Assembly: GCA_963839395.1 (NCBI GenBank)
Contig: CAWIUW010000003.1
Coordinates: 40,393 to 104,392 of the forward strand
Origin: an uncultured Actinomycetota bacterium
GTDB taxonomy: Bacteria > Actinomycetota > UBA4738 > HRBIN12
Length of the DNA stretch: 64,000 nt
Reading direction: 5' to 3'
Made by a program: the position numbers and the translations under genes. Of the stretch, positions 1 to 64,000 are shown piece after piece. The notes under the pieces were generated by a model. That model was not told where the DNA came from, did not search any database, and was given only the letters and a program-made list of their open reading frames with translations. Every line of letters starts with the position of its first letter. Within the stretch, counting starts at the first letter, position 1.

Positions 1-25
1 GAAGAAGCCTGCCAAGGCGGCCTGA
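1..25 (+). CDS. 3' end of an upstream gene (partial; tail ...KKPAKAA*)
   Basis: Frame 2 reads KKPAKAA then TGA at 23-25, followed by a GC hairpin at 57-85. Too short to name. Confidence 0.2.
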
Positions 26-56
26 CACGCATCTGGCGAACCGCGAGGGGATCCGG

Positions 57-85
57 CGGCCGAGGCTCCGGAGGAACCTCGGCCG
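57..85 (+). terminator. GC-rich hairpin, candidate intrinsic terminator of the upstream gene
   Basis: Perfect 9-bp stem cggccgagg (57-65) / cctcggccg (77-85). There is no clear T-tract, which is common in high-GC genomes. Confidence 0.4.
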
Positions 86-110
86 TCTCCCCGGTAGGGT
101 AGCGGCGGCC

Positions 111-2719
111 GTGCAGCAGCTCGAACGTCGTGAGCCCGAAGGGTTGAGCGAGGCCGCCGCGGCGGCCCGCCTGCTTCGGGACGGTCCCAACGTCCTTCCG
201 ATCCGTCGCCCTCGTCCGTTGTGGCTCGAGGCTGTCGGACAGCTCACGCACTTCTTCGCGCTGATGCTCTGGGTCGCCGGGCTCCTCGCGTTCGTTGCGG
301 GGTTGCCGCAACTGGGCGTGGCGATCTTCGTCGTCGTGCTCGCGAACGGCGCGTTCGCGTTCGTGCAGGAGCATCGTGCGCAGCGCGCGGCGGAACGACT
401 CCGCGATCTGCTCCCGAGGCGAGCGACCGTCGTCCGCGGCGGACGACACCTCGAGATCGACGCTGCCGAGCTGGTGGTGGGCGATCTCGTCCTCCTGGAG
501 GCGGGTGACCGCATCTCCGCCGATCTGCGGATCGAGCGAGCGGCGGCGGCGATGTTGGGGACGGCGGCCCTGACGGGGGAAAGCGTTCCCACGGCCGTCG
601 ACGTCGGCGATGAGGCGTTCGCGGGAACGTTCCTCGTCGAAGGGGAAGTCATCGGCGAAGTCACGGCGACGGGGACGTCGACGAGACTTGCCGGGATCGC
701 GGCCTCGCGGCCGCGGCCGGATCGGAACCGCGGTCTCCGCTCAGCGATCGAGCTGCGCCGCGTCGTCCGCACCGATCGCCACGATCGCCCTCCTGTGTGG
801 GTGCCGCGTTCTTCGGCGTGGCGCTGTTGACCGGGATCCCGCCGCACCGAGGGGTTCCTCTTCGCGATCGGCGTCGTCGTCGCGCTCGTCCCGAAGGTCT
901 CCTCCCGACCGTCACCCTGTCGCTCGCGATCGGCGCGCAACGGATGGCGCGACAGCCAAGCGCTCGTTCGCCGACTCGATGCGGTCGAGACGCTCGGCTC
1001 GACCACCTTCATCTGCACCGACAAGACGGGCACGCTGACCCGCAACGAGATGTCGGTGGTCGAGGTGTGGACGCCGGATGGCACCGCGCGGATCGAGGGA
1101 CAGGGCTACGAGCCGACCGGCCAGATGGAGACGAGAACGGACGATGGCGAGGACGACACTCCGCCGCTCGCCCTGGTGGCCGCTCGGTGCTCACGGGTCA
1201 CGCGGACCTGCCGAGACGGCGTGTGGACCGCCGTCGGGGATCCGATGGATGCTGCGGTCGATGTCGCTCGCCCGGCGGGTCGGGGTCGACGTGGCGGGCG
1301 ACCGGGCGGCAGCTCCGGAGGTGGAGCGGTTCCCCTTCGATCCGACGGCGTCGCCGGGTGTCGATCGCGGACCCGGGACCGACTGTTCGTGAAGGGTGCG
1401 GCCGACAGCATGCTCGGCCGGTGCCGGCGGGACCCGGCTCGCGGTCGCGGCGATCGAGGCGTTGGCCGCTCGGGGCTCCGGGTGATCGCGGTCGGGACAA
1501 GACGGCCTCGGCAGCGTCCGCGGGATGCGGGCGACGGTCGAGCGCGATCTGGAGCTCCTCGGGCTCATCGGGCTCCTCGATCCGCCCCGAGATGGAGGTC
1601 GCAGACGCCACTGCACGAGATGCCGCCGGGCGGGCATCCGGATCGCGATGGTGACCGGGGATCATCCCGCGACGGCGAGCGGCGGTGGCTCGAGCGCGTC
1701 GGGCTGGCGCGTCGGAGGACGATCCTGTCCTGATCGGTGACGACCTGCCCGAGGACGAGCAGATGCTCGCCGCGATGATCGACCGCGATGGGATCGTCTC
1801 GCGCGGGTATCGCCGGAGCAGAAGGTCCGCATCGCCCGAGCGCTGCGATCACGCGGGCACGTCGTCGCGATGACCGGTGACGGTGTGAACGATGGGCCCG
1901 CGCTCGAGGAAGCGGACATCGGGATCGCGATGGGGCGTTCGGGACCGACGTGGCCCGTGAGGCTTCCGACCTCGTCCTGCTCGACGATCAATTTCGGGAC
2001 GATCGTCACGGCGATCGAGCAGGGGCGCGCAACGTTCAGCAACATGCAGACAGTTCCTCACGTACCACCTGACCGACAACGTGGCGGAGCTGGCTCCGTT
2101 CGCCGTGTGGGCGCTCTCGGGCGGCCGATTCCCGCTCGCCTTGTGCGTGATGCAGATCCTGGTGCTGGACATCGCACGGACACCTTCCGGCGGTTGCGCT
2201 CGGCGCGGAACCAGCCGGCCCCCGGGCGCTGGACGTGACCGCCCGTGCGCGGCCGACTGCTGAACCGGACCGTCGCGATCCGAGCGCTCGCGATCGCCGG
2301 ACCGATCGAAGCTCTGTCGGGATGTGCGCCTTCGTCCTCTCGCTGCTCGCGTCGGGATGGCGACCCGGTGAACCCTTCCCGACCGGGCCCGCCGCTCCTG
2401 GCCGCGTCGGGAGCGACGTTCGCGGCGTGGTGCTCGGACAGATGGCGAACGCGTTCGCGTGTCGGAGCGCGACGCGGCCCCCTGGCGGATCGGGTGGCTC
2501 TCGAACCCCCTCCTGATCGTGGCAGTCGTCGATCGAGCTGGTGTTCGCGCTCGGCGTATCCTCTTCTGGCCGCCCCTCGCATCGAATGCTCGGGCAGGCG
2601 CCTCCGCCACGGGTCGGTTGGTTGGTGGCAGCCTGCGTCGATCCCGGCCATGCTCGTGGTCGATGCGTCGTTCAAGCGCTCGTTCCGCCGTCGGCTCGAT
2701 GCCGCCGACCCGGCGGTGA
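111..2719 (+). pseudogene. Cation-transporting P-type ATPase (P2-type, CtpF/SERCA-like), reading frame shattered
   Basis: Hallmark motifs are all present but spread over all three forward frames. TGES is in ORF 111-830, [16 protein letters not shown] in frame 0 after 849, and [20 protein letters not shown] in ORF 797-1654. [11 protein letters not shown] is in the frame of ORF 1050-1733, [10 protein letters not shown] in ORF 1525-1740 and [12 protein letters not shown] in ORF 1870-2238. The C-terminal TM text is in ORFs 2235-2516, 2459-2719 and 2245-3390. At least 10 frame changes are needed. The gene ends at TGA 2717-2719. Confidence 0.8.
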
Positions 2720-5297
2720 CCGCGGTGACGGGTCCGGACTCCGCGGCGAACAGCGTCGGCGACTGGCGGTCGCGACCCCTCTCGAGACGGCCTGACAGCC
2801 GAAGAGGCAGGAGCGCGGTTCGACCGTATCGGGCCGAACGAGATCCCGAGGGGCCCTCGCGCGTCGTGGCGGCGGCGGTTCGCCCGCCAGCTGCTGGAGC
2901 CGATGGCGCTCTTGCTCCTGGTGGCCGCCGCGGTGGAGGGGTTCGGGCTGGGGGAGCGCCTCGAAGCCATCGCGATCCTGGCCATCGTCTTCCTGAACGC
3001 GGTGATCGGGACGGTCCAGGAGGGTCGCGCGGAACGAGCCCTCGACGCGTTGCGCTCGATGGAGCCTCGCTACGCCACGGTGGTTCGAGACGCACGCCGG
3101 CAACGGATCGACCTCGCGCGGGTGGTGCCGGGCGACATCGTGGTGTTGGCCGCCGGCGACCGCGTGCCCGCCGACATCGAGCTGCTGGTCGTGAACGGCC
3201 TCCAGGTCGACGAGTCCGTCCTGACGGGCGAATCGCTGCCCGTCGACAAGCTCGTGCCTACCACCGTCGAGGATGCCGACAACGGGCGCGCCTTCGCGGG
3301 AACGGTCGTGACGAACGGGGACGGTCTGGGAGCCGTCGTCGCGACCGGCGCGTCCAGCTCGCTGGGCCGGATCGCGGCCGAGCTCGGTGAAGCGCGTGCC
3401 CCCACACCCCTCCAGCGCCGGCTCCGCCGACTGACGAAGACCCTCGGCCTGGCGGCGGTGGCGATCGCCGGCGGCGTCTTCGTGCTCACTCTCGTCCGGC
3501 TGGGGACCGGAGAGGACCAGGTCAGGCAGGCCTTCCTGTCCGCGGTCGCGTTGGCGGTCGCGGCCGTCCCGGAAGGGCTGCCGGCGGTGGTGACCGTCGT
3601 GCTCGCCCTCGGCGTCCGACGCATGGCCGAGCGGGGCGCGATCGTCCGGCGTCTGCCCGCGGTCGAGACCCTGGGCTCGTCGACGGTGATCCTGACGGAC
3701 AAGACCGGGACGCTCACCGAGAACAGGATGCAGGTGGATCGCATCGTCGTGACGGGGGAGGCTCCAACGCGAGCGATCGTGGGATCCGTGCCCGAACGCT
3801 TCGCGACCGCGATCGCCCTCGGATCGGACGCGACGCTCGACCCTCCCACCGGCGACCCGCTCGAGGTCGCGCTCCTGGAATCGGTGGGGGAGGCGGAGGT
3901 TCGCCGCATCCGTGACCGGCAGCGGCGTCTCGGCTCGCTCCCGTTCGATGCGAGTCGACGCCGAACGGTGACGGTGAACGAAGGGATCGGCACGGCGATC
4001 GCCGTCCTCAAGGGCGCTCCCGAGGTCGTCCTGGGCGCATCGGTGGACGCGGTCGACCGCGAGGGCGGCCGAGGTCCGCTGGCGGGAGACGCTGTCCTTC
4101 GGTCTGCGGAGGAGCTCGCCACCTCGGGGAGCCGTGTGATCGCCTTCGCCGTCCGGGAGGGATCGGATGTCGACCCGGATCGCCCACCGGAGGAGGGGTT
4201 CACGTTCCTCGGCCTCGTGGGTCTCCGCGATCCCGTACGGGCGGAGGCTGCATCGGCGATCGCCGACGCGGCCTCCGCCGGCATCCGGATCGTGATGGTC
4301 ACAGGAGACCACGCCGGTACGGCGGCGTCGGTCTCGCGTGAGGTTGGCCTCCTCACCCCCGACGGTCACGTCCTCGAAGGCCATCAGCTCGGCGAGGCGG
4401 ATCCGGCAGAGGTGAGCGTGTTCGCGCGCGTGAAGCCGGAGGACAAGCTCGCGATCGTCCGCGCGCTCCAGGAGCGGGGAGAGGTCGTCGCGGTGACCGG
4501 TGACGGCGTGAACGACGCTCCTGCGCTGCGGCAAGCGGATATCGGTGTGGCGATGGGCAGGACGGGCAGCGACGTCGCCAGGGAAGCCGCCGACATGGTG
4601 ATCACCGACGACGACCTCGGCACGATCGTCCATGCCGTCGAGGAGGGACGCCGGCTCGTCAGGAACATCCGCAACGTGATCGACTATCTCGTCGCCGGGA
4701 ACCTGTCCGAGGTCGCCGTCGTGGTGACGGTGCTGCTCCTGTTCCCCGACGCCGGTGCCACGCTCACGCCACTGCAGATCCTCTGGATCAACCTCCTCAC
4801 CGATGGTCTTCCGGCGGTGGCTCTCGGGGTCGAGTCGGGTTCCGGGGTACGTACGGACCGGGTGGACACCTCGAGCCTGCTGTCGTGGCGGAGAGCGCGG
4901 ATGCTCGCGGTGCGTGGGATGTCGATCGCGTTCACGTCCGTGGGCACCTTCGTGGTCGTTCGGTTCGGCTTCGACCAGTCGTTCGAGTCCGCACGGACGG
5001 CGATGTTCACCGTCCTCGTGTTGTCGCATCTGCTCTACGCATTCGCCGTGTACCTCGATCGTCCGGGCGGAACGCCGGTACCGCTCCGTGCGCTGCTGGC
5101 TGCGCGAGGGCTGTTGATCGCCGTGGGCACCGGCATCGTCCTGCAAGCGGCGGTGGTCGCCTTCCCGGTCTTCCACGACGTCTTCGACACCACACCCCTC
5201 TCGGGGATCCGGATGGCTGGTGTGCCTCTCGGCCGGGCTCGTCGCGCCTATCGGGATCTGGCTGGCCGGCCGGGTCGGCTCACGGAGTGCGGCGTGA
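2716..5297 (+). CDS. Cation-transporting P-type ATPase (P2-type), nearly intact paralogue of 111-2719
   Basis: ORF 2903-5341 (812 aa) has TGES, PEGLP, DKTGTLT, MVTGDH and VTGDGVNDAPAL. The homologous N-terminus (DGLTAEEAGARFDRIGPNEIP..., from 2786) lies upstream of ATG 2903 with no start codon in that frame. GTG 2716 in frame 1 (MTAVTGPDS..DWRSRPLSR) overlaps the upstream stop as GTGA, implying a 5' shift at about 2730-2790. The last TM (GWLVCLSAGLVAPIGIWLAGRVGSRSAA*) is in another frame ending at TGA 5295-5297, implying a 3' shift near 5205. Confidence 0.85.
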
Positions 5298-5344
5298 GGG
5301 CCGGAGGTGCGGTCGCCGACCCTCAGCGCCGCGGCCGGTGATGG

Positions 5345-6104
5345 CTACGAGATGAGTTGCTCCTCGATCGCCACGACCTTCCCGTCCTCCATCGTGATCC
5401 AGTACGGCGACACACCGAAGGTCTCGACCCTCGTAGGAGGAGAAGAGCTCCCCGAACCCGCTCAGGTCGACGACGGTCGCGCTACGAGCGTGACCCCAAC
5501 GGGATGCAGGGACACCGTCGCTGCCGGGTCGATCTCGATCGTCCGCCAGCGCGGGTTCATGTTCCGGATGTAGTCCGGGTGATCGAGGAAGACCCCGTCC
5601 TCTTCCGCAGCATCGAACGCCGCCTGGTCCGTGAACCACTGTTCGATGTCGATCACGAGCCGTGGCGGCTCCTGGTTGGCTCCGACGGCGATGAGGGCTC
5701 CGAAATGCTTCCCGTCCGGCAGGGCAGGGCCGAGCATCGGACACGAGCTCGGCTTGGGCGGCCGAGAGCCTTCCCTCCAGATCGCGGTCGCCTGGTCCCT
5801 GACCTCCGTCAGACTGCTCCGGAGCCCTTCGAGGCGGTCGGTCAGCACGGCCACCTGGTCCTGCGCCGCATCCCGCTGCGCGAACGGCGTCTGCGAGCGC
5901 ACCTGACCGATCCCGTGAGCCCGTCCGGTCCCAAGCGAAGACCGAGGCTCCTCCGATGAGGCCCGCGACGACGATGAGCGCCACCGTCACGGTGATCGGA
6001 GGTCTCCGACCGCCAGGGTGCGTGGTTCTCGACCCGTTGTCCCGCTCATCCATCGCCACGACGTGTTGTTCGTCGAACAACCGAGGCGTCTTCATGACGA
6101 TCAC
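5345..6104 (-). CDS. Uncharacterised single-pass membrane protein, tandem paralogue A (frame-disrupted)
   Basis: The N-terminus plus TM (ITVTVALIVVAGLIGGASVFAWDRTGSRDR) is in ORF 5280-6104. The coiled-coil and conserved core (VAVLTDRLEGLR...GPALPDGKHFGALIAVGANQEPPRLVIDIEQWFTDQAA) is in ORF 5462-5902. The C-terminus ETFGVSPYWITMEDGKVVAIEEQLIS* is in a third frame with its stop at 5345-5347. It is collinear with paralogue B. Confidence 0.6.
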
Positions 6105-6125
6105 TTTCCTCTCGAGCTGTTGGTG

Positions 6126-6889
6126 CTACGGGATGTACTGTTCCTCGATCGCAATGACCTTTCCGTCCTTCGTGGTGATCCAGTACGGGGATGACTCCGC
6201 GGAGCCTTCGAAGGAGCGGAAGAGCTCCGCGAACCGGCTCAGGCTGACGACGGTGCGCTCCGTCGGATATTGGAGAGACGTCGACACGGACACCTTCGCC
6301 GCCGGATCGATCTCGATCATCCGCCAGCGCGGGTTCGCGTTCCGGATGTAGAAACCACCGGTGCCTGCGTCCCACGGTGGTAGGCCGTCCTCGAGGGCGG
6401 CCTCCCGCGCCGCTTGGTCCGTGAACCACTGCTCGATGTCGATCAGGAGCCGTGGCGGCTGCTGGTCGGCGCCGACGGCGATCAGGGCTCCGAAATGCTT
6501 CCCGTCCGGCAAGGCGGGGCCGATCATCGCCACGAGCTCGGCCTGGGCGGCCGAGACTCCCTGCACTTCCAGCGCGGTCGTCCGATCGTCGGCCTCGGTC
6601 AGCCTGCCTCCGGAGTCCCTCGAGGCGGTCGGTCAGCACGGCCACCTGGTCCTGCGCCGCATCCCGCTGCGCGACGGCGTTTGCGAGCGCACCTGACTCG
6701 ATCCCGCGAGCCGGTCCGGTCCCAAGCGAAGACGAAGGCTCCGCCGATGAGGCCCGCGACGAGGATCAGCGCGGCGGTCAGGGCGATCGGACGTCTCCTG
6801 TGCCGAACGATCGAGGGGCCGGGCGAAGTCCGCTCAACCGGGGCAACCGGTGCAGGGTGCCGTCTGTCGTACGTCGGTAGAGGCGTCAT
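6126..6889 (-). CDS. Uncharacterised single-pass membrane protein, tandem paralogue B (frame-disrupted)
   Basis: ORF 6599-6889 holds the N-terminus and TM (IALTAALILVAGLIGGAFVFAWDRTGSRDR). ORF 6046-6645 holds VAVLTDRLEGLR. ORF 6126-6566 holds GPALPDGKHFGALIAVGADQQPPRLLIDIEQWFTDQAA...SPYWITTKDGKVIAIEEQYIP*. Confidence 0.6.
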
Positions 6890-7019
6890 AGGGATCGCCC
6901 CCTTTCGTGACCATGGTTCCAGCGGGGTTCGGCCGCGCTCAGGGCCGACCGGACCGAGATGGCTGGGACCTTCGGGCTGAGACCGAGGAGGCGGCCGCCG
7001 GTTTGCGGCATCGGGGACG

Positions 7020-7337
7020 GTGCGTGAGTATCGCTACGTGAAGCGGAGATGGCCGTTCGTGGTCGCTGCCGGCGTTCTGCTGTTGACGATCACGAGCTGC
7101 GCCCCGGGCCCGAACGTTCAGGAAGGTGTCGTCCAGGGCGGGGAGATCGCCGGGTTCTGGCTCGGTCTCTGGCACGGGGTCATCGCCCCGATCACCTTCG
7201 TCATCTCGTTGTTCAGCGACACCGTCAACGTGTACGAGATCCACAACAACGGCAACTGGTACAACTTCGGCTTCGTTCTCGGGGCGGGCGTCCTACTGGG
7301 CGGCGGCGGCGCCGGCTCCCGAAGAAGGAAGGGCTGA
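7020..7337 (+). CDS. Small lipoprotein/membrane protein (hypothetical)
   Basis: ORF of 105 aa. It has a signal peptide with lipobox LLLTITSC, then two hydrophobic segments and a Gly-rich basic tail. Third-position GC is high. Confidence 0.65.
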   Translation: MREYRYVKRRWPFVVAAGVLLLTITSCAPGPNVQEGVVQGGEIAGFWLGLWHGVIAPITFVISLFSDTVNVYEIHNNGNWYNFGFVLGAGVLLGGGGAGSRRRKG

Positions 7338-7408
7338 GCTGGATGCAAAGATCCCCTTCATCCGCAGCGGTCTGACCCGGAGACATCTTCCGAGGCGTCG
7401 CTCGAGAC

Positions 7409-8110
7409 TCAGCCGATCTGCGGTCCCTCGGCAAGGGTCCTGATCGTTCGGAGCATCTTCTGCTCCATGACGAACGCACCCGGGTCGGTGATGAGGGACC
7501 AGATGAACGTGCCGATGCTCTTCTGCCAATCCTGTCGCCATCGGCTCACGAGACGGCTTCGCCCCTCGGGCGTGGGCTCGACGAGGAGACACCAGGTGTC
7601 GGCCTCGCCGCCGCTCAGGATGTGATGGTCCGGTTCGATCTCCCGCACTGACGGCCCGAAGCCGGGGATCATCTGTATGCGGTCGCCGACGGCGAGGTTC
7701 TGGAGCGCTGGAACGATCCGGTCGACGCTTCGCTGCCCGTCGTTGTCGATCCAGTCGTAGCTGTACCAGCCACCTCGCCCGTAGCCGATCTGGAGCAGCC
7801 AGGGGAAGACGTCTCGAGGTCTGGCGTCGATCGTGATCGCGCGTGTGGTCGAGGGTGCTCCGGGGCGCAAGAGTTCGTCGCCGGGCATCGCTCGCCCGAC
7901 TTCCTCGTCGGTGGAACCCCATCTCCGTTGCCACGGGCCGACGAGAGTGATGTACGACGCCATCACGAAGAAGGCGACACCCAGGCCGACGGCGATGCCG
8001 AGCACGGACCCGAGCCAGATGATGAGTGCGGCGAGCACGGCGAGGCTCGCCACGACACAACCGACCAGGACCAGGGCGACCCTTCGCATCGTTCGCACTC
8101 TCAAGTCCAC
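7409..8110 (-). CDS. Membrane-anchored SRPBCC/START-fold-like protein (hypothetical)
   Basis: ORF of 233 aa with two N-terminal TM segments followed by a soluble domain (RAITIDARPRDVFPWLLQIGYGRGGWYSYDWID...) typical of SRPBCC family proteins. An alternative start is at MRRVALV (8089). Confidence 0.65.
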   Translation of the reverse strand: MDLRVRTMRRVALVLVGCVVASLAVLAALIIWLGSVLGIAVGLGVAFFVMASYITLVGPWQRRWGSTDEEVGRAMPGDELLRPGAPSTTRAITIDARPRDVFPWLLQIGYGRGGWYSYDWIDNDGQRSVDRIVPALQNLAVGDRIQMIPGFGPSVREIEPDHHILSGGEADTWCLLVEPTPEGRSRLVSRWRQDWQKSIGTFIWSLITDPGAFVMEQKMLRTIRTLAEGPQIG

Positions 8111-8680
8111 CTCTCGTGTGTCTCCGTCACCCCGAGCTCGCGGTGTGCAACTCCTCGGTCGTTGGAACGACCCTCACATCCTTCGCCGAGCTTCTCGCCC
8201 CATGCTCGTGCGCGTTCCTCTTCGCCCTCGACGAGCGGGCCAGCCGTTCCCGTCACGTAGAAGCTCTCTGAGGCGACGGCGACTCGGAATCCGAGTTTCC
8301 GAAGACGCTTCTCGGCCGCCCGGGCGGCGGAGCCCGGGACGCGAGGCTTGGCGATCCGCGTATCGAACGCGGCAGCCGTGACCTTCCCGGGGGTTCGCTC
8401 GAGCGTCGTGAGCCACTCGCGCATCCCGATCCCTCCTGACACGACGTGCCCTCCGGCTTGTCGGGTCGCGTCCTCTCGCGTCCCGGGCCGGCTCATCCCG
8501 AACGCGTGGGTCGGGCCTCCGACGACGAGCAGTTCGACTCCCTCTCCGAGGGCATGCGGAGCGGTCCCCACCTCGAGGATGTCGGTGGGCACGTGTGACG
8601 ACAGTCCCTGCTTCGACCGCCTCCGCGATCTTCTGCGTGTTCCCGAACATCGATTCGAACACCACCAGCGCGCGTGTCAC
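8101..8680 (-). CDS. Flavodoxin-like protein (one frame shift near 8600)
   Basis: The N-terminus MTRALVVFESMFGNTQKIAEAVEAG is in ORF 8174-8680. It continues as (G)LSSHVPTDILEVGTAPHALGEGVELLVVGGPTHAFGMS... in ORF 8101-8592. Confidence 0.7.
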
Positions 8681-8786
8681 GTTCGTCTCCTCCTCATCTG
8701 CGAACAGCTTGGAACGACGGAGAACGGTTGCGATAGGTCGAAGGACCTGGCGTTCGGAGACCTTTCAGACCGTCCGTGGATGCGAA

Positions 8787-8813
8787 GAAGGCGGGGCCGA
8801 CGGCCCCGCCTTC
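8787..8813 (-). terminator. Strong hairpin downstream of the DoxX-like gene
   Basis: 12-bp perfect stem gaaggcggggcc (8787-8798) / ggccccgccttc (8802-8813) with a 3-nt loop. On the minus strand it is followed by ttcttcgc. It sits 17 nt after the stop at 8830. Confidence 0.55.
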
Positions 8814-8829
8814 ATGCGCCTTGGGTCGA

Positions 8830-9458
8830 TCAGTACAGGTACCTCCGGTCCTTCACGAACCCGACCCGCTGCCAGACCTTGCCAAGGCCGTAGTAGCGGC
8901 CGGCGTTCGCCAGGATCAGCCCGACCAGGACGATCGCGTACACGAAGTGGTCGTCCACGAACGGGTTGTGCTCCGGCCAGATCGCGGTCCCCAGGTAGAA
9001 GGTCGCCATCCAGGCGATGCCGCCCACTGCGGCGAGCCGCGTCATCACGCCGCTGATCAGACCGAGGCCGATCAGCAGGATGAGACACCATGTACACCCA
9101 GTCGATCCATCCGGCCACCTGCGGGCCTGCCTGGGTCATCTGGAAGCTGGTGATGCTCTGGATGTTGTCGGCGAACGGACCCTTCAGCCCGAAGCCGATG
9201 GCGCCCGCCGTGGGGCTGGCTCCGTTGATCCACGCGTCCGGACCGAAGAAGTCGATCTTCACCGTCTGCCCTGCCTCGTTCAGGACCCGGCCCGTCGAGA
9301 ATCCGAGGGCGAAGGCCTTGTCGAGGAATGCCCACAGGAAGGTCCAACCCAGCCACGAGTCGGAGCGCTCCGAAGACCCGCTGCAATCCCTTGGTGTGGA
9401 TCGGCTCGAGCCGCTCCAGCGCCGGGATGTCGAGAGCCTTTCTCTCGATCGTTTCCAT
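8830..9458 (-). CDS. DoxX/DoxD-like membrane protein (two frame shifts)
   Basis: The protein reads METIERKALDIPALERLEPIHTKGLQRVFGALRLVAG (ORF 9072-9458), then KIDFFGPDAWINGASPTAGAIGFGLKGPFADNIQSITSFQMTQAGPQVAGWIDWVYMVSH (ORF 8765-9262). It ends with MTRLAAVGGIAWMATFYLGTAIWPEHNPFVDDHFVYAIVLVGLILANAGRYYGLG (ORF 8830-9048). Confidence 0.7.
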
Positions 9459-9532
9459 CTATCCCACCTCCTTGTTCGTGTTCACCTGCCCAGCCTCTCG
9501 ACTCCTGCATCCCGCCTCTACGGTCCACCGAC

Positions 9533-9546
9533 CCTGTTCGAACAGG
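9533..9546. promoter_or_regulatory. Perfect 14-bp palindrome CCTGTTCGAACAGG, candidate operator
   Basis: Read directly from the sequence. It lies in the 151-bp divergent region between the DoxX-like gene (start 9458, minus) and ORF 9610 (plus). The flanks extend it imperfectly (gaccCTGTTCGAACAGgacc). Confidence 0.35.
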
Positions 9547-9609
9547 ACCTTTGGCACCTTCCGCCTCTGAGCATCAGGTGGAGACTCATGAGCAACGAGG
9601 AGGTGTGCG

Positions 9610-10053
9610 ATGCCGCAGGAGGGGACCGTGTTGCTGGTCGAGTCAGACGACGGAGAGCGGGACCGACTGGGGAAGGCGCTCGAGCATGCCGGGTACCAGG
9701 TGATCGCGTGCCCAGGTCCCACGGCTCCGGACTACACATGCATCGGCGGACGAGAGGGCTACTGTCCGCTGCTGGAGCGGGCAGACGTCGTGGTCCTGGA
9801 TCCGTGGTTGGCCGGGGACGAGCTCGGCGTCGGAACGTCGCCCGACGAGCTGTTCGCCCTGTACGCGGGGAGCGGTCGAACCGTCGTGGCGATCGACGCG
9901 GTGCGCCTGGATCCGATCCCACGAGGCAGCATGATCCGCCTCGATCGCCATCCCGAAGCGCAGGCGGTCGTCGCGGCGGTTCGGGTCGCGGCCGAGGCAG
10001 ACGGGTTCGTCCTCCGGCGTCCTCTCCTGGAAGGCGACGGGCTACTCGACTGA
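9610..10053 (+). CDS. Receiver-like (CheY-fold-like) hypothetical protein
   Basis: ORF of 147 aa with high GC3. The text VLLVESDDGERDRLGKALEHAGYQVIA...ADVVVLDPW resembles a response-regulator receiver, but the conserved Lys region is not evident. Its 3' end overlaps the convergent regulator gene by 12 nt. Confidence 0.55.
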   Translation: MPQEGTVLLVESDDGERDRLGKALEHAGYQVIACPGPTAPDYTCIGGREGYCPLLERADVVVLDPWLAGDELGVGTSPDELFALYAGSGRTVVAIDAVRLDPIPRGSMIRLDRHPEAQAVVAAVRVAAEADGFVLRRPLLEGDGLLD

Positions 10054-10716
10054 TCCAGGCATGGTCGTGTGGCGAGCCAGATAGGCGGCAGCTTCCGCGC
10101 GCCTGGCGACTTCGAGCTTCGAGAGGATCGAGGAGACGTAGTTCTTCACCGTCTTCTCCGCCAGGGTGAGCTCGTCGCCGATCTCCTTGTTGGTCCGGCC
10201 GTCGGCGATGAGGGTCAGGATCCGCTCCTCCTGTGGAGAGAGGCGCGCGAGCTTCTCATCCCTCATCAGGTGCTTCCCCTTACGGAGCCGGTCGAGGACG
10301 GCGGTCGTCACCGAGGGATCCAGGAGGCTATCGCCGGCTCCGACGGCACGGATGGCTCGGACGAGTTCGCCGGAGCGAACCTGCTTCAGCACGTAGCCGG
10401 AGGCCCCCGCCATGATCGACGCGAACAGCGCTTCGTCATCCGCGAACGAGGTGAGCATGAGCACACGGGTCGTCGGATGCTTGGCGCGGATCTCGCGCGT
10501 CGCCTCGATCCCGCTCCCATCGGCGAGTCGGACGTCCATCACGACGACATCCGGTCGGGTCCGGTCGGCCTCATCGATGGCCTCTCGGACCGTGCCCGCT
10601 TCCGTCGTCACGTGGATGTCGTCCTCGGACGCGAGCATCGCTCGGATCCCGTCCCGCACGACCTCGTGATCGTCCACGAGCATGACCCGCAGGGGAGGGC
10701 TCTTCGGCTCGGTCAT
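10042..10716 (-). CDS. NarL/LuxR-family response regulator (DevR/DosR-like)
   Basis: ORF of 224 aa. The receiver has VMLVDDHEVVRDGI, VVVMDVRLADGSG, MLTSF and YVLKQ. The C-terminal LuxR HTH reads LSPQEERILTLIADGRTNKEIGDELTLAEKTVKNYVSSILSKLEV. Confidence 0.9.
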   Translation of the reverse strand: MTEPKSPPLRVMLVDDHEVVRDGIRAMLASEDDIHVTTEAGTVREAIDEADRTRPDVVVMDVRLADGSGIEATREIRAKHPTTRVLMLTSFADDEALFASIMAGASGYVLKQVRSGELVRAIRAVGAGDSLLDPSVTTAVLDRLRKGKHLMRDEKLARLSPQEERILTLIADGRTNKEIGDELTLAEKTVKNYVSSILSKLEVARRAEAAAYLARHTTMPGSVE

Positions 10717-10739
10717 CGGTGGATGTTAGCCCGCCCGGT

Positions 10740-11243
10740 TCATGCCGACGCCGGCTCGGCTCTGCCCAGCTCGGTAGGACCCGGCGCATCTCGGCTCCCC
10801 ATGATCGTCTCGGCAACCCGGTCGAGGAAGTCCTTGAGCGTCGCCTCGGCGACCCTCGAGAGGACCGCGCGATCGATCGCTCGGCCCACGGCGCCGAAAG
10901 GAGGCACGTACCTCGCGCTCATCGCGAGCTGGGTGCGCCCGGGACGAAGGAGTGCCACCTCGAGGTCGGCATCGAGCGATGGGAAGAGTCCCGCAGCACC
11001 GGAAGCGGTCCACCGGAGCGGGAACACGGTCTTGGCTCCTGAGCGAACCGCTTCTCCGAGCTCAACGGCCACCGTTCTCTTGATCCGGACGTGCTCCCCG
11101 AAACCCACCTCGGCGAGGAGCAGGTCCCCGCGGTGATTCGCTCGCTCCGCCAACCCGGGAAGCCACGCACGCGGGTCTCGCGCCAAGGCACGCTCGACCT
11201 CTTCTGGGGGGATCGGCACCTCGACGAAATACCTGGCGAACAT
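10740..11243 (-). CDS. Hypothetical protein (possibly SRPBCC-fold)
   Basis: ORF of 167 aa with clean coding-like composition. It sits between the kinase and regulator genes on the same strand. No diagnostic motif was recognised. Confidence 0.6.
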   Translation of the reverse strand: MFARYFVEVPIPPEEVERALARDPRAWLPGLAERANHRGDLLLAEVGFGEHVRIKRTVAVELGEAVRSGAKTVFPLRWTASGAAGLFPSLDADLEVALLRPGRTQLAMSARYVPPFGAVGRAIDRAVLSRVAEATLKDFLDRVAETIMGSRDAPGPTELGRAEPASA

Positions 11244-11311
11244 AGATACAAGGATGCGTGCGGTCGGGTCGCGGCGGAGGGGTCGATGGTCCTGGCTCTG
11301 GCGGGACCTGT

Positions 11312-12457
11312 TCAGGACGGGAACGTCGCTCGGACGGTCGTCCCTTCTCCAGGCGTGCTCTCGACCTGAAGGACTCCACCCAGGGACTCAACCCGCTGCC
11401 GAAGGTTGCTGAGGCCCATGCCCCAGGTCGTCATGTCGACGTCGAACCCCCGTCCGTCGTCGTCGACCTCGAGGAAGAGGCCGGCCTCTCCTCTCCGGAG
11501 TGAGACTCGGCACGTGGTGGCAGCCCCGTGCCGGCCGACGTTCGAGAGTGCCTCACGCACGAGCTGCACCACATCGCCGGCGCGCGAGGCGAGCTGGGAC
11601 GCAGCCTCGCTGTCCACCTCGACGACCGTCACGACGCCCGAGCGGGCGCCGAACTCGCTCGCCATCTCCTTGAGCGCCTGATCGAGCTGACGGTCCGCCA
11701 GGATCCCCGGTCGGAGGCCGAAGATGTAGTTGCGCAGGTCTCGGATCGAGTGGTCGACATCCTCGACGGCGGCTTCCAGGCGACGGGCCATATCCTCGTC
11801 GCTGGATGCGGCCGCCAGTCCTTGCAGGCTCATCCCGACGGCGAAGAGCGACTGGATGACGCCGTCGTGGAGCTCTTTGGCGATCCGTTCACGCTCCTCA
11901 AGGACCTGGAGCCTCTGGAGCTCCCTGCTCTTGCGCTCGGTCTCGTCGTAGAGGCGTGCGTTCTCGACGGCGATCGCGGCCTGGGTCGCGAGGACGACAA
12001 GGACACGTTCGTCCTCCTCGTCGAACGTCTCCGCGCCTTGCTTATCAGTGAGGTAGATGTTCCCGAACACCCTCCCGCGTCCGCTGACCGGAGCTCCGAG
12101 GAGGGACTTCATCGGGGGGTGATTCGGAGGGAACCCGACCGACCGCGGATCCGCGCTGATATCGGGGATCCGGAGAGGCCGGGCCTCGGTGATCAGAGCC
12201 CCAAGGAGCCCGTGGCCGGTCGGAGGGTCGCCGAGGGCAGCGCGTTCCTCCGGGGTGATCCCCACCGTGATGAATTCCTCGATCAACCGGCCGTCGGGCG
12301 TGAGGACGCCCAGCGCCCCGTACCGGGCATCGGTGAGATCGACCGCCAGCTCGACGATGCGGAGGAGCACCGTGTCGAGCGAAAGCTCCGAGGCAGCGAG
12401 GATCATGCCAGCCTCGATCAGCCGTCGATCTCCGTCTCTGGCGTCCCCTCCGAGCAT
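11312..12457 (-). CDS. GAF-domain sensor histidine kinase (HisKA_3 type, DevS/DosT-like)
   Basis: ORF of 381 aa. It has an N-terminal GAF-like region (VLLRIVELAVDLTDARYGALGVL...NIYLTDK) and an H-box ERERIAKELHDGVIQSLF. It also has the N-box REALSNVGRHG, G1 DDDGRGF and G2 GMGLSNLRQRVESLGG. Confidence 0.9.
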   Translation of the reverse strand: MLGGDARDGDRRLIEAGMILAASELSLDTVLLRIVELAVDLTDARYGALGVLTPDGRLIEEFITVGITPEERAALGDPPTGHGLLGALITEARPLRIPDISADPRSVGFPPNHPPMKSLLGAPVSGRGRVFGNIYLTDKQGAETFDEEDERVLVVLATQAAIAVENARLYDETERKSRELQRLQVLEERERIAKELHDGVIQSLFAVGMSLQGLAAASSDEDMARRLEAAVEDVDHSIRDLRNYIFGLRPGILADRQLDQALKEMASEFGARSGVVTVVEVDSEAASQLASRAGDVVQLVREALSNVGRHGAATTCRVSLRRGEAGLFLEVDDDGRGFDVDMTTWGMGLSNLRQRVESLGGVLQVESTPGEGTTVRATFPS

Positions 12458-12615
12458 GGCACGAGCGTAGTCGAACCCCTTCGGCAGCGATGACCAGGTC
12501 TGCTTCGCGCCGACCTACCCGGGGTGCGTCGTCAAGCCCGGGTCGATCCTGGTTGACCGATCCGGGACACGACCGACGCAGACGCGTTCGTTCGGGCCCG
12601 ACTTCGTGCGAGTCG

Positions 12616-12804
12616 TCAGGCTGCTTTCCGGCCCTCCAGTCGCGGTACGAGCCTCGTCACCTTCGCCCTCTCACCGCGCCGACGGATCAGCACTGCGATC
12701 GCGACACAAGCGGCAACGAGCACGAGGATGCCCAGGACGACCATTCCTTCGGGACCGTTCCCTGCCACATCCGGAACTGCCGGTGGAATCCCTGCTCCGA
12801 ACAT
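12616..12804 (-). CDS. Small membrane protein (62 aa, hypothetical)
   Basis: ATG at 12804 is preceded by GGAGGTG with a 6-nt spacer. The protein has one TM (MVVLGILVLVAACVAIAVLI) followed by a basic tail. The longer ORF 12616-12933 has an implausible N-terminus. Confidence 0.5.
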   Translation of the reverse strand: MFGAGIPPAVPDVAGNGPEGMVVLGILVLVAACVAIAVLIRRRGERAKVTRLVPRLEGRKAA

Positions 12805-12886
12805 CGCACTCACCTCCACGTCACATCGTCGCTGTCCCGCGAATAGCAGAGGAGAGTCGAACGACCCGGCCCCGACAGGACTCCAG

Positions 12887-13891
12887 CTAATCCTGCCTTC
12901 GGAGGAGTTCCCCCTCGAAAAATGTGAGGACACGGTGCTCGTACTCAGCAGGGTGTGTACGAAGTGCCTGCGTGTGGGGTGTGTCGGGCAGTGTCCACGA
13001 TGTGATCGTGTCTCGCGCGGCGTCGGCGTAGATCGGGTTGAGCTTCCGCTCGTTCGACGGCGAGCCGGAGATCATGAGAACCGATGCCTCGATCCGCGGC
13101 ATCAGGTCGATCAGCGGCTCCGGAGGCTCCTCGGGAGCCAGGATCCCCACCAGCGCGAACGTCAGCCACGCGTTGACGTATCCGACCGGGTGCGGCTCCG
13201 GCTCACGCTGGGCGTCGGCCCACGTTCGAGCGGAGACACCTTCGACGACGACAGCCCCGACCCGGTGATCGAGCGCGGCGACGGTGAGGCCAACCTCGCC
13301 GCCCATCGAAAGACCGAGTAGGCCGATGCCGTGCGTCACGCCGGGCTGGTCCAGGACGAAGGAGATCGCCGCGGTCACGTCACGGTCGGCGCCCCAACCG
13401 AACTCCATGCTGCGTCCGGCGCTCCGCCCATGCCCACGCCAGTCGAGCAGCAACGCGCCGTAGCCATGTCGGGCGACGAGTGCCGCGTGATCCAGCACCG
13501 CATGCCTCGTGGAGCCCGAGCCCGGCAAGAGAACGATGGCTGCGCCGTTCCTCGAGGGAACCCACCACGCCGAGAGGGTGGTTCCGTCCGGACTCGAGAT
13601 GCGCACGTCCTGGAAGGGGAGTCCCACATCTGCGGGAGTCCTCCCGGACCCGGTCGGGCGCGGCCGATTCGTAACGTCCAGCGCTACGCCGGCGGGCAAG
13701 AGGACGAACTGCGCGACGAGGAGTGTGGACACGAGAGCGGTTGCGACCCTCACCCACCGGCGTGGGATCCGGCGGAGGGTTCGCTGCCACCCCAGGACGA
13801 CGAGAACCACGCCCATCACTGCGGCGATCCCGCCGAGCGCATCGACCGCCGATACTCCGTCCGCGAGGCCTCGCCCCCCCGACCCTAACAA
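12887..13891 (-). CDS. Membrane-anchored alpha/beta hydrolase
   Basis: ORF of 334 aa with a TTG start. N-terminal TM segments are followed by AAIVLLPGSG...HGYGALLLDWRGHGRSAG and the nucleophile elbow GLLGLSMGGEVG. Confidence 0.85.
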   Translation of the reverse strand: MLGSGGRGLADGVSAVDALGGIAAVMGVVLVVLGWQRTLRRIPRRWVRVATALVSTLLVAQFVLLPAGVALDVTNRPRPTGSGRTPADVGLPFQDVRISSPDGTTLSAWWVPSRNGAAIVLLPGSGSTRHAVLDHAALVARHGYGALLLDWRGHGRSAGRSMEFGWGADRDVTAAISFVLDQPGVTHGIGLLGLSMGGEVGLTVAALDHRVGAVVVEGVSARTWADAQREPEPHPVGYVNAWLTFALVGILAPEEPPEPLIDLMPRIEASVLMISGSPSNERKLNPIYADAARDTITSWTLPDTPHTQALRTHPAEYEHRVLTFFEGELLRRQD

Positions 13892-14032
13892 CCCCCCCCC
13901 TCCCGCGGTTCCGGCCAGCGTCGCCGGCTCACTGGACCAAGCCTCCCCGCACGAAGCTCGGTCGAGGGGTGTCGAACGTCCCGTCCCTATCGGGCCAAAC
14001 AGCGATCTGCCCCTCCACTGCGCACGTGGCGC

Positions 14033-14827
14033 TCACGCGTGGATGTCGCGACGATCGAACGCGAGGATAGAGAGCCACAAGCCGATCACGGCGATACCGA
14101 GGAGGACGAGCGCGTGCCCGATGTCGAGGCCGTCGCGGAGCGGGATGTTCTCGCCGTAGTAGTAGAACGGTGAGAGCTTCGCCGCCCACGTCAGCCCTTC
14201 GACGGCCGGTGCGAATGCGTCGAGGAGGAACGTGGCGACCGCAAGAGCGGCGGTCACCGCGATCGCTAAGGTCCGTCCGCCGCGCCAGGCACCGAGAAGC
14301 AAGGCGATCGCGCCAAAGGCGATACCCAAGAGGACGAGCTGGAGTGTAGCCGCCGCCACATCCGCCGGAGGAACGTCGAGGCCGAACGCCCGGCCGATCG
14401 TGATGAGCGCGATCCAGAGGATCACCCCGATCCCGATCGCTGTGCCGCTCATCGCCGCGAACTTCTCCAGGACGATCCGACCCCGCGAGATCGGCGCCGC
14501 GGCGAGCAGATCCATCGTCCCGTGCTCCTCCTCGCCGGCGACGCTTCGGGCCCCGGCGCCGATCGCGAACACGAGGATCAGCGCGGGACCGAGGAACGAG
14601 AACAGCTCGCTCTGCAGGTACCCGGCCGGCGTGCCGAGGCTCAACTCTCCGATGACGTTCCGGAGCGCGTCCGGCAGGTTCTCCAGGTAGGACTCGAACT
14701 GGCCGGCGTTGTCGCGGACGCTGGGCCAGAACGAGCTGTACATCAACACCATCGCGGCGAGACCGCCACCCAATCCCAACAGCCCGCGGCGCTGGTCTCG
14801 CAGCTCCTTCCGAATGAGGACCATCAT
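14033..14827 (-). CDS. ABC-2 type transporter permease
   Basis: The internal start MMVLIRKELRDQRRGL at 14827 overlaps the stop of the ATPase gene as ATGA. The protein is a polytopic membrane protein. The longer ORF to 15139 is an Arg/Pro-rich extension inside the ATPase gene. Confidence 0.8.
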   Translation of the reverse strand: MMVLIRKELRDQRRGLLGLGGGLAAMVLMYSSFWPSVRDNAGQFESYLENLPDALRNVIGELSLGTPAGYLQSELFSFLGPALILVFAIGAGARSVAGEEEHGTMDLLAAAPISRGRIVLEKFAAMSGTAIGIGVILWIALITIGRAFGLDVPPADVAAATLQLVLLGIAFGAIALLLGAWRGGRTLAIAVTAALAVATFLLDAFAPAVEGLTWAAKLSPFYYYGENIPLRDGLDIGHALVLLGIAVIGLWLSILAFDRRDIHA

Positions 14828-15729
14828 CGGGGCTCCTCGCGACGATCCCGGTAGTACTCGAGGAAGAGCTCCTCGAGCCCCGGCTGCCGGCTCTGGAGAT
14901 CCACCACGTCGAAGCGAGCGACCGCCTTGATGAGCGCGTCCACCGGGCCTCGGACGGTGCACCGCATCACGTCGCCGTGGATCTCGAGGTCGGTAACACC
15001 AGATACGTTGGCGAACGCGTCTGGAGGGACCGGATGGGCGAAGTGGAACTCCATCACCCGGACCGCCTTCGCTCGAAGATCGCCGACATCCTCCACATCG
15101 ATCAGTCGTCCGTCGTCGATGATCCCGATCCGATCGCACGTTCGCTCCACCTCCGGCAGGACGTGGGAAGACAGGAAGACCGTCCCGCCGCGAGCCGACG
15201 TCTCCAGCACGAGGTCGTGGAATTCCCGCTGGACGATGGGGTCGAGACCCTGCGTGGGTTCGTCCAGGATCAGCAGGTCCGGCTCATGCATCAGGGCCTG
15301 GATCAGTCCGAGCTTCTGGACGTTCCCGTGGGAGAGCGAGGAGATCCGAGGTTCGAGGTCGCATGCGAGGCGATCCGCCAAACCGTCGAAGGAAGAAGGG
15401 CCGAGTCCGCGGAGCGCGGCGAAGAACTCGAGATATCCCCGGCCCGTCATCCGCCGATAGGCGCTGAAGTCACCGGGCAGGTAGCCGACGCGGCGATGGA
15501 TCTCGAGGACGTCACGGTGGGAATCCAGTCCGAGCAGGGAGGCGTTCCCCACCGTCGGGCGAAGGAGATCCAGCATCGTTCGGATCGTCGTGGTCTTACC
15601 AGCACCGTTGGGACCGAGGAATCCGAAGACCTCGCCGGCCTCGACCTGAAGGGACACCCCCTCGATCCCACGGCGCACGCCGTACCGCTTGGTGAGCCGA
15701 TCGAGAACGATCGCGGCGCCGGGAGTCAT
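14824..15729 (-). CDS. ABC transporter ATP-binding protein
   Basis: ORF of 301 aa with Walker A GPNGAGKTT, signature LSHGNVQKL and Walker B LLILDEPTQGLD. Its start overlaps the FNT stop as ATGA. Confidence 0.92.
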   Translation of the reverse strand: MTPGAAIVLDRLTKRYGVRRGIEGVSLQVEAGEVFGFLGPNGAGKTTTIRTMLDLLRPTVGNASLLGLDSHRDVLEIHRRVGYLPGDFSAYRRMTGRGYLEFFAALRGLGPSSFDGLADRLACDLEPRISSLSHGNVQKLGLIQALMHEPDLLILDEPTQGLDPIVQREFHDLVLETSARGGTVFLSSHVLPEVERTCDRIGIIDDGRLIDVEDVGDLRAKAVRVMEFHFAHPVPPDAFANVSGVTDLEIHGDVMRCTVRGPVDALIKAVARFDVVDLQSRQPGLEELFLEYYRDRREEPR

Positions 15730-16595
15730 CGCGCCACCCCGGCCGGTCTCAGGTACACGAACCAGTAGACGAGCCCGACAAGCACCGAACCACCGACGAC
15801 ATTGCCCAGCGTGGATGCCGCGAGGTTGATCGAGAGCCCCGTGAGATCCAAACTCGCGAGTTCACGTGCGGGAAGGTGCGCCGCCGCGACGACCTCCTCA
15901 TTCTCTCGAAGCACGAGACCCATCGGGATGAAGAACATGTTCGCGATGCTGTGCTCGAAGCCCGCGGCGACGAACGCCGAGATCGGGAAGATGATCGCCG
16001 CGATCTTGTCCAAGACCGTACGACCGCCGGTCGCCAGCCAGACGGCCAGGCAGACGAGCGCGTTCGCGAGGATCCCGCGTCCGAAGACCGCCGTGAAGGA
16101 GAGATCGGTCTTCGCCGCAGCGGTCGAGAGGGCGGTGACACCGACCGCGGCGTCCCCCAGCCGCCACCACTCAGCGAGCGTCACGATGACGACCACCGAG
16201 AGGGCGCCGAGGGCGTTCCCCACATAGACGATCGCCCAATTCCGGAGGAGACGACCAAGGGGCACGTGTCCCGCGACCACGCTCATCACGATCAGGTTGT
16301 TGCCGGTGAACAGCTCCGCGCCCGCAACCACGACCAGGATCAATCCCAGCGAGAACGCCACGCCGGCCAGCCATCTGGTCGGGCCGAAGCCGAGCGAGGA
16401 CCCCGTGGCCACGGTGGTGGAGAGCACGGCGCCCAGCGCGATGAACGCTCCGGCGACGACTCCGAGCACGAACGTCGTGAATGTCGGCGCGTTCGCCTTC
16501 GCCACGCCTCGCGTCTCGACGAGGGTGGCGATCTCGTTCGGAGAGAAGGCGTCGTGGCCGGTCATCGGGTGGGGCGTGGTTCCGCTCACGGGCAC
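15726..16595 (-). CDS. Formate/nitrite transporter (FNT) family channel
   Basis: ORF of 289 aa. It has about 6 TM segments and FNT-like text (LGVVAGAFIALGAVLS, ELFTGNN, FEHSIANMFF). Confidence 0.88.
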   Translation of the reverse strand: MPVSGTTPHPMTGHDAFSPNEIATLVETRGVAKANAPTFTTFVLGVVAGAFIALGAVLSTTVATGSSLGFGPTRWLAGVAFSLGLILVVVAGAELFTGNNLIVMSVVAGHVPLGRLLRNWAIVYVGNALGALSVVVIVTLAEWWRLGDAAVGVTALSTAAAKTDLSFTAVFGRGILANALVCLAVWLATGGRTVLDKIAAIIFPISAFVAAGFEHSIANMFFIPMGLVLRENEEVVAAAHLPARELASLDLTGLSINLAASTLGNVVGGSVLVGLVYWFVYLRPAGVAR

Positions 16596-16663
16596 ATCTT
16601 GACGGCCATGGCCGATTCCTGCCGAGATCCGGCCCGTGAACCGACTCGGGGTGGACCTGAGGG

Positions 16664-18674
16664 TCAGGGGATCGGCCTAGGGATCGTCCCGATCGCGTAC
16701 GGGCGCATCATCTCGTTGTCCTCGTGCTCAACGATGTGGCAATGCCACACGAAGAGCCCGGGGACCTCGAAGCGTCCTCTTACCCGAGTCACCTCGCCCG
16801 GGTAGGCGATGACCGTGTCCTTGAAGCCGGTTTCCCAGATCTCGGGCGGTCGGCTCGTACCCGTCGGGAGGTTGTCCGGACCGAGCGCCTGGCGGTCAAC
16901 CACCTGGAAGTGGATCTCGTGGATGTGGATCGGGTGCGCGTCCACCGTGAGGTTCTGCAGCTCCCAGATCTCGGTAGCGCCGACGTCGGGGTTCTCGGTG
17001 ATGGGGGCGGCCCACTCGAGATCCTGTGCCGTCCCGGACACGGGATCGAAGCGTGCCGAGCTCCGCCTCGGCCGGACCGTCGAAGAACGCGGACGGCCGC
17101 TCGAGCAGAGCCAGGGAGCGCGGTGTCCCACCCGCCAGGGGGGTGATCGGTGGGAGCTCCAGGAACTGTGGTGGAGTGCTGGGGTCCGGGCCGGTCGCTC
17201 CCACGACGCGGAACTCCATCACCTGTCCGGTCGTCTCCGCGTCCGATGCCGTCGCGGGGAACCCGCCGAACGGCTCGTCTGGGCCCAGGTTGAGCAGGAG
17301 GACGGAGGTCCCCACCGGGACGTTGGTGAAGTCCACGATCACATCCGCTCGCTCGGCCAGGCTCAGGAGCAGTACTCCGCCCAAGCCACCCACATCGAGT
17401 TCGTTGATCCTGATCGGAGCCGGTAGGAAGCCGGCCTCCGTGCCGATCTGCCACACGTCGACGTTGGGATCATCGAACTTGAGGACCAGGAACCGCGAGT
17501 TGCAGCCGTTCAGGAAACGGAACCGGTAGCGTCGCTGTTCCACCTGTAGGAACGGCCAGGTCTTCCCGTTGACCACCATCGTGTTCCCGAAGAACTCGGG
17601 GTTCCAGATAGGCGAGAGGTCGGTCTTGGGGATGTAGCCGGGACCTCAGCCGTCGCGCCGTCGAAGAACTCTCGGCTGTCGGGGTAGAAGAGCGATCCGT
17701 CGTCGTTGAACGAGCGATCCTGCACGGCGATCGGTACTTCGTAGTACACGACGCCTGAGGCGTCGCCGTGCGCGGGCGCCGGCCCGGGAAGGATCGCCTT
17801 CGTCCCGAAGCGGGAGTCGATCACTTGGTCGTCGGGGCCGCCCCGGACGAGGTAGAAACCGGCCGGCCCGGCGTAGACATTGACCCGGGTCATCCCAAGA
17901 GTGTGATCGTGATACCAGAGCGTCGACGCTCGATGGTCGTTCGGGTATTGGAACACGGCGCTGCCTGGGGTCCAGGCCTGCCCGAACTTACGTTGGGCTT
18001 TCGTTCTGAAGTACTTGTACCAAGTCCCCACGTCCGCGAAGCGGGGGTCGATGTTGGAGGCTCTGGGCAGGTACCAGGCCTCCGCGTAGCCGTCGCTCTC
18101 GTCTCCGACGCCGGCGGCACCATGGAGGTGGGTCACGATCGGTACGGGCCCGGTGTAGGGGCCCGGCGTGTCCGAGAACGTCGGTCGCATGTCGCGGCCA
18201 TCCCTACCGCCCGGCGGGTTGGCCCAATGCAGGGTGGGGTCCACGGGGAGCAGGTGGGGGAGGAAGCGTCCATCCGGATGGGACGAGGTCATTCACCCAT
18301 TTGACGCGAACCGGAGACTGCGACTTGGCCTCGATCGTGAAGGCCGGATAGTTGAAGGTCGCGGGGTGGTTCACGGAGCCGTAGCTCCACACGGTGGTCG
18401 CCGGATGGGGTGCTGTGAGTATCTGCTGCCGGAACTGTCGCACCGCGATCTCGTAGTAGTCGATGTCCGCCCCCCGGTGGTGGAGCTTGCCTGTCCGAGG
18501 CATGGCCGGTGGGATGACGAGCGGCGTCCGGTACTTGACGATGGCCGAAGGGTCGAGGGTCCCCCACGTTGGCGGCTGAGCCAGGATCGGCGACAAACGA
18601 CCGTTCCAAGGAAGCATGAGCGAGGCGCCGCTCAGGGCACTTGCCTTCAGGAATCGCCGTCGGGAGATCGGCAC
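16664..18674 (-). pseudogene. TAT-secreted three-domain multicopper oxidase (CotA/CueO/bilirubin-oxidase-like), three frame shifts
   Basis: Four collinear fragments make up the gene. ORF 18204-18674 has the twin-arginine signal MPISRRRFLKASALSGASL. ORF 17510-18292 has THLHG and WYHDHTLGMTRVNVYAGPAGFY. ORF 16896-17579 is the third fragment. ORF 16664-17131 has HPIHIHEIHFQVV and WHCHIVEHEDNEMM. Confidence 0.8.
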
Positions 18675-18963
18675 GAATCCCCCCTCTCGGAATCGCTCCT
18701 TCGTTCCTCCCCTCCGCGAACATCGCCATGCACCGCAGGAGAAGCATGAATCTGTCGAGTACCAGGCAACTTGTCAAGCACGACGTAGTTCGCGGCTCGC
18801 GGGGGTAGCCCGACTTTGACGCGGGAGGGCCCCCATCTCTTATCGAGCGACTGTCGTTCGGCCTCGAGAGACGGGACGGCTGTCCGGATGAGGGGCCCGC
18901 CCAGAGGGAGCCGAAGGTCCCTCGTCAAGAGACCTCCCGCCGAGGAGACTGGCCGCGAGAGGA

Positions 18964-19386
18964 GTGATTCACATGTTCGAGCGGATATTGGTGGCGATCG
19001 ATTCCTCGGAGCCCAGCATGCGGGCCGTCGAGTTCGCGGCGGGGCTGGCGAAGGACCACGGCTCGGAGATCATCGTGTTCCATGCGGTTCCGCGCGTCGT
19101 CTCGCGATCCGGGGCGAGTGACCTCGAGGAGCCGGACGCAGCCAGGGACCTCGTCGACGAGATCGTTCGGGATCTGAAGGACCGAGGATCGAACGCTCGC
19201 GGAGAGGTGATCCGCGTCCTCGAAGGCCACATGGCCCGTGGGATCGTGGAGTCCGCGGCTACCGTGGACGCTGATGCGATCGTCATGGGCACTCGCGGTC
19301 GGTCAGACTTCGGCGGGTTGTTCCTCGGCAGCGTCACGCATCGCGTGCTGCACCTGGCCGAGAAGCCGGTGATCGTCGTTCCCTAG
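18964..19386 (+). CDS. Universal stress protein (UspA family)
   Basis: ORF of 140 aa with ILVAIDSSEPSMRAVEFAAGLA and IVMGTRGRSDFGGLFLGSVTHRVLHLAEKPVIVVP. The likely true start is ATG 18973, 9 nt after GGAG. Confidence 0.9.
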   Translation: MIHMFERILVAIDSSEPSMRAVEFAAGLAKDHGSEIIVFHAVPRVVSRSGASDLEEPDAARDLVDEIVRDLKDRGSNARGEVIRVLEGHMARGIVESAATVDADAIVMGTRGRSDFGGLFLGSVTHRVLHLAEKPVIVVP

Positions 19387-19400
19387 CGGAGGAGGTAGAT

Positions 19401-19431
19401 GTTCGGCTCCCGCCACGGCGGGGAGCCGAAC
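19401..19431 (+). terminator. Hairpin after the USP gene
   Basis: The stem is gttcggctcccgc / gcg(g)ggagccgaac with one bulge, located 15 nt after the stop at 19386. Confidence 0.4.
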
Positions 19432-19486
19432 CCGCCAAGCCTGGGGCCTGGCGGGGTTTCACCGTCCCCGATACGGTTCGGGTCAG

Positions 19487-22157
19487 ATGGACGAAAGCGA
19501 GACCCCGAAGAACCTCGAGAAGGATGTCGTCCTCCGTGACGGTCGGACGGTACATCTGCGACCCGCCAGGTCAGAGGATCAAGGAGCCGTCGAGGACTAC
19601 CTGATCGGACTCTCGGACGAAAGCAGGAGACTGCGCTTCTGGTCGACATCGATCGACGTCACGGACCTAGCCGCCAAGGCGGTCAAGCCCGAGTATCCGG
19701 ACCACCTCACGCTGCTCGCGCTCACGGGCGGCGACGCCGGGCACGTGGTGGGAGGCGCACAATTCATCCGGGAGAACGCGACCAGAGCGGAGCTCAGCGT
19801 GAGCGTCTCCGACGAGCTCCAGGGGTCGGGTCTCGGATCGCTTCTGGTCGGCAACCTGGTCGATGCTGCGTACGAAGCGGGGATCGGGATGCTGGAAGCC
19901 CAAGTCCTCCCCGAGAACCACCGGATGATCGACGTATTCCGCAAGACAGGCTTCCCCATCTCCATCCGCGCGAAGCCCGGTGCCGTTTCGGTCGAGATCG
20001 CCACGGCGCCCACAGAGGACGCCGTCGCGCAGTTCGAGGAGCGGGAGGCGGTGGCGGCGGCGAGCGCCGTGCGCACCATCCTGGAACCGGAGACCGTCGC
20101 CGTGATCGGGGCTTCCCGGGACGAGGCGAGCATCGGTGGGCGCCTCCTGCGGAACCTGCTCACCCATCCCTTCAAGGGCACCGTGTATCCGGTGAACCCG
20201 TCGGCTCCGGCGGTCCAAGGGGTCAAGGCGTACGCGACGATCGACGATGTTCCCGGTCCGGTCGACGTCGCGTTCATCGCGGTGAAGGCGCCGCTCGTCG
20301 CCGAGGTCGCCGAATCGTGCGGTCGGAAGAGGCGTGCGAGGCCTCGTCGTGATCTCGGCCGGCTTCGCGGAGACAGGAGGCGAGGGCCCGGCTCGTCAGC
20401 GAGAGCTCGTCGAGATCTGCCGCCGATGGGGGATGCGGCTCGTGGGGCCGAACTGCATGGGAGTCGTCAACACGGATCCGGACGTGGACCTGAACGGTAC
20501 TTTCGCGACGATCGTGCCGGAGGCCGGATCGGTTGGGTTCCTGTCGCAGAGCGGCGCAGTCGGCATCGCCGTGATGAGCGAGACCGGCCGGAGGGGCATC
20601 GGCTTGTCTTCGTTCGTCTCCGTCGGGAACAAAGCCGACATCTCGGGGAACGACATGCTCAGCTACTGGGAGGATGACGCGCGCACCAGCGTCATCCTCC
20701 TGTACCTCGAATCCTTCGGGAACCCGCGCCGTTTCTCGCATCTCGCGCGCCGGATCGGCAAGCGCAAGCCGATCGTCGCCGTGAAGAGCGGCCGCACCCA
20801 GGCAGGCCAGCGCGCCGCGGGATCGCACACCGGATCTCTCGTCGGCGCGTCCGACCTCACCGTCGACGCGCTGTTCCGGGAGAGCGGCGTGATCCGCACC
20901 GACACACTCGCCGAGATGTTCGACGTCGCGATGCTGCTCGCGACCCAGCCGTCGCCCATCGGCAACCGCGTCGGGATCGTCACGAACGCGGGTGGGCTCG
21001 GGATCCTCTGTGCCGATACGTGCGAGGCGAACGGGCTCGTCCTGCCCCCTCTGTCCCAGGAGACCGTGGAGGAGCTTCACACCTTCCTGCCGTCCGAGGC
21101 GTCGACGGGGAACCCCGTCGACATGATCGCGTCCGCGACTGGTCAGGACTTCGAGCGAGCCGTGCTCGCCGTCGCGAGCGATCCGGACGTCGACATCGTG
21201 ATCGTGATCTACATCCCTCCTCTCGAACAGCATGTCGAGGATGTTGCCCGGGGGATCGGACAGGCTATCGGCAAGCTCGAGGGCGGCACGCCGGTTCTCA
21301 CGAGCTTCATGTCGGGGGGACAGGTCCCCGTCGACCCCGAGAGCGGGCGGGGATGGTTCCCCTCGTTCGCGTTCCCAGAGCAGGCCGCCATCGCGGCCGC
21401 TCGGGCCGTCGAGTACGGACGATGGCGAGACCGCGCCCCTGGCACCGTGCGTCGCTTCACCGATGTCCGGTCCGATGAGGCCGATGGGATCTTGGCCTCA
21501 GCCCTCTCCCGAGGGAGCGGCTGGTTGGAACCCGAGGAAGTCGACGGGTTGCTCGACTGCTACGGCATCCCGGTTGCCATGTCGAAACTGGCGATCACCC
21601 CGGAGGAGGCGGGGCGTTACGCGGCCGAGTTCGGGGTCCCGGTGGCGCTCAAGGCCATCGGCCCGTTGCACAAGAGCGACGTCGGGGGTGTTCGGCTGGG
21701 TCTCCAAGGTGAGGAGATGGTTGTCGCACATGCGATCGAGATGCAAGAGCATCTCCGAGCGATCGACGAGCCGCTGACGGGATTCTCCGTCCAGGAGATG
21801 GTCGAAGGCGTGGAGGTGCTCGTTGGCGTCACGCACGACGATGTCTTCGGGCCGATCGTCGCGTGCGGCGCGGGTGGCACGATCGCGGAACTCCTGAAGG
21901 ACGTCGCCGTGCGCGTTGCACCGGTCACGGACACGGCTGCTCGGGAGATGGTTCGTTCGCTGAAGACGTTCCCGCTGCTGGAGGGCTATCGCGGAGCGCC
22001 GCGCGCGGACGTTCCTGCCCTCGAAGAGGTGATCCTTCGGGTCAGTGCCCTTGCTTCGGACCACGAGGCGGTCCGGGAGATGGACTGCAACCCGGTGATG
22101 GTCGGGGAAACGCGAGCTGTCGTCGTCGATTCCCGCGTGCGGGTGGCGGCTTCCTAA
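19487..22157 (+). CDS. Pat-like bifunctional protein: N-terminal GNAT acetyltransferase + NDP-forming acyl-CoA synthetase-like region (one frame shift near 20325)
   Basis: ORF 19487-20677 has the GNAT text (VSVSDELQGSGLGSLLV) and a CoA-binding start (VAVIGASRDEASIGG...VYPVNP). The protein continues across AESCGRK|GVRGLVVISAGFAE into ORF 20334-22157 (607 aa), which has succinyl-CoA-synthetase-like and ATP-grasp text. Confidence 0.85.
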
Positions 22158-22248
22158 CGGCTCGGCGGACGCAGGCTCATCGTCGCCGGAGCCGAGACCT
22201 CCGAGGAAGGAGGACGCGTCCCTCGAGTCGCCCACGCCGATGCGTTGA

Positions 22249-22680
22249 TCACGGAACGAGGAGCACAGGGACATCCGCGTGATGAAGAACGTGTTCGGAA
22301 ACGCTCCCTATCCATCGTTCGACTCCACGCACCCCTCGCCGTCCCAGCACGACCAGCTCCGGAAGCCAGTCCCCGATCTCGGCAACGATCTCATCGGTCG
22401 GGTTACCGAATCGATGAGCGATCTCGACGATGTGACCGCTGCTTTCGAGTAGCCCTCGGGACTGATCCGTGAGTCGATGGACATCCTCCGCCACGCGTCT
22501 CACTCGTTCGGCCTCATCGCCAAGGGGTATGTCGTCGGGAACCAGCGAATACGGATACTCGCTGTACGACAGGACCGTGAGGAGCCTCACCTGGTCTCGG
22601 CCCGGGACGAGCAACGTGGAGGCGTGGTCACAGGCTCGGAGCGCGGGCTCGGAGCCGTCCGTCGCGAGTAGCACCTTCAT
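22249..22680 (-). CDS. Universal stress protein (UspA family)
   Basis: ORF of 143 aa with MKVLLATDGSEPALRACDHA and LVVLGRRGVRGVERWIGSVSEHVLHHADVPVLLVP. Confidence 0.9.
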   Translation of the reverse strand: MKVLLATDGSEPALRACDHASTLLVPGRDQVRLLTVLSYSEYPYSLVPDDIPLGDEAERVRRVAEDVHRLTDQSRGLLESSGHIVEIAHRFGNPTDEIVAEIGDWLPELVVLGRRGVRGVERWIGSVSEHVLHHADVPVLLVP

Positions 22681-22793
22681 CGCTGGTCACCTGGTCCCGA
22701 TTTCCGTCTCCCACTATCCCTGGCGGATCGAGTCGCATCAGACTAATCAGGCAAGCGGTTCGTTGCGTGGACCGCGGGCGACTTGCGCCGAGC

Positions 22794-22877
22794 CACGAGA
22801 TGGACTGCAACCCAGTGATGGTGGGGGAGAAGTCAGCGGTCGCCGTGGATCCCCGCGGAGGGTTTCAGGTTTCCTAG
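22794..22877 (+). pseudogene. Relic of the 3' end of a Pat/ACS-like gene
   Basis: This stretch reads HEMDCNPVMVGEKSAVAVDPRGGFQVS*, with TAG at 22875-22877. It is collinear with the true C-terminus REMDCNPVMVGETRAVVVDSRVRVAAS* at 22077-22157. No upstream coding continuation exists. Confidence 0.6.
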
Positions 22878-22890
22878 CCTCGCGGGCGCC

Positions 22891-23267
22891 CTCGTCCTCC
22901 CGCCGTTGGCCCCCCACCGCGTGAGCCGTTCGACCCTGAACGGGGGGTATCCCCGCGTGGAAGATGACGTCGAGAAGGAGGATCCGATGGCGCGATGGGA
23001 GGATTTCAGGAAGTGCCCCGGCTGCGGGCTCGACATCGCGACCGGTGAGGGCGAGCGGAGCTGCCGTGGGGAGACTGTCCGTACCTCCCCGAAGAGCTGG
23101 ATGTCTATTGCGACACGTGCCGATTCAACTTCTTCACGGGTGAAGGCAATCCATCCTGTGAGGACCCCATCACGTGTGAACACGCGGCCGAGCCCCTCCG
23201 ACACGTCGAGAACGTACGCACGTGGATCGCCCGCACGACGGCAGGTCGTGGGACGGGAAGCGTCTGA
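22891..23267 (+). repeat. Direct repeat copy 1 (leader + small Cys4 gene)
   Basis: It aligns by eye with 26092-26454. Shared blocks include gccgttcgaccctga, g.gga.gatgacg..gagaagg.gga.ccgATGGCGCGA, ggtgagggcgagcggagc, and tgcgacac.tgcc. Confidence 0.7.
22987..23267 (+). CDS. Small Cys-rich zinc-ribbon-like protein, copy 1 (one frame shift near 23064)
   Basis: ATG 22987 follows GAAGGAGGA. The protein reads MARWEDFRKCPGCGLDIATGEGERS.. and then, shifted by one nucleotide, WGDCPYLPEELDVYCDTCRFNFFTGEGNPSCEDPITCEH...GSV*, with TGA at 23265-23267. The long ORF 22906-23853 is an artefact. Confidence 0.55.
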
Positions 23268-23419
23268 CGTTTCGGATCCGAGGACGTCCGAGGCGTTGGC
23301 CTCATCGCTCCCCGCCAACCCCCATCTGAACGGTCCGAACGTCACCCAGATGCCCGCCGTTCGGCCCCCTCGCCGCCCACCCCTTCGGCTCACACTGTGG
23401 GCGAGTGAAGGAGGGGGCC

Positions 23420-23830
23420 ATGGACGGGAACGACGAGACACTCTCGCTGGTGCTCTGCTCGGGGACCGACGACCGGTTGACCGGGGCTGCCGTGTTGGTC
23501 GTCGGGGCCGCCGCGATGGAGCGCAAGGTCGAGATCCTGCTGCAGTTCTGGGCGCTCGACGCGTTCCGCGCCGATCGCATCACGAAGGACCATGGACTGT
23601 CGCCCGAGGCGGGGACCGAAGGACAGACGCTCTGGGAGTGGCACGAGGGTATGCATTGGAGCGAGATGCTCCGGCAGGCGAAGGAGATCGGCGACGTGTC
23701 GATCCACGCGTGCTCGCTCTCGATGGATCTGCTGAAGATCACTCCGGACGACCTGGATCCGCTGGTGGACGACGTGCGCGGCGTGGCCGCGTTCCTGGCC
23801 GCCGCCGGCGGTGCGATCACGTTCGTGTGA
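23420..23830 (+). CDS. DsrE/DsrF-like (DsrE_2/YrkE-type) sulfur-relay protein
   Basis: ATG 23420 follows GAAGGAGGGGG. The protein reads MDGNDETLSLVLCSGTDDRLTGAAVLVVGAAAM... and has the conserved Cys motif HACSLSMDLL. Confidence 0.8.
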   Translation: MDGNDETLSLVLCSGTDDRLTGAAVLVVGAAAMERKVEILLQFWALDAFRADRITKDHGLSPEAGTEGQTLWEWHEGMHWSEMLRQAKEIGDVSIHACSLSMDLLKITPDDLDPLVDDVRGVAAFLAAAGGAITFV

Positions 23831-23849
23831 GGAGACGGAGGTGGCAGCG

Positions 23850-24092
23850 ATGACACAGGTGACCGATGTGACCCGGTCCATCGACGCTCGGGGGATGCCC
23901 TGCCCGGGCCCGCTGATGAGTCTGATCGGAGCGATCCGGGAGGGATCGATCGGCGATGTGATCGAAGTGCTCTCGACCGATGCGGGCTCGCTGACCGACA
24001 TCCCGGCATGGGTGACGAAGGCGAGCCACGAGCTCGTCTCCGTGACCGAGACGGACGGCGGGACGAGCTTCGTCGTGCGGAAGATGAGGTAA
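23850..24092 (+). CDS. TusA-like sulfurtransferase
   Basis: ATG 23850 follows GGAGGTGG. The protein is 80 aa and has the active-site motif DARGMPCPGPLM. Confidence 0.85.
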   Translation: MTQVTDVTRSIDARGMPCPGPLMSLIGAIREGSIGDVIEVLSTDAGSLTDIPAWVTKASHELVSVTETDGGTSFVVRKMR

Positions 24093-24096
24093 CCCG

Positions 24097-25261
24097 ATGC
24101 CGGCGAGGATCGTGGTGCTCGGCGGCGGGGTCGGGGGTACCTTGACGGCCAACCTGCTCTCGAAGGAGCTCGGCCGGGAAGCGCAGGTGACGGTGGTCGA
24201 TCCGACCGGCATGCACGTCTATCAGCCCGGCTTCCTGTACCTGGCGCTGGGCGAGGCGAACGGACGATGGCTCGCGCGCGACGAGCGCACGTTGCTCCGG
24301 CGTGACGTCGATCTCGCGATCGAGCGGGCGGTCCGGATCCATCCGGACGCGGGCAGCGTCCAGCTGGAACGAGGCGGCAGCCTGGACTGGGACTACCTGG
24401 TGATCGCGACCGGCGCGCGGCTGGTCCCGGAGCAGATCCCCGGACTCGCCGAGGGAGCGTTCGGCTTCTACTCGCTGGAGGACGCCGAGCGCCTCCGCGA
24501 GGAGCTCAGGCGCTTCCGGGGGGGACGGGTCAAGGTGGGCGTGGCCGGCATCCCATACAAGTGCCCGCCGGCGCCGGTGGAGTTCGTCTTCATGCTCGAC
24601 CAGTTCCTGCGGCGCCGCGGTTTGCGCGAGCGGAGCGAGATCACCCTCCTTTCCCCGCTGAACCGGGCGTTCACGATCGAGAGCGCTTCGAAGCTGATCC
24701 AACCGATCATGTCGGCACGGGGGATCGCGCTCGAGACGTTCTTCAACGTCGAATCGGTGGATGCCTCGGCCGGCGTCGTGAGCTCGCTCGAGGGCGACAA
24801 GGCCGAGTACGACCTGCTCGTGCTCGTGCCCCCGCATCGGGGACAGGGAGTGATCGACGCCTCCCATCTGGGCGACCCGGGAGGGTGGATCCCCACAGAC
24901 CGCCACACGCTCCAGGTGAAGGACCAGGAACGGATCTTCGCGATCGGGGATGGGACGGACCTCCCGATCTCGAAGAGCGGGTCCACCGCGCACTTCGAGG
25001 CACCCGTGGTGGCCAGCCGGATCGCGTCACTGGTTCGAGGCACGGCGCCGCGGTCGAACTACGGCGGCCGCGTCATGTGCTTCCTCGAGACCGGCGACGG
25101 CCGCGCGACCACGCTGCGGTTCGACTACGAGCATCCGCCGGTCCCGCCACAGCCGAATCGGATGTGGCACGCCGCGAAGTGGCTGTTCAACCGCCTGTAC
25201 TGGGAGACGGTGCCCCAGGGACGGCATCCCCGAGCGGGCGATGCGCGGAGGAAAGGAGTGA
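24097..25261 (+). CDS. Sulfide:quinone oxidoreductase-like FAD-dependent oxidoreductase (3' frame shift near 25225)
   Basis: ORF 24097-25365 has the Rossmann motif IVVLGGGVGG and Cys motifs IPYKCPPAPVEF and VMCFLETGDG, plus IFAIGDG. The natural end ...YWETVPQGRIPERAMRGGKE* is in the frame of ORF 24950-25261. The stop at 25259-25261 sits 3 nt before the next ATG. Confidence 0.85.
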
Positions 25262-25264
25262 GCG

Positions 25265-25498
25265 ATGAGCGCGACGATCGTGACGACGCTGGACATGAAG
25301 GGGTTCGCCTGCCCGCTGCCGATCGCGAAGACGGCACAGGCGATCCGGGAGCTCGCCGTCGGTGACCTGCTCGAGGTCCTGGCGACGGATCCCGGGTCGG
25401 TCCCCGATTTCGCGGCGTGGTCCGGCTCGACCGGCCACGAGCTCGTCGAGCGTTCGGAAGAAGACGGCGTGTTCCGATTCCTGATCAGGAAGGGGTGA
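25265..25498 (+). CDS. TusA-like sulfurtransferase
   Basis: ORF of 77 aa with the motif DMKGFACPLPIAK. The RBS GGAGGAAAGGAG lies upstream. Confidence 0.85.
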   Translation: MSATIVTTLDMKGFACPLPIAKTAQAIRELAVGDLLEVLATDPGSVPDFAAWSGSTGHELVERSEEDGVFRFLIRKG

Positions 25499-25503
25499 GC
25501 GAC

Positions 25504-26035
25504 ATGGCGGCAACGGCGGAAGCCGTTCGAGAAGCGACCGAGCGAGAGGCTCCACCACGTCCCGCATCGGAAGCTGGTGATCATGGCCTGGAGCGGCGAT
25601 CTCGACCGAGTCTGGCCGACCTTGATCCTCGGTACCAGCGGGGCTGCGATGGGGATGGAGACCACGATCTTCTTCACCTTCTGGGGGCTCTTCCCGCTCG
25701 TGAAGGACGACGTGCGGATCACCGGCGACAACTGGATGCAGAAGCTGCTGTCCACGATGGACCGGCCCGGCCTCGAGCACGTGAAGTTGGGGAAGATGAA
25801 CTTCGCCGGCGCGGGCCCGGCGATGATGCGGAAGCTCGCGAAGGAGCATCACGTCGCGAGCCCGGAGGAACTGATCGAGCTCGCGAAGGATCTCGGGGTG
25901 AAGCTCGTGCCGTGTCAGATGACGATGGATCTGCTGGGTCTGCATCGTGAGGATCTGATCGACGGCCTCGAGGAGCCGGCTGGCGCCACGACGGCGTTGG
26001 TCGAGGCCCAAGACGCGATCACGCTGTTCATCTGA
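25504..26035 (+). CDS. DsrE/DsrF-like (DsrE_2/YrkE-type) sulfur-relay protein (probable 5' frame shift)
   Basis: ORF 25577-26035 reads (K)LVIMAWSGDLDRVWPTLILGTSGAAMGMETTIFFTFWGL and has the conserved Cys motif VPCQMTMDLL. An RBS plus ATG 25504 (MAATAEAVREATEREAPP) is in another frame, so a shift is required before 25577. Confidence 0.78.
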
Positions 26036-26091
26036 CGGGCTACGAACGTGCCCTGTCCGATCCGGTCTCTCAAAGAGGGAGCCTCAGAGGC

Positions 26092-26454
26092 CGGCTCCTC
26101 CCCTTCGCCGTTCGCCCTGGGCCGCGTGGGCCGTTCGACCCTGACCGGGAGTGTCCACGCGCGGAGGATGACGCTGAGAAGGTGGAACCGATGGCGCGAG
26201 GAAGGGACTTCAGGACCTGCCACCGTTGCGGGATCGACATCGCGGTCGGTGAGGGCGAGCGGAGCTCATGGTGGGACGGGGCGGATCTCCCCCTGGATCT
26301 GGACGTGTACTGCGACACATGCCGGCTCCAATTCTTCATGTGCGAGGCCAATCGTCCGGGCGACCCCGCCAGCATCCGCGGTTACGAGGTCGGGCCGCTC
26401 TCCCGCGTCGAGAACAGGCGGAAAGAGATGGCGCGCCCACGCGACCGTTCGTAG
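26092..26454 (+). repeat. Direct repeat copy 2 (leader + small Cys4 gene)
   Basis: See copy 1. Both the roughly 95-nt non-coding leader and the coding part are conserved. Confidence 0.7.
26191..26454 (+). CDS. Small Cys-rich zinc-ribbon-like protein, copy 2
   Basis: The protein reads MARGRDFRTCHRCGIDIAVGEGERSSWWDGADLPLDLDVYCDTCRLQFFMCEANRPGDP.... It carries two CxxC pairs and is a paralogue of 22987-23267. Confidence 0.6.
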   Translation: MARGRDFRTCHRCGIDIAVGEGERSSWWDGADLPLDLDVYCDTCRLQFFMCEANRPGDPASIRGYEVGPLSRVENRRKEMARPRDRS

Positions 26455-26461
26455 CGTTCGC

Positions 26462-27883
26462 CTACTCCGAGACCTCGCGCAGGATCCGATCGATCACACC
26501 GAGATGCGCGCCGAGGAAGTGCGGGGGCAAGAAGCGGTTCCTGACCCGCTCACGGGCCGCATGGCCGACCGCTTGGGCGAACCCGAGATCCGCGATGAGC
26601 GATGAGATCGCCTTCCCCAGCGAGGGCAGGTCTGTCGGTGCGATCAAGAGACCGCTTCGGCCGTCCATGATCTGATCCTGGATCCCTCCGACGCGGCTGG
26701 CGACGACCGGCCGCTCTTTCCACATCGCCTCGGTCACCGTGAGACCGAAGCCCTCCGCGAGGCTCTTCTGCACCACCACGTCGACCTTGCGCTGCAGGGC
26801 GTTCACCACGACCGCATTCTCGATGCGGTCCTCGACCGGGAGGTTCACGAGATGGATCCGTGCGCGCGGTCTCGCCGGAAGCCGCTGCCATGCCGCGAGG
26901 GCCTCGGCGAAGACCTCTGCGCCTTCCGGATCGTCTGCGACGGAGGCGGTCGCCGGCCCGACCAGCAAGAGGTGAGCGCCGAGGTTCGGCCGCACATGTC
27001 GCGCGAACCCCTGCAGGACCCCGACGGGGTCTTTCAGTCGGTCCCAACGAGATACCTGGGCAACGAGGGCGGCATCCACGGGGACCGGCCCCTCTTCGAC
27101 TCTCTCCGCGTCTCGATGGACGCGAACCGAACCGACGCCATCGATCTCGACACGAGCCTCTGATGGCTCAGATACCGTCAGAACGCCGGCGGCACCGAGG
27201 ATGGCATCCGCCTCCGAGGCTTCTATGTCAGCGTTCTTCGGCGATACGGGATCGATGCAAGGTGGGATCACGGAGACCTTCCGCCGGTCGAGCCCTCTCC
27301 AGATGTACGCGCGCCGCGAGAACACCGACGCGTGCGCCCGTTCGATGTCGGGGCGCAGGAATTCCCACGCGGAGCGAACGATGTCGGTCGGGGTGTCAAC
27401 GCCGACGTGACAAACCCATTCCACGCCTAGCCCCGTGTCTGCGAGTGGGCCGGCGAGGCCGGCGGTCTGAGGATCGTGCAGGATAGCGATGTCGCCGGGG
27501 CTGACGAGATCGAGCAGCGGGGCGAGCTCCCTGCGAAGCACGCCCATGTACATCTCCCGCTCCTTCTCCCCGAGGGGGCCGCCGTCACCCTCGGATCCGT
27601 GCAACCGGTTGTGGAGCCGCTTCGTCACCCAGAAGAAGTCCTGGTCTCCCTCGACCACGATCCATCGGCACCGGATCCCTCCCTCGATCAGATAGCCGAG
27701 CAGTTGATGGAGTAGCTCGGAGACTCCTCCGCCTTCAGAGGTCGAGTTCACGTGCCAGAGCGTTCGGCCTTCGAGTCGGTTGGCGACCGTGCCGAGGACC
27801 GATCGGAACTTCTCGAGATGGGACGGCCGGACCAGTCCTTCAAGCTGGGCGAGCGATCGTGTCTCGAGCGCGACTTCCCTCAA
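26462..27883 (-). CDS. GT4-family glycosyltransferase, trehalose-synthase (TreT)-like
   Basis: The start is TTG 27883, 8 nt after GGAGGG, giving MREVALETRSLAQLEG. Other text includes WHVNSTSEGGGVSELL, VSRWDRLKDPVGVL and SLAEGFGLTVTEAMWKERPVVASRVGGI. The 5' 250 codons of ORF 26462-28633 are Arg/Asp-rich antisense text of the next gene. Confidence 0.85.
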   Translation of the reverse strand: MREVALETRSLAQLEGLVRPSHLEKFRSVLGTVANRLEGRTLWHVNSTSEGGGVSELLHQLLGYLIEGGIRCRWIVVEGDQDFFWVTKRLHNRLHGSEGDGGPLGEKEREMYMGVLRRELAPLLDLVSPGDIAILHDPQTAGLAGPLADTGLGVEWVCHVGVDTPTDIVRSAWEFLRPDIERAHASVFSRRAYIWRGLDRRKVSVIPPCIDPVSPKNADIEASEADAILGAAGVLTVSEPSEARVEIDGVGSVRVHRDAERVEEGPVPVDAALVAQVSRWDRLKDPVGVLQGFARHVRPNLGAHLLLVGPATASVADDPEGAEVFAEALAAWQRLPARPRARIHLVNLPVEDRIENAVVVNALQRKVDVVVQKSLAEGFGLTVTEAMWKERPVVASRVGGIQDQIMDGRSGLLIAPTDLPSLGKAISSLIADLGFAQAVGHAARERVRNRFLPPHFLGAHLGVIDRILREVSE

Positions 27884-28030
27884 ACAGCATCCCTCCAGGT
27901 CAGCGGATGATGTCAGGAACGAGCCGTGAAGGCCGCGATCGGTCCCGTTCGAAGCGGGACCGTCGGCCCCCCGTTGCCAAGGACCCTGACCTACGCTCGG
28001 ATCGTCACGAGATGACGAGAGGTGAGATCG

Positions 28031-28903
28031 ATGGTGGCGGATCTGGTTCAGGAGGATAGACGGCATGACGTACTCGTTGCTCGGGATGTCGAGGGTCAGA
28101 GAGCGAAGCCCGGTCTTCGCGCCGCCTACGGGCTTTCCGGGGTGATCGCGGTCCTGATGGTGGTGGCATCGGCAGCCGGTCTGCTCATCGACGGGCTGTA
28201 TCGCGATGGTCCTTGGGCTCGAGAGGCCCTTCGAGGAGGGGATCTGACGACGATGGTGGTTGCGGTGCCGATCCTCGTCACGTCGCTGCTGCTCGCGAGA
28301 CGAGGTTCCCGCGCGGCTCAGGCGGTGTGGCTCGGCGCGCTCGCGTACTCGCTCTACAACTACGCCTACTATGTCTTCGGGGCGGAGTTCAACGACATCT
28401 TCGTTCTGCACATCGCGCTGTTCGCGCTGTCGATCATCACGCTCGTACTTGCAGTGGCGAACGTCGACGTCGACGCGATCGCAGCTCGGTTCCGGGGAGT
28501 CAGGGGGACCAAGTGGATCGGGGGATTCCTCGCGGTCGTGGGAGCGGTCCTGGGCGGGCTCTGGGTATTCCTCGCGATCCGCTTCGCGATCACCGGTGAG
28601 CTGATGGCCGACATCCCGACCGACGGGCTCCACCTCGTGTTGGCGATCGACACGTCGTTGTTGGTCCCGGCGCTCGTGATCGCCGGGGTGCTGCTCTGGC
28701 GGCGCACCCCCGACGGGTACGTGTTCGGAACGGCGATGGCTGTCATGGGCGCCATGTACCAGGTGAACCTCTTGATGGCGGGCCTGTTCCAGGCGAACGC
28801 GAACGTGCCGGGGGTCGAGGCATTCCCGTTGGAGGGCATCGTGCTCGCAACCGGTTTCGCGCTGGCCATGCTGGCGCTCCTACTACATCGCGAGCGGAGA
28901 TGA
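28031..28903 (+). CDS. Polytopic membrane protein (hypothetical)
   Basis: ATG 28031 follows GAGAGG. The protein has about 7 hydrophobic segments. No motif was recognised. Confidence 0.72.
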   Translation: MVADLVQEDRRHDVLVARDVEGQRAKPGLRAAYGLSGVIAVLMVVASAAGLLIDGLYRDGPWAREALRGGDLTTMVVAVPILVTSLLLARRGSRAAQAVWLGALAYSLYNYAYYVFGAEFNDIFVLHIALFALSIITLVLAVANVDVDAIAARFRGVRGTKWIGGFLAVVGAVLGGLWVFLAIRFAITGELMADIPTDGLHLVLAIDTSLLVPALVIAGVLLWRRTPDGYVFGTAMAVMGAMYQVNLLMAGLFQANANVPGVEAFPLEGIVLATGFALAMLALLLHRERR

Positions 28904-28930
28904 CTTGATCGACGATCGAAGAGAGGAAGG

Positions 28931-29449
28931 TTGGTCAGCATGACGGTGCTCGTGGCCTACGCGAGTAAGCACGGCTCAACTGAAGGGATCGCACAAGCGA
29001 TCGCGGATCGCTTGCGCGAGCTCGGCGAGCCGGTGGAAGTCTGTTCCGTCGGTGAAGTCGTCGACCTCGCAGAATTCAGGGCGGTCGTGCTCGGGAGCGC
29101 TGTCTACGCGGGATCCTGGATGAAGGAGGCCGTCGAGTTCGTGCACCGATCCGCAGAGGCACTCGCGGAACGACCCGTGTGGCTGTTCAGCAGCGGCCCG
29201 CTCGGCACCGACGTCGAGGACGAAGAGGAACAGCCTCGGCAGTTGGAGGAGATAGCCGGGATCGTCGGTCCGATCGATCACCGGATGTTCTTCGGCGCCC
29301 TGGATCGGAGCAAGCTTGGGTTCGGGGAACGGATGATCGTGAAGGCCGTGAAGGCTCCTGACGGAGACTTCCGCGACTGGGATGCGATCCGAGATTGGGC
29401 CGACGGCATCGCCCGCGAGCTCGGTGTCGGGCCCGGACACGCAAAGTAG
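28931..29449 (+). CDS. Flavodoxin-domain protein (HemG/long-chain flavodoxin-like)
   Basis: ORF of 172 aa with VLVAYASKHGSTEGIAQAIADRL and VVLGSAVYAGSW. An alternative start is ATG 28940. Confidence 0.85.
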   Translation: MVSMTVLVAYASKHGSTEGIAQAIADRLRELGEPVEVCSVGEVVDLAEFRAVVLGSAVYAGSWMKEAVEFVHRSAEALAERPVWLFSSGPLGTDVEDEEEQPRQLEEIAGIVGPIDHRMFFGALDRSKLGFGERMIVKAVKAPDGDFRDWDAIRDWADGIARELGVGPGHAK

Positions 29450-29455
29450 TTCGCC

Positions 29456-29839
29456 ATGGACCCGGGCGACCACCGCTCAACTCCTCATGAGCGCGCGCTC
29501 GTCGCGGTCAAGGTCATCCATACGCTGGCCTGGTTCTCCATCGAGTCGTGCATGGGGTACCTGTTGTATGCGGGGTTCGTGAAGCGGACCGACCGACGCG
29601 TCGCGGCCGCGGCCGCCGTGGTCGGCGGCGAGAGTGTGATCTTCGCGGCGAACGGCTTCCGTTGCCCGCTGACCGATGTGGCGGAATCGCTCGGCGCCGA
29701 AGATGGTTCGGTCACCGACATCTTCCTGCCGCGCTGGTTCGCCCACAGTCTGCCCGCGATCCACGTGCCGCTGATCCTTCTGACGGCGTACCTCCATGGA
29801 AGGAATCTCCGGCGGCGTCCGCCCGCGAGACGCGCCTAG
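29456..29839 (+). CDS. Small membrane protein with CPLT motif (DUF2784-like, tentative)
   Basis: ORF of 127 aa with about 3 TM segments and the motif NGFRCPLTDVAESLG. Confidence 0.65.
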   Translation: MDPGDHRSTPHERALVAVKVIHTLAWFSIESCMGYLLYAGFVKRTDRRVAAAAAVVGGESVIFAANGFRCPLTDVAESLGAEDGSVTDIFLPRWFAHSLPAIHVPLILLTAYLHGRNLRRRPPARRA

Positions 29840-29940
29840 CCCAGCGGGACCTCTGTCCCGTCGAACCAGTGTCTTTCGGCCTCCCCCGGTGCGTGCCGCG
29901 CCGCGCATCCTTCGAGGTGACGGGTGAGAAGGAGACGGAG

Positions 29941-30235
29941 ATGTCTGAGGACCTGGTCGTCCAGACGAATGGACCGTACCTCCGTGTCGTGCTGCCCGAC
30001 TTCGAGCCGGACTGGGCTGCGGTGTGGAGCGCCGTTGGACTTCGAGCTCGAAGAAGGGATCGAGCGCGCTGAGGTGGTCGCTCCTTGCTATCCAGACGAC
30101 GAATGCCTTGCGGGCGTCCGTGCGCTCGTCGAGCAACTGGAAGCGACTTGGTGTGCAGACGGTTGTCGAGTGGCAGGGCGAGCCGTCTCTCGCGAAGGCG
30201 ACAGTGGCGGCTGCCCCGCAAGAGAGAGGTGAGGA
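29941..30235 (+). CDS. Small hypothetical protein (frame-disrupted, boundaries uncertain)
   Basis: ATG 29941 follows GAAGGAGACGGAG. The protein reads MSEDLVVQTNGPYLRVVLPDFEPDWAAVWSAV, then continues in other frames (DFELEEGIERAEVVAPCYPDDECLAGVRALVEQLE; LGVQTVVEWQGEPSLAKATVAAAP). Confidence 0.35.
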
Positions 30236-30237
30236 AG

Positions 30238-30609
30238 ATGTGGCGGTTCCTATTCATCGGATTCCTGATCGCGCACGCGCTCGTGCACCTGGCGATCTGG
30301 CTCATGCCGAAGCCCTCGGATCAGGAAGCGCCGTTCGACCCGGACCATTCGTGGTGGCTCGGTGACCAGAAGACCGTGGCGGTGCTGCTGGCCGTGACGG
30401 CGGCCGTGTTGCTCATGGCTGGGGGTCTGGGCCTGTGGGCGCATGCCGGCTGGTGGCGGAGCGTGGCCGCGATCGGGCTGGCGGCCTCGTTCGGCCTGAT
30501 GGTCGTGTACTTCAACCCTTGGTACCTGTTCATCGAAGGGGTCAACGCAGCGCTGATCGTGAGCATCGTATGGCTCACATGGCCGTCCAAGACCATGGTT
30601 GGCGCGTGA
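30238..30609 (+). CDS. Small membrane protein (hypothetical)
   Basis: ATG 30238 follows GAGAGGTGAGGAAG. The protein reads MWRFLFIGFLIAHALVHLAIWLMP and has 4 TM segments. Confidence 0.65.
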   Translation: MWRFLFIGFLIAHALVHLAIWLMPKPSDQEAPFDPDHSWWLGDQKTVAVLLAVTAAVLLMAGGLGLWAHAGWWRSVAAIGLAASFGLMVVYFNPWYLFIEGVNAALIVSIVWLTWPSKTMVGA

Positions 30610-30631
30610 GTGCACGGCGCTTGGAGGGGAG

Positions 30632-31577
30632 ATGATCCCGATGAGAGTCGTAGATCGTTACCGGCGCGACATGGAAGCCGCCCGACGGAGGCTGGCGGCA
30701 CTCGATCGTCGTACCGTCGAAACGCAGTTCGGGAAGGTCGAGTACATCGACCAGGGTGAGGGGCCTGTGGTGCTCGTGATCCATGGCATCACGCAGGGCG
30801 CCGATGGAGGTCTGCGAGGACTCGCGGCCGACCTCGTTCCCCCGGGTTACCGGGTGATCGTGCCCTCTCGGTTCGGTTATCTCGGCTCCGAGATGCCGAC
30901 AGGCGCCACGCCGGAGATGCAGGCCGACGCGTTCGCCGCGCTGCTCGATGCGATCGGCGTCAGGAGGGTCGTGGTCCTCGCGGGATCGGCAGGAAGCACG
31001 TCCGCGCTGCATTTCGCGATCCGTCACCATGATCGGACGCGGGCGCTGCTGCTCGTGTCGGCAAACGTCCCGGGTCCGCATCAGTCCAAGGGCATGCCAC
31101 CGAGAGCCGTCTTCAGAGCGATCTTCGCAAGCGATCCCGTCGCTGTGGCTCACGATCACGTACCTACCCAGCCTGATGGCGAGATTGAGCCAGGTGCTGC
31201 GCGTCCCGGACGGTGTGCAGCCGACCGAGGAGGACGAGTCGAAGATCCGACGAGCGATGGAAGGTGTCCTCCTGGGGAAGCTGCGAGTGACGGGCGAGGT
31301 CTTCGATGCCTTCGTGTCGAACCCCGCATCAACCAGATCGATCTATCCGAGGTCCCGGTTCCCACGATGATCCTGCATGCGCGGGACGACTACAGGACCT
31401 CCATATCCGGCGGCGGTCGCCATGGCCCGACGGATCCCGTGCGCACGGATGGTTACGGTCGATCGTGGCGGTCATCTGATGCTGGGAAAGCACCCTGCGG
31501 CGACACGAGAACTCGAGGGGTTCCTCGAAGAGTTCCTCCAAGGGCACAGCCTCTCGAACGTCGGGGTGGCGGCATGA
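30632..31577 (+). CDS. Alpha/beta hydrolase (two frame shifts)
   Basis: ATG 30632 follows GGAGGGGA. VVLVIHGITQG and the nucleophile elbow VLAGSAGSTSAL are in ORF 30599-31666. The middle part is in ORF 30948-31370. The C-terminus ...RMVTVDRGGHLMLGKHPAATRELEGFL is in ORF 31377-31577. Confidence 0.75.
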
Positions 31578-31669
31578 ACAGCCGGGTCGCGAGGTACTCA
31601 GACCAGTTGCATGAACGAACATCCAGTGGAACCGTCCGCGGGCGAATGATCGAACAGGAGGTGTGAACG

Positions 31670-32713
31670 ATGCGAGCCATCGTGTATCACGGACCGGGAA
31701 AGAAGAGCTGGGAGGAAGTCCCGAAGCCGTCGATCCAGGAGGACCTCGACGCCGTCGTCAGGGTCGACGCCGTCACGATCTGCGGAACGGATCTCCACAT
31801 CCTGAAGGGGGATGTTCCGACGGTGACGGAGGGTCGGATCTTGGGCCATGAGGCGGTCGGCACGATCGAGGAGATCGGGTCGGGTGTGACCACGGTCGCT
31901 CCAGGCGATCGGGTGCTCATCTCCTGCATCACTGCGTGCGGGCGCTGCCGATTCTGCAAGGAGGCCCGATACGGACTGTGCACCGGAGGTGGCAGCTGGA
32001 TCCTCGGACATCGGATCGACGGGACCCAGGCCGAGTACGTCCGCGTCCCTTTCGCGGACACGTCTACCCACCTCGTGCCCGACGGTGTTTCGGACGAAGC
32101 CGTGCTGATGCTCGCCGACATCTGCCCCACGAGCTACGAAGTCGGGGTGCTGAACGGCAGGATCCGGCCGGGTGACACCGTGGCGGTGGTAGGGACTGGG
32201 CCGATCGGACTCGCAGCGATCCTCACGGCGCAGCTGTTCTCGCCGAGCCAGATCGTGGCGATCGACATCGCTGACTCCCGGTTGGAGGCGGCCAAGCGAT
32301 TCGGAGCCGGCGTCTTGGTGAACAGTGACCGGGACGACTCGCTCGAGAGGATCCGCGAGATCACCGGTGGGCTCGGTGTGGATACGGCGATCGAAGCCGT
32401 CGGGGTACCCGAGAGCTTCGAGCTGTGCGCGAGCCTCGTCAGACCGGGCGGTGTGGTGGCGAACGTCGGAGTGCACGGAAGGCCGGCGACGCTCCATCTC
32501 GAGGATCTGTGGATCAAGGGGGTGACCGTCACCACCGGTCTCGTGGATACGTACTCGACGCCGACGCTCCTCAAGCTGATCCGATCCGGGCAGCTCGACG
32601 TGGGTGGATTCGTCACCCACCGATACCCGATGGATGAGTTCCTCGAGGCGTACGACACCTTCTCGCGAGCGGGGGAAACGGGTGCGCTCAAGGTGGTGCT
32701 CACGCGGTCGTAA
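31670..32713 (+). CDS. Zinc-dependent alcohol dehydrogenase (MDR family)
   Basis: ORF of 347 aa with ICGTDLH, GHEAVG, the structural zinc motif CGRCRFCKEARYGLC and the NAD site VVGTGPIGL. Confidence 0.93.
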   Translation: MRAIVYHGPGKKSWEEVPKPSIQEDLDAVVRVDAVTICGTDLHILKGDVPTVTEGRILGHEAVGTIEEIGSGVTTVAPGDRVLISCITACGRCRFCKEARYGLCTGGGSWILGHRIDGTQAEYVRVPFADTSTHLVPDGVSDEAVLMLADICPTSYEVGVLNGRIRPGDTVAVVGTGPIGLAAILTAQLFSPSQIVAIDIADSRLEAAKRFGAGVLVNSDRDDSLERIREITGGLGVDTAIEAVGVPESFELCASLVRPGGVVANVGVHGRPATLHLEDLWIKGVTVTTGLVDTYSTPTLLKLIRSGQLDVGGFVTHRYPMDEFLEAYDTFSRAGETGALKVVLTRS

Positions 32714-32909
32714 CGACCATCGCCTCGTTGGGTTCGTGGATCCGAACCAGGGTGCTGAGGCGCCCCCAGCCGGGGTCTCTGGTGGTCCTGGGCAAGTCCT
32801 ACCCGGTGTGGGGTCCAAAGGCCCATGAAAGGCAAGCGCTCCGGGTCGAACATGAGCTCAACGGGGCCCCCACCGGAGCGGCGGCCCCCAGGAGCAAAGG
32901 AGCAGTGAG

Positions 32910-33509
32910 ATGGACAGGAGCAACTGGGACAAGATCGTGAGCGGCGCAGGTGCCGTGGTCGCGATCGTGCTCATCGCGCTCGGCGCGATGGCGATCTTCG
33001 GAGGCAACTTCGGGCAGCAGAACGTGCGGGACCGCTTGGTGCCGCAGAACATCTCGTTCCCGCCGGCCGACGCGATGTCCCCGGAGGAGAAGGCCGAGAT
33101 CGGCGAGTTCGCCGGTCAGAAGGTCGAGAACGGTGTGCAGGCAGAGGCGTTCTCCCGCTACATCGGCGGACACCTCGAGGCCGTCAACGACGGCGCGACC
33201 TACTCGGAGACGAGTGCAGCGGCGCGCGAAGAGGGGATCGACCCCGACGTTGCCGCGGAGCTGCAGGCCAAGGCTGACACGCTCTTCAAGGGTGAGTCCC
33301 TGAGGGCGATGCTGCTGAACGCCTACGGCTGGTGGACCGTCGCGACGATCGCCATGTGGGCCGGGATCGCGATGCTGCTCGCGGGTCTCTTGCTCGGGAT
33401 CCTCTCGATCCTCGGGTTCAGGCACGCTGGCAAGGTTGCCGGCGAGGTGTCGGTCACAACGCAGGAGCACCGGGCAACGAGCCCGGAGTACGCGGACGCA
33501 ACACGCTAG
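32910..33509 (+). CDS. Two-TM membrane protein with extracytoplasmic loop (hypothetical)
   Basis: ORF of 199 aa with one N-terminal and one C-terminal TM. A strong terminator follows. Confidence 0.7.
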   Translation: MDRSNWDKIVSGAGAVVAIVLIALGAMAIFGGNFGQQNVRDRLVPQNISFPPADAMSPEEKAEIGEFAGQKVENGVQAEAFSRYIGGHLEAVNDGATYSETSAAAREEGIDPDVAAELQAKADTLFKGESLRAMLLNAYGWWTVATIAMWAGIAMLLAGLLLGILSILGFRHAGKVAGEVSVTTQEHRATSPEYADATR

Positions 33510-33541
33510 ACGAGCGGCCTCAGCTCCGGGCCGCTTCACGG

Positions 33542-33569
33542 AAGGAGCCCGCCTGCAGGCGGGCTCCTT
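33542..33569 (+). terminator. Intrinsic terminator
   Basis: 12-bp perfect stem aaggagcccgcc / ggcgggctcctt with loop tgca, followed by ctactttg. It lies 33 nt after the stop at 33509. Confidence 0.7.
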
Positions 33570-33716
33570 CTACTTTGCGCACTGTCGGCACTGCCAGAGG
33601 TGCGCCCCGCATAGACGGCGGCAGTTGAAGTGGCCACCTCTTCCCTGAGGGTCAGACGGCTCCGTGACCTCGGGACCTATGGCCTGAGCGGCGCATCCTG
33701 GAGGAGGGATGCTGTG

Positions 33717-34118
33717 ATGGACACGTTGGAAGGAGTGACCATGGAAACGACGAAACGAGTCGACATTGACAAGACGATCGAGGAGGCGAAGGACGCCATC
33801 ACCGTCCGCCGCGTCTTCGGCGAGCCGTATGTCAAGAACGGCGTGACGGTGATCCCGGCTGCCCGCGTCCAAGGGGGCGCCGGTGGCGGCTCGGGTGAGG
33901 CCCCAGGCGGGGAAGGACGTGGAGGAGGGGCTGGGTTCGGCCTCAGCGCGAAGCCGGTAGGCGCCTACGTGATCAAGGGAGACGAGGTCTCCTGGCGTCC
34001 TGCGGTCGATGTCAACCGCGTGATCCTCGGGGCTCAGCTTGTCACCTTGGTCGCCTTGTTGGTTGCAAGGTCCATCGTCCGGTCGCGCCCGGCCCGGACG
34101 GACGAAGACATCGGCTGA
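33717..34118 (+). CDS. GerW/YtfJ-family protein
   Basis: ATG 33717 follows GGAGGAGGG. The text VFGEPYVKNGVTVIPAARVQGGAGGGSG...GFGLSAKPVGAYVIKGDEVSWRPAVD is typical of the YtfJ/GerW family. A C-terminal TM is present. Confidence 0.7.
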   Translation: MDTLEGVTMETTKRVDIDKTIEEAKDAITVRRVFGEPYVKNGVTVIPAARVQGGAGGGSGEAPGGEGRGGGAGFGLSAKPVGAYVIKGDEVSWRPAVDVNRVILGAQLVTLVALLVARSIVRSRPARTDEDIG

Positions 34119-34379
34119 GTGTTGTTCGGCGGAACAGAAAGTCGGCGCACGATCGGCGGCCATCTTGGTCAACACCAGGTCAAAGAGCCGATTGGGATCA
34201 GGCGGTCCTCGACCGTAATCCTGTGACACGTCGCGGATGCTCTGAGCTGCGAGATGCTGATCAGGGGGTGCGCCGGCCTTCTGACCGGAAGAGGTCAGAG
34301 GCTCAGATCCTCTAGCGCCCACTACCCAAACCCCTCCGTCAGAGGCGGTTTCGTGGTGTGAGATCCAGCTCCGACCTCG

Positions 34380-34724
34380 TCACTCCAGGACCTGATAGAG
34401 GCTGAGGTGGTTGCCGTCGGGGTCGGAGAACTCGACGAAGGCGATCACGCCCTCGACCCGCTCGATCGGCCCGACGCCGATCCCCATCGTCACCAGACGG
34501 TCGCGTGCGGCCTCGACGTCCTTGACGCCGATCCGGAACACGGTCCGATCGCCGACGTAGAGCTGCAGCCAGGAACCAGGGTGGACCTCGAACTCGACGA
34601 TCCCCGGGTCGGGCTCGATGTCGGCCACTTTGCCGAGCACGCGTTCGTACCAGGCCCGGGCGGCGTCCAAGTCGCGAACGGGAACGCCGATGGTGACGCT
34701 GGTCGTCGCAGCTTCCTTCTCCAC
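34380..34724 (-). CDS. VOC/glyoxalase-family protein
   Basis: ORF of 114 aa with VTIGVPVRDLDAARAWYERVLG and FSDPDGNHLSLYQV. Confidence 0.85.
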   Translation of the reverse strand: MEKEAATTSVTIGVPVRDLDAARAWYERVLGKVADIEPDPGIVEFEVHPGSWLQLYVGDRTVFRIGVKDVEAARDRLVTMGIGVGPIERVEGVIAFVEFSDPDGNHLSLYQVLE

Positions 34725-34763
34725 TCGTTCGTTATATATCCGGCCCTCCCCGGCGCTCGGCGA

Positions 34764-35186
34764 TCAGCCGGTAGGACCTGAGTCCTCTGGCCGCGCGACC
34801 ACCGGTGGGGTCGTCGGCGCAAGCGCCATATCCGCTCGCTCCTGATACCTCGCAGCCGCGATCCTCCGGTCGATCCAACCGACCAAGGCATGCATCCCGA
34901 GCGCGAGCAACCAGTACATGAACATCGCGAAGAGCAGCGCCGGATCGAGGAGCGAGCCGCTCTCGCCCTCGACCGCGGGGAAGATCCCGCGGAACGGCTG
35001 CATGATCCGATCGGTCGCCCGGAACACCCACTGCACGAACGGCGTCCCCTCGTTCGCGTTGAACAGCTCGAGGAAGAACGCCATCGCGAGGATCACGGTG
35101 CAGACGATCGCGAAACCGTAGATGAACAGGACCATCGCTCGACCCACCCGGAAGCCGATGCGCGTGTCCGCGCCTGCCTGGGACAT
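34764..35186 (-). CDS. YggT-family-like membrane protein
   Basis: ORF of 140 aa with an RBS GGAGGAGG upstream. It has TM segments and IMQPFRGIFP...LDPALLFAMFMYWLL. Confidence 0.7.
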   Translation of the reverse strand: MSQAGADTRIGFRVGRAMVLFIYGFAIVCTVILAMAFFLELFNANEGTPFVQWVFRATDRIMQPFRGIFPAVEGESGSLLDPALLFAMFMYWLLALGMHALVGWIDRRIAAARYQERADMALAPTTPPVVARPEDSGPTG

Positions 35187-35291
35187 CAGACCGCCTCCTC
35201 CTATGTCGGTAGGCGCAGGCTACCTCGGGAGCGTAGGCGGGCTTCGCGAGCAGTCACATCGGCCGGTTCGTCACGGTCGCTCCGCCCGGAC

Positions 35292-35810
35292 TCACATCGT
35301 CTTCCTCAGCGCGGCGCGCCCGTGGTGTGCGAGCACACGCACCGTTCCCGGACGGACGCCCAAGAGGCGCCCCGCCTCCTCGGACGTGTAGTCGAGGAGC
35401 TCTATGAGGATGACCGCCGCACGTTGACGAACGGTCAGTGCCGCGAGGGCGCGATCCACGCGGTCGCGGCCTTCGACGTCTTCGAGCGGATCGCGATTCG
35501 AGGCCCAGTCGAGCACGCGCCTCGCGATCGCGGCTCGCCGATACCGGGTCTTGAATGTGTTGAGCGCGGTTCGGTAGAGATACCCAGCCGGGCGATCCAT
35601 GTGGCGCACGCGACCCCACCGCTCCCAGACCTTCAGGAAGGCGTCGTGCATGAGCTCCTCAGCCTCGTGCGGGTCTCGGGTGATGAGGCAGAGATTGGCG
35701 AAGAGCCCATCGCGCTCGGACCGGTAGAAGAGCTCGAAGCTCGCGGTGTGGTCATCCCCCTCGGGCCGAGTCACCTCGTGGTCCTTGGCATCACGTGTAT
35801 CGAGCTTCAC
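35292..35810 (-). CDS. ECF-type RNA polymerase sigma factor
   Basis: ORF of 172 aa. Region 2 reads EAEELMHDAFLKVWERW...YLYRTALNTFKTRYRR and region 4 reads LTVRQRAAVILIELLDYTSEEAGRLLGVRPGTVRVLAHHGRAAL. It is a paralogue of 41700-42224. Confidence 0.9.
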   Translation of the reverse strand: MKLDTRDAKDHEVTRPEGDDHTASFELFYRSERDGLFANLCLITRDPHEAEELMHDAFLKVWERWGRVRHMDRPAGYLYRTALNTFKTRYRRAAIARRVLDWASNRDPLEDVEGRDRVDRALAALTVRQRAAVILIELLDYTSEEAGRLLGVRPGTVRVLAHHGRAALRKTM

Positions 35811-35958
35811 CCTCGTTCTCCTCTCGCTTCTGGATGAGCGCTCTCGGGTCGAGACGCTAGGAGGTGGTTCCCGCCGGCTCTACGGTGGCGGCCTGGCGAA
35901 CCGCGGGATGCTGCCATCCGTCGCGATACGGTGCTGGCCGCTTGACGCCGCCCGAGCG

Positions 35959-36651
35959 ATGACGGACAACTGCGGAGGATCCGGGCGCAGGAGGCATCCG
36001 CTGGAGATCGATCAGGCCGACGAGCAACCAACCCTCGATGGGTTGCGCCGCGAGATCGAGGAGCTCCGAGCCTCTCGGAGACGACTCGCGCTTGTCGGCG
36101 ATGCCGAACGTCGCGACATCGAGCGGGCTCTGCACGGAGGCGTGCAGCAGGATCTGGTGGGGCTCGCCGCCATCCTCGAGGTCGTCGCGGGATCCGTGGA
36201 CTCCGATCCCGCGGCGGCGAAGGGGCTCCTCGAGGAGATGCAGCGCGAAGTGCGACGAGCGTTGACGGAGTTGCAGGAGCTCGCCAACCGGATCTTCCCT
36301 CCGCTGCTCGAGGTAGGCGGACTGGTCGCGGAGCTCCGCGCGGCGGCCACCCGCGCCGGCGTGCAAGCGCGGCTCGACGTCGATGTGGACGGGTCGACTC
36401 CGCCGGAGATCGCCGGCGCCGTCTATTTCTGCGCCCTGGACGCGTTCGAGCGCGCGTCGGCCGGCATCCCGGTCGTGGTGAGGGTTCGGGGCGAGGAGGG
36501 CGCGCTCGCGTTCGAGATCGAGGCGGACGGCAACCTGGGTCCCGAACGCCGTGCCCCGCACGATCGCGTCGAAGCGCTGGGCGGCCGAGTGACGATCACC
36601 GCGCCGGGGGACCGGACCACCGTGGCCGGATCCCTGCCGCTCTCGCGATGA
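35959..36651 (+). CDS. Sensor-less HisKA_3-type histidine-kinase-like protein with degenerate ATP-binding boxes
   Basis: The start is ATG 35959. A coiled-coil is followed by the H-box ERRDIERALHGGVQQDL. The catalytic domain reads CALDAFERA where the kinase at 11312 has EALSNVGRH, so the N-box Asn is absent. No GxGL G2 box is present before DRVEALGG. Confidence 0.72.
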   Translation: MTDNCGGSGRRRHPLEIDQADEQPTLDGLRREIEELRASRRRLALVGDAERRDIERALHGGVQQDLVGLAAILEVVAGSVDSDPAAAKGLLEEMQREVRRALTELQELANRIFPPLLEVGGLVAELRAAATRAGVQARLDVDVDGSTPPEIAGAVYFCALDAFERASAGIPVVVRVRGEEGALAFEIEADGNLGPERRAPHDRVEALGGRVTITAPGDRTTVAGSLPLSR

Positions 36652-36653
36652 CG

Positions 36654-37319
36654 CTAGTCGCTCTCCGCCAGGTAGAGGATCACGGCCTTGACGCGCTTGT
36701 TGACCGACGGCTCCCACGTGAGTTCGAGCTTGAGGAAGATCGAATGGATCACCTTCTCGACCGACCGCTCGGCGAGGAAGAGGGACTCACCGATAGCCGC
36801 GTTGCTCTTGCCCGCCGCCATCTCGCGCAGCACGTCGCGCTCGCGCGTGGTCAACTGGTGGATCGGCGACTGCTCGCCTCGGGCGTCCTCGGCGACCAGC
36901 GCCTCGACGACCTTCGGGTCGATCACGGAACCGCCGGTCGCGACCGCGCGGATCGCCGCCACGAGCTGGTCCGGCTCCTGGACGCGCTCCTTCAGGAGGT
37001 AGGAACGTCCCGCGCTGCCGCCCTCCAGGAGCGCGAGGGCGTAGCTCGGCGTGGCGTACTGGCTGAGCACGACCACGCCGACGTCGGGGTTCGTCGTCCG
37101 CAACCGTTCTGCCGCCTGGATCCCCTCGTCGCTGTTGCCGGGCGGCATGCGGATGTCGGTGACGACCACGTCCGGATGCTCCGTCTCCACAGCGCTGAGC
37201 AGAGAATCGAGGTCGCCGCACACGGCCGCGACCTCGAGGTCGGGATCGGCCTCGAGCAGCCGCCGCACGCCCTCGCGCACGAGGAGATGATCGTCTGCGA
37301 TCACGAGCCGGAGCGGCAT
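36654..37319 (-). CDS. NarL/LuxR-family response regulator
   Basis: The start is ATG 37319. The receiver has LVIADDHLLVREGV, VVVTDIRMPP, VLSQ and LLKER. The HTH reads LTTRERDVLREMAAGKSNAAIGESLFLAERSVEKVIHSIFLKL. The ORF extension to 37742 is antisense text. Confidence 0.9.
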   Translation of the reverse strand: MPLRLVIADDHLLVREGVRRLLEADPDLEVAAVCGDLDSLLSAVETEHPDVVVTDIRMPPGNSDEGIQAAERLRTTNPDVGVVVLSQYATPSYALALLEGGSAGRSYLLKERVQEPDQLVAAIRAVATGGSVIDPKVVEALVAEDARGEQSPIHQLTTRERDVLREMAAGKSNAAIGESLFLAERSVEKVIHSIFLKLELTWEPSVNKRVKAVILYLAESD

Positions 37320-37336
37320 GGCGCGAGGATACGCCT

Positions 37337-37712
37337 GTGACCAGCGTCCTCGTCGTCGACGACAACGACCTGAACCGGAAGCTCGCGCTCGACGTCCTGG
37401 GCGCCGCGGGGTTCCGGACGCTCGGAGCCTCGACGGGCCGCGCAGGGGATCTCGCTCGCACGCGAGCACGTGCCCGACGTGATCCTGATGGATCTTCGGC
37501 TCCCCGACATGGACGGCGTCGAGGCGACGCGGGATCTCGCGGCGCACGAGCGAACGGCTCGGATCCCGGTGGTCGCGATGAGCGCGACACGGCTGGAGGG
37601 CGCCGACGACTGGCTCGAGGAGGCAGGGTTCGCGGGATGGATCGAGAAGCCGATCCACGTGAGCACGTTCCCCGAGCAGGTCCGCCACTTCTGCGCAGAG
37701 AGGACGGAGTGA
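37337..37712 (+). CDS. Single-domain response regulator (CheY-like; one frame shift near 37440)
   Basis: GTG 37337 gives MTSVLVVDDNDLNRKLALDVLGAAGFRTLGASTG. The protein then continues, frame-shifted, as (Q)GISLAREHVPDVILMDLRLPDMDGVEATRDL...IPVVAMSA...GFAGWIEKPI in ORF 37470-37712. Confidence 0.8.
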
Positions 37713-37849
37713 CGAGGTTCGAGGGCAGTACCGTGCTACCACCCCGAAGATGGACGGTTGGCCTGCTGGGCCGGGATCGTTGCTCTCCCTAGCCTCTAGA
37801 CGTATCGGATCGGCAGTGTGAACATCCTCGGCACTGACGACCAGGCAAT

Positions 37850-38399
37850 ATGAGCGGAAAGGGGCATCACATGCGGAGGTTCGTGCTCGGTGGAGTAATC
37901 GGGGTCTTCGTCATCTCGGTCGTGCTCGCAGCGTGCGGCGGCTCGGGAGGCAACGCGTCCGAGGCCGAGGCCCGGCGATTCCAGGACATGTGGGAGATCG
38001 ACCAGATCGAGAAGGACTTCCACGAGGCCACGTCGGTGAAGGACATCGATCTGATGCTGAGCCTGTACGCGCCCAACGCGACCTTCTCCGTCGGAGGGGG
38101 AGAGACCGCGGTGGGCCTCGACGAGATCCGGGACTTCTGGACGACGAAGTCGCCGACATTCCAGAACAACTGGATCTCCGATCACCCCGCCTACAAGATG
38201 GAGATCACGGTGAACGGCGACCGTGGGACGCTGCACTTCGAGTGCCACTTCGTGGATAGCGAAGACCGGGGAGGTGGCCGCGGTCACGGCCGGCGATGCG
38301 GACGTCGCGCGGATCGACGGCAAGTGGCTGATCACGAACTTCGTCGGCGGCACGACCGAGCTCCTAGGCGTGCGAGCCCGTGTCCGACGCACCTCCTGA
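37850..38399 (+). CDS. SnoaL/NTF2-like lipoprotein (one frame shift near 38258)
   Basis: It has a signal peptide with lipobox VVLAAC and NTF2-like text (IDQIEKDFHEATSVKDIDLMLSLYAPNATF). The end KTGEVAAVTAGDADVARIDGKWLITNFVGGTTELLGV...* is in frame 0, with TGA at 38397-38399. Confidence 0.7.
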
Positions 38400-40005
38400 C
38401 GAGCGGCGAGCGGCCGTCGCCCACAAGCGACGGCCGCTGAGCCGCATCGACGATCCGCTCGTCCGCGCCGTCGCCCGCCTGCCGGTCACGGTTCGCACGA
38501 AGCTCCTGATCGCGTTCGTCGGCACGTCGCTGCTCCTCGTCGCGCTGGGACTGCTCGGGCAGCGCGTCCTCGGGCAGTCGAACGATCGCGTCGGGAGTCT
38601 CGGACCGCTTCGGGAGCGAGCGATCGGTTACGGACAGCTCCAGCGGGACGTGGGGAACCTCCGCCAGCTCATGGCGCAGAACGCGGGAGGGGGCTTCTGC
38701 AACGTCTGGACGGGGGTCCGGTGCGTGGAGAACCAGGAAGCGATCGACCGATACGCGAGAACCGCGGTTCGCCTCATCGAGGCCGGGACGACCGCGGATC
38801 AATTGCTCTTCACGCCGCCCCCTGAGGATCGAGGCGACCTCGAGGACGATCAGAGTAACCGCCCACCGACTGTGGCTGCTGTTGGACGAAAAACTCATCC
38901 CTCTCTACAAGGAAGGCGCCCCGGAACAGAAGATGGACCACGTCCGATCGAAGGCAGAGAGGCTCTTGAGCCACCTCAAGACGAATGCCGCGAACCTGGC
39001 GGACGGGACGCGTGCCGAGGTCGAGGGGCTGATCGATCCGGAACGAGAGTTCATTCGCGAGCTCGCGGGCCTTGTTCATCGGCGTCGCGGCCGGCGCCCT
39101 CGTGCTCGCCCTGTTGCTCGGGTTCATCCTGTCGTGGTCGCTGGTCGGGCCGATCCAGAGCATCGACGCGCCGACTCGCGGCGATCGCGTCGGGCGACTT
39201 CGAGGGGCGCGTCGACGTCGAGAACCGCGACGAGCTCGGTGCGTTGGCCACCAACGTCAACCGGATGAACGACGAGCTCCGGAGCGTGTACGCGAAGCTC
39301 GAGGAGGCCAGTCGGCACAAGTCGGAGTTCCTCGCGAACATGTCCCACGAGCTCCGGACGCCGCTGAACGCGATCATCGGATTCTCGCAGGTGCTTCGCG
39401 ACGAGATGGTCGGGCCCGTGAACGAGAAGCAGGCCGAATACCTCGACGACATCGCCTCCTCGGGCAACCATCTGCTCTCGCTGATCAACGACGTGCTCGA
39501 CCTCTCCAAGGTCGAAGCCGGGCAGGTCGAGCTCGAGGTCCACCCGTTCTCGCTCCGGGAGGCGCTCGAACGTGGCGTGGTGATGGTGCGTGAGCGCGCC
39601 ACGGAGGACGGGGTCCGCGTCGCGTTCGACGCCGATCCGGAGGTCGACGTCGTCGACGGCGACGAGCGACGGATCAAGCAAGTCATCTTCAACCTGCTCT
39701 CGAACGCGGTGAAGTTCACGCCCGCCGGCGGCGAGGTGGACGTGAGCGCGACGCGGGTCAACGGCGAGGTCCGGGTCTCCGTCGCCGATACCGGCCCTGG
39801 TGTCGCCCCCGAAGACACGGAGCGGATCTTCGAGGAGTTCCAGCAGTCCGAGACGGGGGTCGGACTCCGCGAGGGGACCGGCCTGGGCCTCGCGCTCTCG
39901 AAGCGGTTCGTGGAGCTCCACGGGGGACGGATCTGGCTCGAGAGCGAGCTCGGCCGGGGGAGCACCTTCACTTTCGCCTTGCCCGCGAGGTCGACCACGC
40001 CATGA
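38380..40005 (+). CDS. Membrane HAMP-domain sensor histidine kinase (internally frame-scrambled at about 38850-39170)
   Basis: ORF of 541 aa. It has TM1 LLIAFVGTSLLLVALGLLG, a HAMP domain AIASGDFEGRVDVENRDELGALATNVNRMNDEL and an H-box FLANMSHELRTPLNAI. It also has the N-box LLSNAVKF, G1 DTGPGV and G2 GTGLGLAL. TM2 and the end of the sensor domain are in two other frames (see findings). Confidence 0.85.
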   Translation: MSDAPPDERRAAVAHKRRPLSRIDDPLVRAVARLPVTVRTKLLIAFVGTSLLLVALGLLGQRVLGQSNDRVGSLGPLRERAIGYGQLQRDVGNLRQLMAQNAGGGFCNVWTGVRCVENQEAIDRYARTAVRLIEAGTTADQLLFTPPPEDRGDLEDDQSNRPPTVAAVGRKTHPSLQGRRPGTEDGPRPIEGREALEPPQDECREPGGRDACRGRGADRSGTRVHSRARGPCSSASRPAPSCSPCCSGSSCRGRWSGRSRASTRRLAAIASGDFEGRVDVENRDELGALATNVNRMNDELRSVYAKLEEASRHKSEFLANMSHELRTPLNAIIGFSQVLRDEMVGPVNEKQAEYLDDIASSGNHLLSLINDVLDLSKVEAGQVELEVHPFSLREALERGVVMVRERATEDGVRVAFDADPEVDVVDGDERRIKQVIFNLLSNAVKFTPAGGEVDVSATRVNGEVRVSVADTGPGVAPEDTERIFEEFQQSETGVGLREGTGLGLALSKRFVELHGGRIWLESELGRGSTFTFALPARSTTP

Positions 40006-41522
40006 CGGGCGAGCGGATCCTCGTCGTCGAGGACAACGAGAAGAACATGAAGCTGTTCCGCGACGTCTTGGTCGCGACGGGATATCGAACACTCGAGGCG
40101 ACGACGGGCGGCGAGGCGGTCGACATGACATCCGAGCACACGCCGGACCTCGTGCTGATGGACATCCAGCTCCCAGACCTCGACGGCGTGGAAGCGCTCC
40201 ACCGGTTGCGTGCGGACGCCCGCACCGCGACGATCCCGATCGTCGCTTTGACCGCGCAGGCGATGCATGGGGACCGTGAGCGATTCCTGGCGGCCGGCTT
40301 CGACGGCTACGTGTCGAAGCCGGTGAACGTCCGCGACCTGATCGAGACGGTTCGTCAACACTGCCTGACGGGGGAGCCGATGAGCGACAACGCCACGATC
40401 CTCGTCGTGGACGATGTCCCCCAGAACGTTCGTCTGCTCGAGGCCGTCCTCGTTCCGCAGGGCTACGACGTGGTCTCCGCGAACGATGGCGAAAGCGCGC
40501 TGGAGGTCATCGCCTCGGCGAAGCCGGACCTCGTGTTGCTCGACGTCATGATGCCGCCCCCGGACGGCTACGAGGTCTGTCGACGGCTCCGGGAGGACGA
40601 GGAGACCGCGGTACTGCCCGTGATCATGGTCACGGCGAGCACGACGGAGAAGACGAAGGTGATCGAGGTGGGCGCCGACGATCTGATCGCGAAGCCGTTC
40701 AACCACGACGAGCTCCTGGCCCGGGTCCGGTCCCTCCTCCGGATCAAGCGCTACCACGACACGATCGCGGCGCAGTCGGCCGAGCTGCTGGAGCTGAATC
40801 GAACGCTCGAGGACCGGGTCGAGGCCCAGGTCCTGGAGCTCGAACAGACGCGGAAGCTGAGGCGGTTCCTCTCGCCGCAACTCGCCGACGCCGTCGTCTC
40901 CTCCGGTGACGACTCGATCCTGCGCAGCCATCGTCGGAACGTCGCGATGCTCTTCGCGGACCTCCGCGGTTGGACGAACTTCGTCGACGCGGTCGAGCCC
41001 GAGGAGCTGATGCAGGTGCTCCGCGAGTTCCACGACACGGTCGGGCGTCTCGTCGGCCGGTTCGACGCGACCGTGGGGTTCCTCGAGGGTGACGGGGTCC
41101 AGCTCTTCTTCAACGACCCCCACGAGGTCCCGGATGGGCCGCTGCGAGCGGTTCGACTGGCGTGTGCGCTCCGAGAGGAGATGGCGACCCTCACACCCCT
41201 GTGGAGGAAGCGCGGGTACGACTTGGACATGGGAGCCGGTATCGCGCTCGGCCACGCCACGTGCGGGGAGGTCGGCTTCGAGGGCCGCTCCGACTACGCG
41301 GCGATCGGAGCGGTGACCAACCTCGCAGCCCGGCTCGCCGACGAAGCGGCGGGTGGCCAGGTCCTGATCACCCAGCGTCTCCACGCGGAGGTCGAGGAGG
41401 ACGTCGAAGTGGAACCCATCGGTGAGCTCACGCTCAAGGGGTTCAAGAGGCCGATCCCGGCGTTCAACGTGGTCGCCGTGCGCGAGCCGGCCGCGAACGT
41501 GACCGCCGTGCAGGGTCCGTGA
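40002..41522 (+). CDS. Dual-receiver (REC-REC) class III adenylate/guanylate cyclase
   Basis: ORF of 506 aa. The ATG overlaps the kinase stop as ATGA. REC1 has VVEDNEKN, LMDIQLPDLDG, ALTA and YVSKP. REC2 has VVDDVPQN, LLDVMMPPPDG, MVTAS and LIAKP. A coiled-coil follows, then the cyclase domain (AMLFADLRGWT, FLEGDGVQLFF, AIGAVTNLAARL). Confidence 0.92.
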   Translation: MTGERILVVEDNEKNMKLFRDVLVATGYRTLEATTGGEAVDMTSEHTPDLVLMDIQLPDLDGVEALHRLRADARTATIPIVALTAQAMHGDRERFLAAGFDGYVSKPVNVRDLIETVRQHCLTGEPMSDNATILVVDDVPQNVRLLEAVLVPQGYDVVSANDGESALEVIASAKPDLVLLDVMMPPPDGYEVCRRLREDEETAVLPVIMVTASTTEKTKVIEVGADDLIAKPFNHDELLARVRSLLRIKRYHDTIAAQSAELLELNRTLEDRVEAQVLELEQTRKLRRFLSPQLADAVVSSGDDSILRSHRRNVAMLFADLRGWTNFVDAVEPEELMQVLREFHDTVGRLVGRFDATVGFLEGDGVQLFFNDPHEVPDGPLRAVRLACALREEMATLTPLWRKRGYDLDMGAGIALGHATCGEVGFEGRSDYAAIGAVTNLAARLADEAAGGQVLITQRLHAEVEEDVEVEPIGELTLKGFKRPIPAFNVVAVREPAANVTAVQGP

Positions 41523-41699
41523 GGCGCGGCTCGACCGCGACGGATTCTCCTCAGGCATGTGGCCGTGGTGATCGGCTGTGCGAGCGACAGAGCGGGCGTT
41601 CCCTGACACCGAAGAGGTCAGAGTCCCTCTCTCACCATCGATCCGACGAGATGGCTCATGATGTAGGCGTTCGGCAGCTCTCGGCGGTTGCTTAGGTAG

Positions 41700-42224
41700 A
41701 TGAGCGAAACGGCCCGGCTCGTGGCGGCATCTGATCTTCAGAGTGCGTCGACGGCATCCGTGCCGTTCGAGGACTTCTTCGACGAACAGAAGGACGGCCT
41801 CTACACCGCGCTCTGCCTCGTGACGCGGAACCGCCACGAGGCGGAGGAGCTGATGCAGGATGCATTCGTCCGCGTCCTCGAGCGATGGGATCGAGTCGCC
41901 GCGATGGACGATCCTCGGGCCTACCTGTACCGGACCGCGATGAATGCGTTCAGGAGCAGGTACCGCCGAGCCCTCTTGGCCGCGAAGCGTTCGACGGGGC
42001 TCATCCACATCGACGACGAGATCGCCCGTATCGACGAGCAGGATGCTGCGGTTCGCGCGCTCGCCGACCTGTCGCCCCGCCAACGGGCAGCGGTGGTCCT
42101 CACCGACCTGCTTGGCTTCCCGTCCGAGGAAGCCGCCCGCATGCTCGGGATCCGCGCGTCCACGCTCCGTATGCACGCGTCACGCGCGCACGCGGCTCTG
42201 AAGGAGACGATGACCCGTGACTGA
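41700..42224 (+). CDS. ECF-type RNA polymerase sigma factor
   Basis: ORF of 174 aa with EAEELMQDAFVRVLERW...YLYRTAMNAFRSRYRR and LSPRQRAAVVLTDLLGFPSEEAARMLGIRASTLRMHASRAHAAL. Confidence 0.9.
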   Translation: MSETARLVAASDLQSASTASVPFEDFFDEQKDGLYTALCLVTRNRHEAEELMQDAFVRVLERWDRVAAMDDPRAYLYRTAMNAFRSRYRRALLAAKRSTGLIHIDDEIARIDEQDAAVRALADLSPRQRAAVVLTDLLGFPSEEAARMLGIRASTLRMHASRAHAALKETMTRD

Positions 42225-43502
42225 GTACCGGTCCGTACTCGAGCGTGCCGGGGCGAACTTCTCCGCGCCGGAACTGCCACTCGAACGCATCCTGCGTCGC
42301 CGTGATCGGAAGCGTCGGAACCAGCGGATCGCCGCCGGAGCGGTGGGGATCGGCGTCGCGCTCGCCGTGGCCATCGCTCTCGGTGCCTCGACCCTCATCC
42401 GTTCGGATCGCCAGACAGGCGACACGCAGATCGTCCCCGTGCCGCGCGACAACGGCATGGTCACGTTCGTCGGCCCGGGAGGCTCCGGCCTGTACGCCGT
42501 CGAGGCGGATGGGTCCGGGTACCGGCTGCTGCGTCGTGAGGCAGCGACGGGTCCTCGATCTCCTGTCATCCGCGATTCGAAGGCGATCACTGCGCCTTCA
42601 CCTCACCGGTGTGGTCGCCTGACGGCTCGCGCTTCGCGTTCCTCTACGGGATCGAGCCCGGCGAGCTCGGGGGCGACCGGGCGATCTTCGTGATGGATGC
42701 GGACGGGACGGGCGTTCGGAAGGTCGCCGAGTGTCCGGGGCCCGACCCGAGCTCGGATATCGATCAGCGGCTGAGGGGTCGTGGGAGTTGCTCCTTCGAG
42801 TTGCTGCCCACCACGCCGCCATCCTGGTCGCCCGACGGAACCCGGCTGGCGGTTGCCTCGAGTGGCCAACTCTTCGTCGTAGACGTGGACACCGGTGCGG
42901 TAATCGAGATCGGCGAGAAGCTGAATGAGCAGTACGTCCGCCCGCTGACCGCCGCATCCTGGTCACCCGACGGGAAGAGGATCGCGTTCTCCACCGGCGT
43001 CCAGGTGATGGTGACCGACCCCGACGGCTCCGATCCTGTGGTCATCGGCGGCGGCGTGGACGCCACACAGATCGCGTGGTCACCCGATGGCACCCGTGTC
43101 GCCTTCTCGAGCATGCAAGGGATCTCGGTGGTGAGCGCCGACGGTTCGGATCGTCGCCTGGTGGTCGACAGCCAGGTCGACATCGAGAGCGGGGTTGGAC
43201 GGACCCTGCTGGGACCGGTGTGGTCGCCGGACGGGACGCGACTGGCGTACGCACGTGTGGCCCCCGCCATGTCTGCGGGTATCTGGACCATCGATCTCGA
43301 CCGGAACGAGGAGACGATCGTCTACCTCGCGGGATGTTGCCAGGCCGAGATAGGCGGCCCGGTGTGGTCGCCGGACGGGACCCGGCTGGCGTTCAGCGTG
43401 AACTTCAACGGGGGGGAGATGATCATGATCGACGAGGATGGCAGCGATCTCCAACGGTTCCGCGGTGGCGGCGACCTCGCGTGGCAGGGGGTGGCCCGTT
43501 GA
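42217..43502 (+). CDS. Single-pass membrane protein with extracytoplasmic PD40/TolB-like beta-propeller repeats; candidate anti-sigma factor (one frame shift near 42535)
   Basis: GTG 42217 overlaps the sigma gene by 8 nt. A short cytoplasmic head is followed by the TM IAAGAVGIGVALAVAIALGAS. After the shift, ORF 42609-43502 has at least 6 WSPDG(T/S)R(L/F/V)AF repeats. Confidence 0.8.
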
Positions 43503-44347
43503 AGCGCCTGGCTGTCGTGTGGACCCTCGCTCTCCTCGCCTCCGCGTGCTCCGGGTCGCTCGACGAAGACGCGTCGGCATCGAGCCCGCCGCCGGTCTCG
43601 GCCTCCGAGGAGCCGAGCGATGGCACGATCCACGGAACCTATGACGTCGGTGGGCACGAGCTGTTCATGGACTGCACGGGCACCGGGACGCCGACCGTGG
43701 TGATGCTGCACGGGATCATCTGGGAGAGCGGGTTCGGCGGGGATTCCGTCGCCTGGGACGCCACCCGAGAGGCGCTGCCGGCGCGGACCTGTGCCTATGA
43801 CCGGCGCAACGTCGGGCTGAGCGAACAGGTCCCCGGCACGAGCTCGGCGACCGATGCGGTCGAGGACCTGCACGGGGTCCTCGAGGCCGCCGGCGTGGAG
43901 CCCCCCTACGTCCTGGCCGGTCACTCGTTCGGAGGCTTGCTGTCCCTGCTCTACGCAGGAACCTATCCGGACGAGGTCGCCGGGATCGTCCTCGTCGACG
44001 CGACACTGCCGCTCGAGTGGGATCTCGACCCACCCGAGGTCGTCGACGAGGTGAAGGCTTCCCTCAACCAGAACGATGAGCGGATCGACTTCTATGGCGC
44101 CGGCGCGTTGACCGCCTCGGTGCTCGAGCGCCTCCCGGATGTCCCGATCACCTACCTCTATGCGCTGCGGCAGGAGGACGACCCGAACTGGGAGGAAGGC
44201 GCCTACGAAGCGGGGCTGCGGGCGTTCATGCGGAGTCTGCCATTGGGGAGACTCGTGGAGTTCGACACCGACCACGACATGCTGACCAACATCCCGGCCG
44301 ACGTCGCCGACCAGATCCGGAAGGTCCTCGCGCAGACGGCCGCATGA
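43499..44347 (+). CDS. Secreted alpha/beta hydrolase lipoprotein
   Basis: TTG 43499 overlaps the preceding stop as TTGA. The lipobox is LALLASAC. Other text includes VVMLHGI and the nucleophile elbow LAGHSFGG. Confidence 0.8.
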   Translation: MKRLAVVWTLALLASACSGSLDEDASASSPPPVSASEEPSDGTIHGTYDVGGHELFMDCTGTGTPTVVMLHGIIWESGFGGDSVAWDATREALPARTCAYDRRNVGLSEQVPGTSSATDAVEDLHGVLEAAGVEPPYVLAGHSFGGLLSLLYAGTYPDEVAGIVLVDATLPLEWDLDPPEVVDEVKASLNQNDERIDFYGAGALTASVLERLPDVPITYLYALRQEDDPNWEEGAYEAGLRAFMRSLPLGRLVEFDTDHDMLTNIPADVADQIRKVLAQTAA

Positions 44348-44399
44348 GCGGGCGGGTGTATCGACCCTCATTGGTCACGAGGGGGACGGCATCCCAGGG

Positions 44400-45623
44400 T
44401 TGTCTACCCTGAGATCCATGTCATCACTCTCGTTCGAGGAATTGGCGACCCAGGCTGAAGTGACCCCAGACTTCGTGGAGCGGCTCATCGAGCTGGGAGC
44501 ACTTGAGCAGAAGAACGGCGACGCGACGTACGACTCGGCGGATGCGGGTCGCGTCCGGTTGCTCCATGCCTGGGAGGAAGCGGGTCTCCCGCCCGAGGAC
44601 ATCATGGGTCTCGTCGAGGCAGGAGAACTCTCCATCTCCTGGCTCGATGCTCCGGTCATCGCCAGAGCGACGCGCATCGAGCTCACGTTCGAACAGCTCT
44701 GCTCGGAGGAGGCGGTGCAGTTCCAGACGGTCCAAGCCTTGTACGAGGCGATCGGGTTCGCTCCGCCTGAACCACCGACCGCATCCGCGCGGGCGACCGT
44801 GAGCTCGTCGATCTGCTGCGCACCTTCATGGAAGCAGGAGCCGGGGAGGGACCGACGTTGCGTCTTCTCCGCGTGTATGCGGACAGCATGCGCCGGATCG
44901 CCAAGGCGGAGGCAGAGCTGTACGAGAGCGCGATCGAGGAGCCGCTCCGAGCCGCGGGGCGAACCGAGGGAGAGCTGATCGACTTCGGGGCGCGATTCGG
45001 AGGACGCGTCAACGCTCAGCTGGAGCGTGCCTTCCTGGACATCTACCACCGCCACCGTGAGCACGTCTGGATCGAGCATTCCATCGGTCACGCGGAGATC
45101 GCGCTCGAGCGAGCCGGCCTGTTCGAGAAGGTGCCGAAGCCGCCCGCGATCTGTTTCGTCGATCTCACCGGATACACACGCCTGACCGAGGAAAGAGGAG
45201 ACGAGTTCGCCGCGGAGCTCGCTTCGAACCTCGCCTCACTCGTCGAAGACATCTCCCGCCGCCGCGGTGGACGCCCGATCCGCTGGCTCGGGGACGGAGG
45301 CATGTTCCATTTCAAGGAGCCGCAGGCCGCCGTGCTCGCCGGGTTGGACATGGTTGAGAGCGCTCCCCATGCCGAGCTGCCCCCGATGCACATCGGCGTC
45401 CATACCGGTCCGGTCGTCTTCCAGGACGGCGACGTGTACGGCAGGACGGTGAACCTCGCATCCAGGATCGCGTCTCAGGCCGCGGGCGGCGAGGTCCTGA
45501 CGAGCGAGGAAACGGCGAGACGGGCGTCCGGGGCGGGTGTCCGCTTCGAGCCCGTCGGTCCAGCGGTCCTCAAGGGATGTGGCCGAGCCCGTGGATCTGT
45601 ATCAGGCCTTCCGGGCAGGGTGA
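44400..45623 (+). CDS. Class III adenylate cyclase with N-terminal helical regulatory domain (Rv1264-like architecture, tentative; two frame shifts)
   Basis: ORF 44400-44978 holds the N-terminus. A shift near 44770 leads to ORF 44828-45730, which has ICFVDLTGYT, WLGDGGMFHF and GRTVNLASRIAS. The natural end LKGVAEPVDLYQAFRAG* requires a shift near 45575, with TGA at 45621-45623. Confidence 0.85.
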
Positions 45624-45631
45624 TGTGCAGG

Positions 45632-45844
45632 TCACGGGAGGATCAACGGGGGAGAGGGATCGAGAACACTGTCGAGGAATTCTCGAACAGCTTCAACGAC
45701 TGCCTCTGCGTGAGCCGAGGTGAGTGTTGATCGGAAGCCGAAGGCAACGTCATCCGCGATCTTGATCTCCGCCCGAAGAGGGTTCTCCGAGCCCTCCTGG
45801 CACCACGCCCGGATCGTGAGGAGCGAGACTCCTGTGGCGAGCAC
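45632..45844 (-). CDS. Small hypothetical ORF downstream of the SARP gene
   Basis: ORF of 70 aa with a GTG start 25 nt after the SARP stop. The composition is protein-like, but no motif was recognised. It could be a gene remnant. Confidence 0.3.
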   Translation of the reverse strand: MLATGVSLLTIRAWCQEGSENPLRAEIKIADDVAFGFRSTLTSAHAEAVVEAVREFLDSVLDPSPPLILP

Positions 45845-45868
45845 ACCCCCATGATGAAGACGAGCCCG

Positions 45869-46602
45869 TCACGGCTGCGTGACGGCCCAGAGCTCGGCGA
45901 CCAGCGCCCGAAGCCGTTCGGTCGGCTCGACGCCGAGCTCCAGCATCAACAGCTCGCCGTATCTGGCGAACTCCCGAAGCGCCTCGGTGGGGTTGCCTTC
46001 CGCGATGTGCACCCGGATGAGCGCCGCCCGGGGACTTTCCCTGAGCGGCTCGGCTCGCACCGCCGCGAGGGCAGCGGCCGCTGCATCGCCGTAGTTCCCC
46101 TGGGCCGTGAGACGGTCGGCGAGCACCTCGAGGGCGTGAAGGCGGAGCTGCCGCCAGTCCTCGGCTTCGACGAGCGCCCACTCGTCGTACCAGTCCGGGA
46201 GGAGCTCGGCCGAGAGGGTCGAGATCGCTTCCCGTCCCGGATCCTTCGAGGGTGAAGGCCCGGTCGGGGCGAGCAGCCGGGTCGGCGAGCGCCCGCGCAT
46301 CCCAGAGATCGACGGTGACATCGTCGGACAATCCGAGATCCCGGGCGGTCGCCGTCGACCGAGGCCCGAGCTCCGCCCCGCAACCGCGACAGTGCCGAGC
46401 GAAGGCTGGACGAGGCGTGCACGTCGGTCGCGACCGGCCACAGCGTGCCCGCCACCGTTTGTCGCTGGATCAACCTTCCCTTCAGTGCGAGGAAGGCCAA
46501 CAGGCGCTGAGATCCTTCCGGGAGGATGATCGCGGGACCCTCCCTCTCCAACTGGAACCCGCCCAGGAGGGAGATCCGGAGACCCGAGCTGCCCTGAGTC
46601 AA
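45869..46602 (-). CDS. SARP-family transcriptional regulator (OmpR-type winged helix + BTAD; frame-disrupted)
   Basis: The wHTH text LRISLLGGFQLEREGPAIILPEGSQRLLAFLALKGRLIQRQTVAGTLWP is in ORF 45946-46602. The middle part is in ORF 45750-46331. The BTAD text LLPDWYDEWALVEAEDWRQLRLHALEVLADRLTAQGNYGDAAA...LIRVHIAEGNPTEALREFARY is in ORF 45869-46693. Confidence 0.8.
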
Positions 46603-46689
46603 GACATCCCCCTCTGTCAGCGGCTCCGATCAGCGAGCCCAGGACCGTCCTGCTGAAGCGCAACCCTACTTGTTCTTGTTCAGCCCTCG

Positions 46690-46718
46690 TCACGCCGGCG
46701 TCACGGCACGGTCACGGC
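46690..46718 (+). promoter_or_regulatory. Three heptamer direct repeats at 11-bp phasing: candidate SARP binding site
   Basis: TCACGCC is at 46690-46696, TCACGGC at 46701-46707 and TCACGGC at 46712-46718. The repeat starts are exactly 11 bp apart. They lie in the intergenic region between the SARP gene (start 46602, minus) and the DUF4234-like/ABC operon (start about 46780, plus). Confidence 0.55.
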
Positions 46719-46779
46719 CGGTGATCAAGCTCTCGTGTGATCGAGGCGAACGAACTCGAGGAGGCGGAGGGTCTCATCC

Positions 46780-47239
46780 ATGGCTCGAGATGGTCACCAT
46801 CGACGGACAGCAGTACAAGAAGCGCAACCCGCTCGGAGTCCTCGGGCTCACGTTCCTCACGCTGGGCGTGTATTTCCTTGTACTGGTACTACAAGATCAA
46901 CGATGAGCTCAGGCGAGTCGCTGAAGGAAGAGAGCGATCAGCCCGACGCGGTCGCTGATGGCCATGATCTTCGGCTGGCTGATCATCGTGCCGCCCTTCA
47001 TCGCCATGTACAACACCGCGAAGCACGTGCAAGAGCTCGAGACGCGACGAGGAGTCGTTCAGACGGTGGAGCCGGCATTGACGATCGTGTTGATGCTCCT
47101 GCTCTCGTTCGCCAACGGGATCTACATCCAGGAGCACCTGAACCGTGCATGGGGTTCGACGGCCGCTCCGGCCCTCCTCCCGCTCCCGGTCTCGTGCCGA
47201 CAGGCTCCTGAGCGAAGCAACGAGAGGAGGGCGTCGTGA
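46780..47239 (+). CDS. DUF4234-like small membrane protein (frame-disrupted)
   Basis: ATG 46780 follows the RBS GAGGAGGCGGAGGG. The text (M)VTIDGQQYKKRNPLGVLGLTFLTLGVYFL/YWYYKINDELRRV spans two frames. The C-terminal part is in ORF 46958-47239. Its stop overlaps the next start as GTGA. Confidence 0.6.
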
Positions 47240-48171
47240 TCGAGGCCAAGGGTCTGAGCAAGCGGTACGGGTCGAAGGTCGCGGTCGACGACTCTGAGCT
47301 TCGAGGTGAACCCGGGCCGCGTGACCGGGTTCCTCGGTCCCAACGGATCGGGGAAATCGACCACGATGCGCCTTATGCTCCAGCTCGACCACGGCGAGAC
47401 CGGTCAGACGACTGTTCGACGGCCAGCGGTACGCCGACATCCAGTACCCGACGAAGGAAGGTCGGTTCACTGCTCGAGGCGCACGCGGTGCACCCCAAGG
47501 TGACGGCCGAGGAACCATCTGCGCGTGCTCGCGGCCGCCGACCGGATCCCAGAAGCGAGGATCGACCACGTCTTCGGACCAGGTGGGGCTGGCCGATGCA
47601 GCCGATCGCCAGACGGGGGGGTTCTCCCTCGGGATGTTCCAGCGGCTGGGTTTGGCGACGGCGCTGCTGGGCGATCCTGAAACCTTGATCCTGGACGAAC
47701 CGATGAACGGCCTTGACCCGGAGGGCATCCATTGGATCCGCGTCTCTCCTGCGGCAGCTGGCCGGAAGAAGGCAGGACCGATATTCGTCTCGAGCCACCT
47801 GCTCGCCGAGATGGCGGAGACCGTCGACGATCTCGTCGTGATCGGTCGCGGTGGAGCTTGATCGCGCAGACGGCGCTCGCCGAGTTCATCGGCCATGCCC
47901 GGTCAAGGGGTGAGGGTTCGGAGCCCGCAACTGGATGAGCTCGGTGAGGCATGCTCGCAGGGCCTCGGAGCGGAGACGACGCTCGGAGACAGACGGGAGT
48001 CATCACGGTCTCCGGCGCAGAGGCCTCGGTGATCGGTGACCTCGCGGCGCAGCGGTCGATCGCTCTTCACGAGCTCGTCGATGGTGAGCGTTCTCGTTGG
48101 AGGAGGCGTTCCTGGATGCGACCGCCGGTTCAGGCGAATACATGTCTCGATCCGCCAGGACGTCCCGATGA
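47236..48171 (+). pseudogene. ABC transporter ATP-binding protein, reading frame shattered
   Basis: Motifs are crisp but spread over all frames. They include [48 protein letters not shown] and [15 protein letters not shown]. Further on are FSLGMFQRLGLATALLGDPETLILDEPMNGLDPEG, IFVSSHLLAEMAETVDDLVVIGRG and SLEEAFLDATAG. At least 8 shifts are needed. The stop is at 48169-48171. Confidence 0.75.
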
Positions 48172-48967
48172 TCGTGCCCGACGAAGAGCCCGTCGGCCCT
48201 GAGCGAGGAGGACCGGTGAACAAGCTCATCCGCTCGGAGTGGCTCAAGCTTCAGCACGCTGCGGACCACCTGGATCCTCGCCGCCCTCGCGATCGTCACG
48301 GCGATGGCGATCACCGGGGTGGCGACGGCCACGGTGCAAGGCGGGCATGAGCTCGCTTCGAGCGGGTCGACCTCTTGCTCACGCCGGCTCCGTTGCTCGT
48401 TCGGCTGTTCATCCTCGTGTCTGGGCGATCATGGCGTTCTCGAACGAGTACCGCTACGGCACGATCATCCCGAGCTCTTGCCGCGGCTCCGATCCGTACT
48501 GAGCTCCTCGGCGCGAAGCTGATCGTGCTGGGGGCCTTCGGGCTCGTCTTCTGGGAGCGGTCGTGACGGTCGCCTCCACCGTGACCGGGCTGCGACGGTG
48601 CTGTCCATCATCGGCCAGCCGGTGTCGGTGTTCGACGGAGAGATCCCACGGGCCATCGTGGGCACGATCGGCTTCTACGGGATCTGCGCGGTCGTCGGTG
48701 TCGGTGCTGGGGTCCTGGTGCGTCAGCCCACGATCGCGATCGGCATCCTCATGCCGTGGGCATTGTTCGCGTGAGAAGGCGCTCGGGAGCGTTCCTGCCC
48801 AACCTCGCGACGTTACCTGCCGTTCACAGCCGGCGAGCAGCTCTACGCGGTCACGACGGAGGGTCCGCCTCTCGATGCTGGTGTGGGCGCTGCGCTCTTC
48901 CTGACGTGGACGGCGCTGTTGGTCGATCGTGGGGATGGTGCTATTCCAGCGGCGCGACGTCGCCTGA
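48168..48967 (+). pseudogene. ABC-2 type transporter permease, reading frame shattered
   Basis: ATG 48168 overlaps the upstream stop as ATGA. The text VNKLIRSEWLKL.. is followed by TM fragments in several frames. The natural C-terminus IVGMVLFQRRDVA* has its TGA at 48965-48967. Confidence 0.65.
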
Positions 48968-49677
48968 CGATCGACGTTCGCGCACACGGTGCGACGACCA
49001 GAGCGGTCCCGAGCGCGATCGATGGTCCCGAACAGGACACCGGCGACCGCGTCCGAGAGCCAGTGCGCTCCCAGGTAGGTCCGCGAGAGGGCCATCAGGG
49101 ACGAGAACGCGACGGCCGCCGCTCCCCACCGATAGCGGCGCGGCCCCTCGGGGACCAGCGCGATCACCGCTGCCACGGCGGTGACCGAGGCGGCCACGGC
49201 GTGCCCCGAGGGGAACGAGGCGCTGCTCGTCTCGACGAGCGATCCGAGCGCCCGAGGCCGGTCGTAGAGCGCCTTCAGCGTCCCGATCAGGATCTCCGAG
49301 ACGACGATCGCGGAGACGAACGCGGCGAAGTGCCACCATCTCCGCCGGATCGCCAACCACCCGGCGATCCCGAGCCGGATCGGTGTCATGACGTAGGCCA
49401 GCCCGATCAGGTTGAAGACCCTGGCCGCCACCGTCAGCGATCCGGTCCGGAGCGACACGATCCATCGGAGGAACGCGTCGTCGATCGGCTGGATCCATCC
49501 GCGGCCGGCATGGGTGGCCATGAGAGCGAAGAAGGCAACGGTCGCCGCCACGAGGATCGCCGTGACCACCGTGTCGCGTCGCGGCATCCCGAGGAGCGGG
49601 TGCTCTTGCTCGTCTCCTGGATCCTCGGTTTCCACCGGCCGGCGGCTCACGGCGGACACGGCGCGCCTCGACCGCAC
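48941..49677 (-). CDS. PAP2-family phosphatase (canonical catalytic motifs; 3' end uncertain)
   Basis: ORF 48454-49677 has KALYDRPR, FPSGHAVAAS and SRTYLGAHWLSDAVAG. After GVLFGT the frame decays into Arg-rich text, so there is a shift. Plausible ends are at 48941 or 48843. An alternative start is MPRRDTVV at 49587. Confidence 0.75.
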
Positions 49678-51851
49678 AGGGCGAGACCCTCCGTCTCTCG
49701 GAGGTGCGCCACCAGGTCGGCTCGGGGGACGAACGACACGGCCTCGTCCACGTCGAACACCATCGCCGTGGACGCGCCTTCATCGAAGGCGAACCGATAC
49801 GTGGCGCATCCTCCCGGGAACACGTAGGAGCGGACGTTGAGGAGCTGCGGCGTGAGGGCGGACGGAGCCTCGAACCTGCGCGTACCCGCTTCATCGGAAG
49901 GGACCTCGTGGGCACTCGACACATCGCACGCCGACGCGAGCGTCACCGTGACCGCCCGCATCCCGGCCAGGTCGGAGTTCAGCCAGAAGGTCGCCTCGCC
50001 GGTGTGGATGTCGCCGCCACCGTAGGTCCACCCGGAGGGCAAGGCGGCCAGACAGGGGATCGCCGCCGCGCTCGGCACGGCCTGCGCCGAGAGGATGGAT
50101 GCTCGGCTCACTCCGCATTCGGGCGCGTGCACGACCCCGAGGTTCTGCGCCGGAAGGAAGGCCTGGATGCTGGATGAGACCGCGATCGCGAACGCAACGA
50201 GCATCCCGAGGCCGAGGAGGACCCGACGGACGCTCCACCGTTGGATCGAGATCGGCCGGCGTTCCGGCGCGAGCGCGCGGAACTGACCCACGAGGTCACG
50301 AGGGTCCCGCTTCATGAAGGCTCGGAGCTGCGTGGGACTCGCGATCCCGCGGGTGGCGGCGAACGCCTCGGCGATCTCATCGGCGGTGAAGAACGTGAGC
50401 GCGCGCCGGTACACGAGGTCGACGTCCGAGCGGACCGCCAGGACGAGCATCATGTTGCCGAGGTCCACCGCCTGCCGCCACGGGGACGGTTTCACCTGCG
50501 CGAAGAAGACATCGATCAGAAGCACGCGTCCGTCCCTGACCATCAGGTTCGCCGGCTTGATGTCGCGATGCGCCAGACCCGCGTCCCACAGCTTGCGGAC
50601 CAGCGAGAGTCCGTCGTCCACGATCCCCTCGTCGACGTCGACATCCCCGATCTCCTCGGCGCCCTCGAAGAACTCCATGACGATCATGTACTCGCGTTCG
50701 GGAGAGATCTCGACGATCCCCTGCGGCGTCGGCACGGGGATGCCTTCATCCGTCATCAGTCGCAGCGTGTAGTCCTCGTATTCGACGAAGCGGCGGACGG
50801 ACTGGAAGGACGCCTCGTCCTCGAGTGCGCCGTAGAGGATGATCCGCGACAGCTTGTACCACCGATCCGCGCGCACGTGGCTCTTCGCGTAGAGCTTCGC
50901 GAACAGATAGGTGTCCGGATCGCCGGCGACCTTGAGGCGAAGCGGCGTCGAACCTCCGGACCCCTCCAGCCCCACCGGCTTGATCTCGAGCACCGTGAGC
51001 CCGAGCTGCTCGTGCACCGCCTCTCGGATCGCCTCGCCTCGTCGACCCGTCACGTCGAGGTGCGCCGTGCTGCCCTTCCGATAGACGACGGGGAACACCT
51101 CGTTCGGCGTGAACCAGCGGAACGCCGTGAGCGGGAACGCCACGCCCAGGATCAGCCCGTACAGCACGCCGGAAGGTCCGTCGACCGCCAGATACATCCG
51201 CGAGACCACGAAGAGCCCGATGAGGCCGGCGATCGCGAGTTTCGCGTACCAGCGGGGGCGCCCGGGTACGACGAGCGAATAGACGATGCCGATCATGACG
51301 GCCGTGAGCGCGGCGACGGGCGCAGACGGCAACGCGAACCCACCCCACCCGGCGATGATCGTCACGCCGTACGGACGTGGTCGGCTCAGCAGCTCGTAGA
51401 CGATGCCTCCCACGATCTGCATGACGAAGAGGCTTCCCAGGAAGACCAGCAGGTGACGCCATCTGCGGAAGACCATCAAGGCGCACACCATGCCCAGGCC
51501 CAGAACGGTCATCCCCCAATCGGACCCGGCTGCCTTGATCCCGCGCATGATCGGCGTCAGCCAGTCCGCGCGGAGGTTCGCGACGCGGAGCAGCCACCAG
51601 GTCTCGACACGGTCAGAGAAGTGCAGCACCGCGTCGATCTGCAGCACGAGCACAGTGGCGATCGACGCGTAGGCCATCATCGCGAGCCAGAATCGGCCGC
51701 TCGCACCCATCCTCCGTCGCAACGGTGGTGGAGCGCCGGTCGGACGTCGCTGCTTCCGCGTTCGCCTGATCGTGTCCTCGTGGTCGGGCACGGTGACGAC
51801 GTCGGGCGCGCCGGCGGCGCCTCGCGAAACCGCCTCGGGGTCGTCCGTCAC
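49647..51851 (-). CDS. Fusion protein: degenerate PAP2-like membrane domain + protein-kinase-like domain + TM + Cys-rich extracytoplasmic domain
   Basis: This is the uninterrupted ORF 49647-51890. The likely start GTG 51851 overlaps the upstream stop as GTGA. PAP2-like positions are mutated: YELLSRPRP (Lys to Tyr), LPSAPV (PSGH to PSAP) and SRMYLAVDGPSG (His to Asp, Asp to Gly). The kinase part has the G-loop LEGSGGST, then YLFAKLY, HRDIKPANLMV and LLIDVFF. A TM (VLLGLGMLVAFAIAV) and a 170-aa tail with 6 Cys follow. Confidence 0.85.
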   Translation of the reverse strand: MTDDPEAVSRGAAGAPDVVTVPDHEDTIRRTRKQRRPTGAPPPLRRRMGASGRFWLAMMAYASIATVLVLQIDAVLHFSDRVETWWLLRVANLRADWLTPIMRGIKAAGSDWGMTVLGLGMVCALMVFRRWRHLLVFLGSLFVMQIVGGIVYELLSRPRPYGVTIIAGWGGFALPSAPVAALTAVMIGIVYSLVVPGRPRWYAKLAIAGLIGLFVVSRMYLAVDGPSGVLYGLILGVAFPLTAFRWFTPNEVFPVVYRKGSTAHLDVTGRRGEAIREAVHEQLGLTVLEIKPVGLEGSGGSTPLRLKVAGDPDTYLFAKLYAKSHVRADRWYKLSRIILYGALEDEASFQSVRRFVEYEDYTLRLMTDEGIPVPTPQGIVEISPEREYMIVMEFFEGAEEIGDVDVDEGIVDDGLSLVRKLWDAGLAHRDIKPANLMVRDGRVLLIDVFFAQVKPSPWRQAVDLGNMMLVLAVRSDVDLVYRRALTFFTADEIAEAFAATRGIASPTQLRAFMKRDPRDLVGQFRALAPERRPISIQRWSVRRVLLGLGMLVAFAIAVSSSIQAFLPAQNLGVVHAPECGVSRASILSAQAVPSAAAIPCLAALPSGWTYGGGDIHTGEATFWLNSDLAGMRAVTVTLASACDVSSAHEVPSDEAGTRRFEAPSALTPQLLNVRSYVFPGGCATYRFAFDEGASTAMVFDVDEAVSFVPRADLVAHLRETEGLALCGRGAPCPP

Positions 51852-52777
51852 GAGCCCTCCATCAAGACCGATCGGTGGTCCTCCAGCCATGAGGCGGCCA
51901 CATCGTGAGCCGACTCTCCGCCGACGACCCGGCCGATCATCGCTCGCAGGTCCGAGGTCGTGAGGGATGCCGACACCGCGTCCAGGGTCTGGACGACGCC
52001 GTCGCCGTGCGTGGACAGGACCTCCCGACGGACGAGGGGCGTCACGTTCTCCGATGGCTGCAGTCCCCGGTCATCGGCCAGGACGACGAGTCTTTCGGAC
52101 ACGATCGCAGGATCGGTGGTGAATAGGAGAGCCACGTCGATGCCTCCCGATCGGAGCGCCTGAAGGGTCAGAGGTCCACCCGTGTCCAAGGGGATGAATT
52201 CCTCGAACCTGAGCCCGTACACGCTCTCGAGGCCCACCAGGCAGAGGCGCCGCTGCGCGCACTCGGGTGGGCCACCGAACACCAGTCGCGAATCCACGGA
52301 CGCGAGGTCGCTGATATCGCGCAAGCCGTAACGATCGGCCGTCGCCTGCGTCACGACGATCGCGTTCGCATCCTGGGCGGGGGCAGGCGCCAGCGCGATG
52401 AGGCCCGATGGCGTCACGACATCCATCAGTGCGTCATGGGTCTCGCTGATGCTCGCGGTCCCCTCGAGGGCGCCGAGCGTGAGGAAGGCGAGGGCCGAGC
52501 CGGCGTATTCGGGAACCACATCGATCAGCCCTTCCGCCAGCGCCGGTTGCACGAGCTCCCTCGGGCCGGCGTTCAGCACCGGGTCGATCGGGTAGCCCTT
52601 CGCCTCCAAGGCCTGGGAGTAGAGCTCGGCGAGTATCTCGCTCTCCGTGAAGCCGAACGCGGCAACCGTGATGGCGTCGGGCGAGCGGGGTGGCGGCGAC
52701 GAGGGGTCTCCCGTGCAGGCGGCGAGGACAACGAGAAGGCCGACGACGCGGGGAGCGCGCCGGATCCGAGCCCTCAT
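51848..52777 (-). CDS. OpuAC-type (glycine betaine/choline-family) substrate-binding lipoprotein, orphan
   Basis: ATG 52777 overlaps the upstream stop as ATGA. The lipobox is LLVVLAAC. SBP text includes ITVAAFGFTESEILAELYSQALEAKGYPI, DVVPEYAGSAL and IDVALLFTTDP. No cognate ABC permease or ATPase is adjacent. Confidence 0.82.
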   Translation of the reverse strand: MRARIRRAPRVVGLLVVLAACTGDPSSPPPRSPDAITVAAFGFTESEILAELYSQALEAKGYPIDPVLNAGPRELVQPALAEGLIDVVPEYAGSALAFLTLGALEGTASISETHDALMDVVTPSGLIALAPAPAQDANAIVVTQATADRYGLRDISDLASVDSRLVFGGPPECAQRRLCLVGLESVYGLRFEEFIPLDTGGPLTLQALRSGGIDVALLFTTDPAIVSERLVVLADDRGLQPSENVTPLVRREVLSTHGDGVVQTLDAVSASLTTSDLRAMIGRVVGGESAHDVAASWLEDHRSVLMEGS

Positions 52778-53907
52778 CCTGGGGAGCCCGCGGGAACGGC
52801 GGATGGCTGGGGGACCTCGGGCTGCGGTTTCCGCCAGCTCTTCTTGCGCTGCCAGATCAGGTACGTGAAGCCGCCCAACGGGATCTGGACCCCGTACGTC
52901 AACGTCCGGAACAACAGCGCGGCAGCCGTCACCTGAACCTTGAACTCCTCGAGCGGGACATCGGTGTGGGTCCTGCCGGCGGCGTAGAGACCGCCGATCA
53001 GCCCGAGCTCCACTATGCCCACGCCACCGGGCGTGATGGGGATGGCCGAGATCAGCCGGACGAACGCGAAGACCGCAAGCACCTGGATCGTGCTCACCTC
53101 GTGCGCGGACACACCTACGTGACGAAGCGAGAGGAGCAGCACGAACCACAGGGCGAGGTGGCTCGCGACGGTCGTGATCGTCAGCGCGGGCCACCGCCTG
53201 ACGACCAGCCCGATCGTCTGCTTGCGGAACCGCACGGCGCCTTCACCCCATGTGTGGACGGGGGGCTTGTGGAAGACCCCTCGGATCGTCGACCAGATCT
53301 TGCCGAGCCGGGTTCCGATCGCCCGGGCGAGTGATTTCTTCCACAGCACCATCGCGAACAGGACGACGCTACCGGCGAGGAACACGAGCCCGATCAGCGC
53401 CGGCGCGAGCAGGGTATTCGTGGCCCGGCCCATGATCGCGAGCAGCGCCACAGCCATGATCGGGAGCCCCAGCTTCAAGAACGTGTTCCAGATGCCGGTC
53501 GTCGACGCGAGCAGGGCGACCTCGGAGCCCGTGAACCCCCACGAGTGGAACATCCCGTACATGAGGCCGGTCGCGGCAACGCCGGCCCCCGGCACGAGGT
53601 TGGCGACGGTCGTCGAGGTCTGATTGCTCACCGCCGCCTGTCCGAGCGTGAGTCCCGGCATCGCCGACTGCATCTGCCACCAATAGGTGAAGAGATTGAA
53701 GACGGTGGCCGCGATGAGCGAGACCATCTCGATCCACGTCAGGGCCTTGATGGTCTCCCACACGTCCGCGTAGCTGGCGATCTTCGGCAGGATCAGCCCG
53801 AAGATCGCGATCATGACCAGTGTGGACAGGGAGCCCTGGACCAGGAGGATCACTCGCTTGCGTCGCGCTCGATCGACCGATGCCATCACCGTCGAGCTTG
53901 CCCTCAT
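52774..53907 (-). CDS. Lysylphosphatidylglycerol-synthase-TM-region-like (UPF0104/flippase-like) membrane protein
   Basis: The start is ATG 53907 (MRASSTVMASVDRARRKR). The protein has about 8 TM segments and the characteristic tail FAFVRLISAIPITPGGVGIVELGLIGGL. The ORF extension to 54078 is implausible. Confidence 0.78.
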   Translation of the reverse strand: MRASSTVMASVDRARRKRVILLVQGSLSTLVMIAIFGLILPKIASYADVWETIKALTWIEMVSLIAATVFNLFTYWWQMQSAMPGLTLGQAAVSNQTSTTVANLVPGAGVAATGLMYGMFHSWGFTGSEVALLASTTGIWNTFLKLGLPIMAVALLAIMGRATNTLLAPALIGLVFLAGSVVLFAMVLWKKSLARAIGTRLGKIWSTIRGVFHKPPVHTWGEGAVRFRKQTIGLVVRRWPALTITTVASHLALWFVLLLSLRHVGVSAHEVSTIQVLAVFAFVRLISAIPITPGGVGIVELGLIGGLYAAGRTHTDVPLEEFKVQVTAAALLFRTLTYGVQIPLGGFTYLIWQRKKSWRKPQPEVPQPSAVPAGSPG

Positions 53908-53992
53908 CCGGTCGAGGTCACAACCCGAGCACGGCGGCCCCCCGAGCTCGCCTGGGGGTCGATGTTCTACGGTGTTCTCAGGAGGGCGTGAG

Positions 53993-54877
53993 ATGGGCGA
54001 CTCGAAGGTCAAGGGGAAGCAACGCGGCCGCGAGTCACCCGACCATCCCACGCAGGATCTCACCGCGTCGCCTCCCAAGGTGCCGAAGAAGGTCTACGCG
54101 GCCGAGCTCCTTCGGCTCCAGGAGGAGCTCGTGAAGATGGCCGAGTGGGTGAAGGCGTCGGGCGAGCGCGTGGTGGTGATCTTCGAGGGACGAGACGCGG
54201 CGGGCAAGGGTGGCGCGATCAAGCGCATCACCGAGCATCTGAATCCGAGGATCGCCCGGGTGGTCGCGCTTCCGGTGCCCTCGGAACGTCAGACGACTCA
54301 GTGGTACTTCCAGCGGTACGTGGAGCATCTGCCGGCCGGAGGCGAGATCGTGTTGTTCGACCGCAGTTGGTACAACCGGGCCGGCATCGAGAAGGTGCTC
54401 GGGTTCTGCACACCCGAGGAGCACCGGATGTTCCTCCAACAATGTCCGATCTTCGAGCGACTGCTCGTCGCCGACGGCATCCACCTGACGAAGTACTGGT
54501 TCTCCGTGAGTAACCAGGAGCAAGGGCGGCGTTTCGAGGCGCGGATCGACGACCCGATGCGTCGCTGGAAGCTCTCCGAGACGGATCTCGATTCGCGCAC
54601 CCATTGGGTCGACTACTCGCGGGCCAAGGACGAGATGTTCGTGCACACCGACATCCCGGAGGCACCGTGGTTCGTCGTCCCCGCCGACGACAAGCGTCGG
54701 GCTCGCCTCAACTGCATGGCACACCTACTGAGCCGACTCCCGTACGTACCGAAGACGCTCAAGGAACTGGAGCTACCGGCGCGTCAGGACGACGAGGGCT
54801 ACGTGCGGCCTCCGCGTGAGATCTACACGTACGTGCCCGATCACACCGCGAGCCTGACGCGCGAAGGTTCCCCCTGA
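53993..54877 (+). CDS. ppk2: Polyphosphate kinase 2
   Basis: ATG 53993 follows AGGAGGG. Text includes the Walker A FEGRDAAGKGG, then FDRSWYNRAGIEKVLGF, KYWFSVSNQEQGRRF and RWKLSETD. Confidence 0.92.
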   Translation: MGDSKVKGKQRGRESPDHPTQDLTASPPKVPKKVYAAELLRLQEELVKMAEWVKASGERVVVIFEGRDAAGKGGAIKRITEHLNPRIARVVALPVPSERQTTQWYFQRYVEHLPAGGEIVLFDRSWYNRAGIEKVLGFCTPEEHRMFLQQCPIFERLLVADGIHLTKYWFSVSNQEQGRRFEARIDDPMRRWKLSETDLDSRTHWVDYSRAKDEMFVHTDIPEAPWFVVPADDKRRARLNCMAHLLSRLPYVPKTLKELELPARQDDEGYVRPPREIYTYVPDHTASLTREGSP

Positions 54878-54936
54878 GGACCGAACTCAGACATCGAAAG
54901 AAGACTCGAGAGATCCGCGCACGGGCATGTGCGTGG

Positions 54937-56258
54937 TCACGAGGCGAACGTCCAATCTGGGCGTTTGCTCCGGTAGGAATGGTCGTACTCGAACCGGTTC
55001 ATCGTCGGATCCCAATCGACGATCTTGTGGAAGGGTAGGTCTCGAGGCAGAGGACAGGTCGAGCCACGTGGGCGCGGAACTCGTCGGCGAAGATCTGCAC
55101 CACGCTCTGCATGAGCAGGCTCTCCCCGGTCGGGAGGGCGCACTTCTGTCCGTCGGTGGAACTCCTGGCTCGCGCGAGGATCGTCTCGAGATCCGGCGCG
55201 CGACCCTCGAGCTCGATCTCATCCAGGCTTCGGGTGACCTCCCCCGTGCCGAACTTGCAGGCCGGACATTGGGCGCATGACTCGACCCAGAGGAAACGAG
55301 AGTAGAGGTACGCCGCACGAACCATGCACGCGGTGGCGTCGAAGACCGCGAATCCGCCCGAGCCCAGGCTCGAACCGGCCGTGCGCATCGAATCGAAGTC
55401 CAGCGGCGTGTCGAGTTGTTCCGGAACGATCACCGTGTTCGAGGCACCGGGGAAGATGGCCTTGACCGACCCACCCTCCCTCGGTCCTCCCGCCCGGTCC
55501 TCCACCAACGAACGAAGAGGTGTGCCGAGCGGCAACTCGAACACGCCCTCTCGCCGGACGTCCCCGCACACGGTGAAGAGCATGGTGCCCGGTGAGGTCT
55601 CCGTCCCGTTCGAGCGGAGCCGATCCGATCCATCCGCGAGGATCCAAGGCACGTTCGCGAGCGTCTCGACGTTGTTCACGAGGGTGGGGTTGTCCTTCGG
55701 CGGCGCGGCGAACAGACCGAGCATGAAGGGCCGAGCGACCCGCGGGAGCGGCGGTCTTCCCTCGATGACCTCCTCGAGGCCCGTCTCTTCTCCGAACAGA
55801 TAGAGGTCAGGCCCGAGGACCACCTCGAACGGCCTGCCCCCGAGCGCGTCCGCCTCGCGCATCTCCTCCAGGGCGCGGGAGATCGCCTGGATCTCTTCCG
55901 AGAACGTCTCCTTGATCCCGATGTAGCAGCGCTCGGCGCCGACGGCGTACCCGGCGATCGCCAGGCCTTCGAGGATCTGATACGGGTTCGTCCTCATGAG
56001 CGCGCGATCCTTGAACGTCGCGGGCTCTCCTTCGGCGCCGTTGCACACCACGAACCGCGTTCCCGTCCCCGTGGTTCGGATCGACCGCCATTTCTCACCG
56101 GTCGGGAAGCCCGCCCCGCCGCGACCACGGAGGCCGCTCTTGGCGACTTCCTCGATGACGGCCTCCGGAGCCGCGCCCAAGGCAACCTCGAGACCACGGC
56201 CTCCACCCGTCTCCAGGTACTCCGTCAAGGAAGTGATCGTGTTCCCGAGGAGTGTCAC
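54937..56258 (-). CDS. Stand-alone NuoF-like flavoprotein (NADH dehydrogenase subunit F family; 3' frame shift near 55040)
   Basis: ORF 54999-56258 has GLRGRGGAGFPTGEKW, VVCNGAEGEPATFKDR and the 4Fe-4S motif ESCAQCPACKFG...KCALP. The C-terminus continues as CPLPRDLPFHKIVDWDPTMNRFEYDHSYRSKRPDWTFAS* in ORF 54937-55143. Confidence 0.85.
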
Positions 56259-56331
56259 GTTCGCCAGCGTACCCGCGAGCGTTCCGTGGGCGTCTCAGTT
56301 GGTTTCGTTGCCTGGATCTCGCGGTACGGCC

Positions 56332-56607
56332 TCACATGCCGAGGATCTTCGCCTTCTGGGCGTCGAACTCCTCTTGGGTGAGCACGCCGGCCGCCTTCAG
56401 CTCACCGAGCTCCTTGAGCTGCTCGAGGGTGGCGTCCTGGCTCGAGGCAGCCGCGGGCGGCGGCGGGGGTGGTTCGGCGTATGACGCGGCTTCCTGTTGG
56501 GACCATCGGTTCGCCTGACGACGCGACACTCGGTTCGAGACGGCCGTCGCCGTTCCCGCAACGACCGCCGTTCGCGCCACTCCACGGAGCAGTCCTGGCA
56601 TCGTCAT
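56332..56607 (-). CDS. SHOCT-domain protein
   Basis: ORF of 91 aa. A Pro-rich linker is followed by LEQLKELGELKAAGVLTQEEFDAQKAKILG. Confidence 0.8.
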   Translation of the reverse strand: MTMPGLLRGVARTAVVAGTATAVSNRVSRRQANRWSQQEAASYAEPPPPPPAAASSQDATLEQLKELGELKAAGVLTQEEFDAQKAKILGM

Positions 56608-57054
56608 TCACTCCTTCTCTTCGAGCTCGTCCAGCGCTGCGATGATCGCGTTCACGGGGATGCGCCCGTTCGCGACGAGCTGCGCGCCACTTCGACGCAG
56701 AGCAGTCGCGAACGGCGCCGCCCATGTGTTCTCGTACACGAGGAGCGCCGCCGAACAGCCGGGCTCGATCGCTGCCCCGGCCTCGGCGTAGTCGTCCTCT
56801 CCCAGCAGTCCGGACGAGGCACCTTCGAAGATGGTCAGCTCCGGAGCTCCGTCGGCCCCGACCGCATCGAAGTCGAGGCCTACGACCGACCCGTCCTCGT
56901 TCTTGTGGACGAAGGCAAGATCGAGCACACGGATGAGGCCTCGGTCCGCCAGGTCGGCGAGCAATGGCAACCCCTCGCCCGACGGCTGCTTCCCCGCAGG
57001 CCACTCGACGACGAGGTAGTCGATGGGGCCCAATTCGACGTCTTCGCCACTCAT
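56608..57054 (-). CDS. DUF6325-like protein (hypothetical), immediately upstream of the SHOCT gene
   Basis: ATG 57054 follows AAGGGGGA. The protein reads MSGEDVELGPIDYLVVEWPAGKQPSGEGLPLLADLADRGLIRVLDLAFV.... Its stop abuts the SHOCT start. Confidence 0.68.
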   Translation of the reverse strand: MSGEDVELGPIDYLVVEWPAGKQPSGEGLPLLADLADRGLIRVLDLAFVHKNEDGSVVGLDFDAVGADGAPELTIFEGASSGLLGEDDYAEAGAAIEPGCSAALLVYENTWAAPFATALRRSGAQLVANGRIPVNAIIAALDELEEKE

Positions 57055-57161
57055 GCGTTCCCCCTTTTCCGCGACGCACAACGATGACAGCAAGTCCGGC
57101 TAGGAACTATCGCAGGTGCGGAGGGGGGCGGCATCCGCCCATCGGGCTCGCTCCTCGGTGG

Positions 57162-58475
57162 CTAGCGAAAGCGCTGGTCGACGCGTTGTGAGGACGTGCG
57201 ACCATCATCCGATCGCGGCCCGACCAGGTACCACGTCTCCATCGCGCCCTTCCCCTTGACCTCGATCGTTCCCCGTTTCCTGCAGACGAACTCCTCCTGC
57301 AGCAGCTCATACGTCGAGCGCGTGATCTGGATCTCTCGGGGCGTGCCGTTGGACTCCATGCGGCTCGCCGTGTTCACGGCATCGCCCCAGAGGTCGTACA
57401 AGAAGCGTTTCGTGCCGATCACGCCGGCGGTGACCGGCCCGGAGTTGATGCCGATCCTCAGCTCCAGCCCGTCCCGACCGGCGATGACCGAAGTCGCGAC
57501 CGCGGCCTGCATGTCGAGCGCCAGCAACGCCGCCCGGCGCGCGTGATCGGCACACGGATCCGGCACGCCCGCGGCGGCCATGTAGGCATCGCCGATCGTC
57601 TTGATCTTCTCGAGCCCGTGCCGCTCGACGAGCGTGTCGAAGTGGGAGAACAGCTGATCGAGGGTGCCCACGACCTCGGCGGGCGAGAGGCGCTGTGAGA
57701 GCGGTGTGAAGTCCACGACGTCGGCGAACAGGATCGAGGCTGCCTCGACGTGGTCGGCGATGGACCCCGTCGCGGCCTTCAGGCGATCCGCGATCGAGCT
57801 CGGCAGGACGTTCTTGATGAGCGTCTCGGACCGTTCTTGCTCGGCCCGAAGTGCCACCAGCGCCGCGTTGCGCTGGGTGGCGAAGGACGCGAGGACCGTG
57901 AACGCCACGGCGCCGGTCCCGACCACGTTGAGCGCCAGCATCGCGGTGGTGAACCACGTGGGGACGTCGATGTCGGTGAAGAACAGCTCGCCCGCGATGC
58001 CCAGGAGCACGAACGCCGCCAGGAACGCGAAGAACCATCCGATCGCTTGGCGCACCTCGAGGAAGACGAGTGCACCGAGGGGAGCCAGCATGCCCCACAG
58101 CCCGACCCCTCCCGAGGGAAGGAAACCACCCGAGAGCATCTGGCCGATCGTCGTCATGAGGAGGACGTCGAGAAGCTGCACGGTGAGGAACGGGGCGAAG
58201 TGCCTGGTCCTCGAGAAGACCACCAACGAGCCGACCGAGATGGCGAAGTAGATGAATGGAAGCACGCCGACCGGTGAGCCGAAGGCGAGGTACGAGGTGC
58301 CCCACACCAGGGACACGGGCAAGATCAGGACGGCGAGCAGGACCACGAGCGACTTCTTCTGGCGCAGGTCCTCGTCGTCCTTGGGATCCGCGCCGACCCG
58401 GGCGAGGCGTGCCGCCGCGTTGTCCATCCACGAGGGGCTGCGCGACCGAGACGAGGTGACTTCCTCCTCGCTCAC
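57162..58475 (-). CDS. Membrane-anchored class III adenylate cyclase
   Basis: Uninterrupted ORF of 437 aa. Six N-terminal TM segments are followed by ILFADVVDFT, EKIKTIGDAYMAAAG, RIGINSGPVTAGVIG and LYDLWGDAVNTASRMES. Confidence 0.92.
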   Translation of the reverse strand: MSEEEVTSSRSRSPSWMDNAAARLARVGADPKDDEDLRQKKSLVVLLAVLILPVSLVWGTSYLAFGSPVGVLPFIYFAISVGSLVVFSRTRHFAPFLTVQLLDVLLMTTIGQMLSGGFLPSGGVGLWGMLAPLGALVFLEVRQAIGWFFAFLAAFVLLGIAGELFFTDIDVPTWFTTAMLALNVVGTGAVAFTVLASFATQRNAALVALRAEQERSETLIKNVLPSSIADRLKAATGSIADHVEAASILFADVVDFTPLSQRLSPAEVVGTLDQLFSHFDTLVERHGLEKIKTIGDAYMAAAGVPDPCADHARRAALLALDMQAAVATSVIAGRDGLELRIGINSGPVTAGVIGTKRFLYDLWGDAVNTASRMESNGTPREIQITRSTYELLQEEFVCRKRGTIEVKGKGAMETWYLVGPRSDDGRTSSQRVDQRFR

Positions 58476-58638
58476 GCGCGGGAGAACTGCGTGCGGCTCT
58501 CGAGCACCTCCACGGGCGAATCTTGACCCGTTCCCTGAGGAAACGGCAAGCGACTCCGAGACATATAGGTGGCCTTCCGGGATGTCGTGGTGAGCGACCG
58601 GTGTTTAGGACCGTGGCCATTCGGATACGCTGCCCTCG

Positions 58639-59601
58639 TTGATCAGCGATCGTCCGCGTACCCCCATGATCAGGATCGTGCTCGCCGTAGGGGCGATCGT
58701 GCTCGCGTCCCTGCCCGCGGTCCGCGCCGCGGCGAGACCCGAGGCGGCCGCCGACCGAGAGCCCGAGGTCCTTCAGAGGCAGGTGCTACGGCTCTTCGAT
58801 CAACTCGACCAGGTCAGCGGGGTCATCGAGAGCGTGCTGGCGGAAAGCGCGTGGGTCCATGAACGGATCTCGGAGCTCTCACGTCAGACCGACGCGCTGC
58901 AGCAGAAGCTGAACCGACGCGCCGCCGAGGCGTACATGGGTGAGCTCGCGGTTGGGGTCGATTCCGTGCTCGGGGCGAGCTCGATCAGTGACCTCGGGGA
59001 CTCCCTCCAGTTCCTCGAGGCGATCTCTCGAGGGGATCACGATGTGCTCCTCGCCCTCCAACGCCGGAAGGCGGAGTTCGAGCTGCAGGGGCTTCGCCTC
59101 GAAGGACTCGAAGAGCAGCTCCGGGACAAGCGCGAGCAGCTGGAGGCAACCGTTGCAGACCTCGTCGACAAGCTCGAACGGCAACACGCCCGCCTCCGAC
59201 AGCAGGCCGCGCAGCGCGCTCCGGAAGTCAGTTCAGTCGCCGACTCCCCACCCTCGTCGCCTCCCCCGAGTCCACCAGCGCCGACCCTGTCCGTCGGGAA
59301 GGGAGCCGTGATGGAGCTGATCCGCGATCGGTTCGGCTCTCTCGGATCCAGGACCGAGGAAGTCGCTCTCTGCGTGGCCGAAGCGGAATCGAACTTCGAT
59401 CCGCTGGCGGTGAACCAGAGCACGGGAGCAGCCGGCGTCTTCCAGTTCCTTCCCTCCACATGGGCGAGCCTGTCCAAGCTGGCCGGTCGCGGCGGCGCTT
59501 CCGTGTTCGAAGCCCGGGCGAACGTGGCCGTCGCCGCTTGGACGGTGGCGGAGTACGGGTGGCATCCGTGGAGATCGGTCGCCGCGGACTGCGGAGTCTG
59601 A
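58639..59601 (+). CDS. Secreted coiled-coil protein with C-terminal lytic-transglycosylase (SLT)-like domain
   Basis: ORF of 320 aa with a signal peptide (IVLAVGAIVLASLPAVRAAA), a long coiled-coil and a Pro/Ser linker. The C-terminal domain reads CVAEAESNFDPLAVNQSTGAAGVFQFLPSTW. Confidence 0.8.
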   Translation: MISDRPRTPMIRIVLAVGAIVLASLPAVRAAARPEAAADREPEVLQRQVLRLFDQLDQVSGVIESVLAESAWVHERISELSRQTDALQQKLNRRAAEAYMGELAVGVDSVLGASSISDLGDSLQFLEAISRGDHDVLLALQRRKAEFELQGLRLEGLEEQLRDKREQLEATVADLVDKLERQHARLRQQAAQRAPEVSSVADSPPSSPPPSPPAPTLSVGKGAVMELIRDRFGSLGSRTEEVALCVAEAESNFDPLAVNQSTGAAGVFQFLPSTWASLSKLAGRGGASVFEARANVAVAAWTVAEYGWHPWRSVAADCGV

Positions 59602-59695
59602 AGCCCGTCGCGGGATCGGTCACGCGCGGTTCCTGACTGCGTCACCGGGGTATGCCCCTAGTTCAGAGCTCCACCGGGGATGAAGAGGGGACCCA

Positions 59696-60109
59696 GTGCC
59701 GATCTGGTCCAGAGGTTTCTCCCGGAACCTGGAGGCGGCGGGGGAGGCGAGAGGCTTCGTCAGGCAGGTCCTCAGCAGCCGGATCCCTCCTGAGGTCCTG
59801 GCCGATGTCCTCCTGATGACCAGCGAACTCGCGATCAACGGAGCGCGACACGTGCCGAAGGACCGAGGGGATCGGCTCGAGGTGCTGATCGACCAAGGCG
59901 ACGAGGTCCTGAGGGTCAGCGTCCGGGATCCGGGCACGGACTTCGATCTTGCCGACATCGCGAGCGTTCACGAGATCGGCGGTTGGGGACTCCGTTTGGT
60001 CGGCGCTCTTTCATCTCGCTGGGGAGTCGAGCCGAGCTCCGGGGGAACCGATGTGTGGTTCGAGGTCGATCGACCGACCAAGTCCGCGGGGGACCTTCCG
60101 CCTCGGTAG
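59696..60109 (+). CDS. Anti-sigma regulatory factor, RsbW/SpoIIAB-like serine kinase (HATPase_c_2)
   Basis: ORF of 137 aa with ARGFVRQVL, LLMTSELAINGARH, VSVRDPG and GGWGLRLVGALSSRWGV. Confidence 0.8.
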   Translation: MPIWSRGFSRNLEAAGEARGFVRQVLSSRIPPEVLADVLLMTSELAINGARHVPKDRGDRLEVLIDQGDEVLRVSVRDPGTDFDLADIASVHEIGGWGLRLVGALSSRWGVEPSSGGTDVWFEVDRPTKSAGDLPPR

Positions 60110-60216
60110 GGGCAAGGAGAGGTGTACCCTGGATGTGAAGGAATCCCGGTCGCCTGGACCGTCGGCGCTTTCGCCCTGACTGGCCGCCCTCCCGACCCAT
60201 ACAGAAGGGCGCCACG

Positions 60217-60535
60217 ATGACCGATTTCGAGATCACCGCTGATGGACCTCGGCTGTACTTCCTGACCGGGGAGCTGGATATGTCAACGCTTCCCCTCATG
60301 GAGACCGCGATCGCTCCAGGGGTCGCGAAGGGTGGTCCGGTGACCCTCGACATGTCCGGTTTGACGTTCATCGATTCGACCGGCGTCGCTTCGATCCTTC
60401 GAAGCTTGAAGGCCCTGCCTTCAGGTTGCATCGTCCTTCATGGTGTCCGCGATGCGGTGAAGCAGGGTCCTCGATCTGATGAGCGTCGATCGGGCCTCGA
60501 ACCTGCATGTGATCCCCTGCACGGTTCGCGTCTGA
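60217..60535 (+). CDS. STAS-domain anti-sigma-factor antagonist (one frame shift near 60465)
   Basis: ORF 60217-60603 has LYFLTGELDMSTLPLME and LDMSGLTFIDSTGVASIL. The natural end VLDLMSVDRASNLHVIPCTVRV* is in another frame, with TGA at 60533-60535. Confidence 0.75.
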
Positions 60536-60548
60536 CGCGCGCTGCTCC

Positions 60549-61256
60549 CTACCGTCCGGTGGCCCTGAGGAACTCGTCGCGCAAGCCCGGCTCCTCCTCG
60601 TAGGTGCCCCGCCAGAACGACGTCCACGTCTTCGAGTTCTCCTCGCGGACCCCTCGCATCTGGGTGCAGAGATGGGTCGCTTCGAGGTGAACCGCCACAC
60701 CATGGGCGCCCAGCAGCTCGACGAGATGGTCCGCAACATCCTGACCGACGCGCTCTTGGACGGTGAAGCGGTTCGCGAACATGCGGACCAGCCGGGTCAG
60801 CTTGGAGATGCCGATGATCCGGTCGTGTGCGACGTAGCCGACGTAGGCCGATCCGTGGAAGGGGAGTGCGTGGTGCTCACAGAGAGCGAAGAAGGAGATC
60901 GGGCCCTCGATGATCTGACTGATCCTGCAATCGGGACCTCCTCGGCACTCCGTGGGGAACACGGTGACGAGCTTCGCGTCACCCTCGTAGCCGGCGGTCG
61001 AATCGAAGAGCGCCTTCAGGAACCGTCGCGGGGTCTCCTTCGTCCCCGGGGTGTCGAGGTCCATGCCGAACGCTGCGAAGATCTCGCCCACGTTGACTTC
61101 GAACCTGCTCCACTCCTCGTCGCTGACCTCCCTGGGGACCAGATGCTCCCAAAGGGTGCCCTCTTCCGGATCTCCGGCTCTCAGTGCCGAGATGGCGCGC
61201 TCGCCGACCGGTCGCTGGACCGCTCGATGTCCCGTGTCGGTCATGTGGGATCCCAC
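60549..61256 (-). CDS. folE: GTP cyclohydrolase I
   Basis: ORF of 235 aa with FFALCEHHALPFHGSAYVGYVAHDRIIGISKLTRLVRMFANRFTVQERV and HLEATHLCTQMRGV. Confidence 0.93.
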   Translation of the reverse strand: MGSHMTDTGHRAVQRPVGERAISALRAGDPEEGTLWEHLVPREVSDEEWSRFEVNVGEIFAAFGMDLDTPGTKETPRRFLKALFDSTAGYEGDAKLVTVFPTECRGGPDCRISQIIEGPISFFALCEHHALPFHGSAYVGYVAHDRIIGISKLTRLVRMFANRFTVQERVGQDVADHLVELLGAHGVAVHLEATHLCTQMRGVREENSKTWTSFWRGTYEEEPGLRDEFLRATGR

Positions 61257-61274
61257 CTCCTGCTCAGCTTCGCC

Positions 61275-61290
61275 CTCCGATGCATCGGAG
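61275..61290. promoter_or_regulatory. Perfect 16-bp palindrome CTCCGATGCATCGGAG, candidate operator or 5'-UTR hairpin
   Basis: Read directly from the sequence. It lies in the 81-bp divergent region between folE (start 61256) and the RibD_C-like gene (start 61338). Confidence 0.35.
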
Positions 61291-61337
61291 AGGTCAGTCA
61301 GCCTAGAGGCTCGTTCGTTTAGGCTCCCGCCGGTCGA

Positions 61338-62168
61338 ATGACCGATCAGCTCCTACCCGAGTTCCACGGGCTCTTCGAGGCTCGCGGTCTGCCACGATTC
61401 GACCTTCCGGAAGACCTCGAGCGCGCGTACGGAACCTTCGGCCTCGCTCCTCGGCTCGTGTACGGGAACTTCGTGTCGTCCATCGACGGGATCGTCGCGA
61501 TCCCCGAAGTGCCGAGATCCTCCGCGCTGATCTCCGGTGGCGACCCCGCGGATCGATTCGTCATGGCGCTCCTTCGAGCCGCGGCGGATGCCGTCGTCAT
61601 CGGAGCCGGGACGTTCCGAGCCCACGAAGGTCCCTGGACCGCCGAGAACGCCTACCCGGAGGCCGCCGAAGCGCTGGTCGAGCTCCGGCGCAAGCTAGGG
61701 ATGCAGGGCTCACCGACCCTCGTCGTCGTGACCGCTTCGGGCGACCTTGGAGGACCACGCTCGAAGCTCGAGGATGTGATCGTGATCACCAACTCGGCGG
61801 GGGCGGAGAGACTCGGTGAGAGCGTGGATGCGACGACGGAGGTGGTCGAGGTAGGCGCGACGGGACCCGTGGACGTGCGCAACGTGATCGCGTGGCTCTC
61901 GGAGCGTGGGTACGGGAGGATCTTGACCGAGGGCGGTCCGAAGCTCATGGGAGAGGCGCTGCGGGCGCGTGTCGTGGACGAGCTGTTCCTCACCGTCTCG
62001 CCGACGATCGTGGGCGGGGGAGTGGAGCACCCTCGGCCGACGCTTGCAACGGGTGTGGAGCTGCTGTCGGATGCGCCGTTGTCGGGACGACTGCTGAGCG
62101 TCCGCCGGCGCGAGGCATACCTCTTCCTCCGATACTCCCTGATGGATCGGCACATGGAGGCGGCTTGA
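61338..62168 (+). CDS. RibD C-terminal-domain / dihydrofolate-reductase-like pyrimidine reductase family protein
   Basis: ORF of 276 aa with VSSIDGIVAI, VVIGAGTFRA, ILTEGGPKLMGEAL and DELFLTVSPTIVGG. Confidence 0.82.
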   Translation: MTDQLLPEFHGLFEARGLPRFDLPEDLERAYGTFGLAPRLVYGNFVSSIDGIVAIPEVPRSSALISGGDPADRFVMALLRAAADAVVIGAGTFRAHEGPWTAENAYPEAAEALVELRRKLGMQGSPTLVVVTASGDLGGPRSKLEDVIVITNSAGAERLGESVDATTEVVEVGATGPVDVRNVIAWLSERGYGRILTEGGPKLMGEALRARVVDELFLTVSPTIVGGGVEHPRPTLATGVELLSDAPLSGRLLSVRRREAYLFLRYSLMDRHMEAA

Positions 62169-63043
62169 TGAAGATCGGCATGGTCGGCCTGGGGCGGATG
62201 GGCGCCGGCATGGCCGAGCGGCTTCGGCTGGCGGGCCACGAGGCTCTCGGCTACGACCGGAACCCGGAGACGACCGAGGTCGCATCCCTCGACGAGCTCG
62301 CCTCCAAGCTCGACCGCCCGAGAACGATCTGGTCGATGGTGCCTTCCGGCGATCCGACCGAGGAGACGATCCGCGCCCTCGCAGAGCTCCTCGATGAAGG
62401 GGACCTGATCGTGGACGGCGGCAACTCGAACTTCCGCGACTCGATGCGGCGTGCCGAGGAGCTCCGCGGTCGGGGGATCCTCTTCTGCGACGCCGGCGTC
62501 TCGGGTGGCATCTGGGGACTCGCCGAGGGCTACTGCCTCATGGTCGGCGGGGTCGACGAGGCGATCCAACGCCTCGAGCCGGCCCTCATCGCCTTGGCAC
62601 AGGAGGGCGGCTTCGCCCACGTCGGTCCCTCCGGGGCGGGGCACTTCGCGAAGATGGTCCACAACGGGATCGAATATGCCCTCCTCCAGGCTTACGGCGA
62701 GGGGTTCCAGCTGCTGCGGGCTTCGCCGGAGTTCCCGGATCTGGATCTCTCCCAGATCGCCGAGGTGTGGCGCCACGGCTCTGTCGTGCGTTCCTGGCTC
62801 TTGGACCTCGCGGCGCAGGCGTTGGAACGGGATCCGCGGCTCGAAGGGATCCGCGGGTACGTCGAGGACTCCGGCGAGGGGCGCTGGACCGTCATCGAGG
62901 CCGTCGGCGCCGGTGTCCCGGTGCCGGCGATCGCCGACGCGCTGTTCGCGCGGTTCGACTCCCGCGACGACGATCCGTTCGCGATGAAGATGATCGCCGC
63001 GCTCCGCCAAGAGTTCGGCGGACACGAGGTGAAGGAGCGGTGA
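62168..63043 (+). CDS. gnd: 6-phosphogluconate dehydrogenase (decarboxylating), short Gnd-like form
   Basis: ATG 62168 overlaps the upstream stop as TGATG. Text includes MKIGMVGLGRMGAGMA, DGGNSNF, GVSGGIWG and GAGHFAKMVHNGIEYA. Confidence 0.92.
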   Translation: MKIGMVGLGRMGAGMAERLRLAGHEALGYDRNPETTEVASLDELASKLDRPRTIWSMVPSGDPTEETIRALAELLDEGDLIVDGGNSNFRDSMRRAEELRGRGILFCDAGVSGGIWGLAEGYCLMVGGVDEAIQRLEPALIALAQEGGFAHVGPSGAGHFAKMVHNGIEYALLQAYGEGFQLLRASPEFPDLDLSQIAEVWRHGSVVRSWLLDLAAQALERDPRLEGIRGYVEDSGEGRWTVIEAVGAGVPVPAIADALFARFDSRDDDPFAMKMIAALRQEFGGHEVKER

Positions 63044-64000
63044 GGCTCGACCGACCGGCACCGCAGGCACTCGTGATCTTCGGCGCGTCGGGGGACCTGA
63101 CGCGCCGGAAGATCCTCCCGGCCCTCTACAACCTCTTCCACGACGGCTGCCTGCCCGAGCGGTTCGCCGTCGTGGGATACGCACGGACCGGATGGGACGA
63201 CGACACGTTCCGGAAACACGCTCGGGCATCCGTGGAGGAGTTCTCGCGTCGCGAGCTGGACGAGGGGAAGTGGACGGCGTTCGCACAACTGCTCCACTAC
63301 GTCGCCGGGACCTTCGACGAGGTGAACTCGTTCGCGCCGCTGGAGCAGCGCCTCATCGAGTTCGACCGGGCACACGGCACCGAGGGGAAGCGTCTCTATT
63401 ACTGCGCAACGCCGCCGTCGACGTTCCCGCTCATCGTCGAGCGGCTCGCGGAGTGCGGCCCGCAGGACGACGCAGCGATCGTCGTCGAGAAGCCCTTCGG
63501 GCGCGACCTCGAGAGCGCCAAGGAGCTCACCGCCGTGATCCATGAGGTGTTCGACGAATCGAGGCTCTTCCGGATCGACCACTATCTCGGGAAGGAGACC
63601 GTCCAGAACATCGTCGTCTTCCGCTTCGCGAACTCGTTGTTCGAGCGCGCGTGGAACCGTGAGGCGATCGAGCACGTCCAGGTCACCGTGGCCGAGCCGA
63701 TCGGCGTGGCAACGCGCGGCGCCTACTACGAGGAGTCCGGCGCGATCCGGGACATCCTGCAGAACCATCTCCTACAGGTGCTCTCCTTCCTCGCGATGGA
63801 GCCACCCCGTGCCCTGGAGCCGGAGGCCATCCGAGACGAGACGGTGAAGCTGCTCGGCGCCGTCCGGCCGCTGGAGCCCGAGGACGTCGTCCGTGGCCAG
63901 TACGGACCCGGGGTCATCGACGGTGCGCAGGAGCCGGGCTACCGCGAGGAACAGGACGTCGCTCCGGACTCCGATGTGGAGACCTACGTGGCGGTACGCG
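63040..64000 (+). CDS. zwf: Glucose-6-phosphate 1-dehydrogenase (5' part; runs off the window)
   Basis: GTG 63040 overlaps the gnd stop as GTGA. Text includes LVIFGASGDLTRRKILPALYNL, VVEKPFGRDL, FRIDHYLGKETVQNI and IRDILQNHLLQVL. The frame is open to 64000 and is not in the ORF track because no stop is reached. Confidence 0.92.
   Translation, partial: MRLDRPAPQALVIFGASGDLTRRKILPALYNLFHDGCLPERFAVVGYARTGWDDDTFRKHARASVEEFSRRELDEGKWTAFAQLLHYVAGTFDEVNSFAPLEQRLIEFDRAHGTEGKRLYYCATPPSTFPLIVERLAECGPQDDAAIVVEKPFGRDLESAKELTAVIHEVFDESRLFRIDHYLGKETVQNIVVFRFANSLFERAWNREAIEHVQVTVAEPIGVATRGAYYEESGAIRDILQNHLLQVLSFLAMEPPRALEPEAIRDETVKLLGAVRPLEPEDVVRGQYGPGVIDGAQEPGYREEQDVAPDSDVETYVAVR

Follow-up and report, generated by a model that had tools for sequence, protein, structure and literature searches.

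In the CstR-controlled cst operon of Staphylococcus aureus, an inducible sulfide-stress operon, a sulfide:quinone oxidoreductase (SQR) is joined with TusA-like or DsrE-like carrier modules, together with the multidomain sulfurtransferase CstA and the persulfide dioxygenase CstB. In sHdr sulfur oxidisers such as Metallosphaera cuprina, DsrE3A, DsrE2B and TusA constitute a sulfur relay, with a single conserved cysteine in each. A further arrangement is found in the verrucomicrobial Methylacidiphilum fumariolicum SolV (MFUM_v2_0219-0221), where a type III SQR, a TusA and a DsrE2-like protein lie on one strand; this SQR(III)-TusA-DsrE2 operon is co-transcribed, induced by H2S and read as serving sulfide detoxification or oxidation into the quinone pool (PMC10205796). 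On the regulatory side, DevR/DosR of Mycobacterium tuberculosis and OsdR of Streptomyces coelicolor share a palindromic GGGxC-N4-GxCCC core: the DevR half-site reads GGGAC, and its boxes, arranged in tandem and in phase with the helix, are at -42.5 and -63.5 (PMC3177182), and the OsdR consensus AGGGCCGATCGGCCCT is experimentally bound in S. coelicolor (PMC5069765). In promoters of this type, two or more boxes stand in tandem and in helical phase, with the proximal box near -42, and the targets include Usp, HSP20, CBS and P-type ATPase genes and the regulator's own neighbourhood.

Here we consider a 64,000-nucleotide (64-kb) stretch of DNA from an uncultured soil bacterium of the Actinomycetota, hereafter the window, in which an SQR operon lies between two copies of a small gene with its leader. 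Our preferred reading, to which we assign a probability of roughly 70%, places the region in a dormancy or gas-stress regulon island of the DosR/DevR (OsdR) type, where a unit of promoter plus gene appears to have been duplicated beside a sulfide-oxidation operon. The features are as follows.

10042-10716, minus strand: DevR/DosR/OsdR-type NarL-family response regulator, candidate box binder (Pfam Response_reg and GerE)
11312-12457, minus strand: DosS/DosT-like GAF (haem-type) histidine kinase (Pfam GAF, HisKA_3 and HATPase_c)
22900-22913: distal (degenerate) putative DevR/OsdR-type box of the copy A promoter, CCGCCGTTGGCCCC, 2 mismatches to GGGNCNNNNGNCCC
22923-22936: proximal putative DevR/OsdR-type box of the copy A promoter, GAGCCGTTCGACCC, 1 mismatch, starting at -62 from the ATG
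22985-23267, plus strand: copy A of the small Cys-rich gene (8-Cys type), its reading frame interrupted by a 1-nt deletion at 23064/65
23331-23367: degenerate tandem boxes, GGTCCGAACGTCAC ... CCGCCGTTCGGCCC, directly 5' of the first DrsE_2 gene
23420-23830, plus strand: DrsE_2-family protein A, Cys in HACSLSMDLL (Pfam PF13686, 51 bits; match from 23405/23420)
23850-24092, plus strand: TusA A, CPGP (Pfam PF01206, 76 bits; ORF from 23811/23850 onward)
24097-25261, plus strand: SQR-like flavoprotein, type III-like (Pyr_redox_2, SQR_III_seleno, human SQOR)
25265-25498, plus strand: TusA B, CPLP (Pfam PF01206, 80 bits)
25504-26035, plus strand: DrsE_2-family protein B, Cys in PCQMTMDLL (Pfam PF13686, 149 bits; literal ORF from 25577)
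26105-26118: distal (degenerate) putative box of the copy B promoter, TCGCCGTTCGCCCT, aligning in every column with its copy A counterpart
26128-26141: proximal putative box of the copy B promoter, GGGCCGTTCGACCC, perfect core, PWM score 16.3
26191-26454, plus strand: small Cys-rich gene, copy B, 87 aa, derived, only CxxC...CxxC kept (translation and comparison)

The five core genes are a conserved operon. Their assignments and order, first proposed in a sequence-only reading of this DNA, are upheld by Pfam, and all the cysteine motifs listed there, including KCPPAP and MCFLETGDG of the flavoprotein, are present in the translations. The start of DrsE_2 A at 23420 was set by homology with the syntenic locus L001, whose orthologues of TusA A and DrsE_2 B are 80 and 175 aa long. 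The identical five-gene order is found again in at least seven other Actinomycetota loci (L005, L006, L018, L062, L085, L086 and L087; SQR 78-96% identical), and metatranscriptome contigs of ~94%-identical relatives, which may include contaminating DNA, cover DrsE_2-TusA-SQR (one of 1722 nt) and SQR-TusA-DrsE_2 (972 nt) and also run from DrsE_2 into the copy B region. The order had been called palindromic; as gene order this stands, and the mirror symmetry is limited to it, given that the two DrsE_2 proteins are 27% and the two TusA proteins 43% identical. The flavoprotein is SQR-like and type III-like with both redox cysteines kept, in agreement with its earlier placement among SQR-type enzymes: the ORF 24097-25365 scores 73 bits with Pyr_redox_2 (plus a weak FCSD_central match in Pfam), and the flavoprotein scores 354 bits with NCBIfam SQR_III_seleno, type III being the closest-scoring, and matches human SQOR at 145 bits with both redox cysteines aligned.

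As compared by description with the SolV operon, the window differs in a second, divergent DrsE_2-TusA pair 5' of the SQR, which generates the mirror order, in its actinomycetotal host and in its proposed control via DevR/OsdR boxes. It differs from the cst operon in having its carriers as individual small proteins and a two-component system as the proposed regulator, and in that genes for a CstR/SqrR-type persulfide sensor, a rhodanese or a persulfide dioxygenase are absent within +/-10 kb. The small DsrE-family and TusA proteins, with a single conserved cysteine each, resemble the sHdr relay, yet no hdr-like or lbpA genes lie nearby and the DrsE_2 proteins (19.7 and 86.3 bits) fall below the NCBIfam DsrE2 equivalog cut-off of 210 bits. 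The lack of neighbouring rhodanese, persulfide dioxygenase and Hdr genes, pointed out before, is confirmed by Pfam within +/-10 kb of the L001 locus and among the window ORFs scanned. The SQR would oxidise H2S and deliver electrons to the quinone pool, and the sulfane sulfur would pass as protein persulfide onto the conserved cysteines of the two TusA and two DrsE_2 carriers.

The operon is flanked on both sides by a direct repeat of ~350 bp (about 22900-23264 versus 26105-26451), close to the ~370 bp described previously, each copy comprising ~90 nt of leader followed by one of the small Cys-rich genes. The leader is indeed as conserved as the coding part, since copies A and B share 76% of positions -90 to -1 in the window and, in the relative L003, 81%, versus 79% and 78% for the first 78 coding nucleotides and 55-69% for the remaining CDS. 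Upstream of -90 the copies are at background (42-51%), and the repeat boundary falls at the distal box. Third codon positions are just 57% identical overall; within the first 50 codons, synonymous third positions (codons with conserved amino acids) are 81% identical. Copy A, earlier taken as one gene with CPGC...CDTC, is not a single ORF in the window: CPGC lies in frame 1 and CDTC in frame 3, the reference for the 1-nt deletion being the intact 93-aa ORF of L003. Logan contigs from four metagenomes that span this site all carry an extra G or A, and the deletion probably arose in assembly; either mis-assembly or erosion accounts for the state of copy A in the window. Further frame-breaking indels lie at 20330, splitting an ACS gene, at 25225, where a 1-nt insertion extends the literal flavoprotein ORF to 25365 and creates a false 36-aa SQR tail overlapping TusA, and at about 25530-25560, shifting the N-terminal frame of DrsE_2 B.

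The suggestion that the leader holds a shared regulatory element has proved sound, and the element is conserved family-wide, beyond the two copies. It consists of tandem palindromic boxes, GGGNC-N4-GNCCC, 23 bp apart, as are the two boxes of copy A. The core with at most one mismatch lies upstream of 78 of 89 Cys-family genes, whereas shuffles give about 18.5 of 89 and only 8.6% of random 65-nt tiles contain it; box starts cluster at -62 to -65 and -85 to -87, and a TA-starting hexamer follows the box by 22-24 nt in 31 of 76 cases. Box and position are kept upstream of members 62-90% identical in protein, across about 80 species-level genomes. Over 1.16 Mb of loci, which were gathered via the Cys gene and therefore sample genomes with a bias, the spacing of box pairs shows a sharp peak at exactly 23 bp (68 pairs); 46 remain once Cys-gene upstream regions are removed, versus 0-16 for any other spacing from 10 to 60. 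DrsE_2 accounts for 5 of the 44 genes behind such pairs, which also precede genes for Usp, HSP20, CBS, P-type ATPase, an FNT transporter, AlaDH and cupredoxin/multicopper oxidase. In L062, L086 and L087, good tandem boxes stand right before the operon's first gene, the position occupied in the window by the degenerate boxes before DrsE_2 A (the proximal one starting at 23354, -66 from the ATG), which are presumably weak secondary sites. Across the whole window neither the core pattern (9 observed, 5.4 expected) nor tandem pairs (9 versus 10.4) are enriched, and the placement of matches alone is telling, not their number. Counting against the promoter reading, the distal boxes of the window clade are degenerate, with 2-3 mismatches, and GGAnGATGAC, the block conserved there where a -10 element is expected, misfits TANNNT.

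The motif GGGCCGTTCGGCCCT matches the OsdR consensus and also the DevR half-site. In all likelihood the leader acts at the DNA level, as a promoter bearing predicted DevR/OsdR-type boxes in tandem, and not as RNA. The proximal box would occupy the site of the -35 element, roughly -41.5 from the inferred transcription start, which is where phosphorylated dimers of the NarL family typically activate. The activator is likely the DevR orthologue encoded, with its haem-GAF kinase, 11-13 kb upstream of the operon. The best PDB match of the regulator is M. tuberculosis DevR (3c3w, 186 bits), with an identical recognition helix, EKTVKNYVS; the kinase best matches DosT (2vzw, 146 bits) and DevS GAF-A and keeps the HPPM histidine and the LYLTDK tyrosine. 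In about six further loci the Cys gene has a DevR or DosS orthologue within 8 kb. The predicted system differs from the described ones in its 23-bp spacing (21 bp at M. tuberculosis tgs1), in a box centre that is usually GTTC or CTTC and in a kinase (381 aa) with one GAF domain, whereas DevS and DosT have two. It differs also in its predicted targets: our literature search returned no report of a sulfide-oxidation operon or the 8-Cys family as a DevR/OsdR target.

Could the boxes instead serve as operators for a repressor of the Rrf2 family, which senses Fe-S or redox state? In 14 of 80 loci the gene directly upstream of the Cys gene, about 90-110 nt away and in the same orientation, encodes an Rrf2 protein, with the boxes in the intergenic region between the two, and L085 has an Rrf2 gene about 5.5 kb downstream of its sulfur operon. 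We nonetheless regard this as unlikely. Rrf2 sites are usually longer, AT-richer inverted repeats, whereas the 5-4-5 palindrome, the tandem phasing and the targets (Usp, HSP20, CBS, ATPase) are of the DevR/OsdR type; moreover, tblastn finds no Rrf2 homologue in the 64-kb window, where DevR and DosS orthologues are present.

The small proteins form an unannotated family of ~90 aa with eight conserved cysteines (478 clusters), of which copy B has kept four, so that the earlier Cys4 description does not fit the family; the view that they lie outside described families holds, with no match in Pfam, NCBIfam, PDB sequences or Foldseek. The family is probably metal-binding: two CxxC pairs about 29 residues apart (CPGCGYD ... 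CPxCRFN) in a small protein resemble rubredoxins and zinc ribbons, and by this resemblance tetrahedral metal site(s) are likely. It departs from them in an additional Cx4C...Cx6C set and a long C-terminal helix, with the rubredoxin and zinc-ribbon models of Pfam below significance (best E-values 0.0078-0.4) and no PDB sequence or fold match. It had been proposed that these proteins serve the sulfur module as regulators, sulfur carriers or metal partners, the bracketing reflecting functional coupling or a mobilising recombination cassette. In favour of this idea, both sides rely on cysteine-based chemistry, the Cys gene lies immediately 5' of the operon in the window clade, L005, L006, L062 and L086 and divergent from it in L018, and TusA or DrsE_2-like genes follow it in L048 and L072. 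However, the sulfur module lies within 8 kb in only about 4-6 of 80 family loci, about 70 of 80 lack DrsE_2, TusA and SQR over that distance, and the module also occurs without the gene (L085; none is called in L087); the Cys proteins are therefore not dedicated partners of the module. Many genomes, moreover, carry several copies in unrelated contexts, the operon is intact where copy A is half deleted (L001 and L002) or copy B absent (L005), and copy B has shed half its cysteines. As for excision, no junction was seen among the contigs examined, and the single 'goes back 3077' contig (depth 2.3) arises because the leader is repeated; what relatives show instead is decay of copy A in some and a missing copy B in L005. 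Dedicated partnership or a cassette is thus improbable.

Still less probable is that the leader is transcribed and controls the small Cys gene in cis as RNA, in the manner of a riboswitch or structured 5' UTR. The leader does match the coding 5' end in conservation, a 5-bp hairpin with a GUUC loop can be drawn for its core, and RNAalifold proposes a nested structure; but Rfam yields nothing at the gathering threshold or at E<=1, shuffled sequences fold equally well (z = 0.35 and -0.41), the alignment shows no covariation (term +0.77, unfavourable), and the would-be pair 3/10 is often C-A, A-G or G-G. Identical boxes also stand before unrelated genes and in divergent intergenic regions, in arrays of two or three with a fixed 23-bp phase, and the motif is a published protein-binding site (PMC5069765). 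Finally, that the leader similarity is a mere functionless residue of recent duplication or gene conversion is hardly credible and largely refuted: the highest identity does run without interruption from the leader to about coding nucleotide 150, and the 81% at synonymous positions fits a younger or converted 5' segment, but the box is conserved in place family-wide and the repeat ends at the distal box.

Returning to the regulon-island reading, the promoter-plus-gene unit would ancestrally have stood 5' of the operon and been copied to its 3' side in the window's lineage, after which copy B would have lost its four cysteines; hypoxia or gas stress, the conditions tied to regulators of the DosR/DevR type, would be the presumed inducing signal. 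The 8-Cys family appears to be among the commonest targets of tandem-box promoters in these bacteria, and lies beside the sulfur operon just sometimes.

The leader in front of each of the two small Cys-rich genes that flank the sulfur operon (copies A and B) is best explained as a predicted DevR/OsdR-type promoter. The sequence-only reading, whose observations were essentially sound and whose interpretation was sound in part, had described a flanking direct repeat with a leader conserved as well as its coding part. This is borne out: each repeat copy starts some 90 nt ahead of its small gene and ends close to the stop codon, the leader is 76–81% identical between the copies, as are the first 78 coding nucleotides, the remainder is 55–69% identical, and sequence farther upstream than the leader shows background identity. 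Across the family of these small proteins, a palindromic core, GGGNC-N4-GNCCC (the box), precedes the start codon, occurring in 78 of 89 upstream regions as against 8.6% of random tiles. It usually begins 62–65 nt before the ATG, often has a second core 23 bp upstream (start to start), and yields the family-wide matrix GGG[CTA]C[GC]TTCG[GA]CCCT. The proximal box of copy B, GGGCCGTTCGACCC, has a perfect core, that of copy A, GAGCCGTTCGACCC, carries one mismatch, and the distal boxes of both copies are degenerate (2–3 mismatches), like the "secondary" sites of M. tuberculosis DevR promoters (PMC3177182). Ahead of the first DrsE_2 gene of the window, a further degenerate pair occupies the homologous position. 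The genes and further boxes of the window discussed here are as follows.

10042-10716, minus strand: DevR-like response regulator
10740-11300, minus strand: gene of about 167 aa between regulator and kinase, without a Pfam match, found also in the related locus L001 (281-784)
11312-12457, minus strand: DosS/DosT-like kinase
15726-16595, minus strand: FocA/FNT-family channel
16664-17131, minus strand: multicopper-oxidase fragment, lying with the channel between the two-component system and the Usp and acetyl-CoA synthetase genes
18885/18908: well-placed box pair before a Usp gene
22249-22680, minus strand: Usp gene
22985-23267: small Cys-rich gene, copy A
23405-26035, plus strand: five-gene sulfur operon
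26191-26454: small Cys-rich gene, copy B
27956-27969: single perfect box, GGGACCGTCGGCCC, in a divergent intergenic region
33649-33685 (33649/33672): tandem box pair at 23 bp, one mismatch in each, before a GerW/YtfJ-like gene (33717-34118, plus strand)

The strongest single result is the histogram of box spacings. Over 1.16 Mb of related loci, 68 box pairs stand exactly 23 bp apart, compared with 0–16 pairs at each other spacing between 10 and 60 bp, and the peak stays at 46 pairs with the Cys-gene upstream regions removed, the locus set for these statistics having been collected through the Cys gene. Over the whole window the core is not significantly enriched; only placement and the multi-locus histogram are informative. 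Behind the 23-bp pairs lie DrsE_2 as the first operon gene (5 of 44) as well as genes for Usp, HSP20, CBS-domain proteins, P-type ATPase, FNT transporter, alanine dehydrogenase and cupredoxin/multicopper oxidases, a target set with the flavour of the mycobacterial DosR regulon. Arrays of three boxes in 23-bp steps, found in four related loci (L010 15335-15394, L031 469-528, L034 2857-2916 and L043 5688-5747), are reminiscent of the DevR promoter classes with multiple boxes. The box pair of the GerW/YtfJ-like gene is conserved in locus L004, at 17851, and the single box at 27956 is flanked by a minus-strand TreT-like trehalose synthase gene and by an unannotated 290-aa membrane protein (28031-28903), with TACGCT following 22 nt after the box.

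The box motif matches both the consensus to which OsdR of S. coelicolor was shown experimentally to bind, AGGGCCGATCGGCCCT (PMC5069765), and the DevR half-site of M. tuberculosis, G4G5G6A7C8T9, a species whose DevR promoters characteristically have two or more boxes arranged in tandem and in helical phase, the proximal box lying near -42.5 (PMC3177182); the spacing in the window's family differs by 2 bp from the mycobacterial DevR example. Of 76 family promoters, 31 have a TA-starting hexamer 22–24 nt past the box, which, taken as a guide, would make the proximal box overlap the -35 region, at about -42. The window's clade departs from the usual hexamer, having GGAnGATGAC at the -10 position. 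A sigma-70 promoter scan of 22600-26700 returned no promoter-like site, and an intrinsic terminator scan of the same interval returned two terminator-like sites, both within genes.

The response regulator of the window scores 186 bits to DevR (3c3w), has an identical recognition helix (laEKTVKNYVS), and aligns the D of vvvmDvrl with the phospho-acceptor D54 of DevR. In DevR, DNA is read by K179, N183 and K182, the last of which is named in PMC5999986. The neighboring kinase comprises GAF, HisKA_3 and HATPase_c domains and differs from DosS/DosT in having one GAF domain and a length of 381 aa. It scores 146 bits to the GAF-A domain of DosT (2vzw) and conserves NHPPM and IYLTDK, which contain the haem His and the distal Tyr, the equivalents of the proximal H149 and the distal Y171 of DevS. 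About six further loci have a DevR or DosS orthologue no more than 8 kb from the Cys gene. In L001, a tandem box pair (3036) separates the genes for FNT and Usp; channels of the FNT family transport formate, nitrite or hydrosulfide, and a link of the channel to sulfide is conceivable.

A serious contender, as an alternative or additional regulator of the Cys gene, is an Rrf2-family protein. In 14 of 80 loci (L009, L011, L025, L032, L033, L038-L041, L059, L060, L075, L078 and L079), a co-oriented gene of this family (IscR/NsrR/RirA-like, 93–96 bits) stands about 90–110 nt upstream of the small Cys gene, an adjacency that hints either at a second regulator or at a role of the Cys protein linked to Fe–S or NO. 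An RNA element in the leader, by comparison, fares poorly: Rfam was empty at the gathering threshold for the whole window and at E ≤ 1 for 22600-26700, RNAalifold returned a positive covariation term for seven leaders, the folds of single sequences did not surpass those of shuffles, and the box is not an RNA hairpin because its would-be pairing positions (3/10) do not covary. We retain the DevR/OsdR-type promoter as the preferred reading of the leader.

What such promoters would control in the window is a variant of the known SQR–TusA–DsrE2 operon. Pfam recovers the proposed five-gene core (DrsE_2, TusA, Pyr_redox_2, TusA, DrsE_2), all the Cys motifs quoted for it are present in the window translations, and rhodanese, persulfide dioxygenase and Hdr-like genes are, as claimed, absent within 10 kb. 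The mirror symmetry is real as a gene order; as a sequence palindrome it fails, since the DrsE_2 pair is 27% and the TusA pair 43% identical, identities low enough to mark the arrangement as one of old paralogues. The flavoprotein has the Rossmann fold of the FAD-dependent pyridine-nucleotide-disulfide oxidoreductase class (Pyr_redox_2, 73 bits, residues 4–289), with an N-terminal VVLGGGVGGT that conforms to GxGxxG, and its homologues are commonly annotated as sulfide:quinone oxidoreductase. In NCBIfam, SQR_III_seleno fits it best and over the full length (354 bits, E = 8.5e-106), a score below the cut-off of 525 bits that was set for the selenoprotein subtype. Among PDB sequences, which apparently include no type III structure, type II human SQOR is best (145 bits), followed by the Acidianus enzyme (90 bits) and by type I and FCSD proteins (55–75 bits). 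Both SQR redox cysteines are retained, KCPPAP aligning with human pvKCagAP and vmCfletG with tsCplvtG (phmmer, 8dhk); their human equivalents are Cys201 and Cys379, which carry the persulfide or trisulfide.

The carrier proteins are assigned at family level. TusA A and B score 76 and 80 bits against PF01206 (cut-off 28.6), carry N-terminal CPxP Cys motifs (MPCPGP and FACPLP), and miss the NCBIfam TusA equivalog cut-off of 78 (39 and 52 bits), which places them in the TusA family rather than among E. coli TusA equivalogs. Similarly, DrsE_2 proteins A and B pass the PF13686 gathering score of 25 (51 and 149 bits) and fall short of the DsrE2 equivalog NF047629 (cut-off 210; 19.7 and 86.3 bits), and are thus filed as DrsE_2-family proteins, not DsrE2 orthologues. 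In the proposed pathway, the predicted SQR would oxidize sulfide, and the sulfane sulfur would then be passed to the cysteines of TusA and DrsE_2. The same five-gene order occurs in seven related loci (L005, L006, L018, L062, L085, L086 and L087), with SQR identity down to 78%, and the closest relatives of the window (G+C about 67%) carry the label Actinomycetota and are metagenome-assembled genomes. In Methylacidiphilum a shorter form, SQR(III)–TusA–DsrE2, is an operon induced by H2S (PMC10205796). Metatranscriptome contigs of relatives, in which contaminating DNA is possible, span the gene boundaries of the operon, consistent with its genes being on one transcript. Two "ice metagenome" metatranscriptomes (X25 and X26) contain, for window positions 23483-26700, high-depth contigs of a relative about 94% identical over the operon (word depth up to about 240); they leave the copy A region uncovered at ≥88% likeness, and this population may resemble L001 in lacking copy A.

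Apparent single-base assembly errors distort several gene calls in the window, as judged against L001, L003 (a relative with intact copy A) and RNA/DNA contigs. Both small flanking genes described from the sequence are present, with the correction that copy A is not one intact reading frame here: one base is missing at 23064/65 relative to L003, whose copy A is a clean 93-aa gene. The contigs of relatives that span this site, from four independent metagenomes, are all in frame, with a G or an A added, and the closest contig in run X1 stops exactly there. A 1-nt insertion at 20330 breaks the ADP-forming acetyl-CoA synthetase/acetyltransferase, a single 889-aa gene in L001; another at 25225 removes the SQR C-terminus (...VPQGRIPERA...) and creates a false tail overlapping TusA; and the second DrsE_2 has a scrambled N-terminus (about 25530-25560). 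The frame-corrected flavoprotein C-terminus (WHAAKWLFNRLYWETVPQGRIPER...) agrees with relatives. Four genes broken within 6 kb (the synthetase, copy A, the SQR tail and the DrsE_2 B N-terminus) resemble, and suggest that the window carries, uncorrected long-read consensus errors; the copy A frameshift, treated as an artefact on this ground, is probably one.

The small proteins were said to match no described family, and Pfam, NCBIfam, PDB-sequence and Foldseek searches agree. With copy B as query, a word-indexed search found just four near-identical proteins; the parent family came to light when profiles were searched exhaustively and a family alignment then served as a second query, and it comprises 478 clusters (E ≤ 1e-3), each either without a name or labelled "hypothetical". 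Its members are about 90 aa long (range about 85–110), share GEGER, YLPEELDV, FTMEGNP and CEH, and follow the pattern C-x2-C ... C-x4-C ... C-x2-C ... C-x5-6-C with eight nearly invariant cysteines. All eight are found in frame-repaired copy A and its L003 orthologue, and copy B retains only C10, C13, C41 and C44, four being lost; copy A is a normal family member and copy B a derived form. Relaxing Pfam to E ≤ 10 brought only sporadic zinc-finger/IBR matches below threshold, the best profile match among PDB sequences was a chain of the PHD-finger protein PHF20L1 (E = 0.24), and Foldseek against PDB with the A-type model gave a best E of 4.8. That model (AlphaFold, 50 sequences, pLDDT 79) has a long C-terminal helix and short strands at the Cys knuckles, and the copy B model (4 sequences, pLDDT 51) is unusable. 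The expectation that the Cys gene accompanies such modules mostly fails, the module lying within 8 kb in about 4–6 of 80 species-level loci. Many genomes carry several copies, and the gene looks monocistronic, as a convergent gene often comes next. The Cys proteins are a new unannotated family for which sulfur metabolism is not the specific context; we would guess at a part in the dormancy response, as a redox or structural protein that binds Zn or Fe.

The bracketing repeat had also been proposed to allow excision or duplication of the module by recombination, an idea that found no supporting junctions and no sign of mobilization. Among relatives, the Cys gene precedes the operon without copy B in L005, L062 and L086 (L006 ends within the last operon gene and is uninformative on this point), both copies bracket it in the window, L003 and L004, and L001 and L002 keep copy B with the promoter and 5′ half of copy A deleted. 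From these arrangements, the bracket is a promoter-plus-gene unit duplicated in one lineage. The last 89 nt or so of the synthetase gene are themselves duplicated (22077-22165 and 22797-22885, 75% identical) around the Usp gene at 22249-22680, which is absent from L003 and L004, where the synthetase gene directly abuts the copy A leader. Thus Usp was inserted between the synthetase gene and copy A, either with target duplication or beside a decayed gene end. L086 (1018-10925) surrounds its five-gene operon with genes for Usp, P-type cation ATPase, Usp, CBS, 8-Cys, OsmC, HSP20 and pyruvate:ferredoxin oxidoreductase, with tandem or single boxes in most intergenic regions, and is a compact analogue of a dormancy island.

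Finally, H2S binds the ferric haem of M. tuberculosis DosS (PMC9062744), and we give a probability of roughly one in four to the overall reading that, in soil and sediment Actinomycetota, a DosS-like kinase senses sulfide and, via tandem DevR/OsdR boxes, induces the sulfide-oxidation and persulfide-relay operon together with the 8-Cys family. What is known of the DosR/DevR dormancy switch comes mainly from M. tuberculosis and Streptomyces, and a literature search found no paper in which DosR appears together with hypoxia, Actinobacteria and a sulfide:quinone enzyme. H2S is a respiratory poison that accumulates under hypoxic conditions. The motif and its phasing rule (GGGNC-N4-GNCCC, 23 bp) are usable for regulon prediction in metagenome-assembled genomes. 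Of most interest is the proposed link of a sulfide-oxidation operon to a dormancy regulator, which is directly testable: if the regulatory reading is right, the switch would directly control an SQR with its own protein sulfur relay, a new tie, and an abundant, wholly unannotated 8-Cys family would be a core regulon target. Were sulfide indeed the signal, dormancy would have in the 8-Cys protein a new redox component with Zn or Fe–S, sometimes paired with an Rrf2 sensor, and sulfide handling would be an integral, previously unrecognized arm of the actinobacterial dormancy regulon. The regulatory reading, if right, suggests that uncultured soil actinobacteria couple entry into hypoxic persistence to the removal or use of H2S.

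Follow-up and report, generated by a model that had tools for sequence, protein, structure and literature searches.

What could bring together a flippase-like membrane protein, a solute-binding lipoprotein (SBP), a membrane-embedded kinase and two PAP2 domains, one of them stripped of its catalytic residues? This question is raised by four minus-strand genes in a 64,000-nucleotide stretch of DNA (the window) from an uncultured Actinomycetota bacterium. The answer that we favour, with a probability of roughly 0.45 for the reading as a whole, is that the set forms an envelope module, conserved in uncultured soil Actinomycetota, with a receptor-like membrane kinase at its centre.

A four-gene set and its relatives

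The four genes, confirmed on the sequence, span 48941–53886 (minus strand) and encode first a flippase-like protein of the LPG_synthase_TM type, then an OpuAC lipoprotein, a fusion protein of 734 aa and, last, a canonical PAP2 phosphatase. An earlier reading, made from the sequence only, had described them as joined by start/stop overlaps, and this is borne out: the stop of the flippase-like gene overlaps the SBP start in an ATGA at 52774–52777, the SBP stop overlaps the fusion start in a GTGA at 51848–51851, with a GGAGGG 6–11 nt upstream, and the third junction overlaps in one of two ways. There, the PAP2 gene may start at GTG 49677, preceded by a GGAGGG and overlapping the fusion gene by 31 nt, or at GTG 49650, in which case it meets the fusion stop (49647–49649) in a GTGA, the third such overlap. 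The structural claims of that reading (dead PAP2 domain, kinase, transmembrane helix with a Cys-rich domain, live PAP2, SBP and flippase-like protein) all held.

Across 78 related loci, the fusion gene is adjoined by an SBP gene in 46 of 76 and by a PAP2 gene in 54 of 71, and 52 of 68 fetched loci contain a flippase-domain gene. The synteny holds across deep divergence, since the same gene set is found, rearranged, in the distant lineages L085 and L086 (< 50% identity), where orthologues of the flippase-like gene adjoin the kinase (41–46% identity, E 1e-87 to 1e-109), as they also do in L071 and L077 (42–61% identity across matched pieces). Every homologue seen stems from a metagenome or MAG and bears only a generic name. 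The literature searched yielded nothing on the fusion family or its four-gene set, in agreement with the earlier statement that no system of this composition has been characterised.

A fortuitous packing of four unrelated functions, in which the SBP would serve an unlinked ABC importer, has a very small probability. OpuAC proteins do normally serve ABC importers, and an ABC ATPase gene lies about 1.2 kb downstream of the module (47236–47861); however, this gene is convergent, on the other strand, and its counterpart in L059 precedes a permease of ABC-2 and not of OpuA type. Furthermore, the genes are joined by start/stop overlaps, the SBPs of the module share an invariant pocket, and the adjacency is kept in dozens of genomes, also after rearrangement, for which reason we dismiss a chance arrangement.

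The fusion family is itself diverse, with several paralogues and tandem copies per genome. Some members carry an N-terminal response-regulator/LuxR (REC + GerE) fusion (P0143, P0148) and others an N-terminal STAND + TPR fusion (P0132, P0134, P0141, P0146, P0202). No PAP2, flippase or SBP gene adjoins the short forms P0145 and P0148, so that these accessory genes are not obligatory. In most relatives the flippase is fused to a paralogous pseudokinase that has lost the catalytic Asp (HRS in 46/50). The STAND NTPase (nSTAND1/AAA_16)–TPR fusions would suit an anti-phage or inter-bacterial conflict system with a kinase effector, as would weak PADLOC matches to PD-T4-6 and PglW, two models that contain a kinase. 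These matches, with E 3e-6 or weaker, are however limited to the generic catalytic loop, with no other component matched, the partners are envelope lipid proteins, and neither mobile-element nor defence-island neighbours were found within the window; we regard such a system as highly improbable.

A dead and a live PAP2 domain side by side

The fusion gene (49647–51851, minus strand) has 734-aa relatives, 91–93% identical at the protein level, in metagenomes. Its uninterrupted frame, proposed to hold a PAP2-like domain, a kinase, a transmembrane helix and a six-Cys tail, is supported by both the ORF and an AlphaFold2 model (pLDDT 72.6), which comprises helices over residues 50–247, an alpha/beta kinase over 270–530, a helix at 541–565 and a beta-rich part over 566–734.

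The six-helix domain (residues ~50–247; 51111–51704, minus strand) scores 19.2 bits against Pfam PAP2, under the cut-off of 27.2, and relatives score over it. Its kinship with PAP2 proteins and the loss of its catalytic Lys and His, both suggested previously, are upheld by its identity to the adjoining gene 4 product (29–32%, E ~1e-11) and by a motif-by-motif alignment with B. subtilis PgpB (5jki). With the motifs Y152ELLSRPRP, PSAP178 and SRMYLAVD224GPSG228, it replaces the Lys by Tyr152, PSGH by PSAP, the His by Asp224 and the Asp by Gly228, and it keeps the helix layout of bacterial PAP2 phosphatases together with RP, PS and R remnants. Among 61 cluster representatives, no Lys occurs at the C1 position, the His position of C2 holds mostly Pro and a His in 2 of them, and that of C3 holds Asp in most (36) and no His at all; Arg159, Ser176 and Arg218 are mostly retained. 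By these residues, the domain is catalytically dead, lacking Lys at C1 and His at both catalytic positions, as do nearly all the relatives sampled, and mostly retains the phosphate-binding Arg/Ser/Arg. The literature searched made no mention of a bacterial PAP2 pseudo-enzyme fused to a kinase. A dead PAP2 paralogue paired with a live enzyme is known from the eukaryotic PLPPR/LPP proteins, which the pair in the module recalls.

The live member of the pair (48941–49677, minus strand, ~245 aa; alternative start at GTG 49650) matches Pfam PAP2 with 51.5 bits and carries the motifs KALYDRPRA, PSGH and SRTYLGAHWLSD, sharing the three PAP2 motifs with bacterial lipid phosphatases such as PgpB, BcrC and LpxT/YbjG. 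Its description as a canonical PAP2 phosphatase with three intact motifs stands with one qualification, namely that C1 ends in R-A and not in R-P (K-x6-R-A), as is the case throughout its own clade. K, R, PSGH, SR, H and D are retained in 32–33 of 33 orthologues, and the protein is, as far as its motifs tell, a catalytically intact phosphatase. The NCBIfam models SepP, PgpB and PRK11837 (NF008813; undecaprenyl-diphosphate phosphatase) all score far under cut-off. Comparison of the frames with a clean 246-aa orthologue in L005 revealed two single-base frameshifts, at ~49020–49023 and ~48992, which lie after C3, affect only the last ~30 codons and are probably long-read assembly errors. The end assigned earlier, TAG 48941, is right only once both are corrected.

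The kinase and the domains that flank it

The cytoplasmic kinase (residues ~270–530; 50262–51044, minus strand) exceeds the cut-off of a single Pfam kinase model, RIO1 (26.3 bits, cut-off 22), the Bud32 and Kdo models scoring under theirs, and Foldseek places it closest to PRPK (7szc_C, target-normalised TM-score 0.67) and RIOK1 (4otp, 0.58). As previously claimed, it possesses a G-loop (GSGGST), the catalytic Lys (FAK319LY), H428RDIKPAN435 and a metal-binding Asp (D447, in IDVFF), as well as E344; these motifs are almost invariant and the catalytic residues are retained in 55–58 of 61 representatives, so that the catalytic core is complete and active-looking. HRDxKxxN with a Lys is the signature of protein Ser/Thr kinases and not of known lipid, sugar or aminoglycoside kinases. 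Protein phosphorylation is nevertheless not assured, because the domain lacks the activation segment (D447 to D463 spans only 16 residues) and the substrate-binding elements of canonical protein kinases, a trait that it has in common with small-molecule kinases as well as with Bud32/RIO enzymes. The short C-lobe without activation segment and the AVDL motif after the metal-binding Asp are shared with Bud32/PRPK and RIO kinases. These are, however, soluble enzymes of tRNA modification or ribosome maturation with HGD catalytic loops, whereas the module kinase is embedded between transmembrane helices, carries HRDIKPAN, scores under the NCBIfam Bud32 cut-offs and lacks any Kae1 or ribosomal context.

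Ahead of TM1, the cytoplasmic segment RRPTGAPPPL (residues 35–44; 51720–51749, minus strand) conforms to a family consensus RRRRP[S/T]GxxPPLP, present in 236 of 302 family members and also in the STAND- and REC-fused variants. R35, R36, P37 and G39 are invariant (A1), and with a looser pattern 250 of 255 matches have Ser or Thr as the hydroxyl residue. We regard this motif as a candidate phospho-acceptor or docking site.

Bud32/RIO enzymes often work as ATPases, and the module kinase could likewise be a nucleotide-gated switch or scaffold whose state is set by the outer domain and the SBP and which gates the live PAP2 through a dead/live heterodimer, with no phosphorylated substrate. The PRPK and RIOK1 folds, the sole RIO1 match and the missing activation segment are compatible with this, as are the dead and live PAP2 domains, which are adjoining paralogues, and P0156, in which a live PAP2 is fused N-terminally, in a topologically consistent way, to the dead PAP2-kinase. 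Real phosphotransfer is on the other hand suggested by the near-invariant Lys of HRDxK and the invariant Ser/Thr motif. Moreover, the P0156 fusion was seen once and may be an assembly artefact, and in P0119, P0371 and P0373 the C-terminal PAP2 fusion is ruled out by topology and probably reflects frameshift read-through. We hold a switch of this kind to be decidedly unlikely.

After the kinase, a seventh transmembrane helix (residues 541–565; 50157–50231, minus strand), seen in the AlphaFold2 model, would return the chain to the outside, which is consistent with the six-Cys domain that comes next (residues 566–734, 169 aa; 49650–50156, minus strand). Both had been proposed before; all six Cys are invariant and the domain is predicted to be disulfide-rich. 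Its model is of high confidence (pLDDT 90, pTM 0.86), and the PDB structure search returned no match with E <= 0.001, the best matches (BT_1490, Apa and PsbP-like proteins) having TM < 0.4. In five short-form relatives the outer domain is a separate downstream gene, in four of them with a lipoprotein-type lipobox.

Sensing or lipid chemistry

The SBP (51848–52777, minus strand; 309 aa) is, as had been stated, an OpuAC-type lipoprotein (cluster F-III-like; Pfam OpuAC 154.8 bits) without cognate permease or ATPase: no transport permease was found beside it in the window, L005, L059 or L085. It possesses a signal peptide, a lipobox (LAAC21) and a conserved Cys173/Cys179 pair, and its best solved relative is EgtUC (E 6e-21). 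Among 48 SBPs of the module, little or no variation is seen at the pocket equivalents F41, F43, Y91, S94, D136, N138, E172, R176, F219 and E243. The protein keeps only two of the four aromatics of the cage and has the other two replaced, which renders the quaternary-amine ligand suggested earlier doubtful; to judge from these residues, the pocket is conserved and non-canonical.

The flippase-like protein (52774–53886, minus strand; 370 aa from ATG 53886) could also start at ATG 53907 (377 aa), the boundary first drawn. Its assignment to the MprF-TM/UPF0104 type is confirmed by Pfam LPG_synthase_TM (37 bits, cut-off 33.4), with TIGR00374 (31 bits) and bifunc_MprF (28 bits; bifunctional MprF cut-off 600) both under cut-off. 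It consists of the LPG_synthase_TM/UPF0104 domain alone, a domain shared with MprF and with the C-terminus of an 805-aa paralogue (120 bits), and differs from MprF in that it has no aminoacyl-phosphatidylglycerol synthase domain.

The earlier reading had proposed either a cycle of lipid phosphorylation and dephosphorylation or transmembrane kinase signalling that depends on the SBP. The best reading of these elements, which we place a little short of even odds, is a receptor kinase, assisted by the SBP, that governs how lipid phosphates are handled in the envelope. The lipoprotein would bind a small extracellular ligand and dock onto the outer domain, and the dead PAP2 pocket, facing the outer leaflet, would either hold a lipid phosphate unhydrolysed or pair with the live PAP2. 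Both inputs would be relayed across the membrane to the kinase, which may phosphorylate Ser/Thr targets, the first candidate being the kinase's own juxtamembrane motif, the invariant RRRRP(S/T)G, and, in relatives, the fused response-regulator/LuxR or STAND-TPR modules. The output would tune the live phosphatase and the flippase-like protein, and thereby the dephosphorylation and translocation of envelope lipid phosphates, possibly polyprenyl phosphate/diphosphate or phospholipid. Signalling is favoured because of the REC/LuxR and STAND-TPR fusions, the HRDxKxxN motif, the basic Ser/Thr motif, the expansion of paralogues and the partner pseudokinase; the orphan SBP with pocket residues invariant in 48 orthologues adds support. 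The deeply conserved link to the live PAP2 and the flippase-like protein points to lipid chemistry as at least the output. It would suit a direct role in lipid metabolism no less than a regulatory one, which counts against the favoured reading. Confidence in the receptor kinase is further lowered by weak Pfam matches of relatives to Kdo/WaaP sugar kinases and by the cytoplasmic tail of the PAP2 partner, in which no conserved Ser/Thr site was found.

A lipid head-group cycle is a live alternative, which we judge rather unlikely. The kinase would phosphorylate a lipid or lipid-linked sugar at the cytoplasmic face, the flippase would export it and the live PAP2 dephosphorylate it outside, with the dead PAP2 and the SBP handling substrate or product. 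Such a cycle would account for the live PAP2 and LPG_synthase_TM proteins that accompany the kinase in differing gene orders across deep divergence, the minimal C-lobe without activation segment, the weak matches of relatives to the APH as well as the Kdo/WaaP families, the position of the kinase in the model, membrane-clamped between TM6 and TM7, and the fusion of the flippase domain itself to a kinase-like domain in most relatives. However, the HRDxKxxN loop is of the protein Ser/Thr kinase type, the flippase-fused paralogue cannot phosphorylate without its catalytic Asp, and the core is also fused to REC-LuxR and STAND-TPR modules and also occurs without PAP2 or flippase neighbours. Furthermore, the many diversified paralogues per genome resemble sensors and not a housekeeping pathway, and phosphorylation followed by dephosphorylation gives no evident net product.

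For the receptor kinase, two actinobacterial systems offer precedents in logic. MviN (Rv3910) of M. tuberculosis combines a MurJ-type membrane domain with a kinase fold, a transmembrane helix and an outer domain. Like the fusion protein, it is an actinobacterial envelope protein with a polytopic lipid-phosphate-carrier domain, a cytoplasmic kinase fold, one transmembrane helix and an extracytoplasmic domain, but its membrane domain is an active MurJ flippase and not a dead PAP2, and no sequence homology was detected between the two outer domains. Its kinase fold, of the ActPs3 pseudokinase family, is degraded and binds neither ATP nor Mg (PMC12599244), whereas the module kinase keeps all catalytic residues in a Bud32/RIO-like fold. 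The logic from SBP to kinase has a precedent in GlnH-GlnX-PknG of mycobacteria and corynebacteria, in which the gene of an orphan SBP lipoprotein, used for sensing and not for transport, lies next to those of a membrane protein and a Ser/Thr kinase (PMC6069109, PMC9769921). GlnH, an amino-acid SBP, belongs to another cluster, GlnX is a separate protein with four helices and PknG is soluble, whereas in the module the kinase is itself a membrane protein, the contact between SBP and receptor is putative, and the operon adds a PAP2 phosphatase and a flippase-like protein.

Gene order, reading frames and genomic surroundings

ORF analysis of the window recovers, with minor corrections, the four co-directional minus-strand genes that the sequence-only reading had placed at 48941-53907. 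They encode a flippase-like protein (gene 1), an OpuAC-type lipoprotein (gene 2, SBP), a fusion protein made of a dead PAP2 domain, a kinase, a seventh membrane helix (TM7) and a Cys-rich outer domain (gene 3), and a live PAP2 phosphatase (gene 4). The TGA of the flippase-like gene overlaps the ATG of the SBP gene in an ATGA (52774-52777, minus strand), and the SBP TGA overlaps the fusion GTG in a GTGA (51848-51851, minus strand), with a GGAGGG box upstream. At the fusion/PAP2 junction, also on the minus strand, gene 4 has two candidate starts: GTG 49677, which gives a 31-nt overlap, and GTG 49650, which gives another GTGA overlap with the fusion stop codon at 49647-49649. No Rfam family was found in 47500-55500, and promoter and terminator scans of the region gave no result, such scans being uninformative at 67% GC.

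The GC content across the window is 65-71%, and its closest relatives are long-read MAGs from uncultured Actinomycetota, one of which (L001) is 96% identical in protein and 89% identical in DNA across 7.6 kb. Since frameshifts occur in many genes, and at differing sites in the window and in related MAGs, those of the window are read as probable assembly errors. Gene 4 carries two single-base frameshifts relative to the clean 246-aa orthologue of the related locus L005, at about 49020-49023 and about 48992. The damage is confined to the last ~30 codons, downstream of every catalytic motif, and the uncorrected ORF extends in the wrong frame to 48454; after frame correction against the L005 orthologue, the assumed end of the gene at TAG 48941 holds. 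In three other close relatives (L002, L066 and L068) the frameshifts of the operon genes sit elsewhere than in the window. Two further genes of the window are each divided between two reading frames, one for a SARP/BTAD-type regulator (45869-46693, minus strand) and one for an ABC-transporter ATPase (47236-47861, plus strand), a pattern that points to indels from long-read sequencing and not to pseudogenes.

Divergent from the operon lies a PPK2 (polyphosphate kinase 2) gene (53993-54877, plus strand, 339 bits), whose position is retained in the close clade of the window (L001, L004, L005 and L069). It is followed by a NuoF-like gene (54999-56258, minus strand) with Complex1_51K, SLBB and NADH_4Fe-4S domains, near which no further complex I subunit gene was noted in the adjoining stretch examined. 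At 56332-57093 (minus strand), genes for a DUF6325 protein (161 aa) and, directly after it, a small SHOCT-domain protein (91 aa) have no evident link to the operon. L005, which is 82% identical, encodes a second OpuAC-type SBP (10515-11396) ~1.6 kb downstream of its PAP2 gene, 44% identical to the SBP of the module, and an ANTAR response regulator (12306-13121, minus strand).

Domains of the fusion protein

The AlphaFold2 model of the 734-aa fusion protein (pLDDT 72.6) comprises a disordered basic N-terminus, membrane helices at residues 50-247, an alpha/beta kinase at 270-530, a helix at 541-565 and a beta-rich domain at 566-734. The predicted topology places the kinase inside and the PAP2 pocket, the outer domain and the lipoprotein outside.

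The proposed PAP2 relationship of the N-terminal domain (residues about 50-247) is upheld by its identity of 29-32% with the neighbouring gene 4 product (E about 1e-11), by a motif-for-motif alignment with PgpB (5jki, E 0.0017) and by relatives scoring 32.6-35.3 bits with Pfam PAP2, above the cut-off of 27.2 under which the domain of the window falls (19.2 bits). In the PgpB alignment, the Lys corresponds to Tyr152, PSGH to PSAP (Pro178), the nucleophile His to Asp224 and the Asp to Gly228, so that every catalytic position is indeed replaced. Across 61 cluster representatives, Lys never occurs at its position in the first catalytic motif (0/61); the His position of the second motif is mostly Pro, with His in 2, and that of the third is Asp in 36 and never His, about half of the representatives carrying a His one position after this site. 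The Arg of the first motif, the Ser of the second and the Arg of the third are mostly retained. The domain thus lacks the catalytic residues that distinguish PAP2 phosphatases; judged by them it is a PAP2 descendant by origin and not a competent phosphatase, dead across the whole family, yet keeps the residues predicted to contact phosphate. We infer a role in lipid-phosphate binding.

The catalytic core of the kinase domain is intact, as had been described: K319, E344, H428-R-D-I-K-P-A-N435 and D447 are retained in 55-58 of the 61 representatives, among them the catalytic Lys and Asp. The core residues of Hanks-type Ser/Thr kinases are present (beta3 Lys, alphaC Glu, HRDxKxxN and metal-binding Asp); unlike Hanks kinases, however, the domain lacks an activation segment with an APE motif, only 16 residues separating D447 from the alphaF-like D463, and its Pfam Pkinase score of 18.2 bits is below the cut-off of 31.7. 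The closest folds by Foldseek are PRPK/Bud32 (target-normalised TM-score 0.67) and RIOK1 (0.58), and Pfam RIO1 is passed marginally (26.3 bits against a cut-off of 22), with a match limited to residues 364-461. The domain stays under the NCBIfam cut-offs for Bud32 (29.9 bits against 125) and Rio1 (19.4 against 480), and the Bud32/RIO gene context has no match here, the protein being integral to the membrane, its neighbours being envelope genes and Kae1 being absent. As a third reading of the module, quite improbable in our estimation, the domain would work as an ATPase switch like Bud32 and RIO proteins and regulate the live PAP2 through the dead/live pair.

The cycle of lipid phosphorylation, flipping and dephosphorylation proposed in the sequence-only reading draws on the minimal C-lobe of the kinase, on weak Kdo-family matches among the kinase domains of relatives and on the deep linkage with PAP2 and flippase genes. 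We hold this cycle, the main rival of the signalling reading, to be possible but rather unlikely. The domain of the window itself is under the cut-off of the NCBIfam Kdo model. A more specific form of the cycle, also rather unlikely, has no protein kinase: a membrane-clamped kinase acting on lipids or polyprenyl-linked head groups would drive lipid export and recycling together with the MprF-type flippase-like protein and the outward-facing live PAP2, the dead PAP2 domain handing over the substrate and the lipoprotein capturing the released head group. A defence system is scarcely credible, the PADLOC matches to PD-T4-6 and PglW reflecting the generic catalytic loop of the kinase only and the other three module proteins giving no PADLOC match.

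The six Cys noticed in the outer domain are all invariant, and the domain modelled alone reaches a pLDDT of 90. Foldseek against the PDB returned no fold match at E <= 0.001; the weak matches to BT_1490, Apa and PsbP-like folds (TM below 0.4) were discarded and no family is assigned. On the cytoplasmic side, before the first helix, 236 of 302 family members, fused variants included, carry an N-terminal juxtamembrane motif, RRRRP[S/T]GxxPPLP (R35-L44 in the window, 51720-51749, minus strand), and of 255 matches to a looser pattern, 250 have Ser or Thr at the hydroxyl position. The motif resembles a basophilic phosphorylation site with a polyproline docking motif after it.

Partner proteins, conservation and variant forms

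Gene 4 encodes a protein well above the Pfam PAP2 cut-off (51.5 bits against 27.2), with the K, R, PSGH, SR, H and D retained in 32-33 of 33 orthologues. The three motifs are intact, as expected of a canonical PAP2, although the first reads R-A in this clade and not R-P. A conserved phospho-acceptor in its cytoplasmic tail was considered and found no support, the motif found there, E-H-x-L-L-x-x-P-R-R, being without a conserved Ser/Thr.

The SBP (309 aa, lipobox LAAC21) is an OpuAC-type lipoprotein (154.8 bits) with structural matches to EgtUC, ProX, OsmF and OpuCC (E 6e-21 to 5e-11). Among solved structures the closest is EgtUC (E 6e-21), an ergothioneine-binding domain in which four aromatics, F293, Y341, Y419 and Y443, form the trimethylammonium cage (PMC9732360). 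At the equivalent positions the SBP has Y91, N138, F219 and E243, two of four being aromatic in a pairwise alignment at ~25% identity; besides the cage, the same alignment gives D136 at the base of the pocket and retains E172 and R176. Because only two of the aromatics are kept and the mapped positions vary little or not at all among 48 SBPs of related loci, the pocket appears conserved without being a classical quaternary-amine cage. The suggestion of a quaternary-amine-type SBP thus stands for the fold but not for the full cage. The absence of a cognate transporter was rightly noted: no cognate ABC permease or ATPase adjoins the SBP gene in the window, L005, L059 or L085. The ABC ATPase nearby in the window is on the opposite strand to the SBP, and the one near the module in L059 is followed by an ABC-2-type permease instead of an OpuA-type one. 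The SBP differs in both respects, cage and adjoining transporter, from the quaternary-amine binders of cluster F-III.

Gene 1 (370 aa from ATG 53886) is just over the LPG_synthase_TM cut-off (37 bits against 33.4), and its L005 orthologue scores 41.1 bits. Unlike MprF, it has no C-terminal aminoacyl-PG synthase domain (bifunc_MprF 28.4 bits against 600).

Scanning a single genome for each species gave 212 encoding stretches; the conservation analysis covered 78 loci. The SBP gene is directly upstream of the kinase gene in 46 of the 76 loci with sufficient flank, a gene 4-type PAP2 is directly downstream in 54 of 71, and a flippase-domain gene lies somewhere in the fetched locus in 52 of 68 (flank up to 6 kb per side), so the four genes are syntenic elsewhere. 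Against the adjacency of the SBP and PAP2 genes, a merely coincidental neighbourhood of the four is highly improbable. The fusion kinases are ~60% identical, with several paralogues per genome, often in tandem, and the family counts about 594 clusters (50% identity, E <= 1e-30), its metagenomic sequences numbering in the thousands; it is expanding in the manner of a sensor family. Tandem kinase-gene copies occur at eight of the fetched loci (L012, L023, L024, L027, L040, L042, L052 and L067), with the PAP2 gene included at some, and in the MAGs CAVUIU, CAVUBM, CAVSQL and others, some of which have up to three separate loci.

The standalone flippase form is found in the clade of the window (7 loci), L071 and L077. 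In 43 loci the flippase domain is instead the C-terminus (120 bits) of an 805-aa protein that consists of a TM region, a kinase-like middle and LPG_synthase_TM. This protein, encoded at L059:2568-4985 and at 49 other related loci, adjoins the SBP-kinase-PAP2 genes and is 80-94% identical across MAGs. Because HRS replaces HRD in 46 of 50 of these proteins, the kinase-like domain is a predicted pseudokinase; Lys, Asn and the Asp of DF are retained. The TM region at the N-terminus of the protein could be a PAP2 relic: some members are named 'undecaprenyl-diphosphatase' by JGI, and comparison with PAP2 gave non-significant results by BLASTP (E 0.49) and by hhalign (E 0.1, probability 0.6%, collinear).

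In short variants of the fusion protein (~560 aa), the chain ends past TM7, and at each of the five loci examined an outer-domain homologue is encoded immediately afterwards (hmmsearch E 2e-12 to 3e-47; L080:10262-10741, L083:7755-8249, L084:7683-8177, L085:7821-8246 and L086:7458-7973). This gene overlaps the kinase stop codon in four of the five, and four of the five encode a lipoprotein-type lipobox. The outer domain is a clean instance of domain fission or fusion. Some other short forms stand alone, without accessory genes. The order in L085 is PAP2 (divergent), flippase, SBP, kinase and outer domain; in L086, kinase, outer-domain lipoprotein and two PAP2 genes, with the flippase on the opposite strand. 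The flippase proteins of both loci are 41-46% identical to that of the window (E 1e-87 to 1e-109). This recurrence of the gene set in other orders suggests that the five components form a functional unit rather than a local synteny.

Other members carry modules N-terminal to the dead-PAP2-kinase core: a receiver and LuxR-type HTH in P0143 and P0148 (L080-L082), a STAND NTPase (AAA_16/nSTAND1) with TPR in P0132, P0134, P0141, P0146 and P0202, and a live PAP2 in the single, topologically sensible case of P0156. In P0119, P0371 and P0373 (966-972 aa), the live PAP2 is placed past the outer domain. These were rejected as genuine fusions, since the PAP2 topology would be inverted and one indel in the overlap between the two genes would explain them as products of read-through, which they probably are.

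Proposed receptor-like signalling and relation to known systems

We favour, with a probability of roughly 0.45, the reading in which the fusion protein is a receptor-like kinase that is assisted by the SBP and governs how envelope lipid phosphates are handled. Kinase activity would be set by the orphan lipoprotein acting via the outer domain and possibly, as a second input, by a lipid phosphate held in the dead PAP2 pocket. The kinase would act on Ser/Thr targets, namely the basic juxtamembrane motif of its own chain and, among relatives, the regulator modules fused to the core, and the module would in this way control both live PAP2 and flippase-like protein. Signalling is favoured because of the REC-LuxR and STAND-TPR fusions, the partner pseudokinase and the paralogue expansion, together with the protein-kinase-type HRDxKxxN loop, the conserved Ser/Thr motif and the orphan SBP. 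The sequence-only reading is partly supported: its composition and conservation hold, and of the two functions that it offered, signalling is the likelier.

By descent, the parts are PAP2, the protein-kinase-like superfamily (nearest to Bud32/RIO), OpuAC and LPG_synthase_TM, and on the favoured reading we class the module among bacterial receptor kinases, its co-receptor being an SBP and its sensor a pseudo-enzyme. Precedents exist for SBP-kinase signalling in GlnH-GlnX-PknG (PMC6069109, PMC9769921), which the module resembles in logic without homology, and for a membrane protein-pseudokinase in MviN (PMC12599244), similar to the fusion protein in architecture and likewise not homologous. In the module, an orphan SBP is genetically linked to a membrane kinase, to which it would signal via a membrane component. 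As the sequence-only reading supposed, no characterised counterpart of this composition was found in the literature searched, which holds no description of a PAP2-kinase or kinase-LPG_synthase_TM fusion; searches covering the bacterial kinase and pseudokinase atlases and Bud32/PAP2 membrane proteins likewise turned up no account of the family. The 'PAP2-PIK-like module' of Segetibacter (bioRxiv 10.64898/2026.09.18.752743) was rejected as the same system, its kinase being of a different family and unfused.

This large, unstudied and conserved family joins two signalling themes, the pseudo-enzyme as sensor or partner and the SBP as co-receptor, which meet in it the lipid phosphate chemistry of the cell envelope. 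Should signalling prove right, it would provide the first lipid-phosphate sensor that derives from PAP2 and feeds into a kinase, as well as bacterial receptor kinases of a new class, with a Bud32/RIO-like fold and a protein-kinase catalytic loop; if the lipid cycle is true, a new route of envelope-lipid handling and a previously unknown lipid movement or remodelling in Actinomycetota. The Thr38 motif, K319, D430, the conserved SBP pocket and the new fold of the outer domain offer experimental handles and, the organisms being uncultured, functional tests require heterologous expression. Cluster look-ups and homology searches returned no named or cultured relative, only metagenome and MAG proteins. 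The homologues come mostly from soil and peat and bear generic names: 'phosphatase PAP2 family protein', 'RIO1 family regulatory kinase/ATPase' or 'hypothetical'.
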